This document shows positions 1 through 64,000 of a DNA stretch of 64,000 nucleotides, one piece after another; the stretch's first letter is position 1, and each line of letters begins with the position of its first letter. The notes under the pieces were generated by a model that was given only the letters and a program-made list of their open reading frames with translations, was not told the origin of the DNA and did not search any database. Source of the stretch: an uncultured delta proteobacterium (GTDB lineage: Bacteria > Desulfobacterota > Binatia > UBA9968). The stretch spans positions 32,001-96,000 of the forward strand of contig CAWJZV010000011.1 in NCBI GenBank assembly GCA_963847445.1, in the 5' to 3' direction. The position numbers and the translations under genes were made by a program.

Positions 1-1320
1 ACACCCGGTGGTAAAATTTTTACCATCGGTAGCTGCTTCGCGCGCAACATAGAAGAACATATGCAAAGGCTGGGATTTGAGATACCGATGTTAAAGTTTC
101 GGGTGCCCGCGGAGGAATGGGGCGCGAGAGCTAACGGAATCCTGAACAAATATACGCCGGCCGCCATCTTCCAAGAGATCGAGTGGACTAAAAAGATATA
201 TGTCAGAGACGGCGTCGTGCGCGAAAGCGATTGTGAGGACTTCCGCTTCGACTGCGATGGGGATTTTTGCCTAGATACCAATTTAGCCGGTTTTAATTTA
301 GTTTCCCGCCCCCGGTATTTCGAGAGGCGTTGTCAGATTTATGAAGTATTCAAAGAGATCTTTACCGCGGATTGCGTAGTGATCACGTTGGGTCTGATCG
401 AAGCCTGGTTCGATCGCGACAAGGGCGTCTACATCCAAGAGGTGCCCAGTGGCAAAATCTTCGCGAAGCAGGCTCAGCGGTTTGCGTTCGAGGTGTTGAG
501 TTACGAACAATGCCGCGATTACATTCAGCGATCCGTCGATACTGTCCGCGCGGTGAATAAGAATGCCAAGATTCTGATTACCACCTCGCCGGTGCCGCTT
601 AGCCGAACATTCACCACCGACGATGTCATTACAGCTAACTCCCATTCCAAGGCGGTGCTCCGCGCGGTTGCCGGCGACATTGCCGCCGCCAATGTCGCGA
701 TAGACTATTTCCCGAGTTACGAAAGCGTCAGCGGTACTAAGAACTGGCAGATCTGGGGCGACGATTTGCTCCACGTCTCGGATGCGTTTGTCGGCAAGGT
801 CGTTTCCCGGTTGACCGACATCTACTGTCCAGGCATCCAGCAGTCGCGCAAAAAGTACTTGGACTTTTACATGGCTTCGAAAGGAGACGATCTCAACGAG
901 GCATTGGAATTGGGTGAACAACTGACCGAAGATCGCTCTCCCGAGTACCGCGAAAGGTTAAGTCAAGTATTGGAGCGAAAGGGCGAAATCAATGCGGCGG
1001 TGAACGAGCTCAAGAAAGCCGTCGACCAAGCTCCCGCCGAACCAAGGCTCAGGTTTCAATTCAGCAAACTTTTGGCGCAAAGCGGCCGCATGCAGGATGC
1101 TCTGTCTGAAGCTCGTTATTGTGTGGCATTAGATCCGACGAATCTGCGCTATCGCCGCCATCTAGTCACTCTCTACGCGGCGGATAGAAACTACCTCCAC
1201 GCACTTGGCCAACGCGTGTTGGCGGCACTCTATCGGCGCCAGTCTAAAACTCAAAATGTAACCCTGAAGCGTTTGCTGCAGCTCTTTTGCCACCAAGGCG
1301 TCACCGCGCAAAAACCTTGA
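1..1320 (+). CDS. GSCFA-domain protein (SGNH-like) with C-terminal TPR repeats; 5' end outside window
   Basis: Frame 1 is open from base 1: TPGGKIFTIGSCFARNIEEHM (GSCFA motif). Later VITLGLIEAW, ITTSPVPL, SKAVLRAVA, YFPSYE, DLLHVS are typical of the family. The C-terminus has TPR-like helices. Confidence 0.85.
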   Translation, partial: TPGGKIFTIGSCFARNIEEHMQRLGFEIPMLKFRVPAEEWGARANGILNKYTPAAIFQEIEWTKKIYVRDGVVRESDCEDFRFDCDGDFCLDTNLAGFNLVSRPRYFERRCQIYEVFKEIFTADCVVITLGLIEAWFDRDKGVYIQEVPSGKIFAKQAQRFAFEVLSYEQCRDYIQRSVDTVRAVNKNAKILITTSPVPLSRTFTTDDVITANSHSKAVLRAVAGDIAAANVAIDYFPSYESVSGTKNWQIWGDDLLHVSDAFVGKVVSRLTDIYCPGIQQSRKKYLDFYMASKGDDLNEALELGEQLTEDRSPEYRERLSQVLERKGEINAAVNELKKAVDQAPAEPRLRFQFSKLLAQSGRMQDALSEARYCVALDPTNLRYRRHLVTLYAADRNYLHALGQRVLAALYRRQSKTQNVTLKRLLQLFCHQGVTAQKP

Positions 1321-1529
1321 ATGCGGTTTGTGCCAGGCGGTGCTGCTATGCGGCGCCGACCGAGGCGAAGATAAATCGATTTAAATTAGCACCGGGCGAA
1401 CCGTCCGTGCTCAAATGTCGCCAAGGCCTACCTTTCCCCGTCTGATGCGAGTTCTTATGAATGCTTCTCGCTCCAGAAATTACGATTCGACGTTGCCTGT
1501 TTTGCCGTTTCCCTGTATTCCTAATCGCT

Positions 1530-2900
1530 ATGGCGCAAACTGAACTCAAGCGGCAAATCGGGTTGTTTTCAGCGGTGATGTTGATCGCCGGCGATATGAT
1601 CGGCACGGGAATTTTTATTTCTACCGGGGCGATCGCGGAGACCTTGCCGTCGCCCGGCGGTGTCTTGCTCGTCTGGCTTTTTGGCGGCTTGCTGGCTCTT
1701 GCCGGCGCGCTGACTTGCGCGGAATTGGCCGCAAGCCTGCCTTACGCTGGAGGCGACTACATTTACATCCGCGAGGCTTACGGCAGACTGATGGGATTTC
1801 TCTCCGGCTGGTCTTCGTTTCTCGTAACCTTTTCCGGCGCCATCGCATTTCTCTCGGTCATCTTGAACGGCTTTGTGTCATTCTTTTTCCCCATCTTGGG
1901 GTCGGAAGAAGTGATCTTTTCTCTGCCTCTGCCGTTGATACCGATCACCGTCAAAATAGGCACGCTGTTTTCCATTGGGGTCGTGTTGCTCTTGTCCGGA
2001 CTCCACTGTCTGGGCGTCCGGCAAGGAACTTTGACGCAGAATATCTTGACGATCTTGAAGATCGGCGCGCTCCTGGGGATCATTCTCCTCGGCATATTCT
2101 TCGGCAACGGCAACACGAGCCACTTCGAACCGCTGTTCGACTGGAGTAAGATCGGCAACTCCAGTTTGTTCGGCGCGGCCTTCATTCCGGTGATCTTTGC
2201 CTACTCGGGCTGGAACGCGGTGACCTACATTGCCGGCGAAGTGAAAGATCCGGATAAGAACCTGCCACGGGCGTTGATGTACGGCGTGCTTATCGTGATC
2301 GCGCTCTACTTGGCGATTAACGCCGTCTATATCTATGCCGTGCCGGTGACCGAGATGAAGGGCGCGCTGCGCATGTCGGAAGTCGCGACCACGGCGCTGT
2401 TCGGCTACAAGACCTCGGCCTGGATCACCGCAATCATCACGGTGTCGATTCTCGGCGCGCTCAACGTGGTGACGATGATCGGGCCACGCATCTACTATGC
2501 GATGGCGAAGGACGGTGTCTTCTTTCACCAGCTCACCTACGTTCATCCGAACTTCGGCACGCCCACCAAGGCGATTCTGCTCCAAGCCTTGTGGTGTTGT
2601 CTGCTGATTCTCACCAATACTTGGGGCACTTTGTTTACCTATGTCAGCGTGGTCATCACACTTTTCTCCGCTTTCACGGTAGGCTCGGTGATCGTGCTTC
2701 GTATCAAGCGGCCGGAACTCAAACGGCCCTATCGGCTGTGGGGTTATCCGCTGGTGCCGATACTCTTTGTCCTGGTTCACCTATGGATCGTCTGGGGCTC
2801 GGTGACCGAAAAGCCGAAAGAATCATTGATCGGTCTCGCCATCGTTTGCCTGGGCATTCCGGCTTATTTGATCTGGCGTAAGCGGGCAACGCAAAGCTGA
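1530..2900 (+). CDS. APC-family amino acid permease
   Basis: LKRQIGL...GDMIGTGIF, AELAASLPYAGGDY, FAYSGWN, GEVKDP, RPYRLWGYP; about 12 TM segments. ATG 1530 chosen as the likely start. Confidence 0.9.
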   Translation: MAQTELKRQIGLFSAVMLIAGDMIGTGIFISTGAIAETLPSPGGVLLVWLFGGLLALAGALTCAELAASLPYAGGDYIYIREAYGRLMGFLSGWSSFLVTFSGAIAFLSVILNGFVSFFFPILGSEEVIFSLPLPLIPITVKIGTLFSIGVVLLLSGLHCLGVRQGTLTQNILTILKIGALLGIILLGIFFGNGNTSHFEPLFDWSKIGNSSLFGAAFIPVIFAYSGWNAVTYIAGEVKDPDKNLPRALMYGVLIVIALYLAINAVYIYAVPVTEMKGALRMSEVATTALFGYKTSAWITAIITVSILGALNVVTMIGPRIYYAMAKDGVFFHQLTYVHPNFGTPTKAILLQALWCCLLILTNTWGTLFTYVSVVITLFSAFTVGSVIVLRIKRPELKRPYRLWGYPLVPILFVLVHLWIVWGSVTEKPKESLIGLAIVCLGIPAYLIWRKRATQS

Positions 2901-2971
2901 ATGGATAATTGAGAATGGATAATGGAAAATGCCGCCCGCGCTCCCTAATTTTCCATTTTCCATTATCCATT
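2900..2971. repeat. Inverted-microsatellite hairpin (7-bp unit AATGGAN)
   Basis: aatggat aattgag aatggat aatggaa aat...loop...aattttccattttccattatccatt; starts at the permease stop codon. Confidence 0.85.
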
Positions 2972-2981
2972 AATTTGAAAT

Positions 2982-3605
2982 ATGGCTGTTCGTATCAATA
3001 AAGTTTACACGCGCACGGGCGACCGGGGCGAGACCGGGCTGGTCGGCGGCAAGCGCGTCGCCAAGGACTCGCTGCGGGTCGAGGCCTATGGCGCCGTCGA
3101 TGAGCTGAACTCGATTGTCGGCGTGGCGCGGGTGTTTAACGAAGAAGATCGCGAATCCGGCGAAGGGCATCGGTTTCTCGACGAAGTCCTGTGCCAGATC
3201 CAAGACGAGCTGTTCGATATCGGCAGCGAGCTGGCGACGCCGCCGGAGTTTTTCCAAGCGGGCATGTACCGCGTCGGCGCGGATGAGATCAAGCGGCTGG
3301 AAAAATGGATCGACCAGTGCCAGAAAGATCTCGAACCGTTGCAGTCCTTCATCCTGCCCGGCGGCGGCCGCATCGGCGCCTACTTGCACCAGTGCCGCAC
3401 GGTGTGCCGGCGCGTCGAACGGGATGTCTTGCGCTTGTCGCGCGAGGAAATGATCAACGACGACGTGATTAAATATCTCAACCGGCTAAGCGATCTGTTT
3501 TTCGTCTTGGCGCGCTGGATCAGCCATCAGATGGGCGAGCGGTACTTTGGCAGCGCGGATTCGTGGCAGCGCGGACTGAATAATCAAGGCAAAAGGAAAA
3601 AGTAA
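2982..3605 (+). CDS. pduO: PduO-type ATP:cob(I)alamin adenosyltransferase
   Basis: KVYTRTGDRGETGL, EAYGAVDELNS, FILPGG, RTVCRRVER, YLNRLSDLFF motifs. Confidence 0.92.
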   Translation: MAVRINKVYTRTGDRGETGLVGGKRVAKDSLRVEAYGAVDELNSIVGVARVFNEEDRESGEGHRFLDEVLCQIQDELFDIGSELATPPEFFQAGMYRVGADEIKRLEKWIDQCQKDLEPLQSFILPGGGRIGAYLHQCRTVCRRVERDVLRLSREEMINDDVIKYLNRLSDLFFVLARWISHQMGERYFGSADSWQRGLNNQGKRKK

Positions 3606-3658
3606 GAAGGGCAAGATTCCGGACGTTCATTGGAGCACTCTGGGGAGGGCGATTAGAA

Positions 3659-4429
3659 ATGGGTCTACTCGACGGGAAGAAGGCGGCGATCTTTGGCGTG
3701 GCCAATGAGCGGAGCATCGCTTGGGCGATCGCGGAGGCGTTTCATGCGGAGGGGGCGGAGCTGGCGTTTACCTTCGCCGGCGAGATTTTGGAAAAGCGCG
3801 TGCGGCCGTTGGCCGAGGGGATCGGCTCGAAAATTATCTTGCCCTGCGACGTGACCAAGGACGAAGAGGTCGAAAAAGTTTTCGCGACGCTCAAGCAAGA
3901 ATGGGGCGGTCTCGACATCTTGATCCACGCCATCGCCTTCGCCAACAAAGAAGACCTGGCCAATCCCTATGTGCAGACCAGCCGCGCTGGATTTCATCTG
4001 GCGATGGACGTCAGCGCCTATTCACTGGTTTCACTGACGCGCCACGCCGCGCCGCTGATGGAAGGACGCAACGGTGCGGTGCTAACGCTGACCTACATGG
4101 GTTCGGAAAAAGTCATTCCGAATTACAATGTCATGGGCGTGGCCAAAGCCGCGTTGGAAGCGAGCGTGCGTTATCTGGCCCATGATCTCGGACCGAAGGG
4201 GATTCGCGTCAATGCGATCTCCGCCGGACCGCTGCGAACCCTCGCGGCGGCGGGAATTTCCGACTTCAAGTCCATGCTGCACCATGTCGCCGAGCGGGCG
4301 CCGCTGAAGCGCAACATCGACGCCGAAGAGGTCGGCAAGACCGCGCTATATCTCTGCAGCGACTGGGGCAGCGCCGTGACCGGCGAAGTCGTGCACGTCG
4401 ACGCCGGCTACAATATTATGGGAATGTGA
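3659..4429 (+). CDS. fabI: Enoyl-ACP reductase FabI
   Basis: GVANERSIAWAIA, YNVMGVAKAALE, RVNAISAGPLRTLAA, TGEVVHVDAGY. Confidence 0.96.
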   Translation: MGLLDGKKAAIFGVANERSIAWAIAEAFHAEGAELAFTFAGEILEKRVRPLAEGIGSKIILPCDVTKDEEVEKVFATLKQEWGGLDILIHAIAFANKEDLANPYVQTSRAGFHLAMDVSAYSLVSLTRHAAPLMEGRNGAVLTLTYMGSEKVIPNYNVMGVAKAALEASVRYLAHDLGPKGIRVNAISAGPLRTLAAAGISDFKSMLHHVAERAPLKRNIDAEEVGKTALYLCSDWGSAVTGEVVHVDAGYNIMGM

Positions 4430-4440
4430 GATGAATGGCT

Positions 4441-4515
4441 GAATGGAGTGATGGAGTAGTGGAGTGATGGGTTGCGGATTTCCGACCCAATACTCCATCA
4501 CTCCAGTACTCCAAC
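4441..4515. repeat. Inverted-microsatellite hairpin (8-bp unit TGGAGTNN)
   Basis: atggagtgatggagtagtggagtgatgggt-tgcggatttccg-acccaatactccatcactccagtactcca; related to the copy at 16604-16693. Confidence 0.9.
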
Positions 4516-4529
4516 TTTCCAGAGGGCTT

Positions 4530-4972
4530 ATGGCAGTTCAAAGAGATCACACCACAACAAGCGCACGAAACTCTAAGCGCCGACAGGACCGTCGTCTACA
4601 TCGACGTGCGCACGGCGCAGGAGTTTGCCAACGGCCATCCGGCCGGCGCGGTAAACATCCCCGTGGCGTTTGCCGATCCGGCGCGCGGCATGGTGTTGAA
4701 TCGCGAACTTCGTCAACGTCGTCGAGAAAAACTTTGCCAAAGACAAGAAAATCATCGTCGGTTGCCAGGCCGGTCCGCGCTCCACTCGAGCGGCCGGTAT
4801 GCTGTTAGAAGCCGGTTATCAGGACATTGCCAACTTACTCGGCGGCTTCGGCGGCATGCGCGATCAATCTGGAACGGTCATCGCGCCGGGCTGGTCGGCG
4901 TCGGGACTGCCGGTGAGTAGTGATAATGGCGACGGGGTAAGCTACCAATCGCTTTCAGCGAAAGGACGCTGA
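4530..4972 (+). CDS. Rhodanese-like domain protein (frameshifted in assembly)
   Basis: Pieces in different frames: YIDVRTAQEFANGHPAGAVNIP; KKIIVGCQAGPRSTRAAGML...GYQDIANLLGGFGG. Confidence 0.8.
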
Positions 4973-5033
4973 AGGCGAATTCCATATGGCAGATTTCACA
5001 TTACAAATTCCGTAACGTTACTACATTGCTCTT

Positions 5034-5709
5034 ATGAATCCTGCGCTTTACTTTAAACAGCTCGAAATCGGCCCGATGCAGAACTACGTTTATCTGATCG
5101 GTTCGACGGAAACACGCAAAGTTGCTGTCGTCGACGCCGCTTGGGAGATCGACACGATTGTCAAAACCGCGGCGCAGGACGGCATGGAAATCACCCATGC
5201 TTTCGTCACCCACACCCACCCGGATCATGTCGGCGGTGGCGTTTGCCGGGATGGCGATCGATGGTGTAAGCGAGCTGTTGGAGAAGTGCAAAGCCAAAGT
5301 GGTGGTGCATAAGGCCGAGGCGGAGTTTCTCAAAGGCTTGGTGGCGTCGGACCTGATCAAGACCGATCACGGCGACAAGATCGACGTCGGCGGTATCGAG
5401 ATCGAGCTCATGCACACCCCCGGCCACACGCCGGGCTCGCAGTGCTTCCTGGTCGACGGCCGCGTGGTCTCAGGCGACACGATGTTCATCGACGCCTGCG
5501 GCCGAGTGGACTTCCCGGGCGGCAATGCCGAGCAGATGTATTACAGCCTGACGCAAAAACTGATGGCCCTGCCCAATGAAACGATTCTGTTCCCCGGCCA
5601 CAACTACGCTGCGCTTGCGCACGCCACCATCGGCGAGCAGAAGAAGACCAATCCCTATTTAAGATTTGGCTCGCTGAAACAGTTCCTGGCGGCGATGGGG
5701 TATCGCTGA
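5034..5709 (+). CDS. MBL-fold metallo-hydrolase, glyoxalase II-like (one frameshift near 5240)
   Basis: GPMQNYVYLI, THTHPDHVGG, HTPGHTPGS, SGDTMF, GRVDFPGG, FPGHNY. Confidence 0.88.
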
Positions 5710-5726
5710 GCGCTGCGCGCTCAGCG

Positions 5727-5819
5727 AATTCCAGATTACAAATTCCAGATTCAATAGCCGGGCTGCTGATTCAGTGGCAAATTCCCAATCTGGAATTTGA
5801 AATCTGAAATTTGAAATTT
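5727..5819. repeat. Inverted-microsatellite hairpin (7/14-bp unit AATTCCA-GATTNCA) between convergent genes
   Basis: aattccagattacaaattccagattcaa ... aatctggaatttgaaatctgaaatttgaaattt. Confidence 0.8.
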
Positions 5820-5828
5820 CGCCGGGAT

Positions 5829-6866
5829 CTACGGCGCTTTGCCAATGAATTTGTTGGTCCAGAGCAATCCTTCGGTGGCTGTCGGGATCTTCGCGCGGTC
5901 TTTCAACATGCCGGCGCCGGCGGCGAAGTTGATGATCTTGTTCCAGCCGTCCACCGTCATGTTGCCCCACTTGGGCATGGCCGGAGCGACCATGCTGTAG
6001 GCCAGGTTGAACACATCGTCTTCCAACTTCGATTTGTCGGAAAATTTATGGGCGCGCAGGGCGGCTTTGAACTCGTTGGGTTTGCTGTGGTAGAGCGCGC
6101 CGGCGCGGGAGATCGCGCGGGACACCGCGGTGGTGGTGGCGCGGTTGGCCTCGGCGTAGTCGGGGCGGGCCATCAAAACTTCAAAGTGATAGTCGGTGAA
6201 TTCGGGGATTTCGCCCAGCCCCAACGGAATCAGCGCGTAGCCTTTGCCGGCGGCTTCGGTGATTTCCACCGACGGCGGCGATTGGGCGAAGCCATCGATG
6301 ACGTTGTTCATCAGCGCCGGCACCAGTTCATTGCCGCCGAGGGCGGCGAACTTCAACTTGCTCGGGTCGGCGCCTTTGGCCTTGTTGGCCATGAAGCGAA
6401 AGATCTGCTCCGACACCGCGCCGGGGCCGGTGGTGCCGATGGTGCCAAGGTGATTCACCACCTGCATGCGCTCTTGCAGCGGACTTTTGCGCGTGAGCTT
6501 TAATTTATCGACGATCGCTTTGCGCACGCCGACGGTGAGCGTCATGTTACGGTTATGCGACTGCACGGCGATCAGCGGCGCGCCTTCGGCGTAGGCAAGG
6601 ATCAAACCTTCCGACGACGACGCGCAGAACTGCGCCGAACGGCCGACCACGGCGCTCTGGCATTGCGAGCCGCCGCCGGCGACGACGACTTTGGCGCGCA
6701 CGCCTTCCTGGTCGAAATATTTCAACTGCTCGGCGACCCAGACCGCCGAGAAGGCCAGGTTGGAAACCGCCGTGGTGATAGTAATTTCTTCTTTTTGCTG
6801 AGCGCCGACGGTGACGGCGCTCCCGGCCAGGATGGCGATGGCCAGCGCGCATAGCTTTTTATTCAT
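5829..6866 (-). CDS. ABC transporter substrate-binding protein (NMT1/TauA/SsuA-like)
   Basis: Signal peptide, VWVAEQLKYFDQEGV, IGTTGPGAVS; lies in an operon with a permease and an ATPase. Confidence 0.85.
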   Translation of the reverse strand: MNKKLCALAIAILAGSAVTVGAQQKEEITITTAVSNLAFSAVWVAEQLKYFDQEGVRAKVVVAGGGSQCQSAVVGRSAQFCASSSEGLILAYAEGAPLIAVQSHNRNMTLTVGVRKAIVDKLKLTRKSPLQERMQVVNHLGTIGTTGPGAVSEQIFRFMANKAKGADPSKLKFAALGGNELVPALMNNVIDGFAQSPPSVEITEAAGKGYALIPLGLGEIPEFTDYHFEVLMARPDYAEANRATTTAVSRAISRAGALYHSKPNEFKAALRAHKFSDKSKLEDDVFNLAYSMVAPAMPKWGNMTVDGWNKIINFAAGAGMLKDRAKIPTATEGLLWTNKFIGKAP

Positions 6867-6876
6867 TGAAACCTCC

Positions 6877-7713
6877 TTATCCTTGTACCTGGACGCTTTC
6901 GGTCTGAGTCTGCCAGCGCAACACGCGCCGTTCGATCAGATCGGCAACTTTGTTCATCAGGATTACGATTATCATCAAGACGGCGATGCCGACAAACACG
7001 TCGGCGGTTCTAAACACGCCGGCGGCGGCGCGGATATAATAGCCCAGCCCTTCGGTGGCGGCGATGAATTCGCCGGTGATGGCGCCGATGACCGAGAACG
7101 GGATGCTGGTTTTGAAGCCGGTGATGATGTACGGCGACACCGCCGGCAGGATGACGCGAAAGGACAAGCGCCAGCGGTTGGCGCCCATCAGCCGCGCCAG
7201 ATCGACGAACTCTTGATCGAGCTGTTTCATGCCGGCGTAGGTGTTAAAAAAATTCAGAAAGAAAACCAGGATGAAGACGACGCCGACCTTGGACCAGATG
7301 CCGATGCCTAACCAGACGATGAACAGCGGCGCCAGCGCCGTGCGCGGCACGCCGTAGAGCGCGATGATGATGGGCTCGAAGATATCAGCCAACGCTTTGC
7401 TCCTGCCGAAAATATAGCCGGTCCAAATGCCGGTCAAGGCGCCGATGGGAAAGCCGATGCCGATCTCTTGAAAGGTCACCCAGGTATTATTGATCAGCTC
7501 GCCGGATTGAAAGGCCTGCAAAAACGCCTTCCAGATCTTGCTCGGGCTGCTGATCAAGAACGCTTCGATCCAGCGGCCCGAGGCGACTTCCCAGAGCAGG
7601 AAGAAACCGCCGACGACGAAGATGCGAATGGCGTGAATCATCAGGTTGCGGCGCCAGCCAGGCTGTGACAGAGTCGGCGTGCGGCGGATTTGCGATTGTC
7701 GATCGGTGCTCAT
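6877..7713 (-). CDS. ABC transporter permease (SsuC/TauC-like)
   Basis: PRTALAPLFIVWLGIG, EAA-like loop LARLMGANR..VILPA, GEFIAATEGLGY. ATG at 7713. Confidence 0.9.
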   Translation of the reverse strand: MSTDRQSQIRRTPTLSQPGWRRNLMIHAIRIFVVGGFFLLWEVASGRWIEAFLISSPSKIWKAFLQAFQSGELINNTWVTFQEIGIGFPIGALTGIWTGYIFGRSKALADIFEPIIIALYGVPRTALAPLFIVWLGIGIWSKVGVVFILVFFLNFFNTYAGMKQLDQEFVDLARLMGANRWRLSFRVILPAVSPYIITGFKTSIPFSVIGAITGEFIAATEGLGYYIRAAAGVFRTADVFVGIAVLMIIVILMNKVADLIERRVLRWQTQTESVQVQG

Positions 7714-7714
7714 G

Positions 7715-8539
7715 TCACTCTTCAGTTGTCGGGTCGGCGCCGTTGTCCCGCACATTGAGCTCATGGCGGAAAATATTCCACAGCCGCGCATGGGCTTCGT
7801 CAAAACCATCTTGCCGGTGGATTTCGAAAATATTGCGCGGCCGGCGTCATCGGCACGGTGATTACGTCGCGGATTTTTCCGGGCCGGTGGGTCATGACCA
7901 CGACGCGGTCGGCCAGCGCCACGGCTTCGACCAGATCATGGGTTACGAAGATGATCGTCTGGCGCTTTTGCTCCCAGATTTTCAACAGCTCGTCTTGCAG
8001 GATCATGCGCGTCTGGGCGTCCAGCGGACCGAAGGGTTCGTCCATCAATATCACCGTGGGATCGTAGGCGAGGGCGCGGACGATGGAGGCGCGCTTGGCC
8101 ATGCCGCCGGAGAGCTGCGAGGGATAACGTTTCTCAAAACCGGCCAGTCCGGCCAGCTGGATGAAGTGGCTGCACGCGCTGCGTCGCGCTCTTCTTTCGA
8201 ATAGGCTTTGCTGTCGAGACCGAAGGCGACGTTTTCTTCGACGGTGAGCCAGGGGAAGAGTTTACTTTCCTGGGGCACGTAGCCGACCTTGGTATTGAGA
8301 CCGCGCACTTCTTCGCCCTGGCAGATAATCCGCCCGGCGCTCAAACCGACCAGGCCGGCGATTAATTTTATCAACGTCGACTTGCCGCAACCGCTCGGGC
8401 CGACCACGGTGACAAACTCGCCGTGACGAATTTCGAGTGAGATGTTGTCCAGCGCACCGACTTGGTCGGCGTCGGCGGTGTGAAAAGTTTTCGCAACGTT
8501 TTCGACTCGGATGACGATTGGGTCTAGCGGCTGTGCCAT
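7715..8539 (-). CDS. ABC transporter ATP-binding protein (frameshifted)
   Basis: Walker A GPSGCGKST, LSGGM, LMDEPFGPLDAQTR, FVTHD, spread over frames. Confidence 0.9.
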
Positions 8540-8659
8540 AGGTTCCGGTTGACTCGCTCGGCGTCGCGCCGACGAGAAATCGGGTCACTTTATATCATAA
8601 GGGAATTTTGCCGTTGCAAGTCTTTGGCCGAAGAGAACGCGATCTGGTTGATGTACCTG

Positions 8660-9000
8660 TACCCGGGGGGGCGATGAGATTTTCAAGATCTACGGCGGCG
8701 TGTGGAAAAAACTGGGCAGACAAAAAGTGGTCGCGCCCAAGCATGGCTGCTGGGAGAATCTCGCCAAGGCGCTCAAGCCCTACGGCGTGGCGAAAGAAGA
8801 TGTGCCGAGCCCGCTGCAACGTTTTTCAAACCATGGTGATCAACGCCAAGACCGGCAGCATGCGCTACTCGATGACCCGGCCGGGGCCGGAGGCGACATG
8901 GTCGACTTACGCTCTGAGATGGATTGCCTGGTCGGCATCAGCGCTGTCCGGAAGGCGGGCGGGGGAAGAGATCTGCGTGATAGTTATCTACAAACCGTGA
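8660..9000 (+). pseudogene. C-terminal fragment of a DUF1989 / urea-carboxylase-associated family protein
   Basis: HGCWENLAKALKPYGV..EDVPSP / NVFQTMVI / GDMVDLRSEMDCLVGISA match the family C-terminal half. No N-terminal half is present upstream. Confidence 0.65.
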
Positions 9001-9043
9001 CGTTCGTGTATCGGCAATCTGATCGCACGACGTTCGTCAAGCA

Positions 9044-9130
9044 GTTCAAATCGTTTAAGCCGTTCAAACCGTATCGGAGATTGCATCCGTTCGACGTTGG
9101 AACCATAGGAGCTGCAGGAACGATTGGAAC
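9044..9130. repeat. Inverted-microsatellite hairpin (9-bp unit GTTCAANCC), degenerate right arm
   Basis: gttcaaatc gtttaagcc gttcaaacc ... ttggaacc..aggagctgcaggaacgattggaac. Confidence 0.7.
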
Positions 9131-9134
9131 AGGC

Positions 9135-10146
9135 TTATTTATAGAGCTTGTCGATGTAGCCGCTGGACTCGAGTTCCTTCAAAAAACTCACGTCGGTAAA
9201 GTCACTCGGTTTGGCCTGGCCGGCTTTGGGGTTTTTCACCTTTAGTTGGTCGAGAAAGAGCTGGATGCCGGGCTCGGTCGGATAGGGCACGCGTCGGGTC
9301 AGCTTGACGACGATTTCATTGTAGGCTTCTTCGACGGACTTTCTCGTCTTTGATCGCCAGATATTTTTGCAGGATCTTCTGCGCGCCCTTGGCATTGGTC
9401 AGATTGTAATGGCTGCCCTCGACGTAAGCTCGCAAGAAGCGGCGCACGGTGTCGGGCCTTTTTTTGATGTAGTCGCGGGTGACGGCGACGCCGTTTTGCT
9501 GCCATTCGACGTCGAGCTTGGTGAAATCGAGCAGCGCGCGAAAGCCGAGCTCTTTGGCTTTGAGCGTTTCCGGCGCTTGCAGCAAGCGTCGCCTGAAGCG
9601 CGTTGCCCTGCATGGCGGCCAGGCGCGCTGGAATATTGCCGGCTTGCACGTAGGTGACTTCACTTTCCTTGACGCCGAGCTTGTCGAAAACGGTGATCGC
9701 GGCGGCGTTGATCGGCGCTGCCGATGCGGCTGACGCCGAATTTCTTGCCTCTCAGATCTTCCACTCGCTTGATCTCGTCGGTGACGAAAAGCACGTAAGG
9801 AAAGCGATTGGCTCCGCCCGCAACCAGCACGGTGCCGGACCCTTGCAGGTTGCTGGTGACCACCGCGGAAGCTCCGGCGTGGACGATCGGTGTTTCACCC
9901 GAGACCAGGGCGGCGATGGCCAGCGGCGCGCCGACGAGCAGGACCAAGTCGACGTCGAGTCCGTGCTTGGCAAACAGGCCCAGATCTTTGGCGGTCCAGA
10001 TGGTTGCCTGGGTCGGCGCGATCACCGTGTAAGCGACGCGCAGTTTTTCCATTGGCGTTTGCGCCCCGGCATGAGAATGCGCCAGCGAAATTGCCATCGA
10101 CTACGCAAAGGAGCGAGAGCGGTCTATTCAAGATGCGATTTTTCAT
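9135..10146 (-). CDS. ABC transporter substrate-binding protein (NMT1-like), multiple frameshifts
   Basis: WTAKDLGLFAKHGLDV, DLRGKKFGVSRIGS, FLRAYVEG, DFTDVSFLKELESSGYIDKLYK. Confidence 0.82.
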
Positions 10147-10242
10147 CACGAAATAATCTCCAGGGAATGGGCTGATTGACCGGTAAACGCCGGCCCGTGG
10201 CCTCGGTTCATCTGTAACCCAAGTCGGCGGATTTAAAAAGCC

Positions 10243-10986
10243 TCACGCGGCCGCACGCCAGGGCGTTAAACGGCGATCGAGGTTTTGAATCAATGCCAAC
10301 AATGCCACGGCGAGCAGGACGATGGTCAAGATGGTGGCGAACAGCGCCGCCGAATTGAACGACGCGCTAAATGTCATCAGCATGGCGCCAAAGCCGACCA
10401 CGGCGAGAATCATTTCGCTGGTGACCATGCCCAACACCGCCCGTCCCATGCCGAGACGGATTCCGGCCATGATCATCGGCAGGGCGGCGGGCAGGATGAT
10501 TTTCAAAAACAGCTCGCTCTCTTTGGCGCCGAAGGACTTGGCCATTTCGGTCAGCGTCGGATCGACGTTGCGCACGCCGGCGGTGGTGTTGATGGCGATG
10601 ATGACGAAGGCGAACAGAAAAACGATCCAGACTCGCGAGTGGAGGCCGAGGCCGAAGGCGATGACTAAAAATGGGATGAACGAAATCATCGGCACCGTGA
10701 GCAGCGCGGTCATGTAGATATCGAGAAAAGCTTCGAGCCGGCGGTAGCGGCCCATGAGCAACCCCAGCGGGACAGCGAACAGCACCGACAGAACGAAACC
10801 GATGGTGAGCGCCTGCAAGCTCACGGCGAGGGCTTGGAAGAGTTGGCCGGAGACCAGCAGGTCGAACCACACACTCAGGACTTTCGAGATCGGCGGCAGC
10901 AAGCGGGCGTTGCCGGTGCGGCCGGCGATCTCCCAGGCCGCGCCGAGGGTAATGAGGGAGAGTAGTCTGAGCGTGTTGGGTTTCAT
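10243..10986 (-). CDS. ABC transporter permease
   Basis: EMAKSFGA..ILPAALPMIMAGIRLG EAA motif; 6 TM segments. Confidence 0.9.
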   Translation of the reverse strand: MKPNTLRLLSLITLGAAWEIAGRTGNARLLPPISKVLSVWFDLLVSGQLFQALAVSLQALTIGFVLSVLFAVPLGLLMGRYRRLEAFLDIYMTALLTVPMISFIPFLVIAFGLGLHSRVWIVFLFAFVIIAINTTAGVRNVDPTLTEMAKSFGAKESELFLKIILPAALPMIMAGIRLGMGRAVLGMVTSEMILAVVGFGAMLMTFSASFNSAALFATILTIVLLAVALLALIQNLDRRLTPWRAAA

Positions 10987-11000
10987 TCTGTGTTGCGGGG

Positions 11001-11026
11001 AGGGCGGGTTTAAAACCCGCCCCTAC
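11001..11026 (-). repeat. GTAG-type REP palindrome
   Basis: Minus strand reads GTAG-GGGCGGGTTT-T-AAACCCGCCC-T, a GTAG foot plus a hairpin. Confidence 0.7.
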
Positions 11027-11053
11027 GCGAACGCCTTATGAACGGCTGACAGT

Positions 11054-12038
11054 TTATTTTCGGCCGATCTTCTTGAGCACGCGGTCGAGGGGGCCGGTGT
11101 CGAAGGATTGCGCGAAGCTCACCGCGCCTTTTTTCAGCAGTCCGGCATCCTCGAAAAACTTAATGCTGGCATCGCCGCGCTCTTTACCGGCGCCGCCGTT
11201 GATATCCCAGATGCGCAGCTCTTTGTAATTCGCCGCGATGGCGTCGATCAGTTCAGGTTTGGTCTCGGGCAGCAGCCGGAGGGCGTTTTCGCGCACCGAC
11301 GCGGGCCGTTCCTCGGCGTTGCGGTGGGCGCGCAGGAGCGCTTCCATCACGCTATCGACGGCGGCGCTTTCTTTTTGCAAGTAATCGGCGCGGGCAAAGT
11401 ACATGGAGCCGATCAGTTGCGGGAAGATCTTGGCGTAGGAGATCAAGACATGAAACTGGCCGGGCTTGGCGTTCAAAATATTCAGCACGTCGACGATCTC
11501 CGCCGGGGTGGCGTCGAGCTGGCCGCGCATGATCGCTTCGGCGCGCACATCCGAGCCGGGAATAATCAGCCAGTTGGGCGCGATCTTGAAGTGCTGCGCC
11601 ATCCATTTGACCAGCGCCTCGGTGACGGTGATCGGCGCATGGTAGCCGACCCGCTTGCCGTCGAGCTGCTTGGGGTCTTTGAACGACACCGGCGTTACCA
11701 GTTGCCATTCGTTGCGCACTTGCTCGCCGATCACCCTGACGTTCATGCCGCTTTCCACCGCCTTGATGACGGCGATGCCGGCGGCGGAGCCAATGTCAGC
11801 TTCGCCGGCGACCACCGCTTGGACGGCGAGATCGGTGCGCGGGAAAAAAGTCGGGACAACTTCGATGCCTTGCTTCTTGAGCTGTTCCCAAGCGAGCAGT
11901 GACGGTATGTCACCCATGTCGGCCGACGATGGGTAGGCGAAGCGGACTTTTTTCTGGGCTTGCGCCGGTCCGGTCACCGCGAGCTCCGACGGCAAGCACG
12001 ATCAGTAGGGCGGATAATCTTACGAGTGACCTGGTCAT
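11054..12038 (-). CDS. ABC transporter substrate-binding protein (frameshift in signal peptide)
   Basis: ATG at 12038 preceded by GGAGG; AQAQKKVRFAYP, QAVVAGEADIG, LDGKRVGY. Confidence 0.82.
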
Positions 12039-12062
12039 AGGAATCCCTCCTGGTTTAATCGA

Positions 12063-12818
12063 CTATTCGACAGCGACTTCGACTTTCCAGCCGGTGAGAC
12101 GACGATCGAGCAATTGGACCAGCTTCATGGCGATCATGGCGACAATTAAGATCGTCAAGATCACGGCGAACAGCGCGTCGGTGGCGAAGGCCGAGCCGTA
12201 TTGCATGATCATGGCGCCGATGCCGGTGAGGGTCAGCAGCATTTCCGCGGTGACGATGCCTTTGACCGCGCGTCCCATGGCGAGGCGGACGCCGGCCATG
12301 ATCGCCGGCATGGCGGCGGGCAGAATGATTTTTAGAAACGTTTCTTTCTCCCTGGCGCCGAAGGAACGCGCCATCTCAAGCAGCACACGGTCGACCTGTT
12401 TGACGCCGGTCATGGTGTTGATGATGACGACGAACACGGCGAAGAGAAAGACCACGGCGATGCGCGATTGCACGCCGAGACCGAACCAGAGGATCAGCAC
12501 CGGCACGAAGGCGGTGGTGGGCGCCGACATCAGGGCGTTGACATAAAGATCGAGAAAATGCTCGACGGCGCGGAAGCGGCCCATGAGCAGGCCGATGACG
12601 ATGCCGACTAAGACCGCCAGGAAAAAGCCGACGACCATGGTCCAGAGGCTGGCGCCGAGATTGGGCAATAGTTTGCCGCCGAGCAATAGTTTGTACCAGG
12701 CTGCGGCGATTTGCGTCAGCGGCGGGATCAGCATCGAGTTGGCCATGCGCCCGGCGATTTCCCAAACCGCGGCCAAGGAGAGGATCGACAGCGCATTCAT
12801 TTTAAATTGGCTATGCAA
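12063..12818 (-). CDS. ABC transporter permease
   Basis: EMARSFGA..ILPAAMPAIMAGVRL; paralogue of 10243-10986. Confidence 0.9.
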   Translation of the reverse strand: MHSQFKMNALSILSLAAVWEIAGRMANSMLIPPLTQIAAAWYKLLLGGKLLPNLGASLWTMVVGFFLAVLVGIVIGLLMGRFRAVEHFLDLYVNALMSAPTTAFVPVLILWFGLGVQSRIAVVFLFAVFVVIINTMTGVKQVDRVLLEMARSFGAREKETFLKIILPAAMPAIMAGVRLAMGRAVKGIVTAEMLLTLTGIGAMIMQYGSAFATDALFAVILTILIVAMIAMKLVQLLDRRLTGWKVEVAVE

Positions 12819-12878
12819 TTGTCGTCACCCTCGCCATCTACCTGCGCTCACTTTCATTGGCTATGAGAACCCCTTGGC

Positions 12879-13658
12879 TCAATGGCCATTCTCCATCGCT
12901 TTCTTGAGACTATCCCAGATGTAATTGGTCAACTCGACGAATTTAGGGTCGCGCCGAACTGCTTCGGCGCTGCGCGGGCGCGCCAGCGGGACGTCGAGGA
13001 TTTCGGCGACTTGGCCCGGCCGCGGCGTCATGACGACGACGCGGTCGGATAGGTAGACCGCTTCGTCCATGCTGTGGGTGATGAAGATCACGGTCTTGCG
13101 CTCGCGCTGCCAGAGTTCGAGCAACTCTTCTTGTAAGAGCTGGCGGGTCTGGGCGTCGACGGCGCCGAAGGGCTCGTCCATCAACAAGATCGACGGATTG
13201 ACCGCCAGGGCGCGGGCCAGACCGGCGCGCTGCTGCATGCCGCCGGAGAGTTCATGGGGATAGTGGGTTTCAAAATCGCTCAAGCCGACACGCTGCAAGC
13301 AGTCGCGGGCGATCTCGGTACGTTGCTGGGCGCGCATCTGGCGCAGCTCGAGACTGAACTCGACATTGGCCAACACCGTGCGCCAGGGCAGCAGCGCGAA
13401 GGTTTGAAAGACTAGCGCGCGGTCCGGGCCGGGCGCGGTGACTGGCTTGCCAGCGATGGAAATCTTGCCGCTGTCGTAGGGAATCAGACCGTCGATCATC
13501 TTGAGCAGCGTCGTCTTGCCGCAGCCGCTCGGACCGATGATGCTCAAAAACTCGTTCGCGCGAATCGAAAGATTCACATCCGTCAGAGCTTTCACCTCGG
13601 TGGTGTGTTCCTTGACGGTCTTGTGAAAACTTTTCGAGACCCGCTCGATTTCTACCAT
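12879..13658 (-). CDS. ABC transporter ATP-binding protein
   Basis: GPSGCGKTT, LSGGMQQR, LMDEPFGAVD, FITHS. Confidence 0.94.
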   Translation of the reverse strand: MVEIERVSKSFHKTVKEHTTEVKALTDVNLSIRANEFLSIIGPSGCGKTTLLKMIDGLIPYDSGKISIAGKPVTAPGPDRALVFQTFALLPWRTVLANVEFSLELRQMRAQQRTEIARDCLQRVGLSDFETHYPHELSGGMQQRAGLARALAVNPSILLMDEPFGAVDAQTRQLLQEELLELWQRERKTVIFITHSMDEAVYLSDRVVVMTPRPGQVAEILDVPLARPRSAEAVRRDPKFVELTNYIWDSLKKAMENGH

Positions 13659-13679
13659 TCTTGTCGCCTATCGGCTCCC

Positions 13680-13778
13680 GTTCAAAACGTTCAAGCCGTT
13701 CAATTCGTTCAAGACGTTGTCGGACTCCGAACCTCCGAAAACGGTTTGAACGGTTTGAACTATTTGAACGGCTTGAAC
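13680..13778. repeat. Inverted-microsatellite hairpin (9-bp unit GTTCAANNC)
   Basis: gttcaaaac gttcaagcc gttcaattc gttcaagac gtt ... aac ggtttgaac ggtttgaac tatttgaac ggcttgaac. Confidence 0.9.
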
Positions 13779-13791
13779 CTCTTGTTCCGAT

Positions 13792-15225
13792 CTATTTTCC
13801 GGTGATCACCTTGTCGTCCTTGCCCGGCTCGTAGGGGCGGGTGTCGCGATTAAGATCGATCTTGTTCAATACCGCGTCAGGCGCCTGGGCTTCTTTGGGG
13901 AAGTCATAGGGCGGCAGCGGTTTGGTGGCGTCGAAAATCAATTTGGTTTCCATCGGACCGCGCTCCATACGGTTGTAGCCGTAGGCGGTGGGGTTCAAGT
14001 GCGAGCCGATGATGTTCGGGATGATCACCAAGTCGCGGTCGGCTTGGAAGCGCATCGCCAACGCCCACAGCACTTGGTTTTCGTTGAAGACATCGACATC
14101 GTCGTCGACGACGATGACATGTTTGATATTGGGATCGGTGACGATGGCGCCCAGGGCTGCTTGCTTGGGATCGCCTTCGGCGCGTTTTTTGACCGAGATG
14201 TAGCAATGGGAGCGGGCGGCGCCGGAGATCGGCAGGTTAACCGCAGTGGTGCTGGGGACAACTTCCTGCACCCGTTTGAGCAGACTGCCGAGCCGCGGCG
14301 CGGCGCCGATGATGTTGTGTTCGATGTGGGCGCTGTGAATGCTCTGGTAGATCGGATTTTTCTTCATGGTGATGGCGCTCACCTCGATGTAGGGCTGCTC
14401 GCCCTCCTTGTAATAGTAGTGCGGCCATTCACCGAAGGGGCCTTCGTACTGGCGCTTCTTGGGCGGCACGACGCCTTCGATGATGATCTCGCAATGGGCC
14501 GGCACCATCAGATTGACGGTCTCGGCTTTGACGACTTCCAAGGACTCGCCGAGGAATGCGCCGGCGATCTCCAGTTCCGAACCGACGCCGGCCTGCTTGC
14601 TGACCGCCGCCATGTTGAGCGCCGGATGATGGCCGATGCAGAGCGCGACTTCCATCGGCTCGTTGTGATCTTCGTATTCGGCGCGCACGTAGTTGGCATG
14701 GTTGGCCGGATTGACCATCAAGCCGAGTTGCCGTTTGCCCTGTTTTTGATGGCGATAGATGCCGACGTTGACTTCGCCGGTGCCACGTTCCTTGCAGATC
14801 AACGCCGCCGCGTTGACGTAGGCGCCGGCGTCGCCTTCGTTATGGGTCAAGACGGGGAGCAAGTCTAAATCGGCTTGCTCGCCTCTCAAGATCACTTCTT
14901 TGCACGGAGCGTCTTTGGCGGCGATCTCTTTGACCGGCAGCGGTTGGTGCTCGCGATGGGCCAGGTCTCGGACCATTTGCGGGACGTTGGGCGAACCGAG
15001 CGCCAAGGCCAAACGCTCGTAGGTGGCGCCGAGATTGACGATCGCCGGGATCTTGGAACCCTTGACGTTTTTGAAAAACACCAAGGGAAATTTATTCTCA
15101 CGTTCAAATTTTTCGACGATGGCGGTGACTTCGTAAACCGGATCGACTTCCTTGTCGACGACGACGACATCCTTGGGACGCTTCTCCAACAACTCATCGA
15201 GATAACTGCGCAGATCTTTTGACAT
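13792..15225 (-). CDS. UbiD-family (prFMN-dependent) decarboxylase
   Basis: DLRSYL, THNEGDAGAY, NVGIYR, EGPFGEW, VVDDDVDV, WALAMRFQADRD, FDATKP. Confidence 0.92.
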   Translation of the reverse strand: MSKDLRSYLDELLEKRPKDVVVVDKEVDPVYEVTAIVEKFERENKFPLVFFKNVKGSKIPAIVNLGATYERLALALGSPNVPQMVRDLAHREHQPLPVKEIAAKDAPCKEVILRGEQADLDLLPVLTHNEGDAGAYVNAAALICKERGTGEVNVGIYRHQKQGKRQLGLMVNPANHANYVRAEYEDHNEPMEVALCIGHHPALNMAAVSKQAGVGSELEIAGAFLGESLEVVKAETVNLMVPAHCEIIIEGVVPPKKRQYEGPFGEWPHYYYKEGEQPYIEVSAITMKKNPIYQSIHSAHIEHNIIGAAPRLGSLLKRVQEVVPSTTAVNLPISGAARSHCYISVKKRAEGDPKQAALGAIVTDPNIKHVIVVDDDVDVFNENQVLWALAMRFQADRDLVIIPNIIGSHLNPTAYGYNRMERGPMETKLIFDATKPLPPYDFPKEAQAPDAVLNKIDLNRDTRPYEPGKDDKVITGK

Positions 15226-15281
15226 GGCAACCAACCTCAGCTTTCTAGAATTGAAAATGGCTGAACGCTTGCCGTTCTGAA

Positions 15282-15309
15282 GCGAGCATTGCTTTTATGC
15301 TATGCTCGC
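15282..15309. promoter_or_regulatory. Imperfect palindrome, candidate operator in the divergent promoter region
   Basis: GCGAGCAT-N12-ATGCTCGC between the two divergent UbiD operons. Confidence 0.35.
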
Positions 15310-15378
15310 AAACTCCCACTCATGTCAAGCCAGTTTGCTGCTTCAGCAAAACTTTGAAGAAGCCGGCGGACCCTTGAC

Positions 15379-15526
15379 CGTCATTCCCGCGAAAGCGGGA
15401 AGCCAGGATTATCGTCACCCCGGTGAAACCGGGTCCATCCCCATCGACGTAACTCAGGACACCGTTCTTCAACGGTCCGACCGACAGCAATCCGTAACCT
15501 GGATGCCCGCGTCCGCGCGCATGACG
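15379..15526. repeat. Composite palindromic repeat (CGTCATTCCCGCG...GCGGGA..CCAG / CTGGAT.CCCGC...ATGACG family)
   Basis: Terminal inverted units with nested hairpins; same family as 36188-36297. Confidence 0.75.
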
Positions 15527-15617
15527 GCGGAGAATTCGCGGAGTTGTTTATTGAGCTATTGAATCACCACATCACCCGTTCCTTGACTCTCTCCGACGGT
15601 TCTTCTAACACAAAGTC

Positions 15618-16601
15618 ATGGTTAAGCTGCCGGTGAAATGGGGCATCAGCCTGCCCAACCGTGGCGCGCTGTTCGGTCTCACCGACGTCGAGGAACTCAT
15701 CCATACCGCGGTGCTGGCTGAGCAATCCGGTGTCTTCGACTCGGTGTGGTTTGGCGATAGTTTGATTCATAAACCACGGCTTGAAGCAATTACCATGCTA
15801 GCGGCGGTGGCGACCCATACCAAGAAAGTTCGCCTTGGCACCATCTGCATGGCATCGTTTCCAGTGCGCCATCCGGTCTTGCTGGCGATTCAATGGGCGT
15901 CCCTCGATCAGATTTCCCAAGGCCGGTCGCTGCTCGGCGTCTGCATCGGCGGCGGTCATGAAGGCGAGCTGCGCGCTTTCGGCGTCAAAAAAGAAGAACG
16001 GGTCGGCCGCATGCGCGAGGGTATCGAGCTGCTGCGGCAGATTTGGAGCGACCGGAACAGTTCGTATCACGGCAAGTATTACACTCTCGAAGACTACAAC
16101 ATCGTGCCCAAGCCGGTACAAAAGCCGCCGCCGATCTGGATCGCCGTCAGTCCCGACCGCGAGCAGGTGGGCGACAGGATCGTCGATCAAGCGATGCGCC
16201 GCGTCGGTCTCCTCGCCGACGGCTACATCACCATGGGCGTCACCGCCGAAGAATTGGGCAAGCGCCTGATAATTATTGAGCAGACGGCCCAGGAAATCGG
16301 CAAGGATTTGTCCAACTTTGAAGTTGCCATCCACGGCATGGTCAACATCAATGACGACCGGGCATTGGCTTACCAGCAGTCCAAGGATTACTTCAATCAT
16401 TATTACGGCCCGACCTATCCGCCGGAGAGCCTGATCAAGATTTGGCTCGCTCACGGTGCGCCGAAAGATTGCGCAAAATTAATTCAACAATGGCTCGACA
16501 TGGGTATCACCACGCCGGTGCTGCGCTTCACCGCGCAGGATCAGCCGGGGCAGGTGAAGCGATTTGTCGACGAAGTGCTGCCGCTGTTGCGGATGGGCTG
16601 A
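15618..16601 (+). CDS. LLM-class flavin-dependent oxidoreductase
   Basis: FDSVWFGDS, LAAVATHTKKVRLGT, ASLDQISQGR, PKPVQKPPPIWIA. Confidence 0.92.
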   Translation: MVKLPVKWGISLPNRGALFGLTDVEELIHTAVLAEQSGVFDSVWFGDSLIHKPRLEAITMLAAVATHTKKVRLGTICMASFPVRHPVLLAIQWASLDQISQGRSLLGVCIGGGHEGELRAFGVKKEERVGRMREGIELLRQIWSDRNSSYHGKYYTLEDYNIVPKPVQKPPPIWIAVSPDREQVGDRIVDQAMRRVGLLADGYITMGVTAEELGKRLIIIEQTAQEIGKDLSNFEVAIHGMVNINDDRALAYQQSKDYFNHYYGPTYPPESLIKIWLAHGAPKDCAKLIQQWLDMGITTPVLRFTAQDQPGQVKRFVDEVLPLLRMG

Positions 16602-16603
16602 AG

Positions 16604-16693
16604 ATTGGAGTAATGGAGTACTGGAGTGTTGGAGTAATGGGTTGCGGATTTCCTACCCAACATTCCATCACTCCAATACTCCACCACTCCAAT
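16604..16693. repeat. Inverted-microsatellite hairpin (8-bp unit TGGAGTNN)
   Basis: ttggagtaatggagtactggagtgttggagtaatgggt-tgcggatttcct-acccaacattccatcactccaatactccaccactccaa. Confidence 0.9.
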
Positions 16694-16714
16694 TTGGAAG
16701 TTTGAGGTTTTTCT

Positions 16715-18061
16715 ATGTTTGACGATCTACGAGATTTTCTCGCCCACCTGGAAGACTTGGGGCAGTTGAAGCTGGTCAAAGACGAGGTCAGCGTCAAGCA
16801 CGAGATCGCCGCGGGCATGCGCAAGACCTCGGACATCGAAGGGCCGGCGCTGCTGTTCGAAAACGTGAAAAACTATCCCGACTGGCGCGTGCTCGGCGGT
16901 TTGTTCGCGACGCGCAAACTCGTCGCTCTCGGTCTCGGCGTGCCGCAGGACGAGCTGCTCGAGCGCTATATGACCTTGGAAGACAAGCGCATCCCGCCCG
17001 AGATCGTTGCCACCGGTCCGTGCAAGGAAATCAAATGGACCGGCGAGCAAATCGACCTGACCAAGCTCCCCATCGTCACCCACGCGAGCAAAGACTGCGG
17101 CCCCTACGTCACCATCGGCATGCAGATCGGCAAAGATCCTGACACCGGCATTCGCAATCTTTCCGTCCACCGCATGCTGGTGCTGGGCAAGGACAGGTTA
17201 TCGCTCTGGGCGCCGGCCGATCACCATCTCGGCCGGATGATTTTGAAGGCCGAGGAAAATGGCAAGGGATTGCCGGTCGCCACCGCGGTGGGCGTGGAGC
17301 CGTCGATCGTCGTCGCGTCGCAAGCGCGGGTGCCCTACGGCATCGACGAATTTCACGTCGCCGGCGGCCTGCGCGGCGGCGCGGTGAAGCTGGTGAAATG
17401 CGAAACCATCGATGTCGAAGTGCCGGCCATGGCGGAGGTGATCATCGAAGGCGTGACGATCCCCGGCGAGCGCGTGCCGGACGGTCCTTACGGCGAGTAT
17501 CCCGGCTGTTATAGCGACGCCAAGCAGGCGCCGGTGTTGCAGGTGACCGCGATCACCATGCGCAAGCAGCCGATCTGGCAGACCGCGCTCACCGGCATGC
17601 CGGTGACGGAAAACCACACGCTGATCGAATACGGCAACGCCGCGGTGGTCCATCGTGAAGTGAAGAAGATCGTGCCGGAAGTCAAAGGCGTCAACATGAC
17701 GCCGGGCGGGACGTTTCGCCATCACGTCGTGGTGGCGATCAAGAAGCGCGCGGAGAACGAAGGGCGCAACGTCATTCTCGCGCTGTTGTCCATGGGCATC
17801 GGTTTGAAGCAAGTGATCGTCGTCGACGACGACATCGATCCCTTCGATCCGATGCAAGTCGACTGGGCGATGGCGACGCGCTTTCAGGCGGATAAGGATT
17901 TAATCGTCATCCCGCGCATCGCCTGCTCGACCCTCGACCCATCCTGCCCCGAAGCGCGGGTCACCGCGGGCATGGGCATCGACGCCACCGCGCCGTTGAA
18001 AGATCACTGGCGCTTCGAGAAGGTCGAGATCCCCGGCGTCGATAAGGTGAAGTATATTTAG
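16715..18061 (+). CDS. UbiD-family decarboxylase
   Basis: DLRDFL, GPALLFENV, THASKDCGPY, NLSVHR, DGPYGEYPG, VVDDDID, RFQADKD, GIDATAP. Confidence 0.93.
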   Translation: MFDDLRDFLAHLEDLGQLKLVKDEVSVKHEIAAGMRKTSDIEGPALLFENVKNYPDWRVLGGLFATRKLVALGLGVPQDELLERYMTLEDKRIPPEIVATGPCKEIKWTGEQIDLTKLPIVTHASKDCGPYVTIGMQIGKDPDTGIRNLSVHRMLVLGKDRLSLWAPADHHLGRMILKAEENGKGLPVATAVGVEPSIVVASQARVPYGIDEFHVAGGLRGGAVKLVKCETIDVEVPAMAEVIIEGVTIPGERVPDGPYGEYPGCYSDAKQAPVLQVTAITMRKQPIWQTALTGMPVTENHTLIEYGNAAVVHREVKKIVPEVKGVNMTPGGTFRHHVVVAIKKRAENEGRNVILALLSMGIGLKQVIVVDDDIDPFDPMQVDWAMATRFQADKDLIVIPRIACSTLDPSCPEARVTAGMGIDATAPLKDHWRFEKVEIPGVDKVKYI

Positions 18062-18078
18062 AACTCGGAGGAAAGATA

Positions 18079-18204
18079 TCTCGCGCAAAGGCGCCAAGGA
18101 TGCCAAAGCTCGGAATCGGGCGATATTCACGGTGTAGGAGCAATTCTCCCCGTGGTTGCCATGTCCGGTGGGCCGGCACATGGCGGCTTTGCGCCTTTAC
18201 GCGA
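18079..18204. repeat. Inverted repeat element with a nested GTAG-REP-like sequence
   Basis: tcgcgcaaaggcgccaaggatgcca ... tggcggctttgcgcctttacgcga; internal gtaggagcaattctccccgtggttgcc. Confidence 0.65.
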
Positions 18205-18220
18205 AGAACCGAACAGTCTA

Positions 18221-19092
18221 ATGAAAAACTTCGACTACCTGGAACCCAAGACCGTCGCGGAAGCTTGCGCGCTGCTCAAGCAGCATGGCAGCGACGCGAA
18301 AGTCTTTGCCGGCGGCGCGCATCTGACCATTCTCATGAAGCAGGGATTGTTGGAACCGGCGTCATTAGTCAACATCAAAAAGATTGCCGAGCTTAAAGGC
18401 ATCCGCTTCGACGCTAGCGAAGGCTTGACCATCGGCGCGCTGGTGACCCACCGCGAGCTCGAAACATCCGCGCTGGTGCAAGAACAATGTCCCGTGCTGT
18501 GCGCGGCGGAACGGGAAGTCGCCAACATCCGCGTGCGCAACATGGGCACGGTGGGCGGCAATCTCGCTTCCGGCGAGGCGCTGACGGATCTAGCGCAAAT
18601 CTTTATCGCTCTCGACGGCAAGGTTAAGATCGCCGGTCCCAATGGACAGCGGACAATCGCGGTCGAAGAACTGTTTCTCGACTTTTACACGACCAGCTTG
18701 GCCGAAGACGAGATTCTCACTCAAGTTGTGTTGCCGCCGCTGCCGCGCGGTCGGGCATCGAATACATTCGCTTCTCCAGCAGCTCGGTGGTCGACAAGCC
18801 GTGCGCGGGCGTGGCGGTGCGGCTGACAGTGAATTCGGATGCGACGATACAAACCGCGCGCATCGTGCTTGGCTGTGTCGGCGCGACGCCGGTACGGGCG
18901 CGCCAGGCCGAGGCGTTGATTACGGGCAAGAAGCTGACCGCCGACTTGGCGTTAGAAGCCGGCAGCATTGCGTCGCAGGAGTGCAGTCCGACAAGCGACC
19001 TGCGCGGCTCGGAGAAATATAAGCGCGCGATTGTCGGCACGCTGGTGCAGCGCGCGGCGATGAAAGCGAGCGAACGTGCTTCACAAACTTGA
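18221..19092 (+). CDS. Molybdenum hydroxylase FAD subunit (CoxM/XdhB-like), one frameshift
   Basis: FDYLEPKTVAEA, AGG, IRVRNMGTVGGNL, SDLRGSEKYKR. Confidence 0.9.
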
Positions 19093-19102
19093 TTCGAACA
19101 TC

Positions 19103-19567
19103 ATGAAAAAAACTATTTCACTTAAAATTAATGGCAGCGAGCGTAGCGCTGAAGTCGAGGCGCGCACGACGCTGCTGGACTTGGTGCGGGAGCAGTTTGG
19201 ACTGACCGGCGCGAAGTTGGGCTGCGACATTCAAGTTTGCGGCGCGTGCACGTTGTTGGTCGATGGCAAGCCGGTGAGCGCGTGTTCGATGTTAGCTGTC
19301 GACGTGGACGGTTGCGCGATCGAGACCGTCGAAGGCTTGAGTAGCAAGGACAAGCTCCATCCGCTTCAGGAAGCGTTCATGGAGTTTGGCGCGCTGCAGT
19401 GCGGTTACTGCACTTCCGGCTTTATTCTCACCGCCAAGGCGTTGCTCGCCGAGTGTCCACAGCCATCCGATCAGCAGATTCGCGATTATCTGGCGGGCAA
19501 CTTCTGCCGCTGCGGTTGTTATCAGGAGATTGTGCAAGCGGTGAAAAACGTTAGGGGTGAGGCGTAA
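19103..19567 (+). CDS. Molybdenum hydroxylase 2x[2Fe-2S] subunit (CoxS-like)
   Basis: GCDIQVCGACT...C; QCGYCTSG; CRC. Confidence 0.94.
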   Translation: MKKTISLKINGSERSAEVEARTTLLDLVREQFGLTGAKLGCDIQVCGACTLLVDGKPVSACSMLAVDVDGCAIETVEGLSSKDKLHPLQEAFMEFGALQCGYCTSGFILTAKALLAECPQPSDQQIRDYLAGNFCRCGCYQEIVQAVKNVRGEA

Positions 19568-19618
19568 GGAGTGAGGGGTTTTCCGGACGACCGAACGCCT
19601 TACTCCTCACCCCTTACG
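19553..19618. repeat. Inverted-microsatellite hairpin (7-bp unit GTRAGGN) overlapping the coxS-like stop
   Basis: ggggtga ggcgtaa ggagtga gggg ... cgcc ttactcc tcacccc ttacg. Confidence 0.8.
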
Positions 19619-19655
19619 GAATTTAGGATACGAGTATCGAGGTTGTAGAGAACAA

Positions 19656-22030
19656 ATGGAACCCACTGAAATCGGCAAATCCTATCGCCGGCTCGATTAC
19701 GAAACCAAGGTGACCGGACGGGCGCAGTACTTGGCGGATATGAGCGTGCCGGGGATGTTGCATGGCAAGATTTTGCGCAGCCCCTACCCGCATGCGCGGA
19801 TCACGCGCATCGACGCGACCAAGGCGGAGAAAGTTCCCGGTGTCATGGCGGTGCTGACACGCGATGACATTTTGCACGACCAAGGCATCGAGCCGTTTTA
19901 CGGGCCGGTGTTCAAGGATCAGACCATCGTCGCGACGGAGAAGGTGCGCCATGTCGGCGATCCGGTGGCGGCGGTGGCGGCATTGACCGTCGATGCCGCT
20001 GAAGCGGCGCTCAAATTAATCGAAGTCGATTATGAGGAGCTGCCGGCGGTGCTCAACATTGACGACGCGCTCAAGGCCGGCGCGATGCTGGTTCACGACT
20101 CGGTCAAGCTGCCGGCTTCCGGTTTCGCCGATCTCGCCGATTTGAAACCCATCGACGGCACTAACCTTTGCACCCACTTCCGCCTCAATCGCGGCGACAT
20201 CGACAAAGGTTTCGCCGACGCGGATCAGGTTTTCGAAGATACCTTCACGCTGCCGGCGACGCAGCATTGTTTTCTCGAGACCCACGCCTGCATCGCGTCC
20301 GTCGAGCCCGGCGGACGCATCACGGTCTGGGCGACGACGCAGAATCCGTTCGTGGTGCGCACCCAGCTGGCGAATATTTTCAAAGTTCCAGTGGCAAAGG
20401 TGCGCGTGATCGTGCCCTACCTCGGCGGCGGTTACGGCGGCAAAGTCTATCCCAAGGTCGAACCGATCACTGTGGCGTTGTCGCAGAAAGCCGGCCGGCC
20501 GGTGCGCTTGGTGCTTTCCCGCGAAGAAGTTTTTTACACCATCACCAAGCATGCGGCGGTGATCCGCATGAAGACCGGCGTGAAAAAGGATGGCACGCTG
20601 ATCGCGCGCGAGTGCGAGATCCATCTCGACACCGGCGCCTACGCCGAGATCGGCCCGCGGGTGGCGAAAAAATCCGGCTACACGGCGGCGGGACCGTATA
20701 AAATTCCCAACCTCAAGATCGATTCCTATTCGGTCTACACCAACAAGCCGCCGGCCGGCGCGTTTCGCGGCTTCGGCGTATCGCAATCGGCATGGGCGGT
20801 GGAGTCGCAGATGGACATCATCGCCGCGGCGCTCAATATGGACCCGGTGGAGCTGCGCAAGCACAACGGCTACAACGAGGGCGATAAGTTCGTCACCGAA
20901 GAGACGCTGCGCGCGGTGGGATTGAAAGAGTGTATTGATGAAGTGGCGAAGTCGATCGGGCTGGGATTCAGCAGGATAGAGATTTCAAAAGTAGGGGCGT
21001 ATTGCCATACGCCCGTGCGGTTCAAGAGCCTGCCCTGAGTCCGTCGAAGGGTTCAACCGCAGGGAACTTGCGGCGCGGCAAAGGGTTGGCGTGCATGATC
21101 AAGGCGACGATTACGCCGTCGATTTCCTGCGCGGTGGTGAAGCTGAACGAAGACGCAAGCCTATCTATATATAGCGGGACCGTGGAGATGGGGCAGGGGT
21201 CGGAGACCGTGCTGGCGCAGATCGCCGGCAAGGAGTTGGGTATTCCGATGCCGACCATTCAAGTGCTCGGCGTCGACACCGACGTGGTGCCGTATGATTT
21301 GACCACTTCGTCGAGCCGTTCGACCTTTCACATGGGCAAGGCGGTGCAGCTGGCCGCCCAGGATATCAAGCGCCAACTCAAGCAGATCGTGGTCAACGAA
21401 TACGACGTGCCGGAAGACAAAATCGATTTCGCCGACGGCAGGATTCGTCTGCCGGAAGCGCAGCTCGACTATGCCGAGGTGATGTTCAAGCGCTTTGGCA
21501 TGCAGGGTGGCACCTTGGTCGGCGAAGGGCAGGTGAAGACTTCGACCAAAGACGAGTTCGGCGAAAAGAGCACTTCGGCGTTTTGGTTTCTCGCCGCCGG
21601 CGCCGCCGAAGTGGAAGTCGACATCGACACCGGCAAATTCAAATTATTGAAATACGCCAGCGCCGTCGATGTCGGCAAGGCGCTCAATCCGCTCGGCTGC
21701 CAACAGCAGTTGGCCGGCGCGGCGATCACCGGCATGGGCCAGGCGATGTTCGAGGAGATCGCCTACGATAACGGCCAACTGATCAATCCCAATTTAGTCG
21801 ATTATGTCCTGCCTTCGCTGGGCGACATGCCTTTGGTCATAGATTCGATCGCCGTCGAAATGCCGGACCGCAACGGCCCCTTCGGCGCCAAGGGCATCGG
21901 CGAGAGCGCGCTGATCCCGGTCGCTCCCGCCATCGCCAACGCGATCTACGACGCCGTCGGTGTGCGCATCAAGGATCTGCCGATCAAGGCGGAAAAGATT
22001 TTTCTTGCGTTGGCAGACGGCAAAGCGTAG
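19656..22030 (+). CDS. Xanthine-dehydrogenase-family molybdopterin subunit (CoxL-like); frameshift near 20960 in a REP-containing linker
   Basis: KVTGRAQY, LGGGYGGK, GAFRGFG, EMGQGSET, SSSRST, GAKGIGE; two ORF halves. Confidence 0.92.
20991..21051. repeat. Two palindromic repeat units inside the CDS: GTAG-REP and an AGCCTGCCCTGAG..GTCGAAGGG unit
   Basis: GTAG-GGGCGTAT-TGCC-ATACGCCC (20991-21014). Unit 21027-21051 resembles the reverse complement of intergenic 61444-61469. Confidence 0.7.
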
Positions 22031-22074
22031 CAGTCGGTCGTCTTGAACATCCTTCGTGCAAAATGGAGCAGATC

Positions 22075-22531
22075 ATGAAGAAGTTGTCGCAAAACAATCA
22101 CGCTGGCTTCTGCCGTCTTTTTACTGTTGAGTATCGCGCCGTTGTCCTCCTGTCTCACCGGTTATCTGGAGGAAGACCTAAAGAAGCAACAGGAACAGAT
22201 TAAGGAGCAGAACGCGGAGATAGCCAGGCAACGGGCAGAACTCGAGGCGATGAGGCAAGGTAAGCAGATTTCAGATCAATGCAACCGCGCCTTCCGCGAC
22301 TATTTCGAAAAGGCACAGCTGTCGACAAACCGCGACGAACAGATTTCCCTGTACCGGCAAGGGTTGCAGCTTTGTCCCGACGACGATGTGGCGCATTATG
22401 AGCTTGGCCGCGCTTTAGTCGACGCCGGCCGGCGCGGTGAAGCGGAACAGGAATTCGCAGCGGCGCTCAAGATCAATCCCGGATTTGCCGAAGCGCGCCG
22501 CCAGTTGGACAGTCTGCGTGGCAACCGCTAA
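22075..22531 (+). CDS. Small exported coiled-coil/TPR protein (possible lipoprotein; 5' frameshift)
   Basis: LSSC lipobox-like, coiled coil, TPR AHYELGRAL..A..EF.AALKINP. Confidence 0.65.
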
Positions 22532-22557
22532 TTTCTCGGCCAAATTTTCAACGGGTC

Positions 22558-23379
22558 ATGTGTAAGCAGTTCCTCGCGCCAGACTTATCAAAGTTCGGAG
22601 GTTCGGTTATGTGCACGCTAGCGGCGATGACGTTGGCGCTGATGATGGCATTCCCGGCGTATGCGCTCGATGAGAAAAAACTCGTCGATCTGACCTACGA
22701 GTTCAGCGCGGAGACCCACCATTGGCCGACGGCGAAACCCTTTCACTTCGAAAAGGTCGCAGAAGGCAGGACACCGGGCGGCTTCTGGTATTCGTCCTAT
22801 AACTACGGCGGCTCGGAGCATGTCGGTACGCATTTGGACGCGCCGTTTCATTTCGCCGAGGGCAAAAGGACCGCCGAGCAAATTCCTCTCTCGCAACTCA
22901 TTGGACCCGGAGCCGTCATCGATGTGAGCCGACAGGTCGGGAAAGATGCCGATTACAAATTGCAGGTGAGCGACATCGCCGCTTGGGAAAAAGCTCATGG
23001 GCGAATTCCCAGCGGAGCGATTTTGTTGATTCGTTCGGGTTGGGGCAAATTCTGGGGCGACCGCAAACGCTACTTCGGTACCGACACGCCGGGCGACACC
23101 GACAATCTCCATTTCCCCGGGCTGTCGAAAGAGGCAGCCGAATTCCTCGTCAAACAGCGGCGTATCAAAGCCGTCGGTATCGATACCCCGAGCATCGATC
23201 ACGGACCGTCGCAGGAATTCTCCACGCATCAGATACTTGGCGCGGCGAATCTGCCGATCTTTGAAAACGTCGCTAACCTGGACCGCCTGCCAGCGAAAAA
23301 CGCGACGATTTACGCCATTCCGATGAAGATCAAAGGCGGCAGCGGCGCGCCGCTGCGAATCTTCGCTATCCTGCCCTAA
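22558..23379 (+). CDS. Cyclase-family metal hydrolase (kynurenine formamidase/isatin hydrolase-like), exported
   Basis: EHVGTHLDAPFH, GIDTPSID, IFENVANL, GGSGAPLR; signal peptide (start may be 22609). Confidence 0.9.
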   Translation: MCKQFLAPDLSKFGGSVMCTLAAMTLALMMAFPAYALDEKKLVDLTYEFSAETHHWPTAKPFHFEKVAEGRTPGGFWYSSYNYGGSEHVGTHLDAPFHFAEGKRTAEQIPLSQLIGPGAVIDVSRQVGKDADYKLQVSDIAAWEKAHGRIPSGAILLIRSGWGKFWGDRKRYFGTDTPGDTDNLHFPGLSKEAAEFLVKQRRIKAVGIDTPSIDHGPSQEFSTHQILGAANLPIFENVANLDRLPAKNATIYAIPMKIKGGSGAPLRIFAILP

Positions 23380-23500
23380 TTGATCGTCCCGAATCTAGGT
23401 ACAATGTTGACCATGGTTCACATTCTGGTACTTTGATGCGCTTTTGCTTTAATAACCAAAAACCGATAAAGTTTACCGCGCTTCTGTAAGGGGGAGAAGT

Positions 23501-24901
23501 ATGATCGGGCGTAAAAAGAGCTTTGCAACTTCGATACTTGCCTATGTATTGGCACTATGGGCGGCGACTCGGCCACTGTTGCCCTAGCCGCTGAGATTCA
23601 GATGCAGATTCAGGCTGTACCGGGAGCTCAAGCGTCGCCATCGCCGACCGGAAAACTGCTGACCATTGAAGACGCGGTGCGGATCGGTTTGGAAAATCAT
23701 CCGAGGATCAAATCGGCCAATGAACGTGTCTTGTCCCAGCAGGCGATCCTCGGCCAGCAGATGGCCGCGTATTATCCGACGATTAGTTTGAGCAATCAGT
23801 ATGAAACCGGGCAAAGCACCACGATCGGCAATGAGCGCGCCAGTGAAGCTTACTCGAGCCAATTTCGCTATGACCACACGCTTTATAATTTCGGCAAACG
23901 GGAAGGCAACGTGCAAGCATCGCGGGAGACCTTGGGCGCGGTCCAACAAGACTATGCGACCACCAATCAGGACATCATTCTTGCGATAAAGCAGGCCTAT
24001 TATGTCTACTTGGGGGCCCAAGCGCTCGTCAACGTGCGCCAGGATACTGTGCGCAGCCGTGAGCTGCTGGTGCGCCAGGCGCGGGGATTTTTCGAAGTGG
24101 GAACGCGGGCCAAGATCGATGTTGCGCGCGCGGAAGCCAACCTTTACACGGCTCAGGCTGACCTCATCGCCGCCGAGAATGCGCGTCAAAATCGCCTGGG
24201 TGACGTCTGCGCAACGCCATGGGATCGCCACGCTTGCCCGAACAGCTGGTGGCCGAGGACTCTCCCGAAGTGGAGCTTTCGATGAATCTCGCCGGAGCGC
24301 GCAACATCGCCTACGACACGCGCACGGAGCTGAAAAGTCTTCGAGGCGCTACGGCGGGCTTCGGACCAGCTCATCGCCACGGCACGGCGCGGCCATCTGC
24401 CTGATGTGATCTTCGATGCCAGTTGGGGGCGCGCGCCATTCGAGCGGTGATGTGGATCAAAGAAACACCTTTCCGCTGCGCGCCAATTGGTCGGTGGGGC
24501 TAAGCCTTAACATTCCGATTTTCGACGGCTTCCGCACGACGCAAAGAGTCGAAGAGACTTTGCACAACTATTACGACGTAAAAGCCCGGGAAGAGGAGCG
24601 CCGGCAGCTGATTGCCCTGGAGGTCGAGCAGTTTTATCTTAGAGTGGTGGAGACCCAGGAGCGCATCAGAGCCAATGAGTCGGCGGCCAAGGCGTCCAAG
24701 GAGAACCTCGATCTCGCCCAAGGCCGCTACCAAGTCGGCGTCGGTTCGATCATCGAAGTGACCGATGCCGAGACCCTTTACACCGACGCGCAAACCACGT
24801 ATGTACGCAGCGTTTATGAATATAAGATTGCCGACGCGCAGCTGGCGCGCGCCATGGGCGATACCCGGGTCGCTGTATTGAAACAGAACTCGATCAAATA
24901 G
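23501..24901 (+). CDS. TolC-family outer-membrane efflux protein (frameshifted)
   Basis: LTIEDAVRIGLENHP, KQAYY, IPIFDGF, RYQVGVGSIIEVTDA. Confidence 0.88.
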
Positions 24902-24935
24902 GTCCAATGTCGGAAAGGGGTATATTAATAACCCT

Positions 24936-26199
24936 ATGAAACGCACTCTATGGATCCTAGCATTTCTCGTAGTGGTCGGCGGCTTCGCCGGCTTTCAACA
25001 GTATCAATCCTGGTCGCTCAATAAGAAACCTCAAGACAACGCGACGGCAAAACCCCAAGGCGGTGCCGGCCAGGGGCAAGGCCGGGGCGCCGGCGGTGGT
25101 GGTCGAGGCCCAGGCCGCGAAGCGGTGCCGGTTTTGGTCGCGACGGCGATGCAAAAATCGGTGCCGATCCAACTTCGCGCCGTCGGCAATGTCGAAGCCT
25201 ACACCACCGTTTCGATTAAGAGCCAAGTCACCGGGGTGCTTCAGAAAGCTCATTTTAAGGAAGGCCAGGACGTCAAAAACGGGCAGTTGCTTTTCACTGT
25301 CGATCCGCGCCCTCTCGAAGCGGCGCTCAAACAGGCTGAGGCGGCATTGGCGCGCGATAGCGCGCAGTTAAGGAATATGCGCGAGCAGCTAAAACGCTAC
25401 AGCGAGTTAGTTGAGAAGCAATATGTCTCGCGCGAGCAATTCGATCAAATCAAAGCCAACGCGGATGCCGCGGAAGCGGTGGTCGATGCCGACAGAGCCG
25501 TTGTCGAGAACGCCAAAGTACAGCTCAGCTACTGCTACATTTATTCACCCGTCAGTGGTCGCATCGGCAGCTTGTTGATCAATGAAGGAAACTTGATTCG
25601 GCTTAATGACGGCGCCCCGCTGGTAGTGATCAACCAAATCAATCCTATCAATGTCACGTTCGCCGTGCCCGAACAGAATTTGGCCGATCTCAAAAGGCAT
25701 ATGGCTGGCGGTAAATTAAAGGCGGAGGCGCAGATTCCAATCGGATGAAGGCCGGCCGGAACAGGGCGTATTAGCATTTATCGATAATGCTGTTGATCGG
25801 TCCACAGGCACCGTTAAGCTGAAGGCCGAGTTCACGAATCAGGAAAGACGGCTTTGGCCAGGTCAATTCGTTAACGTCGCGCTGACGTTGTCGACTCAAG
25901 GGGATGCGGTAGTCGTTCCCTCCGAAGCGGTCCAAGTCGGTCAGGAGGGCCAGTATGTTTTCGTCGTCAAAGAAGACAAGCGGGTCGAAGTTAGACCGGT
26001 GACGATTGGCAGCACCAGTGAAGGCTTAGCGATCATCGCTAAAGGCCTCGCGGTCGGTGAACAGGTCGTGCGTGAAGGCCAGTTTTTGCTTGGCCCGGAA
26101 TCGCGCGTGGACATCAAGGACCAGGGCGGCGTGGCCGAGAAAACCGGCGGCGGAGGGGAAGAAGGGTGGCGCCAACAGAGGCAAGAGAGACAAAGCTAA
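24936..26199 (+). CDS. RND efflux periplasmic adaptor (MdtA-like; frameshift near 25740)
   Basis: FKEGQDVKNGQLLFTVDPRP, IYSPVSGRIG, FIDNAVDRSTGTVKLKA, LWPGQFV. Confidence 0.9.
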
Positions 26200-26223
26200 G
26201 GCGGAAGAAAAAAGAGGTGCATC

Positions 26224-29200
26224 ATGAACATTTCGGCAATATTCATACGCCGTCCGGTAACCACCACGCTGATCATGATCGGGATTCTGATCTTCGGTAG
26301 TTTGGGTTACAAGTCGCTGCCGGTAAGCGATCTTCCGACGGTGGATTTTCCGACCATTACGGTCAACGCCACTCTGCCCGGGGCAAGCGCCGAAACCATG
26401 GCATCGGGGGTGGCAACGCCGCTCGAAAAAAACTTCTCGACCATTGCCGGCCTCGATTCCATGAGTTCGACCAGCAGTTTGGGCCGGACGCAAATAACTC
26501 TGCAGTTTAGTTTGAGCCGCAACGTCGATGCCGCGGCTCAAGACGTGCAGGCGATGATCGCCCGTTCGGCGCGCGACCTGCCGCCCAATATGCCGACTCC
26601 GCCATCTTACCGGAAGGTCAATCCGGCGAACAATTCCATTTTGCTATTGGCGTTGACCTCGCCGACACCTGCCTTTGTCGACCGTCGATGAATTTGCCCA
26701 GACGATCTTAGCGCAGCGGATCTCGATGGTGAGCGGCGTCGCCCAGGTCGATGTTATCGGCTCGCAAAAGTACGCGGTTCGGATTCAGCTGGATCCCAAT
26801 CAGCTGGCCGCCCGCCAGGTTGGCATCGACGATGTGGTCGCCGCGGTGCTGCGCGGCAACGTCGACCTGCCGGTGGGAACCTTGAATGCCCCCACCCGCG
26901 CTTACACGTTAGTTTCAGACGCGCAGCTGACCAACGCGCGCAGCCTATCAGCCGATGGTCGTCACCTATCGCAACGGCGCGGCTGTGCGCATTCAAGACG
27001 TCGGCACCGCGATCGATAGCGTAGAGAACACCAGAGTCGGCAGCTGGTTCAAAGATAAAAGCGCCGTCATCCTCGGAATACAGCGGCAACCGGGCGCCAA
27101 CGTTGTCGAAGTCGTCGATGCCGTCAAGGATATTTTGCCGGGGTTGCGTGCGCAAATTCCGCAGTCGATCAATTTGGAGGTCTTTTTCGACCGCACCCAG
27201 TCGATTCGGGAATCGGTGCACGACGTGCAATTGACCATGATCGGCACGATCTTTCTGGTCATCCTCGTCATCTTCCTGTTTCTGCGCAATGTGTCCGCCA
27301 CGATTATTCCGAGCTTGGCCCTGCCGATGTCGATCATCGGCACGTTTGCCGTAATGTATCTGCTCGATTACAGCCTGGACAACCTGTCGCTGATGGCGCT
27401 GACCCTGGCTGTTGGTTTCGTCGTCGACGACGCCATCGTCGTTCTCGAAAACATCGTCCGCCATATGGAGTTGGGAGAGTCAGCCCTACGAAGCTGCGGT
27501 CAAAGGCGCCCAGGAAATCGGCTTTACGATCGTCACGATGACGATATCGTTGGTGAGCGTTTTCATCCCGGTGCTGTTTATGAGCGGCATGCTCGGACGA
27601 ATTCTGCGGGAATTTTCCGTCACTATCTGCGTCGCGATTCTGGTTTCGGGGTTCATCTCGTTAAGTTTAACTCCCATGCTCGCCAGCCGTTACCTCCGTC
27701 CTGCGCATAATCAGAAGCATGGCTGGTTGTATCATTTCCTCGGCCGCGGTTTGGACGCGCATGAATAATGGCTATGGAAGTTCACTCGGCTGGGTGATGC
27801 GCCACCACGTCACGACTATGGTGGCCTCGCTGCTGGTATTGGTTGCGACCGGTCTATATGTTTGGCTTGGTGCCCAAGGGATTTATTCCGAGCGAAGATA
27901 CCGGTCAACTGTTGATCAACACCGAGGCGGCGCAAGGCGTTTCCTATCGAACAAATGGTCGGATACCAGCAGCAGCTGGCCGCCATCGTCGCCAAGGATC
28001 CCAATGTCGAGTCGTTTTTCTCCAGCGTCGGCGTTGGCGGTGTGGGACTCACCGGCAATACCGGCCGTATTTTTATGAAACTCAAGTCGCGCTCAGAGCG
28101 GCCGGCGGTCTGCTCCGAGAGGGCATGGGGTAAATCCTGCCAGCCACTCAATGCGGATCAGCTGATTCGAGAATTACGACCCAAGCTGGCACGTGTGCCG
28201 GGTATTCGCGTTTCATTGCAGAACCCGCCGGTGATCCGTGTCGGCGGACGACTGAGCCGCAGTCTTTACCAGTTTACCCTGCAGAGTCCGGACGCAGCGG
28301 AACTTTACCGCAACGCCGCGTTATTCGAAGAGAAGATCAAGAGCGTTGCCGGACTTTCAAGATGTCGGCAGCGATTTGCAGCTGAAGAATCCGCAGTTGC
28401 AGGTCGTGATTGACCGCGACAAGATGGCGACCATGGGGATTACGGCGCAAGGAATTTCGCCACGGCAGGTCGAAGAAGCTTTCTGGAACGCTTATGCGAC
28501 GCGGCAAGTCTCGACGATCAATACACCCAACAACCAATACCAGGTGATTTTGGAACTGGATCCGAAATTTCAAAACGACCCATCGGCGCTATCGATGCTC
28601 TATATACGCTCGACTACCGGCCAAGCCGCGACGGCGCAACCGATGGTTCCTTTAGGTTCTCTGGCGACCCTCAAGTATACTGTGGGACCGCTTACGGTTA
28701 ATCACTCCGGCCAGCTCCCTTCGGTGACCATCTCTTTTAACTTGCGCGAGGGGGTGGCGCTTAGGAGACGGCGGTGGCGACCGATCAACAAGCTTGCGCG
28801 TGACAATCTGCCGGGTACGATCAGCACCACTTTTCAAGGCACGGCTCAGGAATTTCAATCGTCCCTCAAGAGCTTATGGGTTCTCTTAGCTCTCGCGGTG
28901 TTCGTCGTTTACTTGGTCTTGGGGATTCTCTATGAGAGCTTTATCCATCCGCTAACGATACTTTCCGGTCTACCGTCCGCCGGTCTCGGCGCTTTGATCG
29001 CGCTTTATCTTTTTAGCATGGACCTGAGTATTTATGCCTTCGTCGGCTTGATCATGCTCATCGGCATCGTCAAGAAAAACGCCATCATGATGATCGACTT
29101 TGCTCTCGACGCCCAGCGCAACGACGGTAAAGCGCCGGCCCAGGCGATCTACGAAGGCGCTTTGGTGCGCTTTCGGCCGATCATGATGACCACCATGGCG

Positions 29201-29470
29201 GCGATCGTCGGTGCGGTGCCCATCGCGGTCGGTTGGGGCGCCGGCGCCGAAGCGCGCCAGCCGCTTGGCATCGCGGTGGTCGGCGGCTTGGTGATTTCGC
29301 AGATCCTCACGCTCTACATCACTCCGGTGGTCTATCTTTACATGGAGAAGTTATTGACGCTTGCAACCGGGCTGCCGGCGCGCTTGCGCGGCAAATCCGC
29401 CGCTGTGCCTGCCGCCGGCTTGACGCCGAATCTCGGCGTCGACGATCCCACCGCGCATAAAGTTTCCTAG
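26224..29470 (+). CDS. RND efflux permease (MdtB/MdtC-like; several frameshifts)
   Basis: FIRRPVTT, LPTVDFPTI, GFVVDDAIVVLENI, GIVKKNAIMMIDFA, RFRPIMMTT. Confidence 0.93.
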
Positions 29471-29501
29471 GCGCTCGCCGGACCAAAGGAATGAACATCA
29501 T

Positions 29502-29534
29502 AGGCCATCGTCTGGCAACAGACGGTGGCCTTTT
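29502..29534 (+). terminator. Rho-independent terminator
   Basis: aggccatcgtctg-GCAA-cagacggtggcct followed by ttt. Confidence 0.7.
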
Positions 29535-29630
29535 AGCGTATGCTGTAGCCGTGATCCTTCGTCCAAAACCAATCATATCTCGCTGCCAGGTCGCCAACCT
29601 GCCCCCGTCGGGCTTAGCGGGCGATTACCG

Positions 29631-30766
29631 ATGAAACCGCCGAGTTGGCCGGTTATCGTTGTCGCTGGCGCTCTGGCACTGCTGGCTCTGGGTTTATTCC
29701 GCTTGGGCATGATCCCTTGGCAGCAGGTTACCGATGCCGAGGAAATTGTCGTCGCCGTCGCCGCGGTGAAGCCAGAGTCGCGGCCGGTGGTCCTACGCAT
29801 GAGCGGCGAGCTTCAGCCGAGCGCCGAAGTCGATGTGGTATCGCGGCTTGCCGGCAGGTTGACCGAGGTTAAATTTAAAACCGGCGATAGCGTGACCGCC
29901 GGTGCCGTGGTGGCGACGGTATACTCGGGCGAGCTGAGCGAGCGCGCCCGAGTGGTCGAAGCCGGGCTCACCGCGACCCGAACGCAGCTCCAGGAAAGAG
30001 AACAGCAAGTCGCGGCGGCGGAAAAACGGCTGGCCCACGACAAAGAGCTTTATCGTCAGGACTTGATCGCCCGGCGCGATGTCGAACAGTCTGAGATCCA
30101 AGCCGCCACGGCGCGGGCGGAGCTTGAGTTGGCGCGCGCCCACTTGGCACAGGAGGAAGCGATGTTGAGCCAGGCGCGCAAGCTGCAACAACTAACGCGT
30201 ATCGTCGCGCCGGTGAGTGGCGTGGTCGCCGGTGCCTTGCCGGCGGGCGTCCCAGTCAATGAGGCGCGCGCGATTCTTGCCATCGCACAAATCGATCGGT
30301 TGAAGCTGGTGGGCGCAGTGCCGGCGGGCTTTAAAGAGTTAATTCGCGACGGCATGACCGCGCAAGTTTCCCCCGGGCCCGGGAATGGGCCGGGGGGGCG
30401 CGTGCGGGGAGAGTGGTGCGCCTAGACGGCACCGCCGTCGGCGACGAGATTCAGCTGGAAATCAGCGTCGATAATCGCGATCGCGCCATGACCGTCGGCA
30501 CCGTCGTCGAAGCTGCGCTAACTCTGGCGCATCAAGAGCAAGTAATGACGATACCCCGGTCGGCGCTGCAGGCGGTGGCCGGCCAACATCATGTTTATCT
30601 AATTATCGACGGTCGTGCCGTGCGGCGCGCGGTGAAACTCGCCGATGAAAACGCAGACCCAGTGGCGATTCGCGATGGCTTGAATGCCGGCGATAGAGTG
30701 ATTGCCAATCGGCTTAGCGAAATCACCGAAGGCGCGCGCGTGCGCCCGGCGCCAACGGCGAAATGA
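29631..30766 (+). CDS. Second, divergent RND periplasmic adaptor subunit (frameshift near 30400)
   Basis: SRLAGRLTEVKFKTGDSV, coiled coil, RIVAPVSGVV, IPRSAL, GLNAGDRVI. Confidence 0.8.
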
Positions 30767-30820
30767 CTGTCATGGTCGATATCGCCGGGAGTTGCGATGA
30801 GATGGATTCCTCGCGGCTGG

Positions 30821-32689
30821 TTACCAGTTGAACGGGTTGAGAATCTTGCTCGCCTTCTCGATATCCTGCTGAATCTGTCCGAATGCGCTCACTGGGGTAT
30901 CGTCTTGCCCCGTCCCAGGAGTTCTCGCGGTGGCTGGCCTTTGGCCCGGCACTGGGGCTTGCGTCTGTACCGGTCCCTTCACCAGCGATCTGGAGGGGTT
31001 TTCTTGCTTGGGCTCGCTAGCCGGAGAAGCAGCACTGCTTGGCACCGGTTCAGCGTTGGTGCGCGGCTGGGTTTCGCTCGGACTCAAATACAACGGCCCT
31101 TTTTCCAGCGCGAGCTTGGGTTCCAATTCGACGGTCTTGGGTTGTGGCTTGGCAACGGTGGCTTCCTTCACCTGCGCCGGGGATGGCGCAGCTTCAAACT
31201 TTGCCGGTTCGACCCCCTTAGCACGCAACTTCTGATCGATGCTGCTTAAAACCTCATTAACTGGAGCGCTTGGGGTTTTCTGATTTGCCGCGGCGGCTTG
31301 AGCCACCGCAGCTTGCACGATCGCGCTGTCGTTGAATGCTGCGGCCGCTGCCGGTGCATTCGGCGTTTGGTTGGGATTTGTCCCGCTCTTTTGCAGATTG
31401 GCGTCGATGGAACCCAGGAGCGCGCGGGTATCGGTTGGCGGTGGCACCGCGGCATCCGGTTTGGGCAGATCCGCGGCTGGCGCTTTCAGCGTTGCCTGGC
31501 GCGACTGGCTGTCGATGCCCTTTTGTTGCAACGACTGATCGACACTGGCGATCAGACCACTGGGTTTGGGATCGTTCTTCTTGACTGGTTCTTTGGCGTC
31601 TTTGCTACCGAACGGCGAAAGCGAAGTAAGAATGCCGCTGGATTCTTGTTTTGGCGCGTCGCCTTTCTTGGTGAGCAGTTCTTCCGCGGTCTTGGGCTTT
31701 TGATCGCTCGATGATGAGAACGGATTGAGCTTCTCGGTGACGCGGCGGAAAAAACTTTTTTCCGCGCCGGGCTCTTCATGGACTACTTCGTTCTTGGCCA
31801 CCAAGTTGAGATCCTTGAGCTTGGCCAGCGCCGGGTCTTCCTTCACCTCAGGCGCGGGAGCGGCACCGGGGCGGCGGTCGCGCATCAACAAAAGATCCAA
31901 TGGATCGCGTTTTTCTTTCTCGACCAGGGCTAACTGAGTGCGCGCATCGGCGGCGTACTTACTCTGCGGATAGCGCTGGATCAGCGCTTCATAGGCGAGC
32001 GTCGCGCGCGGGCTATTTTTCTCCTGGCGATAGCTTTCACCCAAGAAGTACAGGCTCTTGACCGCCGTCGGCGTGTCTCGGTACTTGCGCACGATCTCCT
32101 CGAAGCGGTCGCGCGCGGCGGCAAATTTTTGCTGTTTGAAATAAAATTCGGCGGCGCTGAATTCATGCTCGGCCAGGTACTCGACGGCTTGCGCGAGTTT
32201 GGTCTTGGCGATGGCCGCTTGCGGCGACTTCGGATATTTGGTGATGACCGCTTCAAAATATCCCTTAGCGAGTTCAGTATTTTTCTGTTCGCGGTCGACG
32301 GCGGTGAACTGGTCGAAGTGGGCTTGACCGAGGCGCAACGTCACGAAGGGAAGATGCTCGCTGGTCGGGTGCAGTTCCTGGAACTCTTTAAACAAACTGA
32401 TCGCCTCGGGAAACTGTTCATTGAGATAGTGAGCGTCGGCGACCTTCAATTCGGCCTGTGTGACCAGCGGGCTGAACGGATGGTCGGTCTTAATTTTCGT
32501 GAAACTATCGATGGCGCGGACATATTTCTTGTCGTTGAAATTGCGCGTGCCCTCTTCGAAGAGCGCCTCCGCCGTGGGATCGGCCTTCGCCGCCGAACCG
32601 GACCATGGCATTGACGGCAAGGAAGTCGACGAGCATGCGGGCAACAGCACGCACAGCGCTAGTATAATTGTAAGGTTTATCTTCGGCAT
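30821..32689 (-). CDS. bamD: BamD outer-membrane assembly lipoprotein with long low-complexity C-terminal extension
   Basis: Lipobox LPAC, HPFSP..AELKVADAHY, FQELHP, DREQ..T, YPKSP, LAEHEF..A.FY, AA..RF. Confidence 0.8.
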   Translation of the reverse strand: MPKINLTIILALCVLLPACSSTSLPSMPWSGSAAKADPTAEALFEEGTRNFNDKKYVRAIDSFTKIKTDHPFSPLVTQAELKVADAHYLNEQFPEAISLFKEFQELHPTSEHLPFVTLRLGQAHFDQFTAVDREQKNTELAKGYFEAVITKYPKSPQAAIAKTKLAQAVEYLAEHEFSAAEFYFKQQKFAAARDRFEEIVRKYRDTPTAVKSLYFLGESYRQEKNSPRATLAYEALIQRYPQSKYAADARTQLALVEKEKRDPLDLLLMRDRRPGAAPAPEVKEDPALAKLKDLNLVAKNEVVHEEPGAEKSFFRRVTEKLNPFSSSSDQKPKTAEELLTKKGDAPKQESSGILTSLSPFGSKDAKEPVKKNDPKPSGLIASVDQSLQQKGIDSQSRQATLKAPAADLPKPDAAVPPPTDTRALLGSIDANLQKSGTNPNQTPNAPAAAAAFNDSAIVQAAVAQAAAANQKTPSAPVNEVLSSIDQKLRAKGVEPAKFEAAPSPAQVKEATVAKPQPKTVELEPKLALEKGPLYLSPSETQPRTNAEPVPSSAASPASEPKQENPSRSLVKGPVQTQAPVPGQRPATARTPGTGQDDTPVSAFGQIQQDIEKASKILNPFNW

Positions 32690-32817
32690 AGGCTCAAGCC
32701 CCATTAATTTCGTTAGATTCTCATCAACCATACATGCACGAGCAATTGAGTCAAGCTACATTTTCGACGGTTGGCGCAGCGGTCGAGCGCTCGGCGTCGA
32801 TTGGCAACCAGGTCCGG

Positions 32818-33288
32818 TTATTTTCTCGGCAGTACCTGTAATCCAACCTGTGCTTGATTAGAGCGCAAGACGAAGGGCCAAACCGGCGGAAACGCCAGGT
32901 AGGCGGCGGTCTCAAGGAAGGAATAAATCCAATCGCCTGGAGGTCCCTTATCATCGTGGATGATGACTTGATAATCGCCGGGAGCTAACTCGGGGATCTT
33001 GAAATGGAGAATTTTATCTTCGATCCAAATGAGTTCTTCCCCGGGAACGTCGCGACGAGTCGGATCGCGGGCTTGAAGCCTGAGCTGCGGCCAATCCATC
33101 GTCACGTTGCCGATCTCGACCCGCGGCCAACCGACTAAATATTCGAATGACAAGCTAATGGTGTCGCCGGGGTACCCCTTGAGCGGTTGCATGTCGACTA
33201 TCCGCGGCGCGCAAGACGCGGATAATAAACACAACGCCATCGCCAGCCATCGCGCTGCTACCAGATCTTTGTGGTTATTGTTCATCAT
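32818..33288 (-). CDS. Hypothetical lipoprotein (Ig/IPT-like beta domain)
   Basis: LLSASC lipobox; P.KGYPGDTISL and FKIPELAPGDYQV resemble IPT/TIG motifs. Confidence 0.55.
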   Translation of the reverse strand: MMNNNHKDLVAARWLAMALCLLSASCAPRIVDMQPLKGYPGDTISLSFEYLVGWPRVEIGNVTMDWPQLRLQARDPTRRDVPGEELIWIEDKILHFKIPELAPGDYQVIIHDDKGPPGDWIYSFLETAAYLAFPPVWPFVLRSNQAQVGLQVLPRK

Positions 33289-33645
33289 GCGATTTTTTAA
33301 CTGTCCCATTTAATTCGTTAAGTCGCATAATATTAAACTATTGCCAAGCTCTGCGACCTGCACTTGGAGGATATGGGAAAATGCGTCAAAACCGGCTGGT
33401 GCGAGCTTTAACATCCCCAAAAAGCCCTCAAAATAACGAAATTTACCAAGCTCATAGTACTTAGGTATTAGAATTTTTGGAATTAACCGCGAGCTCAGGA
33501 GGAAAATCCGGCCAACGTCCTATTGTCGGCTAAGGGATAATTCGAGTAAAACCGTCGAGACGGTCGGAATTTCCAAAACATTTACCGGTAATTTTGTTTT
33601 TAGACGAAGTAAAACTAGTTATTTTAAGGGAGGCAAAAGGAGGCA

Positions 33646-35152
33646 ATGGGAATGAAGAAGAAGAGTATATGGTTAGCGAGTATGCTAGCTGCTTTCCTTC
33701 TAGCGGCGGGAACGGTTCAAGCGCAGAGCGTCAGTGACAAGATCAGCGCGCTTGAGCAGGAACTCCAGCAGCTAAAAGAATCGCAGATCGAGTTGAAGAA
33801 AGAGGCGACGGCGGCGGCGGCGGCGATGCCCTCGTTTTCGTATCGTCCCGGCAATGGCATGATGATCGAAGCGGCCGACAAGTCATGGTCGTTCCGTCAT
33901 TCGTTCGAAGCGCATATGCGCTACAATTTCACTCAGGGCCGCGACCAGGTCGGCCGCAGCCAGGGCGAGTTGGAAGGCCGGCGTTTCCGGCCGGAGTTTT
34001 ATCTGTGCGTCAACAACTGCCTGTGGCAGATCGACTGGCGCCTGGACTTGGACGGCTTCGGCGGCAACACGCCGTTGCAGCGCGGCATGATCTATTTTAA
34101 TGCCGACCAGCTCAATCCCTGGTTGCCGGCTGTGGGATTCGGCATGGACACGACCAACTCGGGTCCGGCCAGTTTGTCGCGCCAGGGCTCGGGTGCCACG
34201 GGCGCTCAGGCAGAGTACGACATGATGACCCAGAATTTAGGGTTCAACACCGGCAGCGCGAGCTCCGGCATGACCCTTACCTGGGATGATAAATCGCTTT
34301 CCGGCATCGGCATCCCCGGCCGCATCGCCCGGTTTCAGGTCGGCATGAACGCCTACGGCGAAGGCGGCGACGGCACGCAGCTCAACACCGACCGCAAAGA
34401 CTTCCATGCCTACGGCAACATCCAGCCGTTCTCGCAGGTGAAGAACAAATGGATCAGCGGGTTATTGTTCGAGTACGGCGCCTGGTTCTGTAACTCGGAT
34501 AACCGCGCAACGGCGAACGGTTGCAACCGGTACCGCGTTCAGACTAACGCCCGTGCCGGCAGACAGACGTTATTCGACACCGGCGCCAACTCGATTGGCG
34601 ACGGTCTGACTATCCAACAGGGTCCCGGTCTGGTGTGGAACGTCGGTCCGTATACCTTACGGTCGATGTACGACCTGGCAACGATCCGAGGATCGGGGCA
34701 CCGGCATCGCCGGCAACGTAGCGAATGGCAGAGGCCAAAAGAAAGGCCAGGTATTCCTGATCGGTCACGATCTGTTTCTGTGGAGTCCCAAGGGCTGGTT
34801 GACCGGGTCGTCGACGACAGCCGGATCGATCTTGCTCGGCTACCACTTTGAGCGCACCGACATGTCGGTGGGTTGTAATGGCAACACGGGCATACCCTGC
34901 CCGGCGACGCTCAACAGCGGCGACTTTCACCGCACCGCGATCAGGCTCAACGAGTGGGATCTGTGGTACTTCGTCGCGCCGCGGATGAGCGTGGGTGTCA
35001 ACATCCTGTGGACCGACGCCTCGAACCTGCAAAATGCCAGGAACCAATCGGCGCATAATCTTGACGTGTGTACGAATGCTCCTGCCGGCTGCCGCAACGG
35101 CAAAGGCGGCGACTGGATGGAGTGGTTCTTGAACTGGCGCTACACGTTCTAA
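33646..35152 (+). CDS. Outer-membrane porin (OprO/P-like architecture), frameshifted
   Basis: Signal peptide, N-terminal coiled coil, RRFRP motif, beta-strand pattern, C-terminal WRYTF; strong RBS. Confidence 0.75.
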
Positions 35153-35179
35153 GCGCATAGCTTAGCAGACGTTTCAAGC

Positions 35180-35213
35180 AAAAGGGGGAGTCAGAAATGA
35201 CTCCCCCTTTTTT
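35180..35213 (+). terminator. Rho-independent terminator
   Basis: aaaagggggagtca-GAAA-tgactcccccttttt. Confidence 0.9.
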
Positions 35214-35413
35214 ATTGTCGGCCCGGGCTGCAAAAGCTTTTGGTTTCGTTGCCACGGGTTATCTTTACAACCGCTGCGCGGCGTGAGATGGGTGTTGGCG
35301 CTGACCTGTCATTGAGTTGAGATTGGGATATGTTAAATAAGCGATAGCGTGATTTTTCAGTCGCTTTTTGTCTAGCCAGCAAGTTTTCAGCAATCGATCT
35401 AGGGAGTCTGTTA

Positions 35414-36046
35414 ATGATTGTACGGCAATTTTATCGGCGATGGCTCGCAACCGCCAGCGCGCTGATCATGATAGCTATTGTCAATCTCGCGTGCAGCCAC
35501 AGTGTCCCACGCTTTGGCGTTGGTGGGCGATACGAAGAGGGGCGCGAGCAGTTTCTTCGCGGCCGCGCCGGCGACATGGATACCGCGGTGGTCGCCTTGG
35601 AAACCGTCGTGAGCCAGGATCCGACGTATAAGGACAGCCTTACCTATCTGGGCCGGGCGTACTATCGTAAAGCGCGGTTTCAAGATGCCCACGCCATCTT
35701 GCAGCGGGCGCTGGTAGTGAACAAGGACGATGAGATCGCCTGGATCGCGTTCGGACTTACCCAACTTCGCTTGGGCGAAAATGACAAAGGCGTCGAAACT
35801 CTCAAGGGTGGAATCACCCTGGCCAACAAGGTGATGGTGGACGGCTACAAGAACTATATTTACTGGGATACCCGTGGTCTGATCCGCGCGGCTCTCCGTC
35901 GGTCCGCGTTCATGTTGACTAAAGGAGTCGAGGAGAAAAGCAATATTATCGAAGCCACCGATCGGCTGTTAGCGATCGTCGACGAAGAAGACAACTTTCA
36001 AAGAAGCACCAGACAGCAAAACCTGCGGCCCTTCTACGGTCAATAA
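35414..36046 (+). CDS. TPR lipoprotein
   Basis: NLAC lipobox; YLGRAYY..A..LQRAL TPR; paralogous to 36445-37092. Confidence 0.75.
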   Translation: MIVRQFYRRWLATASALIMIAIVNLACSHSVPRFGVGGRYEEGREQFLRGRAGDMDTAVVALETVVSQDPTYKDSLTYLGRAYYRKARFQDAHAILQRALVVNKDDEIAWIAFGLTQLRLGENDKGVETLKGGITLANKVMVDGYKNYIYWDTRGLIRAALRRSAFMLTKGVEEKSNIIEATDRLLAIVDEEDNFQRSTRQQNLRPFYGQ

Positions 36047-36102
36047 ACCATATCTGAACTCTAGCGACGCGTCTCGCGCGGTTGGTCGTTTATCGCGAAT
36101 GA

Positions 36103-36410
36103 CTCACCACGAAGTACTTCATGATCTTGCACTCGCCTACAGAGCATGAAAATGGTTGGCATTCCCAGAACATGATCCCCCTCAATTCGTCATTCCCGCG
36201 CACGCGGGAATCCAGGTGACGGACAGAGTCCGTCATACCGTTGAAAAACGGTATCCAGGTGATGATGGGTCTGGATACCCGCTTTCGCGGGTATGACGGA
36301 GCCCCGCAGGCTCTTTGTTGTGCATATCATCCCCTCACATGTATTTTTCGAAGGAGGACACGAAGGAGAGACTTAACTTCCGGGCCCTCGTGTCCTTCGG
36401 GGTGAAAAAC
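36103..36410. repeat. Mosaic of nested palindromic repeats between convergent genes
   Basis: cgtcattcccgcgcacgcgggaatccag ... ctggatacccgctttcgcgggtatgacg (36188-36297), plus aggacacgaagg / ccctcgtgtcctt arms. Confidence 0.75.
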
Positions 36411-36444
36411 TCTTTACCATTTGGTGCGCTCGCTCATGGACGGA

Positions 36445-37092
36445 TTAGGGTTGGCCGCCGCCGCCTGAGCCGCCGTCATTTTGCCGCGAGTGCTCGCGGG
36501 TTTCGTCTTGGCGGGCGCGGTCGACTTCGTCTTCCATCTGCTTGCCGATGGTTTCAGCCGACGCGACTAAGCGCTCTACATCGAACTCCCGGCCAGAAAT
36601 CATCGCCAAATCGCTCTGAATCGCCGATCGGATGGCGCGTGCCGGATCCCAGAAGCGACCAAAGGAAAAACGATGGGCTTCGGTAATGTACTCCAAGAAG
36701 CCGTAAATCCCCTTCATGCCGTTCTCAATCTCGCTCACGCCGCGCTGACGGTCTCCTGAGCGGGCAAGTACCAGGCCTAAATAGAGGCGGGCGAGATCTT
36801 CGTCGCGGTTGGCGGCGAGCGCACGCTCAAGTGTCTTCTGGGCTTGCGGCAGCCGGCCGACGGCGTATTCGGCGCGGCCGAGATAACTCAAAACGCCTTG
36901 CCGGTACGCGGTGCCGTAACGATAGTTAGGATCTTTTTCAGCAACGCTCTGAAAGTAGGACAGCGCAACCTCGCTCTTGCCGGTTATGAGCGCGTTACGG
37001 CCAGCTTGGAAATCACTGCCAATCTGAAGGCTGGCGCAGCCGCCAATGAGGGCCACCATAAGAAACAATCCAAGCGAGTATCTAATTTTCAT
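36445..37092 (-). CDS. TPR lipoprotein
   Basis: IGGC lipobox; YLGRAEY..A..LERAL; ARLYLGLVL. Confidence 0.75.
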   Translation of the reverse strand: MKIRYSLGLFLMVALIGGCASLQIGSDFQAGRNALITGKSEVALSYFQSVAEKDPNYRYGTAYRQGVLSYLGRAEYAVGRLPQAQKTLERALAANRDEDLARLYLGLVLARSGDRQRGVSEIENGMKGIYGFLEYITEAHRFSFGRFWDPARAIRSAIQSDLAMISGREFDVERLVASAETIGKQMEDEVDRARQDETREHSRQNDGGSGGGGQP

Positions 37093-37237
37093 AAGACCCC
37101 TCCTTATGATGATATGACAATCGAGCATACGACGACGGATTGGCGAATTCAACGTGTTAAATTCGCTCATCGCCGAGCTGCTCACTGATGCGAGATTACA
37201 AGTTTTCATGTGCGGGCTGGTTCTCTCCAGGGGTTTG

Positions 37238-38023
37238 CTAACTACGCCAGGCGGTGATCCACACCGTGAGCGCGATTAGGCTCACCAGCACCGCGTAGAT
37301 TTTCCGTAGGATCGATGTGGTTATTTCTCGATGCACCCTTGCACCGGCCAGCGCGCTTAACGCGGCGGCCGTGACGACGACGCTTGCAGCCAGCAGCGGC
37401 ACTTGGTTGGTTGCCAATTTGCCGATGAATCCCAAGGTGCCATTCATCAAGCCGATGACCAGTGTGCTGCCGATAGCGACTCGGGTGGGCACCTTGAAGG
37501 CGTATATGAGCAGCGGCACGAAAGCAAAATTACCCGCTCCGAGAAAGCCGATCATGACTCCTGCCGAGAGGGAAGCAGCGGCTAGTGGGAGCTTGGCGAC
37601 TGGGAGATTTTGCGCCGATGCTTCGTTGCCGCTGCGGTAGGGCATTGGCAGCGCCATCGCCAGCCCGGCAGTTGTGGTCATCAATCCGAAAAGAACCAGC
37701 AGAAATCCTTCGGATACCCATTTAGACGCCACGGCGCCGATCAACGCACCGGCCGCGGATGCGACTCCAGCTGTGACGGTGATGCCATGGTGAACTTGTC
37801 CCCTGCGCAGATGCGCCCAGCCGCCGAACAGGGCGGAGAAGAACACTTGGCTACTGACCACTGCGGCCACCGTCTTGGCATCGAGCGGCGCCCAACCGAA
37901 AAGCGGCGGTATATAATAAAGCAGCGGAAACATCACGACGCCGCCGCCGACACCGAGCAGCCCGGCGGCAAACCCACCCAGGGCGCCCAACGACGCCAGG
38001 AGTGCGATCAGCGAGAAAGTCAT
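37238..38023 (-). CDS. TauE/SafE (sulfite exporter) family membrane protein
   Basis: GLLGVGGG, second repeat GFLGAG, AIGSTL; overlaps the mqnP stop by 4 nt (ATGA). Confidence 0.85.
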   Translation of the reverse strand: MTFSLIALLASLGALGGFAAGLLGVGGGVVMFPLLYYIPPLFGWAPLDAKTVAAVVSSQVFFSALFGGWAHLRRGQVHHGITVTAGVASAAGALIGAVASKWVSEGFLLVLFGLMTTTAGLAMALPMPYRSGNEASAQNLPVAKLPLAAASLSAGVMIGFLGAGNFAFVPLLIYAFKVPTRVAIGSTLVIGLMNGTLGFIGKLATNQVPLLAASVVVTAAALSALAGARVHREITTSILRKIYAVLVSLIALTVWITAWRS

Positions 38024-38919
38024 GCGCCGATCCCGTTTTTCGAGATCAGCAGGATATCGGCGAGGGTAAAAAGAAAATAGCCTAGGCTGACATAGGCGTT
38101 GAGGTCGAAGAATGCCTTATCAATGCGCGATAGATCGGTAGCCGTGACGATGCGATGCTCCCAGACTAAAACCGCGGTGACGGCCAGAAACCCGAGCCAG
38201 TAAAGAGCCCCCATGGCAGCCGCGCTGCCGACCAGGGCGAGAAACAAAACCGTGCCGCAATGAAAGGCGCTCGACAATCTTAGCGCGCCGGCGACGCCGA
38301 ATCGCACTGGGATCGAATGGAGGCCGATCTTGCCGTCAAACTCCCGGTCTTGCAGCGAGTAGATGATGTCGAAGCCGGCGAGCCAAAAGACCACGGCGAG
38401 ACCAAGGTAAATGGGGATTTGCAGTTCGGCGATGTCGAACGGCGGGCGCGCGACGGCCAACCAAGCGCCGATCGGAGCGATGGCCAGGGCGAGGCCGAGA
38501 AACAGATGGGCCGCCCAAGTAAACCTCTTGGTGAGCGAGTAAAAGAACACAATCGCCAAAGCGACGGGCGATAGGACGAAACAAACCCAGTTGAGCTGAT
38601 AGGCGGCGAAGACAAAGAGTGCCGAAGCCAGGGCTGTGAGCAGCATGGCCTCGCCGACCTTCACTTTGCCCTGGGGCATCTCCCAGTTCTTCGTGCGCGG
38701 ATTCAAGGCGTCAAACTGGCGATCCGCGACGCGGTTAAATCCCATCGCCGCGGTGCGCGCGCCGACCATGGCGACCAGAATCCAAAGCAAACTGCGCAGC
38801 GTCACCGGATGTCGCGGCCAAGCCAGGGCGAGCGACGCCATGGCAAAAGGGAGCGCAAAGACGGTGTGAGAAAAGCGCACAAGGCTGCCATAGTTGGCGA
38901 TTTTGGATTTTAGTCGCAT
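38020..38919 (-). CDS. mqnP: UbiA-family prenyltransferase, futalosine pathway (MqnP-like)
   Basis: HTVFALPFA, ARTAAMGFNR..DRQFD..NPRT, YSLTKRFT, GFDIIYSLQD..FD. Confidence 0.88.
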   Translation of the reverse strand: MRLKSKIANYGSLVRFSHTVFALPFAMASLALAWPRHPVTLRSLLWILVAMVGARTAAMGFNRVADRQFDALNPRTKNWEMPQGKVKVGEAMLLTALASALFVFAAYQLNWVCFVLSPVALAIVFFYSLTKRFTWAAHLFLGLALAIAPIGAWLAVARPPFDIAELQIPIYLGLAVVFWLAGFDIIYSLQDREFDGKIGLHSIPVRFGVAGALRLSSAFHCGTVLFLALVGSAAAMGALYWLGFLAVTAVLVWEHRIVTATDLSRIDKAFFDLNAYVSLGYFLFTLADILLISKNGIGA

Positions 38920-38927
38920 CTGAATAA

Positions 38928-38960
38928 CGTGTTCGTTGCTCGTGATCGTGTTCGTATTCG
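38928..38960. repeat. Microsatellite arm (6-bp unit CGTGNT), downstream flank of four-helix-bundle gene 1
   Basis: cgtgtt cgttgct cgtgat cgtgtt cgtatt cg; inverted relative to 39385-39419. Confidence 0.8.
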
Positions 38961-38973
38961 GCGGGGACCGGAG

Positions 38974-39330
38974 CTAGCGTCGTCCCAAGGATTGGGCGAG
39001 CCTTGTGAGCATTTGGCCTACTCGGTCATAACTCGATCGCAGCTCGGGGTAAATATCATTTTGAAGATGACCGAGATCACGGGCTAACAGGAGCTGATAA
39101 CCAACTTCCGCCGCTGAACCTCTGGCAATGCCGACGAACTGCCTAAACTCCCGGCTATTGAGGCGCATCGATCCTTCGACTAAGTTCGACCCAACGGAAG
39201 TCGCCGCGCGTCGCATCTGCGAGACGAGATTAAAGCTCTCTTCTTTTGGGAACTTTGCAGTGATTTTGTAGACCTTCAGCGCAAGTTCATGAGCGAGTTT
39301 AAAAACATCCAGATCTTCGACCGATTTCAT
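38974..39330 (-). CDS. Four-helix bundle protein (23S rRNA IVP / Avd-like family)
   Basis: EDLDVFKLA..L...Y.IT.KFPKEE.F.LVSQMRRAATSV.SN..EG..R...EF..F..IARGS..E; 118 aa; GGAG RBS. Confidence 0.93.
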   Translation of the reverse strand: MKSVEDLDVFKLAHELALKVYKITAKFPKEESFNLVSQMRRAATSVGSNLVEGSMRLNSREFRQFVGIARGSAAEVGYQLLLARDLGHLQNDIYPELRSSYDRVGQMLTRLAQSLGRR

Positions 39331-39384
39331 AGCCTGCTCTCCATCAAATCTAGTCTTGTTCAGCAAAAAAGTGAAACTTTCGTC

Positions 39385-39419
39385 CGAGAACGAGCACGAG
39401 CCACGAGCACGAGTCACGA
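39385..39419. repeat. Microsatellite arm (6-bp unit CGAGCA), upstream flank of four-helix-bundle gene 1, overlapping the mqnL stop
   Basis: cgagaa cgagca cgagcca cgagca cgagtca cga. Confidence 0.8.
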
Positions 39420-40859
39420 AATCCCCAACTTTGCCCATATCGAATCGATGTAGTTTTTGGTTTTCTCGTCCATGACGATGGCGTCGGGCCATTCCCGCTC
39501 GAAACCCTCGCTGCGCCACTTGCGCGTGGCATCGAGACCGAGCTTAGAGCCATAGCCGAGCACCGGCGCGGCATGATCGAGGACGTCGACCGGGCCGTCG
39601 GAGAAGATCGTATCGCGTTTGGGTTCGATATTATTACCGACCACCCAGGTGACTTCGGCAAGGTCGTGCACGTTGACATCGTGATCGACGACGATCAGGG
39701 TTTTGGTGAACATCATCTGGCCCAGGCCCCAGAGCGCGTGCATGACTTTGCGCCCGTGGGCCGGGTACTCTTTCTTGATCGAGATGATCGCCAGGTTATG
39801 AAACACCCCATGCACGGGCAGATTCATGTCGACGATCTCGGGCAGGGTGACGCGCAAGAGCGGCAGAAACAGTCGCTCGGTGGCTTTGCCGAGATAGGCG
39901 TCTTCCATCGGCGGACGGCCGACGATGGTGGTCGGATAAATCGGATTTTTCCGATGGGTGATGCAGGTGACGTGAAACACCGGATAATCATCGGCCAGCG
40001 AGTAGAAACCCGTGTGATCGCCGAAGGGGCCTTCACGCCGCAGCGGTTCCGCTGGATCGACGTAGCCTTCGATGACGATGTCCGAGTTGGCCGGCACTTC
40101 GATGTCGACGGTTAGGCATTTAATTAACTCGACGCCTTTCTTGCGCAAGAAGCCAGTGAAGAGGATCTCATCGATCTGCGGCGGCAGCGGCGCGGTGGCG
40201 GCGTAGATCATCGCCGGATCGCCGCCGAGGCAGACCGCCAGCTCCAACTTACCCTTGTTTTCTTTCTGTTGCTGAAAATGTCTGGCGCCGACTTTGTGCA
40301 GATGCCAGTGCATGCCGGTGGTGCGCCGATCGAACACCTGCATGCGATAGAGCCCGACGTTTCTCGTGCCTTTCACGGCATCTTTGGAAAAAACCATCGG
40401 CAGAGTGATAAACGGCCCGGCGTCGCCGGGCCAGCAAGTCAGCACCGGCAGCAGGTTAAGATCAGGATCGCGATTGACGACTTCCTGGCACGCCGCTTCT
40501 TTGACCATCTTGGGCGGGATACCCGCCAGTTTCACCAGTTCGCCGAGTAGCTGGAGCTTGTCTTTGAATGACTTGGGCGGGCGGGTTTGGATTAGCTTGG
40601 TGATTTCGGCGGCGATCTCCTCGATGTCCTTCACACCCAACGCCAACGCCATCCTCTTGGCCGAACCGAAGGCGTTGATCAACACCGGAATGTTTTTGCC
40701 GACGACGTTTTCAAAGAGCAACGCCGGCCCGGCGGATTTCATCACGCGATCGGCGATCTCGGTGATTTCCAACTCGGCCTTGACCGGGTGGGATATCCGC
40801 TTCAACTCACCCTCGCGCTCCAAAACTTGAAGGAAATCTTGCAGGCTGTTATATGCCAT
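39414..40859 (-). CDS. mqnL: Menaquinone biosynthesis decarboxylase (UbiD family, MqnL-like)
   Basis: LEITEIADR, CWPGDAGPFITLP, NVGLYRMQ, GMHWH.HK.G, EGPFGDHTGFY, ALWGLGQMMF; adjacent to mqnP. Confidence 0.9.
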   Translation of the reverse strand: MAYNSLQDFLQVLEREGELKRISHPVKAELEITEIADRVMKSAGPALLFENVVGKNIPVLINAFGSAKRMALALGVKDIEEIAAEITKLIQTRPPKSFKDKLQLLGELVKLAGIPPKMVKEAACQEVVNRDPDLNLLPVLTCWPGDAGPFITLPMVFSKDAVKGTRNVGLYRMQVFDRRTTGMHWHLHKVGARHFQQQKENKGKLELAVCLGGDPAMIYAATAPLPPQIDEILFTGFLRKKGVELIKCLTVDIEVPANSDIVIEGYVDPAEPLRREGPFGDHTGFYSLADDYPVFHVTCITHRKNPIYPTTIVGRPPMEDAYLGKATERLFLPLLRVTLPEIVDMNLPVHGVFHNLAIISIKKEYPAHGRKVMHALWGLGQMMFTKTLIVVDHDVNVHDLAEVTWVVGNNIEPKRDTIFSDGPVDVLDHAAPVLGYGSKLGLDATRKWRSEGFEREWPDAIVMDEKTKNYIDSIWAKLGIS

Positions 40860-40981
40860 AGCTGAACTCGAATTCTCAATGAAACGCAATAATCCGCTAA
40901 AAAGCAAGCCGATTGCACGATGTCCGATGAACATGCCAGCGAGGCTAGTCACGGAGTTCGCCGGTAAAAAACGATTAGGCC

Positions 40982-43045
40982 ATGGGCCAGCGATCAGATC
41001 GATTGGCTGACAGGACGCGGGCCCAACGCCGTCGCGAACCGACCGCGGCGGCGGATCGCCTCGCGCCCAAGACAACCGCCCTGTGGTTCAGTACGATCTT
41101 TGCTATCGCGCTGCTGCTGCGATTTGTTCACCTTTGGCAGATCGAGGCGATGCCGCTCTTCTACAACCTCGCCGGCGACGGCCGGACTTACGACGAGTGG
41201 GCGCAGCGAATCGCCGCCGGTGACTGGCTTGGCAGCGGGGTATTTTACCAAGCGCCGTTATATCCCTATTTTCTCGCTGTCTGGCAATTTGCTTTTGGCC
41301 ACAACCTCTGGCTGATTCGTTTCTTGCAGATCCTCCTCGGGGCGTTGTCTTGCGCCTCGCTCTTTCTTGTCGGTGATAAATTGTTTTCTCGTTCGGCGGG
41401 CATCGCCGCTGGCTTGGTGCTGGCTATCTATGCACCGGCGATATTTTTCGACGCATTGATTGAAAAAAGCATTCTTGACTTGACGTTGCTCTGCCTGATG
41501 CTCTGTCTCCTGGTGAATGTCGGTCGAACCCATTCCCTGATGAAATGGCTCGGCGTTGGTTCGCTGCTTGGACTTCTGGGCCTGTCGCGCGAGAATGCCC
41601 TGATCTTGGCACCGCTTGTCGCCATCTGGATATTTGTTGAGCTTCCTCGCGAAGCGCCGGCGCTGCGCGCGCGCTGGCTCGGCTGCTTCCTGGCTGGTTT
41701 ATTATTGATTCTGGTCCCCGTCGGAATCCGCAACTTGATCGTTGGCGGCGAGTTCAAGCTCACCACCTCGCAGCTCGGGCCGAACTTCTTTATCGGCAAT
41801 AACCCGGTTGCCGACGGAACCTACGGATCGGTTAGGCAACTCATCAAAGAGGTTCAGCTGGAAGGTCCGGACGCTAAGCGCCTAGCTGAAAGAGCGAGCG
41901 GCCGTTCACTGACGCCAGGCGAGGTTTCCAGTTACTGGTTGCGCCAGTCGATCGCTTTTATCGAAGCCCAACCGGGTCAGTGGCTAAGCCTCTTGGCGCG
42001 GAAGTGGTTGTTGGTTTGGCATGCGCGCGAGATCGAGGACTCCGATGATTTTTACATCTACCGCCAGTTCTCGACGCCGCTGGCGCTTTTGGCGTGGCTC
42101 GCTCACTTCGGTGTACTTGCGCCGCTTGCCGCTGCCGGGATGTTTTTTACCTGGCGCGAGTGGCGCCGGCTGTGGCTCCTCCATGCGATGATCTTGGCGC
42201 TCGCCGGCAGTGTGGCGCTCTTTTTTGTCTTTGGCCGATATCGTTACCCGCTGGTGCCGTTTTAGCGCTGTTTGCCGGGGTAGCGATTGTCGAGTTTGTC
42301 CGGCTGTTGCGCCAAAAGAATTGGTCCCAAGCGATCAAGGCATCGATAGTTCTGGCAATCACAGCCGGGTTGGTGAACTGGCCGCTTGGCGGTCCATCCG
42401 GGCCGGGCGCCGCTGGCTATAATAACTTGGCCAATGCTTATTCGAAGCAGGGTAAGGTCGATGCAGCGATCGGCGCCGCCTTGCGCGCCCTGGAGATTCA
42501 ACCGGATTACGGAGTAGCCCACTATAACCTTGGCAATCTCTACATGCAGCAGGGCCGATTCGATCTAGCGCGGCGCCATTTTGAAGACTCGCTCCGGTTA
42601 CTGCCCAACTATGCCGAAGCCCATAGCAACTATGGCCAACTTCTCGCCGAAGGCGGCGATCTCGCGACCGGCATGGAACATTTCCAAAGGGCGATCAGGC
42701 TCGATCCGTCGGTCGGCCGGGCGCAGCTCAATCTTGGCGTCGCCCTGGCAAAAAACGGTCGGATGGACGAGGCGGTGGCGCCGCTGCAACGGGCCGCTGC
42801 GCTTAGTCCAGAGGCCGCCCGAGCCGATTTATTATTTGGGCAGCGTCTACGCGGCGCAGAATCGTTACGCCGAGGCGGAGGCGGCGTTTACCCAGGCACT
42901 GCAACGGCGCGGCGATTTTGCGCCGGCGCACCAGAGTTTGGCGCAGCTATTCGCGCTCCAAGGAAAACAGGCGCGGGCGATGCAGCATCATCAGGAAGCA
43001 GTTCGCTTGATGCAGCAAAGTGGCGCGAATTCGCCGGCAAGATAG
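40982..43045 (+). CDS. GT-C/PMT-like membrane glycosyltransferase with C-terminal TPRs (frameshifted)
   Basis: D..TYDEWA, FYQAPLYPYFLA, NFFIGNNP.ADG, RYRYP, then multiple TPRs (AHYNLGN, AHSNYG, AQLNLG). Confidence 0.78.
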
Positions 43046-43102
43046 TATCTCGATGTACCATGGCGCGGTTCCAAGGGGAAGCGCTTAACGCCGTGCCGGA
43101 AG

Positions 43103-45070
43103 CTATTGAACTCGCAAGACCAATGACGACGGTGGGTCGATGAGTTTAATAAACGGAATCGGATCGTCGGCTAGTTTGACGGCTTCGATGTTTGCGGCAG
43201 GCTCGCTGTTAAGGCCGGCGACCCAATGATATTTGAGCACGATTTCACCGCCTTTCAGGTCGCGAAGCTCCAAGCGATTGGCGCCGGCTTGGACTTTTCC
43301 GTCGCCCTCGACAAACCAGCTCAGGGGCTGATTTACTTTCATGAGATGGATCGGTCCGATGCGCCGATCGACAGTCACGAGACCGGGTATCGACAGCAGC
43401 TTCTCAACCGAAGCCGGATGAAAGGCGACTACCGCGCCGATGTTGTACAAACGCAAATAGTTGCGCAATTCGTCATCGGCGATGGCGCCGATGTCGCGCT
43501 TAAAAAGCTTGCCCGAATGAAACTCGGCGAAATGGTGGCGGTCATTGTAAAGATTGATCGGCCCGCCGATCAACTGCCGGCCGGTCAAGTGCGGCAGAAA
43601 AGATGACAGATACATGCCGTCGTAGACAAAGCCGGTTTCATCGCCGGATTCTTCGAAGAGCACTCTGGCTTCGCGCGGCGTTTCACGGCCAACCCAGTCG
43701 ACGATTGCGGTGATTTCCGGACAGCATGCGGGTACGCAGTTGCAGCTTGCCCAGCGACTCTGTCTGCACAAGATTGATTGCGAAGGCCAACCCGCCCAGG
43801 GCGATCATTGCCGGGACGAGGTGAAAGCGCAATGCTTTCTGACCGATAAGCCATTGATTGAGGCAATACGCCGCGCCAATCACCAGGAAAAGATCGAACG
43901 GGACTTTGAAACGCAACGGCTGCCACGCCGCCAGACCAGGAATGAAGGCGCCGAAGTAGGTTAACAGGAATAACACCGATAGACCGGCCGTGAGCGCAAT
44001 GCCGACAGGACGGTTGCCTTTCTTGATTAAGTCGATGGTTCCAAGCACGCCCAAAATCAACAGCATGAGGCGAAAGCCTTTTTCGACAAACGATGGACGA
44101 AACGTCCAATACCCCTTGGCGCCGAAATAATCGATCAAGAACGTCAACGGATCGCTGCTGGCAAACAGCGGCAGCTGGGCGACGATGGCTGAAGAAACGT
44201 CGTCTTGACGATGATTGAACGCGGTGATGAGCCAAGTGAAGTTTACCAAGGCGCAAATCGCCAGCGCTGCAACCAGCCAAAAAAATAGCGTTGCCGTCAT
44301 TCGTCGTGGCTGGACGATCAATAGCGCGATCATCGACGGCGCGAAAATAACTAGCGACTGGACATGCAGTGGTAGAATCACCGCCGCGAACAGGAGCCAG
44401 CCAACATGGAGCAGCCCTGGTTTCGGCGACTCCATGACCAAGCGGTAGAACAATGACACTCCCCAGACGCTGAAATAAGCAGCCACGGGAAAGCCGATCA
44501 TGCCGTAGAAGAACATTTCTCGCGGCAAGGAGTTCCACCAGTAGAGGGTTGCCCAACAAGGCAGCAGCCGAGGGCGATCATGTCTCTCGACTCGTGGTTG
44601 TAGAAAAAATTACGCCCGGCAAAATAGCTCAGCCCCGGTACGCTCGCCATGGCCAGGAATGCGGCGATCTTAAACCATTGAACCGGTGCCAATGCGATGG
44701 TCGAAAGCCCAAGGGCGGCGAACTCAAAAAACTTGACGCTTAAGTCTTGGATCGTGTTCGATGGATAGCCGGCCATGAAGTAGGGGTTGTAGCCCGACAA
44801 ACCAGCGCTATCGCGCCAGAAAGCTTCCAGTGATTTCAGATGATGGAAATGCAGCCCCCAGTCCTGGTCGATCAGCGGCTGGTTGCCAAATAGCGCGTAG
44901 ATTGTTTCAAAGCTCAGCGCGAGGGCAAAGGCATGGAGTATAAGCACTACACCGGCCCATCTGGGGAAATGGTAATTGTGTCCGGCGGTCCAGCCGCGAT
45001 GCCATCGGGAGCGCGCCGCTGCCGGTGGGTCGTTGGTTGGTTTTTTTCTTTGAGGCCGGCTTTTTGCCAA
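43103..45070 (-). CDS. Polytopic membrane protein, probable GT-C fold (frameshifted)
   Basis: DQDWGLH, YNPYFMAGYP, multiple TM segments, QPLRF, soluble C-terminal domain with YLRLYNIGAVV. Confidence 0.6.
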
Positions 45071-45103
45071 GGTGCACCAGCGCTTTGGGATGAGATCGAC
45101 CAG

Positions 45104-47188
45104 CTAATCGTTGAGTATCGGTGGGTACTCGCGCTTTTGGACCGTGGGATCCGAATAATAGTCGATTTGGATTTTACGCCAGGTGTTCAGACGGGTTGCC
45201 AGCTCCCTGACAATCACTGGCTCGGTGGCGGCCAGATCCTGTTTCTCCCCAGGATCCGTTTGTAGATTGAAGAGCCGATGTTCTCGCAGTCTTTCATCAA
45301 AGATGAGTTTGAAGCCCGCGCGCACGATACCGTATTGATACGCGTCCGGTGTTTGGGCGACCATATACGCGGCTCGGCCGGGGTTCTCCGGCGTGGCGAA
45401 GAGATCGATTCCTTGGAAGCTTGGATGATTGGGCAGGCCAAGCAGTCCAGTGATCGACGGCGCGATGTCGACATGTTGGGCGAGGCGATTCTCACGCCCA
45501 GCTTTGAGTCCGGGCGCACGGATGATCAAGGGAACGCGCATGACTTCGTCGAAGATCGCACTCGCATGCGACGCAAACCCATGTTCATAAAAAGCTTGGC
45601 CGTGGTCGCCGGTGATAATCACCAGGGTGTTGTCCCACTTGTTCTTGAGTTTGAGATGTTGAATAAAACGCTGAATTTGAGAATCAACGTACGCTAGGCT
45701 ATCCGCATATACATCTTTGACGATCTCTACCTTATCCTTCGGGAAGTGGGCGAAGCGAATCGTGAAGTCGAGTTTCGCTGGTCCAAATCGTCGCGGAAAG
45801 TCCGGCGGAATGGGGTAAGGGAGATGGCTGTTCTGAAAATTTAGCGCCACAAAGAAGGGATCGTTACCAAGGCCATCAAGCCATTCAAGGGCTTCATCGA
45901 CGGTCGTGCGGTCATCGAGGCTCCCGGCATGGTTGGAGTCTCGAGCCCAAGCGGCGAATCCGGCATCTCCTGCCATGAGATAGGTCGGCTTCTTTGAATT
46001 GGCGGCATGAATAAATCGATCGAGGTTGCCAGTTTCTAAATAGTTGTTCATGCCGCTCCAATTTTCGTTCGATGACGAGAAAATCGCGGTGCGATAACCG
46101 AGAGCCTTAAGCAAGTCGTAGATCAACACTCGTGGATAAGTCGGATTTTTCGGATAGCTATACATGGTTGCCGAGCGTAGCGGATAATGCGACGACAGCG
46201 GCACGACGGTAGCGTAATTGGTGTGGCTCGACTGGGTGTAGCTGTTCAGGAAGACCCGCGCTTCGCTGGCGAGTTGGTCCAGCGCCGGCATGACCTCCCG
46301 ACTACCGCCGTACGCGCGCAATTGATCGGCGCGCAGCGATTCGACGGTTAGCAGCACGACGTTCCACTGGTGGTGCGGTTTTTGCCGAGCCAAAACGGTG
46401 TATTGATCGACCGGCATGAGCGGCCGTTGCGATATCCGAAAACTCTTGTCGAGGGGGAGTCCAGTTACCGAATCACTTTGCTGCTTGAAAATTTCGGCGA
46501 ACGCAAAAGACCAGGGGCCGGAGATATTTTCGCGCAGTCTGGCGTAGACGATCCCAGCCTTGGTGGATTTACGATCGCCGCCTTGGCTGTAGACCAAGCC
46601 GAGCAGCGCGCCGATGGCAAAAGCAACGATCGCTCGGCCGCCGATTCGCATTAACGGGAGCCGAGCTGTTGACGCATGCGCCGCGACCCAGCGCGGAATC
46701 GCCACGGCGAGGACAAAGGCGCCGACCCCGGCGACCGCGACGATGGAAAAGGCTATATCGAAGTCGACCCAATGGAAAACCTGCAGCGGATGGGGCGCCA
46801 GAAAGATGAACACTTGTTTGCCGATAAAGCTGCCGGTTTGCCAGAATAGACTCCAGCTCGCGCCATAGAGTATGAGCACTAGCCAAACCAGCGATGCGCC
46901 AAGCAGGCGGATGATCCAAATTGTCCTGGACCCAGGGGAGAAATATCTCTGAATGGCGATGCCCCCGGTCGTCAGCGCGGCGCCGATGACAAAGGTCACG
47001 AATGTAAGGAGAGTGACCGACTCGCTGAAAAGCAGCAGTTGGGCGCCAAGAGGCAATTCGAGACTATGAAACGCGCTACGCGAAATGAATACGAATAAAG
47101 TAAACTCGAGAATCACCAAAACGCACCACGCTAGCATTATGGCGGTTAGGTTCGGTCGTAAGCTGGAATACAGAGGAGTTTCTAGCAT
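45104..47188 (-). CDS. Membrane-anchored sulfatase/LTA-synthase-like protein
   Basis: 5 N-terminal TM segments; NVVLLTVESLRAD, SSHT (Thr nucleophile), SHLPY, TGDHG, HVDIAPSI. Confidence 0.85.
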   Translation of the reverse strand: MLETPLYSSLRPNLTAIMLAWCVLVILEFTLFVFISRSAFHSLELPLGAQLLLFSESVTLLTFVTFVIGAALTTGGIAIQRYFSPGSRTIWIIRLLGASLVWLVLILYGASWSLFWQTGSFIGKQVFIFLAPHPLQVFHWVDFDIAFSIVAVAGVGAFVLAVAIPRWVAAHASTARLPLMRIGGRAIVAFAIGALLGLVYSQGGDRKSTKAGIVYARLRENISGPWSFAFAEIFKQQSDSVTGLPLDKSFRISQRPLMPVDQYTVLARQKPHHQWNVVLLTVESLRADQLRAYGGSREVMPALDQLASEARVFLNSYTQSSHTNYATVVPLSSHYPLRSATMYSYPKNPTYPRVLIYDLLKALGYRTAIFSSSNENWSGMNNYLETGNLDRFIHAANSKKPTYLMAGDAGFAAWARDSNHAGSLDDRTTVDEALEWLDGLGNDPFFVALNFQNSHLPYPIPPDFPRRFGPAKLDFTIRFAHFPKDKVEIVKDVYADSLAYVDSQIQRFIQHLKLKNKWDNTLVIITGDHGQAFYEHGFASHASAIFDEVMRVPLIIRAPGLKAGRENRLAQHVDIAPSITGLLGLPNHPSFQGIDLFATPENPGRAAYMVAQTPDAYQYGIVRAGFKLIFDERLREHRLFNLQTDPGEKQDLAATEPVIVRELATRLNTWRKIQIDYYSDPTVQKREYPPILND

Positions 47189-47710
47189 CGGTGATGAGCT
47201 TTACAGTTATGCGCTAACGCCCTCGCTATGATGGTTTGAACATGACTAAGCGGCTTGAGCGACAATTTGCCTCCGATGAAGAGTTAAATCGAGAGGCCTC
47301 GGGGATAGCGTCATGGGGACACTGAGCCTCCCATGAACACTGCAAAGAAAATTCCGCAGCAGCACAAAATTGTCAAAAAGACTCATGAAGCGTATTTGCC
47401 AATCGACTGACGAGTTGGTTTGCCCTGTGCAAAAATACCCACAAGCGCGGCCATGTACAAGCATGAAATCGGCGCGGGTAAGCGCCGATAGGTGAGAATA
47501 GGGTTTGAACGCGATTTAATAGTATGTTCTGTTTGAGCATCTCTCGAGACCACATGAAGCTTGGCGGGTTGTCGCAGATTGACGACGAAGAAAACGTTCT
47601 TTCATGCGTAGCACTGCTCATTTTCACTTGGCTCGTGAAAACTCACATGCGACAAACCGGCGCAACGGTTTGGCATTATAAGTAATTCGATTAGCGTCTT
47701 GGCCGATACG

Positions 47711-49210
47711 ATGAATTCTCCTGCGGGCTCTTTAGTCCACTGGCAACAGCGTGACCGGTGGACCGCGGTCGCCATACTCCTGGTTTGTTGGGTATTGTTT
47801 GCAACGGTCGAGCAGCGTCCGTTTACCCTGCAAGGTGCCGTGGTCGAAGCGCTTGTGGAGCGCGGCCGATTGCATTTTGTTGACGGCAACATCAAGGACG
47901 TCGCCAATGAACGGGTATTCGAAAACCTCGACACCAAGACCGCTGCCTTCCGTGAACTTTTCAATATTTTCCCCTACGGGGGCAGGTACTATGTGAATCA
48001 TGCCCCCGGACAATTTCTTCTGGCGGCGCCATGGTATGCCGTATGCGTGCATTTGGGATGGCGATTCGAGACCCACGAGCCTCTGGTGTGGAAAATCTTG
48101 GTCTGGAGCTTAACCGCGCCACTGGGCGCGCTCGGCGTCATGGCGCTTTTTGTCCTGGGACGGCACTGGGAAATTCCATGGCTCGCCGCGGCCTTCGCGA
48201 GCATGACGGTTGCCTTATCGAGTCCGTGGTGGGCTGCCTCTGGAGTGCTCTATCATGACGGTCTGGCGATTACTCTCATTCTCCTTGGCCTGGTGATCTG
48301 GCAGTGCCGATCAACCGACAATGGCCTTGGCGCATCCTTCTGTGCGCTGGCTGCTGGCTTTCTCCTCGCATTCGCCGTGGTGACGACCTATTTGGTGCTG
48401 CCGATCGTTTTGCTGATTTGCGTGTACTTAATGGTCAGCCACCCAACGCGCCGCTCCATGGTTTGTTTCGCGTTGGCGTTCTTGCCGACGCTGGCAATTC
48501 TGCCGATCTCAAACGCGATGGTTTTTGGATCGCCTTTCGCGACCGGTTATTCGGCCGGCGGATTCGACCAGAATTTTCCGTCGCCCCTTAACCTGTCTAA
48601 TGCTTGGGAGAAGATGGGATTTTACCTATGGCGGTCGGAGTATGGCTTACTCGGGTCGTTCCCGGTGTATTTTTTAGGGGCTATCGGGCTCACGCTCGGC
48701 GCACCGCTCAAACCCCGCGTGCGGCATATGTTGATGCTTTTAGCGGCAGTCCATTTTTTGTTTATTATTACTATGGAGCATCATGGGTCGGTGGGTTGGG
48801 GCATGGGCCGTTTTTTTCTGCCCTTGTATCCGATTCTCGCGTTGGGGCTGCCGGCATTCTTTCATCTCGCGGGTTGGCCAGGAATGGTCGCCCGCGGGCT
48901 GGTCTTTTGCACGCTATTCTATAGCGTAGTGTTCGCGGTGGCGGCGACAAATTACGGCGTGCAAGGCGTAATGACGCCGAACGTATGGACACTCAAGCAA
49001 CGAATCATGGCAGATTACGGCGATTTTCACCAAAGGCTATTTTGGTTGGCACTTGTCGCCGGGATACTGGGAGAGGCGATCTTTCAGGTGTTTTCCCAAG
49101 GGAAGGGAGCCGTGGCCTCTGGAAATGCGCGCGGATCGCACCCGAGAGACCGGCAGAAAAGTAAACTCCCGGTTTCGGCGGCGCCGCGCAAGCCCGGCAA
49201 AAAAAAATAA
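47711..49210 (+). CDS. Polytopic membrane protein, probable GT-C glycosyltransferase
   Basis: GRYY.NHAPG, GSPFATGY, GWGMGRFFLP; many TM segments. Confidence 0.55.
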   Translation: MNSPAGSLVHWQQRDRWTAVAILLVCWVLFATVEQRPFTLQGAVVEALVERGRLHFVDGNIKDVANERVFENLDTKTAAFRELFNIFPYGGRYYVNHAPGQFLLAAPWYAVCVHLGWRFETHEPLVWKILVWSLTAPLGALGVMALFVLGRHWEIPWLAAAFASMTVALSSPWWAASGVLYHDGLAITLILLGLVIWQCRSTDNGLGASFCALAAGFLLAFAVVTTYLVLPIVLLICVYLMVSHPTRRSMVCFALAFLPTLAILPISNAMVFGSPFATGYSAGGFDQNFPSPLNLSNAWEKMGFYLWRSEYGLLGSFPVYFLGAIGLTLGAPLKPRVRHMLMLLAAVHFLFIITMEHHGSVGWGMGRFFLPLYPILALGLPAFFHLAGWPGMVARGLVFCTLFYSVVFAVAATNYGVQGVMTPNVWTLKQRIMADYGDFHQRLFWLALVAGILGEAIFQVFSQGKGAVASGNARGSHPRDRQKSKLPVSAAPRKPGKKK

Positions 49211-49265
49211 TCATTGGCGCGGGCAAGCGTCCGCACGATCGTTAGACTCCAGCTCGACGAATTAG

Positions 49266-51290
49266 ATGAAGGCGAAGAAAACCTCGCGCCGCATAACGGC
49301 GGTTTCACGAACGGCTCCGGTGACGGGTCATCTGTCCGCGCCACAGCTGCAGACTTTTCTTAACGGTTGGCGAATGCTAGCGGAGCCGAGTGTTTTTCAG
49401 TCGATCGTTATTGCAGTCACCTTTTTGGTCTTTTTACCGGTACTCAACAATGGTTTTGTTGATTCCGACAGGCGGCTGCTTGTCGAAAACCTCGGCTATC
49501 GTGGGCTCGGCTGGGCGCAGCTTCAATGGATGTTCACGGCTTTTCATTTCGGTCAGTTCCACCCAGTCGCCTGGTTGAGTCTCGGTATCAACCATCTGTT
49601 TTGGTGGACCGACCCGTTTGGCTATCATTTAATAAATTTGTCTGTCCATATCGTCAACGCCGTGATCTTCTATCACATCGCTGTGGCGCTGTTTGTTCAC
49701 TGGCAAAGGGCCGATTCATACCCAGGCGTGAAGTGGTTTGGTTTGCCCGCTGCGATTGCTGCTCTTAGCTTTGCGCTCCATCCGCTCCGGGTCGAATCCG
49801 TGGCATGGGCGTCTACGCGAGGAGAACTCATCGCTGCGATGTTTTTTCTCTTGAGTCTGTTAATTTATCTCAAGGCAAAGGCCGGCGCGGCAGTGGGTGT
49901 AATGAGCGCAGCCTGGAGATTTGCCTCGCTAGGGACATTTCTGCTTAGTCTTTTAGCCGGACCGAGTGGATTTTTTCTGCCCGCGGTCTTGGCGATCATG
50001 CACCACTATGCCGGAAGGGGGGAGGGCAGTCCGAAAAGCGATATGGCGGGCAGCGCGGGACGATCGTTAAGATATCATTTGCCCTATATACTCCTGTCGG
50101 GTGCGTATGCGGTCGTGGCGGTCATCGCCGGTCGTTATGATGATCCATCCCCCCCGACTGCGCACCGAAGTAACGTACTCTATTGGGCTCTGGATCAGCT
50201 CGCAGCACCGGCGCTTTATCTATGGAACGCACTACTGCCGATCGGTTTGACGCCGGCTTACGAGTTAACGGCGTCGTCTACGGCGGTATTTATCGCGGCG
50301 AGTATGGGTCTCGGCGCACTCGCTGTTGTCCTGCGGCAGAAGTGGCCGGCATTAGTCCCGTTGTGGCTTTGTTATGTATTGCTATTGCTACCGGTTTTCC
50401 GGGACGGGTTTCCGGCCGAGCAGGTCTTCGCCGACCGCTTCACCTACCTTGCCGCGCTGCCCTGGGCGCTGTTGATCGGCGCCTGTGCTGAACGCGCTCT
50501 CTATGTTGTTGCGGTGCGAGGAATGCGAACCCCGGTGTTGGTTTCCTGTGCATCCATCCTGGTTGCCGGGTTAACCACTTTAGGGGTGCTCACTTGGCGG
50601 CAAATTCCGCTGTGGCAAGACGCTGAGACTCTATGGAGAAATGCTGTTGCGGTGAATCCTACCAGCTCAGCTTATTACAATCTCGCGATGCTGTCCGAGT
50701 CACAAGGAAATTACGGCGACGCAGTTGCGTCATACCGGCGCGCGGTAGAGCTCAACCCAGAACGCTGGGACGCTCACGAACGTGCGGGCGCGTTACTGTA
50801 TAAACAAGGAAAGATGGCCGAAGCGCTCGAACACTACCGGGTGTTTGTTCAATTCAATCCAAACAGCATCGAAGCTCGAGAAAACTTAGCTACAGCTCTG
50901 GTCAACCAAGCCCAGCCCCGCGAAGCTGTGGAGCACCTAAGAAAGCTCATACAATTATCACCTGAAGCCAATCGAGTGCGGGTCAAGCTCGGGACAGTTT
51001 TGGCTGTCGAAGGCCGCCTAGACGAGGCGGCGGAAGTCTTAGCCATTGCGGCAAAACAAGAGCCGAAGGATGGCCGCATTCTCTTGCAGCTAGGGCGGAT
51101 TCTCGCCGCCCAGGGAAAACTCGACAACGCGATAGTCCATTTCCGCGAAGCGGCAAAACTGCTGCCCAACGATGCCGAAGCCCAAGAAAGCTTAGGTCGC
51201 GGTCTGTTGGAAGTCGGAAGAAAAGATGAAGGTGCCAAGCACTTAGCAGAAGCGGTGCGCATACTACGGTCGAGCCCGACGGCGAGGTGA
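49266..51290 (+). CDS. TMTC-like membrane protein with TPR repeats (putative protein O-glycosyltransferase)
   Basis: NGFVD, FHPVAWLS, YHLINL..HIVN, FALHPLRVESVAW, ADRFTYL, W.D.ETLW, followed by TPRs. Confidence 0.85.
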   Translation: MKAKKTSRRITAVSRTAPVTGHLSAPQLQTFLNGWRMLAEPSVFQSIVIAVTFLVFLPVLNNGFVDSDRRLLVENLGYRGLGWAQLQWMFTAFHFGQFHPVAWLSLGINHLFWWTDPFGYHLINLSVHIVNAVIFYHIAVALFVHWQRADSYPGVKWFGLPAAIAALSFALHPLRVESVAWASTRGELIAAMFFLLSLLIYLKAKAGAAVGVMSAAWRFASLGTFLLSLLAGPSGFFLPAVLAIMHHYAGRGEGSPKSDMAGSAGRSLRYHLPYILLSGAYAVVAVIAGRYDDPSPPTAHRSNVLYWALDQLAAPALYLWNALLPIGLTPAYELTASSTAVFIAASMGLGALAVVLRQKWPALVPLWLCYVLLLLPVFRDGFPAEQVFADRFTYLAALPWALLIGACAERALYVVAVRGMRTPVLVSCASILVAGLTTLGVLTWRQIPLWQDAETLWRNAVAVNPTSSAYYNLAMLSESQGNYGDAVASYRRAVELNPERWDAHERAGALLYKQGKMAEALEHYRVFVQFNPNSIEARENLATALVNQAQPREAVEHLRKLIQLSPEANRVRVKLGTVLAVEGRLDEAAEVLAIAAKQEPKDGRILLQLGRILAAQGKLDNAIVHFREAAKLLPNDAEAQESLGRGLLEVGRKDEGAKHLAEAVRILRSSPTAR

Positions 51291-51380
51291 GTTTCTTGCC
51301 AAGGCGTTGCACCGAACAGCGCCGACAATAGTACGCTGATCTATTCAGTTTGAATTCTTGCGAGAGTCATAGAGGGTCGA

Positions 51381-52124
51381 TTGACACCACCGGGTTTTTA
51401 TCTTTCCATTGTTGTTCCGGCGTACAATGAGGCGGCAAGGTTGCCGAGCACCCTGCAACGCATCCAGGAATATTTGTCGCGGTTTTCGATCAGCGCTGAG
51501 ATTATCGTGGTTCTCGATGGGCCAACCGATGCGACCCGCGAAATCGCGCGCGCGGCGGCACGCGATGTGCCCCAACTCAAGATCCTTGATCGCAAAATCA
51601 ACCGCGGCAAAGGCTTTACGGTCAGGGAAGGCATGCTCGCCGCCTCGGGACAGATTCGGCTGTTTTGCGATGCCGACAATTCCACTGATATCGCTCACTT
51701 TGACAAAATGAAGCCGCTGTTCGACCAGGGCTACGATATTGTCATCGCGTCGCGCAGCGCTAAGGACGCACCCGAGGCGCTGCAAGTGGTTTCCCAGGCC
51801 TGGTACAAGCGCGCTCTTGGCCGGCTCGGTAATCGGATTGTGCAGATCGCCGCGGTGCCGGGAATCTGGGATACCCAGTGCGGCTTTAAGGCCTTTCGCG
51901 CCGAAGCGGCGGAGCGGATCTTCGCACAGACGACCATTGAACGCTGGGGATTCGATATCGAAGTGTTGGCGCTGGCGCAACGGCTGGGCTACAAGATCGG
52001 CATCGTTTCGGCGCGCTGGCTCAACGACGACCGCAGCAATGTAAAATTGTCAGACTATCTCCATGTTCTCGGCGACACCTTCACCGTGCGGCGCAATCTG
52101 TTAAGCGGAAAGTATCGGTTGTGA
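51381..52124 (+). CDS. GT2 dolichyl/polyprenyl-phosphate glycosyltransferase (ALG5/DPG-synthase-like)
   Basis: LSIVVPAYNE..RL, NRGKG..VR.GM, F.DAD.ST, DTQCGFK.F, WGFDIE. Confidence 0.9.
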   Translation: MTPPGFYLSIVVPAYNEAARLPSTLQRIQEYLSRFSISAEIIVVLDGPTDATREIARAAARDVPQLKILDRKINRGKGFTVREGMLAASGQIRLFCDADNSTDIAHFDKMKPLFDQGYDIVIASRSAKDAPEALQVVSQAWYKRALGRLGNRIVQIAAVPGIWDTQCGFKAFRAEAAERIFAQTTIERWGFDIEVLALAQRLGYKIGIVSARWLNDDRSNVKLSDYLHVLGDTFTVRRNLLSGKYRL

Positions 52125-52152
52125 GGATCGCGTGAGACTCGCCGCAACCGGC

Positions 52153-52872
52153 TCAGTGGGCCAACAGCGTGCCCATCCAACTGACCGCTAGGCCAATGGC
52201 GAGAAAAACCAGCGTCAGCGGATTGCGCTGCTCGATGCGGTGCACATGGGGCAATATGTCGGCGGTGGCGATGGCCAGGAAAGTGCCGGCGGACAAGCCG
52301 ATGGCGACGGCGACATTCTCTGGAGAGAGCGTGCGGAAGCAGAAAAAAGCCAGCAGCGCGCCGATGGGGGTGGTGAGGGAAAACAGCAGATTGAGCTTGC
52401 CGACTTTATGGCGCTCCCAGCCGGCGGAGAGCAGGATCGACGAGATCGACATGCTGTCGGGCATCTTGTGAATGATCACGGCGAGCAACACCACCGGGCC
52501 GAGCTGCGGCAGAATCAGACCGGCGCCGAGCGCGATGCCGTCGAGCAAACTGTGCAACGAGATGCCGAGGAACGCTGGGATACCCATTTGATGGACGTCG
52601 CAGTCGTGTTCTTCGCAGGCATGGACGAAGACAAACCGTTCCATGACGAAGATCAGCAGGAAACCGGCCAGCACCGGCAAGCCGAGGTTTTCTCCCAGTA
52701 CTTTTCCGGTCTCGGGCAACATGTGAAAAAACACCGCGCCGAGCAAGACCCCGGCGCTAAAACTGAGCAGCAGGGCGAGGGCGCGTTGCGACAACGCCCG
52801 CATCAATGGCAGGAAGCCGCCGAGCAGCGAGATGAAAACCACCGTCGGCAAATATATCGCTAAAGCAGACAT
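52153..52872 (-). CDS. ZIP-family metal transporter
   Basis: FSAGVLLG..F.HMLPE, HACEEHDCDVH, HSLLDG, HKMPD, AGTFL.IA..DILP. Confidence 0.9.
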   Translation of the reverse strand: MSALAIYLPTVVFISLLGGFLPLMRALSQRALALLLSFSAGVLLGAVFFHMLPETGKVLGENLGLPVLAGFLLIFVMERFVFVHACEEHDCDVHQMGIPAFLGISLHSLLDGIALGAGLILPQLGPVVLLAVIIHKMPDSMSISSILLSAGWERHKVGKLNLLFSLTTPIGALLAFFCFRTLSPENVAVAIGLSAGTFLAIATADILPHVHRIEQRNPLTLVFLAIGLAVSWMGTLLAH

Positions 52873-53009
52873 GGTGAATAACGCCGAAAGCTAGCATAGG
52901 CCCGGATGCGTCGCAATCGGCGGGTAATCGGCATAACCTCCACGCAAGATAGCCGGTCGTTGTGACCCATTGGTTGCGAGCCGAGTCTATCGATGGTAAC
53001 GATTTTTCC

Positions 53010-53570
53010 ATGCAAAATTTCTCATATTCAAAAAAACCTGATTCCTGGAAATTTATCTTTGCGGTTTGCGCCTTGTCGTTGTCGGTGGGAGCCGGCTGCT
53101 CATTAGTCGGCTCAGGCGAACGGGCGACCGCCGAACTCAAGGACAAGGATGGCAAGACCATCGGGATGGCGTCGTTTGTCGAAGCCGGCAGCGGTGTGCG
53201 GGTTCGATTGGAAGTAAACGGACTGAGCGCCGGACTGCACGCGGTGCATATCCATGCTGTCGGCAAATGCGATACCCCCGCGTTTACCAGCGCCGGCGGA
53301 CATTTTAATCCGGCTCAAAGGAAACATGGCCATCGCAGTCCGGAGGGCGCCCACGCCGGCGATTTGCCCAATATGTTGGTAGCGAAGGATGGCATGGGCC
53401 GTTTCGAAGCGTTCACCGATGGAGTGACTCTCAGAGCCGGGCCGCTGTCGATCTTTGACGCCGATGGCAGCGCCCTGGTCGTTCACGCCGGAGTCGACGA
53501 TTACGCCACCGACCCGACGGGAAACGCCGGAGATCGCGCCGCCTGTGGATTGATCGTCGCGCGCAACTGA
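53010..53570 (+). CDS. sodC: Cu/Zn superoxide dismutase, lipoprotein
   Basis: HAVHIH, SAGGHFNP, HGH, HAGDLPN, VVHAGVDD, GNAGDRAACG. Confidence 0.93.
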   Translation: MQNFSYSKKPDSWKFIFAVCALSLSVGAGCSLVGSGERATAELKDKDGKTIGMASFVEAGSGVRVRLEVNGLSAGLHAVHIHAVGKCDTPAFTSAGGHFNPAQRKHGHRSPEGAHAGDLPNMLVAKDGMGRFEAFTDGVTLRAGPLSIFDADGSALVVHAGVDDYATDPTGNAGDRAACGLIVARN

Positions 53571-53600
53571 TGCTTCGCCGTCACCCGTCGCGCGATGGAT

Positions 53601-54608
53601 TCAGAGGCCCGGCTTCAGCCGGTTAGTTTTTTCAAGTCTTTTAAATCTTCGATGATCTCGAAGTCTTGCTGCAGACTTTCCAACTTCTCGCCGATTTGTT
53701 CGATTTTTTCGTCAGCCAAGTTGCCGAGAAAGGCATCGGCCTTGGCCAGATGAATTGACTTTGCGCGGTTCGAGTTTCATCAGCCGCGCCGCGCTGGCGT
53801 CGACCGACACGAAGTCGTCGCCGAAGATCAGCACTCCGGCGTTTTTGGCCTGGCCTTGCAGCGGGCCGTTGCCCTCCATGCCGACGATGCCGTCGACGAT
53901 GGCGAACTGCGGCAGCGGCAGGGAGCTGTTGATATCCAAGATGCTGTTGTCGATGCCTTGCCAGTGGAGAATGTTCTTCGGCCAGCCGTAGACCGTCCCG
54001 GGAATGATGCCGAACAGGTTTTTCATCGATAGCGTCACGCCGGCCCAATGATGGGTCTTCAACTTGGGCATGGAGACCAGCAGGTCGGCGTTGAACAGTG
54101 TCTCCGGCAGGTACAGTTGTTTGAAGCTGGTATAGCTGCTGCGCACCGGTGTGGCGCGGACATCGTCGGAGTTGAGATCGACGTAGCGGACCTTATGTTC
54201 GCGTATGACATCGTAAAGTCCCGAGGCCGAGAGTAAATATTCGTTGTCGCGCCGATGGCCGGGCCCTTCGGCGACGATTACTTCGGCGGCGCCGAGAGTG
54301 CGAAAGGCATCGATGGCCGCCTCGATGACCGCCGGGTTGGTATTGATCACGCCTTTGGGGTCGAATTCGACTAGGTTCGGCTTGAGGACGATTCTTTTTC
54401 CTGTGACCTGCAAACCGCAAAGTTTGATACCTCTCAGGATCACGTCCTTGAGCGGTTGGTCGTAACCCTTGGCCGCCAGGATGGCGACCCGCGAGGCGGC
54501 TTGCTTGCGAAATGCCTCAGGCTGCCAGCGCCCGGAAGATTGGCAATTGGCGAGTGTCGTGCTGAGCGAGCCCAGGGCGGTGTATTTAAGAAATTGTCGG
54601 CGACGCAT
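53601..54608 (-). CDS. DUF362 domain protein with Tat/lipoprotein signal (C-terminal frameshift)
   Basis: MRRRQFLK, LKPNLV, TNP, PKLKTH..GVTLSMKN..G, DGIVGMEGNGP, DFVSVD. Confidence 0.87.
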
Positions 54609-54617
54609 GGTTTGATC

Positions 54618-55520
54618 TTAAATGTGAAAAGGATTGGACTTGCCCCGCAGCGCGATTAATGCCAGAGCGAGCGTCTTAGTCTCGCCCAGGAATGCCGTGG
54701 CGGCGAAGCGTTTTTCGATCCGTTTGTGAAACTGCGAATGGTCTTGCCCGTAGAGGTTCAGACAGATGGCCGCCCAACAGAGGCCAAAGCCAGAATCGGT
54801 TTCGAGGGCGATCTTGCTTAGGACTTGCAGACTTTCTTGATTGGCTTTCTCCTTCGCATGATCTTGCATGGCGATCAATGCCAGCGCGGTGATATCCGGG
54901 TAGGGCCAAAGCGCGTAGTCTAAAACCTTGGAGTTGCCATAATTCCAACCGCCGCCGGTGCACATGCGATCGTAGATCATCGCGTCAGCTTGGCGAATGC
55001 GCTCGTCGACGTTGGTGCCGGCAAGTCGACCACGCTGTTTTTTCAGTGCAATCAGCGCATAGCTGGTCGGCTCCACCCAGCTAAATGATCTCGGTACCCA
55101 GGACCAGCCGATGAGATCTTTGTTGAGTTTGTTGGCGCCCGATTTGCCGGTGGCCCACAGGACGATCTCAGCGAGAATGCCGGGTTTGCTGCCCTCTTGC
55201 TCGAGCAGCCAGCGCGCCGCGGCGAGCACACGCTCGCTGTGCTCCGCACTATCGCCGAGTGCGGTGATCGCTAGGGCCGTCGTCCAAGAGCCTTCCTTGA
55301 CGGTTTCGTTGAGCGGCCAACTTTGGTCTTGGTTTTGTTGTCGCACCAACCAAGCGACGCCGCGTTTGCGGCTTTCCGCCAGTTCGTTGTCCGTTAGCGC
55401 TGTCAGCGCGGCGACGGCTAAGGAGGTAGCTTCGGTGTTGCTGCGCTTGCCGCGTAGCGCGCCCCAACCGCCATCCGGGTTTTGGTTTTGCAGCAGGTCG
55501 GTGATGATTCGGTCGAGCAT
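54618..55520 (-). CDS. Prenyltransferase/squalene-cyclase-repeat protein
   Basis: QW-like repeats QNPDGGWG, QQNQDQSW; WVEPTS, GGWNYGN. Confidence 0.75.
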   Translation of the reverse strand: MLDRIITDLLQNQNPDGGWGALRGKRSNTEATSLAVAALTALTDNELAESRKRGVAWLVRQQNQDQSWPLNETVKEGSWTTALAITALGDSAEHSERVLAAARWLLEQEGSKPGILAEIVLWATGKSGANKLNKDLIGWSWVPRSFSWVEPTSYALIALKKQRGRLAGTNVDERIRQADAMIYDRMCTGGGWNYGNSKVLDYALWPYPDITALALIAMQDHAKEKANQESLQVLSKIALETDSGFGLCWAAICLNLYGQDHSQFHKRIEKRFAATAFLGETKTLALALIALRGKSNPFHI

Positions 55521-55589
55521 CGCTAATTGGCAGTGGTTCGGTCAGTCGGGGCTATTATAGCAGATCTTTGGTCACGGAACTCGGCGCGG

Positions 55590-56336
55590 CTATTGGAGAA
55601 AATGCAGCCGCGCCTGGCCGCAGCCGAGCTGCCGTTCCGCTTCCGCGATCCGTTCTTGGGTGCCGAGATCTTGCCAGAAGCCTTGGAAACCATAGCCGCA
55701 GAGCTTCTCACCGGCGCCCAACATGCGCGGATAGGTTTCCCTGGTGGTGCTGAATTTTTTTAAGCCGCGGCCATCCATGTAGTCGAAGATCCGCGGTTCG
55801 AGAATCTGCACGCCGGTGAACATCAATTTTTTCACTGCGCCAACCGGCGGTTCCGGAGATCGGTGCTCGAGAAAGCGGCAGATCCGGCCGTCGGCGCCGA
55901 TATCGATGGAGCCATAGCGGTCGGCGTCGGCATCGGGCCGCAGCACCAGTGTGGCTGCCGCATGATGTTGCCGATGGTAGTTCAGCACTTCGGCTAAATT
56001 TATGTCGATTAGGGCGTCGGTGTTGATGACGATGAACGTGCTGTCCTGTAAAAACTCTTTGGCTTTCAGCAGTCCGCCGCCGGTGTCTAAGAGCTCGGGC
56101 TCGTGGGAATAGCTGAGGTTTACGGCGAAGCGCTGGCCATCGCCCAGGTGGTTTTCGACCTGCGCGCCAAAATGATGCAGGTTGATGACGATATCGCGGA
56201 CGCCGTAATGGCGCAGCAGCAGCAGGCCAAACTCGATCATTGGCCGGCCGGCCACCGGCACCAGCGCTTTGGGCATGCCGTCGGTGATCGGCCGCAGGCG
56301 CGTGCCTTGGCCGGCGGCCAGCACCATGGCTTTCAT
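55590..56336 (-). CDS. murU: NDP-sugar synthase, MurU-like nucleotidyltransferase
   Basis: MKAMVLAAGQGTRLRPIT...PKALVPV, LLDTGGGL, WQDLGT; downstream of the AmgK-like gene. Confidence 0.8.
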   Translation of the reverse strand: MKAMVLAAGQGTRLRPITDGMPKALVPVAGRPMIEFGLLLLRHYGVRDIVINLHHFGAQVENHLGDGQRFAVNLSYSHEPELLDTGGGLLKAKEFLQDSTFIVINTDALIDINLAEVLNYHRQHHAAATLVLRPDADADRYGSIDIGADGRICRFLEHRSPEPPVGAVKKLMFTGVQILEPRIFDYMDGRGLKKFSTTRETYPRMLGAGEKLCGYGFQGFWQDLGTQERIAEAERQLGCGQARLHFLQ

Positions 56337-56356
56337 GAATGCCCCCGATGGCGCCC

Positions 56357-56414
56357 AATGGAGAATGGAGAATCCAGAGGGAAAATTTTCCATTTTCCAT
56401 TTTCCATTATCCAT
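56357..56414. repeat. Inverted-microsatellite hairpin (7-bp unit AATGGAN)
   Basis: aatggagaatggagaat-ccagagggaaa-attttccattttccattttccattatccat; same unit as 2900-2971. Confidence 0.85.
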
Positions 56415-56417
56415 GAG

Positions 56418-57494
56418 TCATAGCATCGCCTCAAAATGTTCGCGCAACAGCGGCAGGATTTTCTCAGTCTGCGCCACTTGGGCGAGATTGCGCTGGAGCC
56501 GGCGCACGGTGGGCGGGACAAATTTCATATACCCCGGTTTGCCTTTGACCAGATCGAGATAGTAGAAGCGGCCGACGACTTTTAAGTCGCGTTGGATCGC
56601 CGACAGGCGGTAGATCTCCAAAAATTCCTGCCGCGAGATGGCGCGGCCTGATAGCTCGATGGCTCTTTCGCGATAATACGCGACCAGCTGTTGTTCGATA
56701 TGCGGTTGGACGACAGCGTCGGTGATACGATCGTTCAACAGCGAGGCGAGATCGTATTGTGGCGGCGCGAGCAGGGCGTCTTGAAAATCGATGACGCATA
56801 CCGCGTCGTCGTGGATCATCAGATTCCAACTATGGTAATCGCGGTGATTGAGACAGGGCGGTTGGCGGTCGAGCCTCTGCGCGATGGCGGCGAAGGTCTC
56901 GCGCAGCGTCGACAGCGCAGTGGTCGAGATCTTTGCGCCCGGCCGTTTTTCCAAACCCCATTCGATAAAATGCTCGAATTCCCAATTATAGAGTTTTTCG
57001 TCGAAGCGTTGCTGAAAGGCGATGCAGGCCTCGTCGCGATTCTCGGTGCCAGCGGTTTGCAAGCGTAAGAGTTCGTCGATGGCTTTTTTATACCAGCCGA
57101 TGACTTCGCTTTCGGGCAATCCCTGCACTCGGTCCCACAAAGCGACATCGCCCAAGTCTTCGAGCAGCAGCAGGCCATCGGCTGCCCAGTGGCCGTAGAT
57201 CTTCGGCACTCTGACACCGACACGATCGAGGAAACGGTGAACGTTCAAGAACGGTAGTTCTTTGGGCGCGTCTTTGAAGACCGCCAACTCCTCGCTGGAG
57301 ATTGGCAAGCCGCTGCCGGCGGGCAATTGCATCGCCATCAGCGATGGCGGCGGACCGGCGCCGTTGAGGTACACGCGGTAGTAGCGCCGAGTCGACGCGT
57401 CGCCGGGCAGGGCCGTGATGCCGGTGATTGCCGTGTTGTGGCCGAAAAGCGCGTCGACTTTTTCGGCAATCAGTTGATCGATGGATGCAGCCAA
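56418..57494 (-). CDS. amgK: AmgK-like anomeric MurNAc/GlcNAc kinase (APH family)
   Basis: GDASTRRYYR, LLEDLGD, HRDYHSWNLM, IDFQDA, YDLASLL, QRDLK..G.F. Confidence 0.85.
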   Translation of the reverse strand: MAASIDQLIAEKVDALFGHNTAITGITALPGDASTRRYYRVYLNGAGPPPSLMAMQLPAGSGLPISSEELAVFKDAPKELPFLNVHRFLDRVGVRVPKIYGHWAADGLLLLEDLGDVALWDRVQGLPESEVIGWYKKAIDELLRLQTAGTENRDEACIAFQQRFDEKLYNWEFEHFIEWGLEKRPGAKISTTALSTLRETFAAIAQRLDRQPPCLNHRDYHSWNLMIHDDAVCVIDFQDALLAPPQYDLASLLNDRITDAVVQPHIEQQLVAYYRERAIELSGRAISRQEFLEIYRLSAIQRDLKVVGRFYYLDLVKGKPGYMKFVPPTVRRLQRNLAQVAQTEKILPLLREHFEAML

Positions 57495-57566
57495 GGGTGG
57501 GATTGGGTTTCGCTAACGGTTATTTCCGCCTGGGTGATCTCGTATGCTGCCGACACCGCCGGCCGT

Positions 57567-57791
57567 TCAGACTTCTCAGGTGCCGCCGAAGCCGACGGTG
57601 ACCTTACCGTCTTGGACGATCACGGGAATTTTGCGCCGGCCATTGGTGAGCTGCCTCATGCGCTCGAGACCGGCATCGTCTGCCAAGACGTTGACATAGT
57701 CGAAGGGCACTTTGCGCCGGGTGAAGTCCGCACGGGCTCCCGAAGTAAAAGCTCAAAGATCTTGGCCGTATATAGTAACGTTTTCTGCCAT
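57567..57791 (-). CDS. Glutaredoxin-like selenoprotein with two Sec (UxxT and C-terminal U-x-x-stop; UXX-star type), 74 aa
   Basis: Hand translation: MAENVTIYGQDL-U-AFTSGARADFTRRKVPFDYVNVLADDAGLERMRQLTNGRRKIPVIVQDGKVTVGFGGT-U-EV*. UGA at codons 13 and 72, each followed 12 nt later by a hairpin with a G-initiated loop. Confidence 0.85.
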
Positions 57792-57938
57792 GGTACTGCG
57801 GCTGGATGGCCGGTTAACGCTTGCGTTCCGTCGATATCATCAAGGTAAGCGCGGCCGGGGCAAATTGCAAGTGTGGTTAGGCCTATGTTAGTTTCGTGAG
57901 AATTTATTTCTAGCTTGCTCGCAGACGGAGATTTTCCC

Positions 57939-58832
57939 GTGTCCACCCGCATTAGCATTGCTCAGGTCAACCCAAGACTTGGCGACCTCCAGGCCAACCT
58001 GGCGCTGTATGAAGAACGCATCGGCCACGCCGTCGCTGACAAAGCTGAGCTGCTCTTATTCCCCGAGTTGAGTCTCACCGGCTACATGCTGCGTGATACC
58101 GTGCCGGCCGTGGCGTTGAAGCTCGACGCACCGGAGATCAAGCAGCTCATGACGCTTAGCCGCAAACTGTCCTTCATCGCCGGTCTGGTGGAGGAGAGCC
58201 CCGATCACAGGTTTTTCAACTCGGCGGTCTATTTCGAAGATGGCGAGATTCGCCATGTGCACCGTAAAGTCTATCTGCCGACCTATGGCATGTTCGACGA
58301 GCAACGCTACTTCGCCCGCGGCGACCGGGTGCGCGCCTTCGACAGCAAATTCGGCCGTATGGCGCTGTTGATCTGTGAAGACCTCTGGCATCCCTCGACG
58401 ATTTACTTAGCTGCCTTGGATGGCGCCCTGGCGGTGCTCTGTCCGTCGGCGAGCCCACTGCGCGGCATTGTCGACCAGCAGAGCCAGGACGACAACGCGC
58501 GCTACTGGGAAATGCTCAATCGCGTCTATGCCGAGACCTACAGCCTGTTCATGATCTACGGCAACCGCTGCGGTTTTGAAGACGGCGTCGGCTTCTGGGG
58601 CGGTTCCGAGATCCTCGATCCCTTCGGCGAGCGGCTCGCTAAAGCGCGCTACTATGACGAGGACTTCATCGCCGTCGACGCTAGCTTCGAAGCGGTGCGG
58701 CGCAAACGCACCATGTCGCCGCTGTTGCGCGACGAAGATTTGGATCTGACGATCAACGAGCTGATGCGCATTCGCGAGCGGCCGGGAGCGAATAGCGTTC
58801 AAACGTTCAAAGGTTCCAAAGGTTCAAGGTAG
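57939..58832 (+). CDS. Nitrilase-family carbon-nitrogen hydrolase (glutaminase partner of NadE)
   Basis: [33 protein letters not shown] (E-K-C triad); directly upstream of nadE. Confidence 0.9.
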
Positions 58833-58906
58833 GTCAATCGCCGAGAAGAAATAGCGCGCGGCAAGAGTCTATTAGCCCCTGCCAACTATCAAGCGATCCC
58901 TTTGCG

Positions 58907-59728
58907 ATGATTCAGATCCCGACCAACACTGCTTTGCTGCGCCAGATTCTCGTCGCATTTATTCGCAATGAAGTGCGCAAGACCGGGCTGGCGCGCGTCG
59001 TCGTCGGTCTTTCCGGCGGAGTGGATTCGGCGCTGAGCGCGATGTTGGCGGCTGAGGCCTTAGGTCCGCAAAACGTATTGGGCGTCTTGATGCCTTACAA
59101 GAGCTCCAACCCGGATAGCCAGGCCCATGCCGAGATGGTCGTGCAAAAAAGCGGTATCGAGTCGCTGTTGGTCGACATCACGCCGCAGATCGACGGATAT
59201 TTTGCCGGCTTCCCCGATGCCGACGCGCGCCGGCGCGGCAACAAGATGGCGCGCGAACGCATGACGATTCTTTACGACCAATCGATGCGCTGGAGCGCTT
59301 TAGTTATCGGCACCAGCAACAAGACCGAACTTTTGCTGGGCTATGGCACGCTGCACGGCGACATGGCTTCGGCGATCAATCCGCTCGGCGATCTCTACAA
59401 GACCCAAGTGTGGGCGCTCTCCGAGGCGATCGGCGTGCCTCAGGTCATCGTCCAGAAAGAGCCGTCGGCGGATCTGTGGAGCGGCCAGACCGACGAGGGT
59501 GAGTTGGGTTTTACCTACCGCGAAGTAGACAAGCTGCTCTATTTGATGGTCGACCAGCGTTACACCAAAGCCGAGCTGGTCGCCGCCGGCTTCCCCGAAC
59601 GGTTCATCGACGACATCGCCGCGCGCATCATGAATTCCCAATTCAAGCGGCGCCTGCCGGTGATCGCCAAGGTTTCGCAACGCACCATCGACCGCGACTT
59701 CCGCTATTCGCGGGATTGGGGGAAGTGA
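58907..59728 (+). CDS. nadE: NAD+ synthetase
   Basis: [24 protein letters not shown]...[29 protein letters not shown]. Confidence 0.96.
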
Positions 59729-59772
59729 GATAGAGATAGAGATAGAGATAGAGACTGGAGAAAGAGACTTGG
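59727..59772. repeat. Microsatellite arm (6-bp unit TAGAGA), upstream flank of four-helix-bundle gene 2, overlapping the nadE stop
   Basis: gaga tagaga tagaga tagaga tagaga ctggaga aagaga cttgg. Confidence 0.9.
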
Positions 59773-59808
59773 AGGGCGAGGCGGCGAGCGAGCCAAGTTG
59801 TGGAAGGA

Positions 59809-60153
59809 ATGTTTAAGTTTTAACGGCTTGACGTGTGGATCAAGTCCATCGCCCTTTACGATCAGATTACATCACTTTCGTTGTCCATCCATCAACGAGA
59901 TCAGTACTCACTTGGAGATCAGATTCGCCGAGCATCATTGTCTATATCCACGAACATTGCTGAAGGAACAGGTCGAGATAGCCCAAGGCAATCGAGATAT
60001 TTCTATAACATTGCCAAAGGTTCCGTCTACGAGGTCGTGAGCTTGCTCCATGTTTGTAAGAAGCAAAATTGCATGCAAGACGATCAATTTCAGAGATTAT
60101 ATGTTCAATGTGATGAAATTGCCCGCATGATAACCGGCCTGATGAAGCGCTAA
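59809..60153 (+). CDS. Four-helix bundle protein (23S rRNA IVP / Avd-like); in-frame TAA at codon 5 (pseudogene or error; alternative GTG start 59833)
   Basis: MFKF*RLDVWIKSI.LYD.I...L..QYSLGDQIRRASLSISTNIAEGTGR....YFYNIAKGSVYE; more AT-rich than flanking genes. Confidence 0.88.
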
Positions 60154-60174
60154 CCGTGCATTCATAGATCCGGT

Positions 60175-60208
60175 TCTGGTCTCAAATCTCTATCTCAAGT
60201 CTCTATCT
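60175..60208. repeat. Microsatellite arm (TCTCTA-type), downstream flank of four-helix-bundle gene 2
   Basis: tctggtctcaaatctctatctcaagtctctatct; reverse complement agatagagacttgagatagagatttgagaccaga matches the left-arm unit. Confidence 0.85.
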
Positions 60209-60213
60209 TCCCC

Positions 60214-61058
60214 ATGCCCGGCATCCTCTACATCGTGCCAACTCCAATCGGCAATCTCGAAGACATCACTTTGCGCGCCCTGCGGGTTCTCAAAGAAGTC
60301 GAATTGATCGCCGCGGAGGACACCCGGCACACGCAGCATTTGCTCGCGCACTTTGGCATCAAGACGGCACTGACCAGCTATCACGACCATAACGAACGCG
60401 GCAAAGCACGGACTCTGGTGGAACGCCTTAAGAGCGGCGCCAGCATCGCGCTGGTGTCCGACGCCGGCACGCCGGCGATTTCCGATCCGGGTTATCGCAT
60501 TGTCGTCGACGCGATTCAGGCCGGGATTCAGGTCGTTCCGTTGCCTGGCGCCTCGGCGTTGACGACGGCGCTCAGTGCGAGTGGCTTGCCGACGGACCGT
60601 TTTTTGTTCGAAGGTTTTCTGCCGGCCAAGGCGCAGGAGCGCAAAGCCAAGTTGCAAAGCCTGCGCGGCGAAGTGGCGACTTTGGTGTTCTACGAGGCGC
60701 CGCACCGGCTCTTGGATTCGCTCGCCGAAATGCTCGAAGATCTTCGGCGACCGGGAGATCGCCGTCGCCCGCGAGCTGACCAAGGTTCACGAGGAGTTTG
60801 TGCGCGGCAAGTTGAGCGAAGTCATCGGCGCGCTTGCGGACCGCGACATTAAAGGCGAAATCGTGATTATGGTGCAGTGGCACCAGCGGCGAGGCGCAGG
60901 TGTCTGACGAGGAACTGCACGGGACGATCCGCCAACTCGCCGGCAACGGCATGGGCGTGAAGGAGATCGCGGAGTTGCTGGGTGAGCGCTACGGACTGGC
61001 GAAGAAGGAAGTTTATAAGCTAGCGCTCGATCTCAAGGCTTCCAAGCTCGCCAAGTGA
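60214..61058 (+). CDS. rsmI: 16S rRNA C1402 2'-O-methyltransferase RsmI (frameshifted)
   Basis: [60 protein letters not shown]. Confidence 0.95.
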
Positions 61059-61061
61059 GCT

Positions 61062-61356
61062 TTACTCGCGCCGAATCGCGAAGCCGACAAAACTATTCTC
61101 CGGCTTTTGCCACTGTACTGCGACATCAGCGACCCGCGCGCCTTGCGGTCCTTGACGACACCAGGCGATGAGTTCTTCTAATTTTCGCTTGCCAACCTTC
61201 CGCCACCGCTTCCACCGAACCGTCGGCACGATTCATCACCCAACCGGTGAGGCCCAAGCGCTGCGCCTCCTGTAACATGGAGGCGCGGTAATATACGCCC
61301 TGGACCCGGCCCGAGATATGGAGATGGACGGAACTTTTTTCCAGCGGATTGGTCAT
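61062..61356 (-). CDS. acyP: Acylphosphatase (frameshift near 61180)
   Basis: [28 protein letters not shown], then WCRQGP..ARV in a second frame. Confidence 0.9.
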
Positions 61357-61579
61357 GGGATTCTCGCAAGTATCTAACCTAGACCGATGGCTGCGGCAAG
61401 ACGACGGTGACGTTTGAGGTCAATCCCTCGGTGGCAATCGCACCCCTTCGACCTCGCTCTGGACATGCTTCGCGTGAAACAATCCGACATCGACCGGTTC
61501 GCGAAGCACGCGGTCGAAAAGCCTTCATCACTTCGCGGTTAAACCCTGTTCACAGTAGAACCCGGAAGAACCAAAAGAT

Positions 61580-61609
61580 TTGACAAGCGGCCAGCGACTT
61601 TTGTAGCCT
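61580..61609 (+). promoter_or_regulatory. Putative sigma70 promoter for the RRM gene
   Basis: TTGACA-N18-TAGCCT about 140 nt upstream of the ATG. Confidence 0.5.
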
Positions 61610-61750
61610 AGCGGCGTTTTTTTTCACGGGGTCAGGTTACCGAAGAGCGGGCCGCGAGGTTCCCGTCCGTGCGACACCTGTTTGCGGCCCGGCTTTTTGG
61701 CTCGGTCGATCCCGCGATGAGTATTCGTCGATCCTACAAGGAGGGCCAAG

Positions 61751-62075
61751 ATGGCAGCGAAGCTATATGTTGGCAATCTCGCCTACGCCGTCACCGACGA
61801 CCGGCTGCAGCAGCATTTCGCGCAGCATGGGTCGGTGGTCAGCGCGCGGGTCATCACCGATAAGTTCAGCGGCCGGTCCAAGGGGTTCGGTTTTGTCGAG
61901 ATGGCGTCCGACTGCCGACGCCGAGAAAGCGTTGAAGGCGCTCAACGGCACCGAGTTCGAAGGGCGCAATATCGTCGTCAGCGAAGCGCGCCCGCAGACG
62001 CCGCGGCCGAGCGGCGCCGGCCGTCATGCAAGTGGCGGCGCACCGCCGCCACAGCGCGACCGCGATCGATTTTAA
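61751..62075 (+). CDS. RRM (RNP-1) RNA-binding protein (one frameshift)
   Basis: KLYVGNL (RNP2), GRSKGFGFVEM (RNP1), ALNGTEFEGRNIVVSEARP. Confidence 0.93.
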
Positions 62076-62099
62076 CCGCGGATTACACAGTCGCTGCTC

Positions 62100-62346
62100 G
62101 GTAGTCCATCCGACAAAGGGCAAACCCTCCGAGTGAAGCCGGTCCACTCTGTCTATCGGCGAGTTCGCATGCTCTGAGATGAACGATGATCGGAAAGCCG
62201 TATGCGGGAGAACTGCAAGTACGGTTCGATGAGGGGGAACCGGACTTCTTTCCATGGACGATCCTAGCTGGACAGGCACGAAGTTGGAAACGACGGAAAC
62301 GGCCAAGGAGCGCCCGACCGAATGTCGCGCATGTTCTCTACTCTAC
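62100..62346 (+). mobile_element. Group II intron remnant (domains V and VI, no RT ORF)
   Basis: DV: AAGCCGTATGCGGGAGAACTGCAAGTACGGTTC with AGC triad (62195-62227), then GATGAGGGG. DVI closes as GGGGAAC...GTTCTCT-A-CTCTAC. 5' boundary uncertain. Confidence 0.85.
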
Positions 62347-62416
62347 CCTCCTCGCCCCCCTCGCCCTGCCGGCTAATGGGTGAGCCCAATCACTCTCTTG
62401 GCACTCTTGGGGCGAC

Positions 62417-62677
62417 TTAAACTCTGGACCAGAATAAATTCAGGAATTCGATTTCATCGGTATCGGTCTCTCGGTAGTGGATGAGTATTTTCCCCGATCG
62501 ATAGAGGTAACTTGGGGCAGCGGGGTCATAAAAACTCGGTAGCCGTCCGGCAAGTTGTGGATTGTGCGCTATCGCTGCAAGTGTTTCGTCAAGGTGTTGG
62601 AGGTCGCGCGGGCTGGCTGATTTTTCGAAGAGAGATATTTCATCGAGAAATCTCTTCGACAGCAGAAAATCAGCCAC
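62417..62677 (-). CDS. Putative RelE/ParE-like toxin of a type II TA pair (86 aa)
   Basis: GTG start overlaps the antitoxin stop; size and pattern (beta-helix-helix..NP..G...YR.G..LIHY....I) fit the RelE/ParE fold. Confidence 0.6.
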   Translation of the reverse strand: MADFLLSKRFLDEISLFEKSASPRDLQHLDETLAAIAHNPQLAGRLPSFYDPAAPSYLYRSGKILIHYRETDTDEIEFLNLFWSRV

Positions 62678-62972
62678 GTAACAACCTTTTTTTGCGCGCC
62701 GCGGACAGGATTTTCTGCACCGTGGGCGCTCCCGACAGTCGAAGGACTCGTCCCGCTTTGACGTCGTCCAAGGACTTGCGCATGGCCCGCAACGCTTCTG
62801 GGTCTTGCCATAATTGCGCAACTGCTTTTAGAGTTTGCAATTGCTCAAAATTGACCAGCACAGCTTTCGGCTTTCCCTGTTTCGTGACGATAACTTGGTC
62901 GCCATCTTCAACGTCCTCAACCAGATTTAGAAACTTTTGCCTGGCTTCGCTCGTGGTTATATACCGGTCCAT
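62670..62972 (-). CDS. Phd/YefM-family antitoxin
   Basis: ITTSEARQKFLNLVEDVE.G..VIVTKQGKPKAVLV. Confidence 0.92.
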   Translation of the reverse strand: MDRYITTSEARQKFLNLVEDVEDGDQVIVTKQGKPKAVLVNFEQLQTLKAVAQLWQDPEALRAMRKSLDDVKAGRVLRLSGAPTVQKILSAARKKRLLRG

Positions 62973-62996
62973 AGATCAACTCCCTTGACAAAGAAG

Positions 62997-63015
62997 TGTA
63001 CAAGAACGTGTTACA
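62997..63015. promoter_or_regulatory. Candidate TA autoregulatory operator
   Basis: TGTACA-N6-TGTTACA immediately upstream of the antitoxin; resembles the paired TGTACA cores of yefM-yoeB operators. Confidence 0.5.
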
Positions 63016-63137
63016 GACCGCAAGATCGATGCCTCAGCCGCTTCGGTCAACACCGCGATGACTGCAAGTCTGGAGAAAGAAAGGGGACATTCCACTGTTC
63101 TCTTGTCTCCCGGCCAGTGGCTGAGGTAGACGGGTTT

Positions 63138-63225
63138 ATGCCTCGCGCGGCGCGCGCCTCGGTAGGCGATATTTGCTGTCACGTTATCAATGGCGGCAAT
63201 GCGCACAGCGAGCTGTTTCATAAGG
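63138..63225 (+). pseudogene. N-terminal fragment of a REP-associated (Y1/RAYT-like) tyrosine transposase
   Basis: MPRAARASVGDICCHVINGGNAHSELFHK matches the MPR..R...G..YHV..RGN.R..IF start of RAYT-like proteins; truncated before the HUH motif. Confidence 0.65.
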
Positions 63226-63255
63226 TCGGCCAGCGCGGCGCGACCGCGATCGTTT

Positions 63256-64000
<745 letters not shown>

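Follow-up and report, generated by a model that had tools for sequence, protein, structure and literature searches.

A four-helix-bundle protein gene enclosed by inverted tandem-repeat arms as a probable mobile cassette of bacterial operons, akin to rRNA intervening sequences

We analyzed a 64,000-nt stretch of bacterial DNA, called the window below, in which a short gene for a four-helix-bundle protein lies between a decarboxylase gene and a prenyltransferase gene. The short gene and the two repeat arrays that enclose it (38928–39419) are referred to as cassette 1; sense corresponds to the minus strand, and arms are listed without a strand.

38020–38919, minus strand: downstream neighbor, UbiA-type prenyltransferase, MqnP-like
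38928–38960: 3′ arm (sense orientation), ~5.3 units, inverted complement of the 5′ arm
38974–39330, minus strand: four-helix-bundle protein gene, 118 amino acids, PF05635/TIGR02436, stop codon included
39331–39384, minus strand: 5′ untranslated stretch, Shine-Dalgarno–like GGAGAG (plus-strand 39337–39342) upstream of the ATG at 39330–39328
39385–39419: 5′ arm (sense orientation), ~5.5 tandem 6/7-nt units, TCGTGN on the sense strand
39414–41075, minus strand: upstream neighbor, UbiD-family menaquinone biosynthesis decarboxylase of MqnL type (longest ORF)

The cassette 1 protein scores above the cutoffs of both models of its family, PF05635 (E = 5.9e-36; 123.4 bits, cutoff 33.8) and TIGR02436 (111.4 bits, cutoff 24). 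In a protein alignment, R41, S45, N49, and E52 of the motif GxxRxxxSxxxNxxE, given as conserved in the family in the relevant passage of PMC3936711, are invariant and correctly spaced; the first position is Q38 rather than G. Tandem Repeats Finder reported period-6 arrays on both sides of the gene, with 5.5 copies of CGAGCA at 39385–39419 and 5.3 copies of CGTGTT at 38928–38960, and a repeat search paired 38928–38954 with 39385–39411 (27 nt, 81% complementary). The TGA stop codon of the decarboxylase gene (39414–39416) falls within the 5′ arm, and the UbiA-type gene starts 8 nt beyond the end of the 3′ arm. The first-pass annotation of this DNA had described a 118–amino acid family gene between inverted 6-nt tandem arrays, one of them overlapping the mqnL stop codon; the ORF, the arms, and the overlap were all confirmed. 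Its naming of the neighbors as mqnL and mqnP held for the former, which passes TIGR03701 (menaquinone biosynthesis decarboxylase; 656.3 bits, cutoff 495.9), but not fully for the latter, which passes TIGR01475 (UbiA-like; 300.7 bits, cutoff 180.8) and none of the three MqnP models NF041584-6 (best 279.6 bits, cutoff 430), so that mqnP is here a plausible name. Since the family model match begins at residue 80 of the 39414–41075 ORF, the true start of the decarboxylase gene probably lies further in. A promoter search around cassette 1 (38700–39700) returned no sigma-70–like promoter.

A similar design with another repeat unit had been noted at 59727–60208, and the arms and a PF05635 ORF found there bear this out (cassette 2).

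59727–59771: 5′ arm, GAGATA-type units (×6.7 in the array at 59727–59767), starting inside the TGA stop codon of the NAD synthase gene
59809–60153, plus strand: four-helix-bundle gene, PF05635
60180–60208: 3′ arm, complement of the 5′ arm, 26 nt paired, 88% complementary

The 3′ arm of cassette 2 ends 5 nt ahead of the ATG (60214) of a TP_methylase (RsmI-like) gene. The ATG at 59809 is followed by an in-frame TAA at 59821–59823, and the frame is open from the GTG at 59833 (106 amino acids). The protein encoded by this ORF (59833–60153) matches PF05635 (E = 6.6e-29, 100.7 bits) and TIGR02436 (103.8 bits) and is 29% identical to that of cassette 1. The G+C content of the gene is 0.44 to 0.48, versus 0.56 to 0.64 in its flanks. 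No promoter or terminator pattern of its own was found in either window cassette. When the 76 ORFs of the window were ranked by flank complementarity, the two cassette genes came first and second (scores of 37 and 29; next 23, median 15). The arm duplexes of the two cassettes have energies of −46.9 and −47.5 kcal/mol, compared to approximately −21 kcal/mol (SD 3.9) with the 3′ arm shuffled.

The first-pass annotation had taken the recurrence as the mark of a system rather than a one-off and had proposed to compare inverted repeats around family members with those around other genes. Among related loci, 79 in all and belonging to one subfamily picked by two peptide patterns, a flank complementarity score of at least 28 was reached by 47 of 74; the corresponding counts were 4 of 522 for other ORFs and 3 of 643 for random segments of 350 nt (Mann-Whitney p = 9e-38). 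The enrichment is thus in the direction proposed. Tandem arrays of period 5 to 10 are present in both flanks of 58 of 75 family loci, versus 43 of 492 control ORFs. Six of the eight loci from finished plasmids also score at least 28, one of these eight being a true 23S ribosomal RNA (rRNA) intervening sequence (IVS). Cassettes measure ~0.45 to 0.5 kb, with arms of ~30 nt that each contain ~3 to 7 tandem units of 6 to 7 nt, and the unit sequence is particular to the cassette lineage. The host contexts are varied and include menaquinone, NAD synthase, and cas genes, ribonucleotide reductase, polysaccharide and conjugation operons, and rRNA. The sequence under study matches 18,244 clusters at 50% identity (E ≤ 1e-3).

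Comparisons between sites delimit the unit that moves. One cassette ("a") is 91 to 93% identical at two unrelated operon junctions (L028/L032 versus L027/L030), and its homology runs from the first arm unit, directly after the upstream stop codon, to the last one, just ahead of the downstream ATG. Conversely, at one and the same junction (L028 versus L033) the flanks are 91 to 95% identical, whereas the cassettes cannot be aligned as DNA, have different arm units, and encode proteins that are 56% identical. In two syntenic Nostoc plasmids, the position that corresponds to each cassette is empty in the other plasmid, with a spacer of 3 nt; what distinguishes a filled from an empty site is precisely the arms plus the gene. 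It had been proposed that arms and gene form one cassette, and the position of the homology limits at the outer arm ends, together with the exact filled/empty difference, supports this. Seven of 18 gene pairs with at least 80% identity are located at different sites, and Pfam gives only PF05635, plus a weak bAvd match, for the cassette ORF, in which no transposase domain was found; the earlier suggestion of a mobile unit lacking a recognizable transposase therefore stands. Arms are inherited intact between sites, irregularities included. No target-site duplication was seen at the four junction comparisons read, and repeat scans around the two window cassettes gave no long direct repeat.

Some cassettes have a low dS relative to their flanks. 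For L020/L021, horizontal transfer bounded by the cassette was rejected: the high-identity tract reaches ~40 nt into the upstream gene, fades slowly downstream, and is not delimited by the arms, and the low dS there was therefore not counted as cassette-specific movement. The low cassette dS at least partly reflects ordinary recombination. L015 contains a type-A gene interrupted at residue 44, with an AAGGATA-type arm and part of a type-B gene beside the break. This apparent nested insertion was not counted as proof of insertion, since rearrangement has affected the region and neither gene retains its 3′ half.

Both neighbors could be called at 66 loci: at 44 of these they share the strand of the family gene, and at 2 both are on the opposite strand. 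Two of the eight plasmid copies are antisense to their operon and keep their arms. In four gene pairs, dN/dS amounted to 0.024/0.515, 0.042/0.556, 0.045/0.458, and 0.011/0.447; L047, in whose gene a stretch of N and a change of frame occur, was excluded. Judged by these rates, the family gene is under purifying selection.

A direct link to rRNA is provided by L085, on plasmid AZO_p2 of Azospirillum lipoferum 4B, where a 23S rRNA (2529 bits) contains an ORF between arms of tandem 7-mers and the fold closes on its arms (z = −9.7). The described carriers of an ORF-bearing 23S rRNA IVS, in the passages of PMC4990558 that deal with these elements, are Coxiella and Leptospira. In Coxiella, according to the same passages, RNase III cuts the IVS in a terminal stem of 28 bp, and tandem heptamers precede an ORF that is decaying and probably untranslated; a suspicion of long standing, that the IVS moves and that the ORF has a part in its mobility, is credited there to Ralph and McClelland 1993. 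The rRNA IVSs resemble the window cassettes in several respects: the loop contains a PF05635 ORF, inverted repeats at the two ends close a stem, the arm includes tandem heptamers (whose copy number differs among strains), the orientation is sense, and there is no own promoter. They differ in that the window copies lie between protein-coding cistrons and not in an rRNA helix, and in that the ORFs described here, unlike that of Coxiella, have good ribosome-binding sites and evolve under purifying selection. Rfam detected no rRNA in the window, and no similarity to 23S rRNA was seen in the window or in any of the 79 related loci. A literature search found no description of such cassettes outside rRNA.

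At the RNA level, the arms pair in both the minimum-free-energy and the centroid folds of the two window cassettes; taken as a whole, cassette 1 folds no better than its shuffled versions (z = −0.35). Mismatches that remain G-U–compatible number 45 in the sense transcript versus 24 in the antisense transcript (p = 0.015), a modest wobble bias for which strand composition could be the cause. When each cassette's own arm pair was compared to arms of different cassettes of the same unit class, the values were 34.2/31.8 (not significant), 37.9/32.7 (p = 0.02), and 37.4/31.5 (p = 0.02). The shared unit accounts for most arm complementarity, which suits recognition of a motif as well as it suits pairing, and the evidence for selection on exact arm pairing is weak. 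The stem that the first-pass annotation had imagined, like that of an IVS but in an mRNA, is in part upheld: its architecture is that of a true rRNA IVS with similar arms, and the arms close both folds, but the evidence for selection on exact pairing is weak and cleavage is an analogy, RNase III cutting being known for rRNA copies only.

We consider it probable that the stretch is an IVS-type mobile cassette that lives in operons, is transcribed by read-through, and has arms able to form a stem of the RNase III type. The cassette is a promoterless PF05635 gene with its own ribosome-binding site between two terminal inverted arms, and it fills the exact gap between an operon stop codon and the next start codon, or sits in an rRNA helix, without target duplication. 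We infer its expression and the role of its protein as follows. The host operon would transcribe the cassette by read-through, and in the transcript the arms would pair as a ~35-bp stem with the ORF looped out. Such a stem is of the kind cut by RNase III in rRNA IVSs and, by the same analogy, would be cut in an mRNA too; cutting would release a small mRNA and part the flanking cistrons, and insertion would therefore be tolerable. The protein, a relative of the pentameric nucleic acid–binding Avd ring, may recognize the arrayed units of the element that encodes it and may help to maintain or spread that element, while cutting and joining would be carried out by host enzymes.

Several observations would also fit an element that acts at the DNA level only, a reading to which we give a small but real chance. 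The arms would then be terminal inverted repeats composed of serial binding sites, occupied either by the four-helix-bundle protein itself or by a host factor, the element would move by cut-and-paste or copy-and-paste of DNA, and the RNA stem would be a by-product that plays no role. The unit sequence is more conserved than the exact arm-to-arm pairing, irregular arms are handed on unchanged, and the antisense plasmid copies retain theirs. The strand asymmetry of the arms is constant, with more G than C in the 5′ arm in 38 of 46 non-tied cases, and paired tandem 7–8-mers on opposite strands in Geobacter metallireducens are read as protein-binding "global regulator binding sites" in the pertinent passages of PMC2700814. 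On the other side, the cassettes have no transposase-like domain and no target duplication, the 44-to-2 sense bias in co-directional pairs is not expected of a DNA element unless expression of the ORF is needed, rRNA elements of like architecture are processed at the RNA level according to passages of PMC4990558, and the sense transcript has its modest surplus of G-U–compatible mismatches.

The history of the mqnL junction bears on a further alternative, namely that the gene has become a fixed operon gene that no longer moves here and makes a protein useful to the host, the arms serving as an intercistronic element of RNA processing or stability. In addition to the window, a cassette with arms occupies this junction in L002, L003, L006, L007, and L047, the decarboxylases of which are 71 to 77% identical to that of the window. 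The first-pass annotation had held that stable synteny in this operon without arms in relatives would tell against its proposal; all five of the relatives that share the junction keep the arms. Going by these comparisons, the mqnL-junction copy is an old, vertically kept insertion of a family that as a whole is mobile, and this one copy could have been domesticated, as purifying selection on the ORF and a good ribosome-binding site without an own promoter would also allow. As an account of the cassettes, domestication is improbable, given the changes of site, the replacement of one cassette by another, and the filled and empty sites seen in the family, the lack of anything in common among host contexts, and the early in-frame stop codon and foreign base composition of the second window copy.

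The resemblance of the protein to Avd, the accessory protein of diversity-generating retroelements (DGRs), raises the idea of a retro-mobile element, whose protein would be a cofactor of a reverse transcriptase encoded elsewhere and whose RNA would be copied into new sites. The closest solved relatives of the cassette 1 protein in a PDB sequence search are 2gsc and 2rld (five chains listed for each), and the fold relation to Avd is based on these matches, on profile matches, and on published passages. Pentamers are described for relatives of the protein, and RNA binding for Avd (passages of bioRxiv 10.1101/2023.10.23.563531 and PMC10053308); the DGR reverse transcriptase requires Avd, which binds the DGR RNA (passages of bioRxiv 10.1101/2023.10.23.563531). 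Avd shares with the family a homologous four-helix-bundle fold and a pentameric ring, with RNA binding on the Avd side. The Avd matches are weak (Pfam bAvd E = 0.0036; PHROG 3206 E = 1.8e-4), and the Avd equivalog model NF033474 is not passed (19.8 bits, cutoff 80). Unlike DGR Avd genes, the cassettes have no reverse transcriptase nearby, no such family being among the Pfam matches of 75 window ORFs (E ≤ 1e-5), and descriptions of Avd genes mention no enclosing arms of inverted tandem repeats. The near-universal sense orientation would suit a retro-mobile element, and a group II intron domain, the sole Rfam match in the window, shows that retroelements exist in this genome. However, an RNA cut by RNase III would lose the outer parts of its arms, but copies at new sites keep full arms, and we regard copying by reverse transcription as very unlikely. 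Finally, chance or an artefact of metagenome-bin assembly, conceivable in that the window and most loci come from draft metagenome-assembled genomes and many genes in the window are split, is refuted by the control ORFs and random segments (4 of 522 and 3 of 643, versus 47 of 74 family loci) and by the like design in finished plasmids of cultured strains.

Returning to the operon-borne IVS-type cassette, its arms have counterparts in the window that enclose no gene. Seven such arms-only hairpins, again listed without a strand, were found.

2900–2972: AATGGAT-type 7-mers, in the gap from a stop codon to the following start codon
4444–4521: ATGGAGTG-type 8-mers
5727–5811: between convergent genes
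13678–13784: CGTTCAAGA-type 9-mers
16604–16693: TGGAGTAA-type 8-mers, loop motif in common with 4444–4521
19549–19618: overlaps the stop codon of a [2Fe-2S] subunit gene
56357–56414: AATGGAG / ATTTTCC 7-mers

The hairpin at 56357–56414 is missing from the corresponding gene junction in L006 and L047. The units of all seven differ from those of the two window cassettes; arms-only elements with the unit of their cassette were found in L034, L028, and plasmid pNPUN02. Same-unit arrays are mildly enriched in the cassette's own locus (0.45 versus 0.37; 21 of 37; p = 0.01). The loop motif common to 4444–4521 and 16604–16693 was present in none of the 87 loci searched, and Rfam placed no family over the hairpins.

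These elements suggest a bolder possibility, which we put forward tentatively: the protein might be an element-encoded specificity factor of an undescribed class of mobile DNA, a ring that reads the units of its own arms and mobilizes or maintains both cassettes and same-unit hairpins. A few units would be read per arm, gene-bearing cassettes would be autonomous, and same-unit arms-only hairpins would be their non-autonomous companions.

The design invites comparison with other known systems. REPIN/RAYT systems likewise combine one gene with inverted-repeat flanks and many short gene-less intergenic hairpin relatives in the same genome. The RAYT protein is a tyrosine transposase of the HUH (Y1) class, and tandem arrays are not a feature of REPs; for the cassette gene no catalytic domain is known, the unit families that coexist are numerous, and the connection of arms-only hairpins to a cognate gene is based here on a few cases. 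Insertion sequences and MITEs resemble the cassettes in having terminal inverted repeats (~28 nt), discrete ends, and gene-less derivatives. Unlike them, the cassettes have neither a transposase nor a target-site duplication, their inverted repeats are arrays of 6- to 7-nt units, and their insertion sites are exactly stop-to-start gaps. In integron gene cassettes, attC is located at one end and an integrase and attI are nearby; here the arms are symmetric at both ends, and no integrase family was found among 75 window ORFs, so that the arrangement is not that of an integron cassette. Cyanobacterial short tandemly repeated repetitive sequences offer another comparison with paired tandem repeats. 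The Geobacter metallireducens repeats also consist of short tandem units paired on opposite strands in intergenic gaps, e.g., proB-proA, and the passages of PMC2700814 on them describe sequence features or regulator sites, without a tie to four-helix-bundle genes or mobility.

PF05635/TIGR02436 is a very large family that has gone thirty years without a function and whose members carry no annotation beyond "four helix bundle protein" or the erroneous "S23 ribosomal protein." Viewing its genes as cargo of cassettes would make the thirty-year puzzle of the nature and spread of rRNA IVSs testable in culturable cyanobacteria, would explain short tandem repeats and intergenic hairpins recorded without explanation in genome papers, and would point to DNA movement without a known transposase. 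If the protein were indeed a specificity factor, one mechanism would cover ORF-bearing and ORF-less rRNA IVSs, cyanobacterial tandem heptamers, the paired "regulator sites" of Geobacter, and the repeated CRISPR "association," and would account for a family of >18,000 clusters (50% identity) that has long lacked a function.

Further searches gave no usable look-alike outside the family in the ESM Atlas, no defence family with PADLOC, and no match among phage records. No informative fusions were found; the four longer proteins (211 to 222 amino acids) are probably over-called ORFs. The cassette view would also caution against taking family genes as functional partners of their neighbors, for example of cas genes. 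Passages of PMC3936711 and a figure legend in PMC10910872 note "CRISPR-associated" 23S_rRNA_IVP genes between cas genes, e.g., cmr3-cmr2, and take them as functionally tied to CRISPR. A family gene also lies between cas6 and cas4 in L080, and our results suggest that cas-adjacent family genes are ordinary cassette insertions, which land in any operon.

The window carries a four-helix-bundle gene (PF05635) between a UbiD-family decarboxylase gene, located upstream, and a UbiA-type prenyltransferase gene, located downstream. The gene is bounded by inverted arrays of short tandem units, which we refer to as arms; gene and arms together (38928-39419) are called cassette 1. Its parts are the following:

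38974-39330, minus strand: four-helix-bundle ORF, 118 aa; PF05635 (E 5.9e-36) and TIGR02436 (111 bits, cut-off 24)
38928-38960: arm, 5.3 copies of a 6-nt unit (Tandem Repeats Finder)
39385-39419: arm, 5.5 copies of the complementary unit (Tandem Repeats Finder)

The first-pass annotation had described a gene enclosed by inverted 6-nt tandem arms, and both parts of this description hold: the ORF is identified by profile match and the arrays by Tandem Repeats Finder, and over 27 nt the two arrays form an inverted repeat with 81% complementarity. The neighbors, named there as mqnL and mqnP, fared differently, since the decarboxylase passes the menaquinone model TIGR03701, while the prenyltransferase passes TIGR01475 and not the MqnP models. 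The stop codon of the decarboxylase lies inside an arm. The same junction carries a cassette with the same arm unit in five loci from our genome scan (L002, L003, L006, L007, and L047), whose decarboxylases are 71-77% identical to that of the window; in most of them, the decarboxylase ends 1-3 codons late, at a TGA from the first arm unit. Arms are present in all five, and synteny without arms, an arrangement that would have spoken against the first-pass interpretation, was not found among them. From this sharing of the junction, the window copy of cassette 1 is judged old. Three UbiD-family paralogues occur in the 64-kb window (13792-15234, 16715-18061, and 39414-41075); two have at one end an arms-only hairpin, i.e., paired tandem-unit arms with a short loop and no gene, and the third has the cassette.

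The recurrence of this design at 59727-60208 (cassette 2) was also borne out: GAGATA-type arms, whose unit is unlike that of cassette 1, enclose a second family gene whose product is 29% identical to the cassette 1 protein. Cassette 2 lies between the stop of an NAD synthase gene and the start of an RsmI-like gene, and its G+C content is 0.44-0.48 versus 0.56-0.64 in the surroundings. At 59809-59835, the gene opens with ATG and, after four codons, has an in-frame TAA at codon 5; the frame reopens at a GTG at 59833. Cassette 2 looks younger than cassette 1 and is perhaps broken; its gene could be either a fresh pseudogene or the source of a shortened protein.

When the 76 ORFs of the window were ranked by flank complementarity, the two PF05635 genes came first and second (scores of 37 and 29; the next was 23 and the median 15). 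A Pfam scan of 75 ORFs revealed no PF05635 gene elsewhere in the window. To extend the analysis, species-representative genomes were scanned once; the query alignment comprised both window proteins plus 21 relatives. The resulting 79 loci, mostly from draft bins, represent one subfamily (two peptide patterns), and ORFs within them were called crudely, as longest frames. The hosts include Binatia, Thermodesulfobacteriota, Nitrospirota, Acidobacteriota, Omnitrophota, Patescibacteria, a Rickettsiales bin, Phycisphaerae, and others. For the 74 loci with full flanks, the complementarity score measures how well a 165-nt stretch spanning the gene start aligns with the reverse-complemented 195-nt stretch spanning the gene end. 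A score of at least 28 was reached at 47 of these 74 family loci. Among the controls, it was reached by 4 of 522 further ORFs from these loci and by 3 of 643 randomly chosen 350-nt segments. The comparison of flanks with those of other genes, proposed in the first-pass annotation, thus reveals an enrichment of inverted repeats at family loci; three of the four passing control ORFs adjoin arms-only hairpins in the operon of L033 and L034.

Arrays with a period of 5-10 were present in both flanks at 58 of 75 loci compared to 43 of 492 control ORFs, and the periods at family loci are 6 or 7, with a median of 4.25 copies. The units differ by cassette group (CGTGNT, CCGTGT, CAGTGT, AAGTGT, TAGTGT, CAGAGC, TCAGGGG, and others), and additional paralogues in the flanks of the loci carry further ones (AAGGATA and GAGTTTT). 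G outnumbers C in the first arm of 38 out of 46 pairs, not counting one tie among the 47 arm pairs analyzed. Units of 6 and 7 nt often alternate within arms, producing a 13-nt super-period (Tandem Repeats Finder period 13 in both window cassettes; 39390-39419 and 60180-60208), and this alternation is kept in orthologous cassettes (arms of L002, L006, and L047). Extra full hairpins or same-unit arm copies lie beside the gene in L003 (4893-5579), L019 (3779-4321), L008, L038, L080, and L086. In L015 (3650-4950), one four-helix-bundle gene is interrupted at residue 44, where it borders on an AAGGATA-type arm and part of a gene of the second type; next come a HicA/HicB-like pair and three copies of another short repeat; from its sequence, we take this region to be a patch of nested or rearranged elements.

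A tblastn search yielded 26 plasmid records with a family gene, mostly cyanobacterial, of which 8 were examined. Six score at least 28, and the remaining two are ordered arm, complement, gene, complement. This order, seen in some cassettes, indicates that arms multiply locally. Another of the eight, L085 from Azospirillum lipoferum 4B, proved to be a gene for 23S rRNA (RF02541, 2529 bits) with the ORF held between arms of tandem 7-mers; it is therefore a true rRNA intervening sequence (IVS) of the same build. No 23S similarity was detected in the window or in any of the 79 loci. Among finished cyanobacterial plasmids (L080, 1285-1966; L081, 1401-1899; L083, 1344-1892), a family gene lies between cas6 and cas4 in one, and antisense copies separate the genes of the two ribonucleotide reductase subunits and a pair of toxin-secretion genes. 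Such placements may explain the recurrent “CRISPR-associated” label of the family.

Movement of the cassettes is evident from an operon junction common to L028, L032, L033, and L034 (site X), whose flanks are 75-95% identical. Cassette a, with CCGTGT-type arms, occupies site X in L028 and L032, and cassette b, with TCGTGA-type arms, in L033 and L034; the two cannot be aligned at the DNA level, and the proteins they encode share 56% identity. Flank homology ends at the upstream stop codon and restarts at the downstream ATG. By its flanks, L028 is nearest to L033 (91-95%); by its cassette, it is nearest to L032 (90%). L027 and L030 also carry cassette a (91-93% identity), but at an unrelated junction. 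Here, homology sets in directly behind the stop codon with the first arm unit and runs to the last arm unit before the ATG, and the irregular order of 6- and 7-mers in the arms is unchanged. Of 18 gene pairs at least 80% identical as DNA, 11 share a site and 7, representing three independent cases, are at different sites. Two syntenic Nostoc plasmids provide reciprocal filled and empty sites: a pNPUN02 cassette (TCAGGAG arms) lies opposite TAG-GTT-ATG in pNsp_c, and a pNsp_c cassette (GGGGAAA arms) lies opposite TAA-TTT-ATG in pNPUN02. Site swaps, shared cassettes, and filled and empty sites therefore indicate that the arms belong to the gene rather than to its insertion site. Target duplications were not visible at the compared junctions or at the Nostoc sites. 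At 27 of 46 loci, the upstream same-strand ORF has its stop codon −6 to +30 nt from the start of the arm. Overall, the family gene is part of a discrete cassette that has inverted arms at its ends, built from tandem units specific to each lineage; the cassette is placed in stop-to-start gaps or rRNA helices, changes sites, and is replaced at a site.

In the minimum-free-energy and the centroid structure alike, both window cassettes are closed by their arms, as is the fold of the rRNA IVS in L085 (z −9.7), and shuffling one partner costs the window arm duplexes ~25 kcal/mol. Among 49 cassettes with scores of at least 28, G-U–compatible mismatches number 45 in the sense transcript versus 24 in the antisense (p 0.015). 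The whole fold of cassette 1 is no better than shuffles (z −0.35), and within a unit class, own arms match only slightly better than those of other cassettes. There is therefore better support for conserved units in mirror orientation than for conserved exact pairing. The Coxiella IVS is described as having a terminal stem of 28 bp, at which RNase III cuts, and, upstream of its ORF, tandem heptamers whose number varies between strains (PMC4990558).

The ORF is under purifying selection: in four site sets chosen by hand, dN/dS was low where dS was unsaturated (0.024/0.515, 0.042/0.556, 0.045/0.458, 0.011/0.447, and 0.063/0.357). The gene is better conserved than its flanks in 10 of 11 same-site pairs; in the remaining one, L021/L024, similarity is higher in the downstream flank than in the gene. 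Gene dS is 3-14 times below that of the neighbors in L027/L030, L020/L021, and L002/L003, whereas L021/L024 lacks this difference. The low gene dS is in part due to ordinary recombination, given that the arms do not delimit the L020/L021 tract. The cassettes are almost always inserted in sense orientation: among 66 loci with both neighbors called, both are on the strand of the gene in 44, both opposite in 2, and mixed in 20, against a background of 285 of 422 adjacent ORFs on the same strand. Neither window cassette has promoter-like or terminator-like sites, and both have a purine-rich ribosome-binding stretch. From purifying selection, orientation, and the lack of own signals, we infer read-through transcription of the cassettes, with the ORF being made from host transcripts and its product being of consequence.

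The proposed mechanism would start with a host read-through transcript carrying the cassette, whose closing stem could be cut by host RNase III, by analogy with rRNA. A protein ring would recognize the unit arrays of its own element, and cutting and joining would be performed by host enzymes. Five chains are listed for each of the relatives 2gsc and 2rld, and Avd, the DGR accessory protein, is reported to be an RNA-binding pentamer (bioRxiv 10.1101/2023.10.23.563531).

The window also contains at least seven short-loop hairpins with arms of tandem 7-9-mers, all intergenic and most starting at a stop codon; none uses the units of cassettes 1 and 2. Such hairpins vary among relatives: at the phosphotransferase-nucleotidyltransferase junction, the window has one, L006 a 29-nt spacer, and L047 69 nt without repeats. 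In the site X operon, L034 has hairpins with the unit of its cassette at three successive junctions (the first being one arm only), and at one junction where L034 has a hairpin, the genes of L033 overlap; L028 has one junction with a hairpin of its own cassette's unit and two with different units. The first 50 kb of pNPUN02 contain, 7 kb from the cassette, an ORF-less element with the 7-mer of the cassette in both arms and ~140 nt between them. Same-unit arrays are only mildly enriched in the cassette’s own locus (0.45 versus 0.37; own higher in 21 of 37; p 0.01). In this small sample, the patterns fit arms-only hairpins being gene-less relatives of the cassettes.

ORF-bearing rRNA IVSs and their processing by RNase III are known (PMC4990558, which cites Ralph and McClelland 1993 for the idea that the IVS ORF serves mobility). 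The family is presented as a functionally uncharacterized domain within rRNA insertions (PMC11270868), recorded between cas genes (PMC3936711; figure legend in PMC10910872), and likened to Avd (PMC10053308; bioRxiv 10.1101/2023.10.23.563531). Paired tandem 7-8-mers in Geobacter intergenic gaps have been interpreted as regulator sites (PMC2700814). In full-text literature comprising few subscription journals and no supplements, we found no published description of non-rRNA family genes as arm-bounded cassettes, of tandem-unit arms as a family rule, of cassette site changes, or of gene-less cassette relatives.

Many genes of the window are split into adjacent frames: an AcrB-type pump gene into four pieces; outer-membrane factor, ABC ATPase, and molybdopterin subunit genes into two each; and ligase-like and RNA-binding protein genes as well (26675-29470, 23557-24901, 7800-8539, 19656-22030, 63256-63998, and 61751-62104). 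This points to indel errors of the draft assembly or to a pseudogene-rich genome. The Rfam group II intron domain model RF00029 matches 62193-62346 (+) with a score of 40.4 (gathering score 40), and no reverse-transcriptase ORF was found near the match. A 15-nt loop motif is identical in two arms-only hairpins (4469-4483 and 16639-16653) and is absent from the rest of the window and from all 87 loci searched. The L006 spacer orthologous to the hairpin at 56357-56414 (L006 1794-1829) holds three GAGACA/GAGATA-type units, the unit type of cassette 2, without a partner. An inverted repeat of 30 nt (36229-36300; 80% complementary, 12-nt loop) is not of the tandem-unit type, and its arms hold small hairpins. 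Single arrays of a GTTCAA-type 8-9-mer at 9044-9072 and 58796-58827 have no inverted partner within 700 nt and may be half hairpins; this unit forms a full hairpin at 13678-13784 and is also present in L009 and L015.
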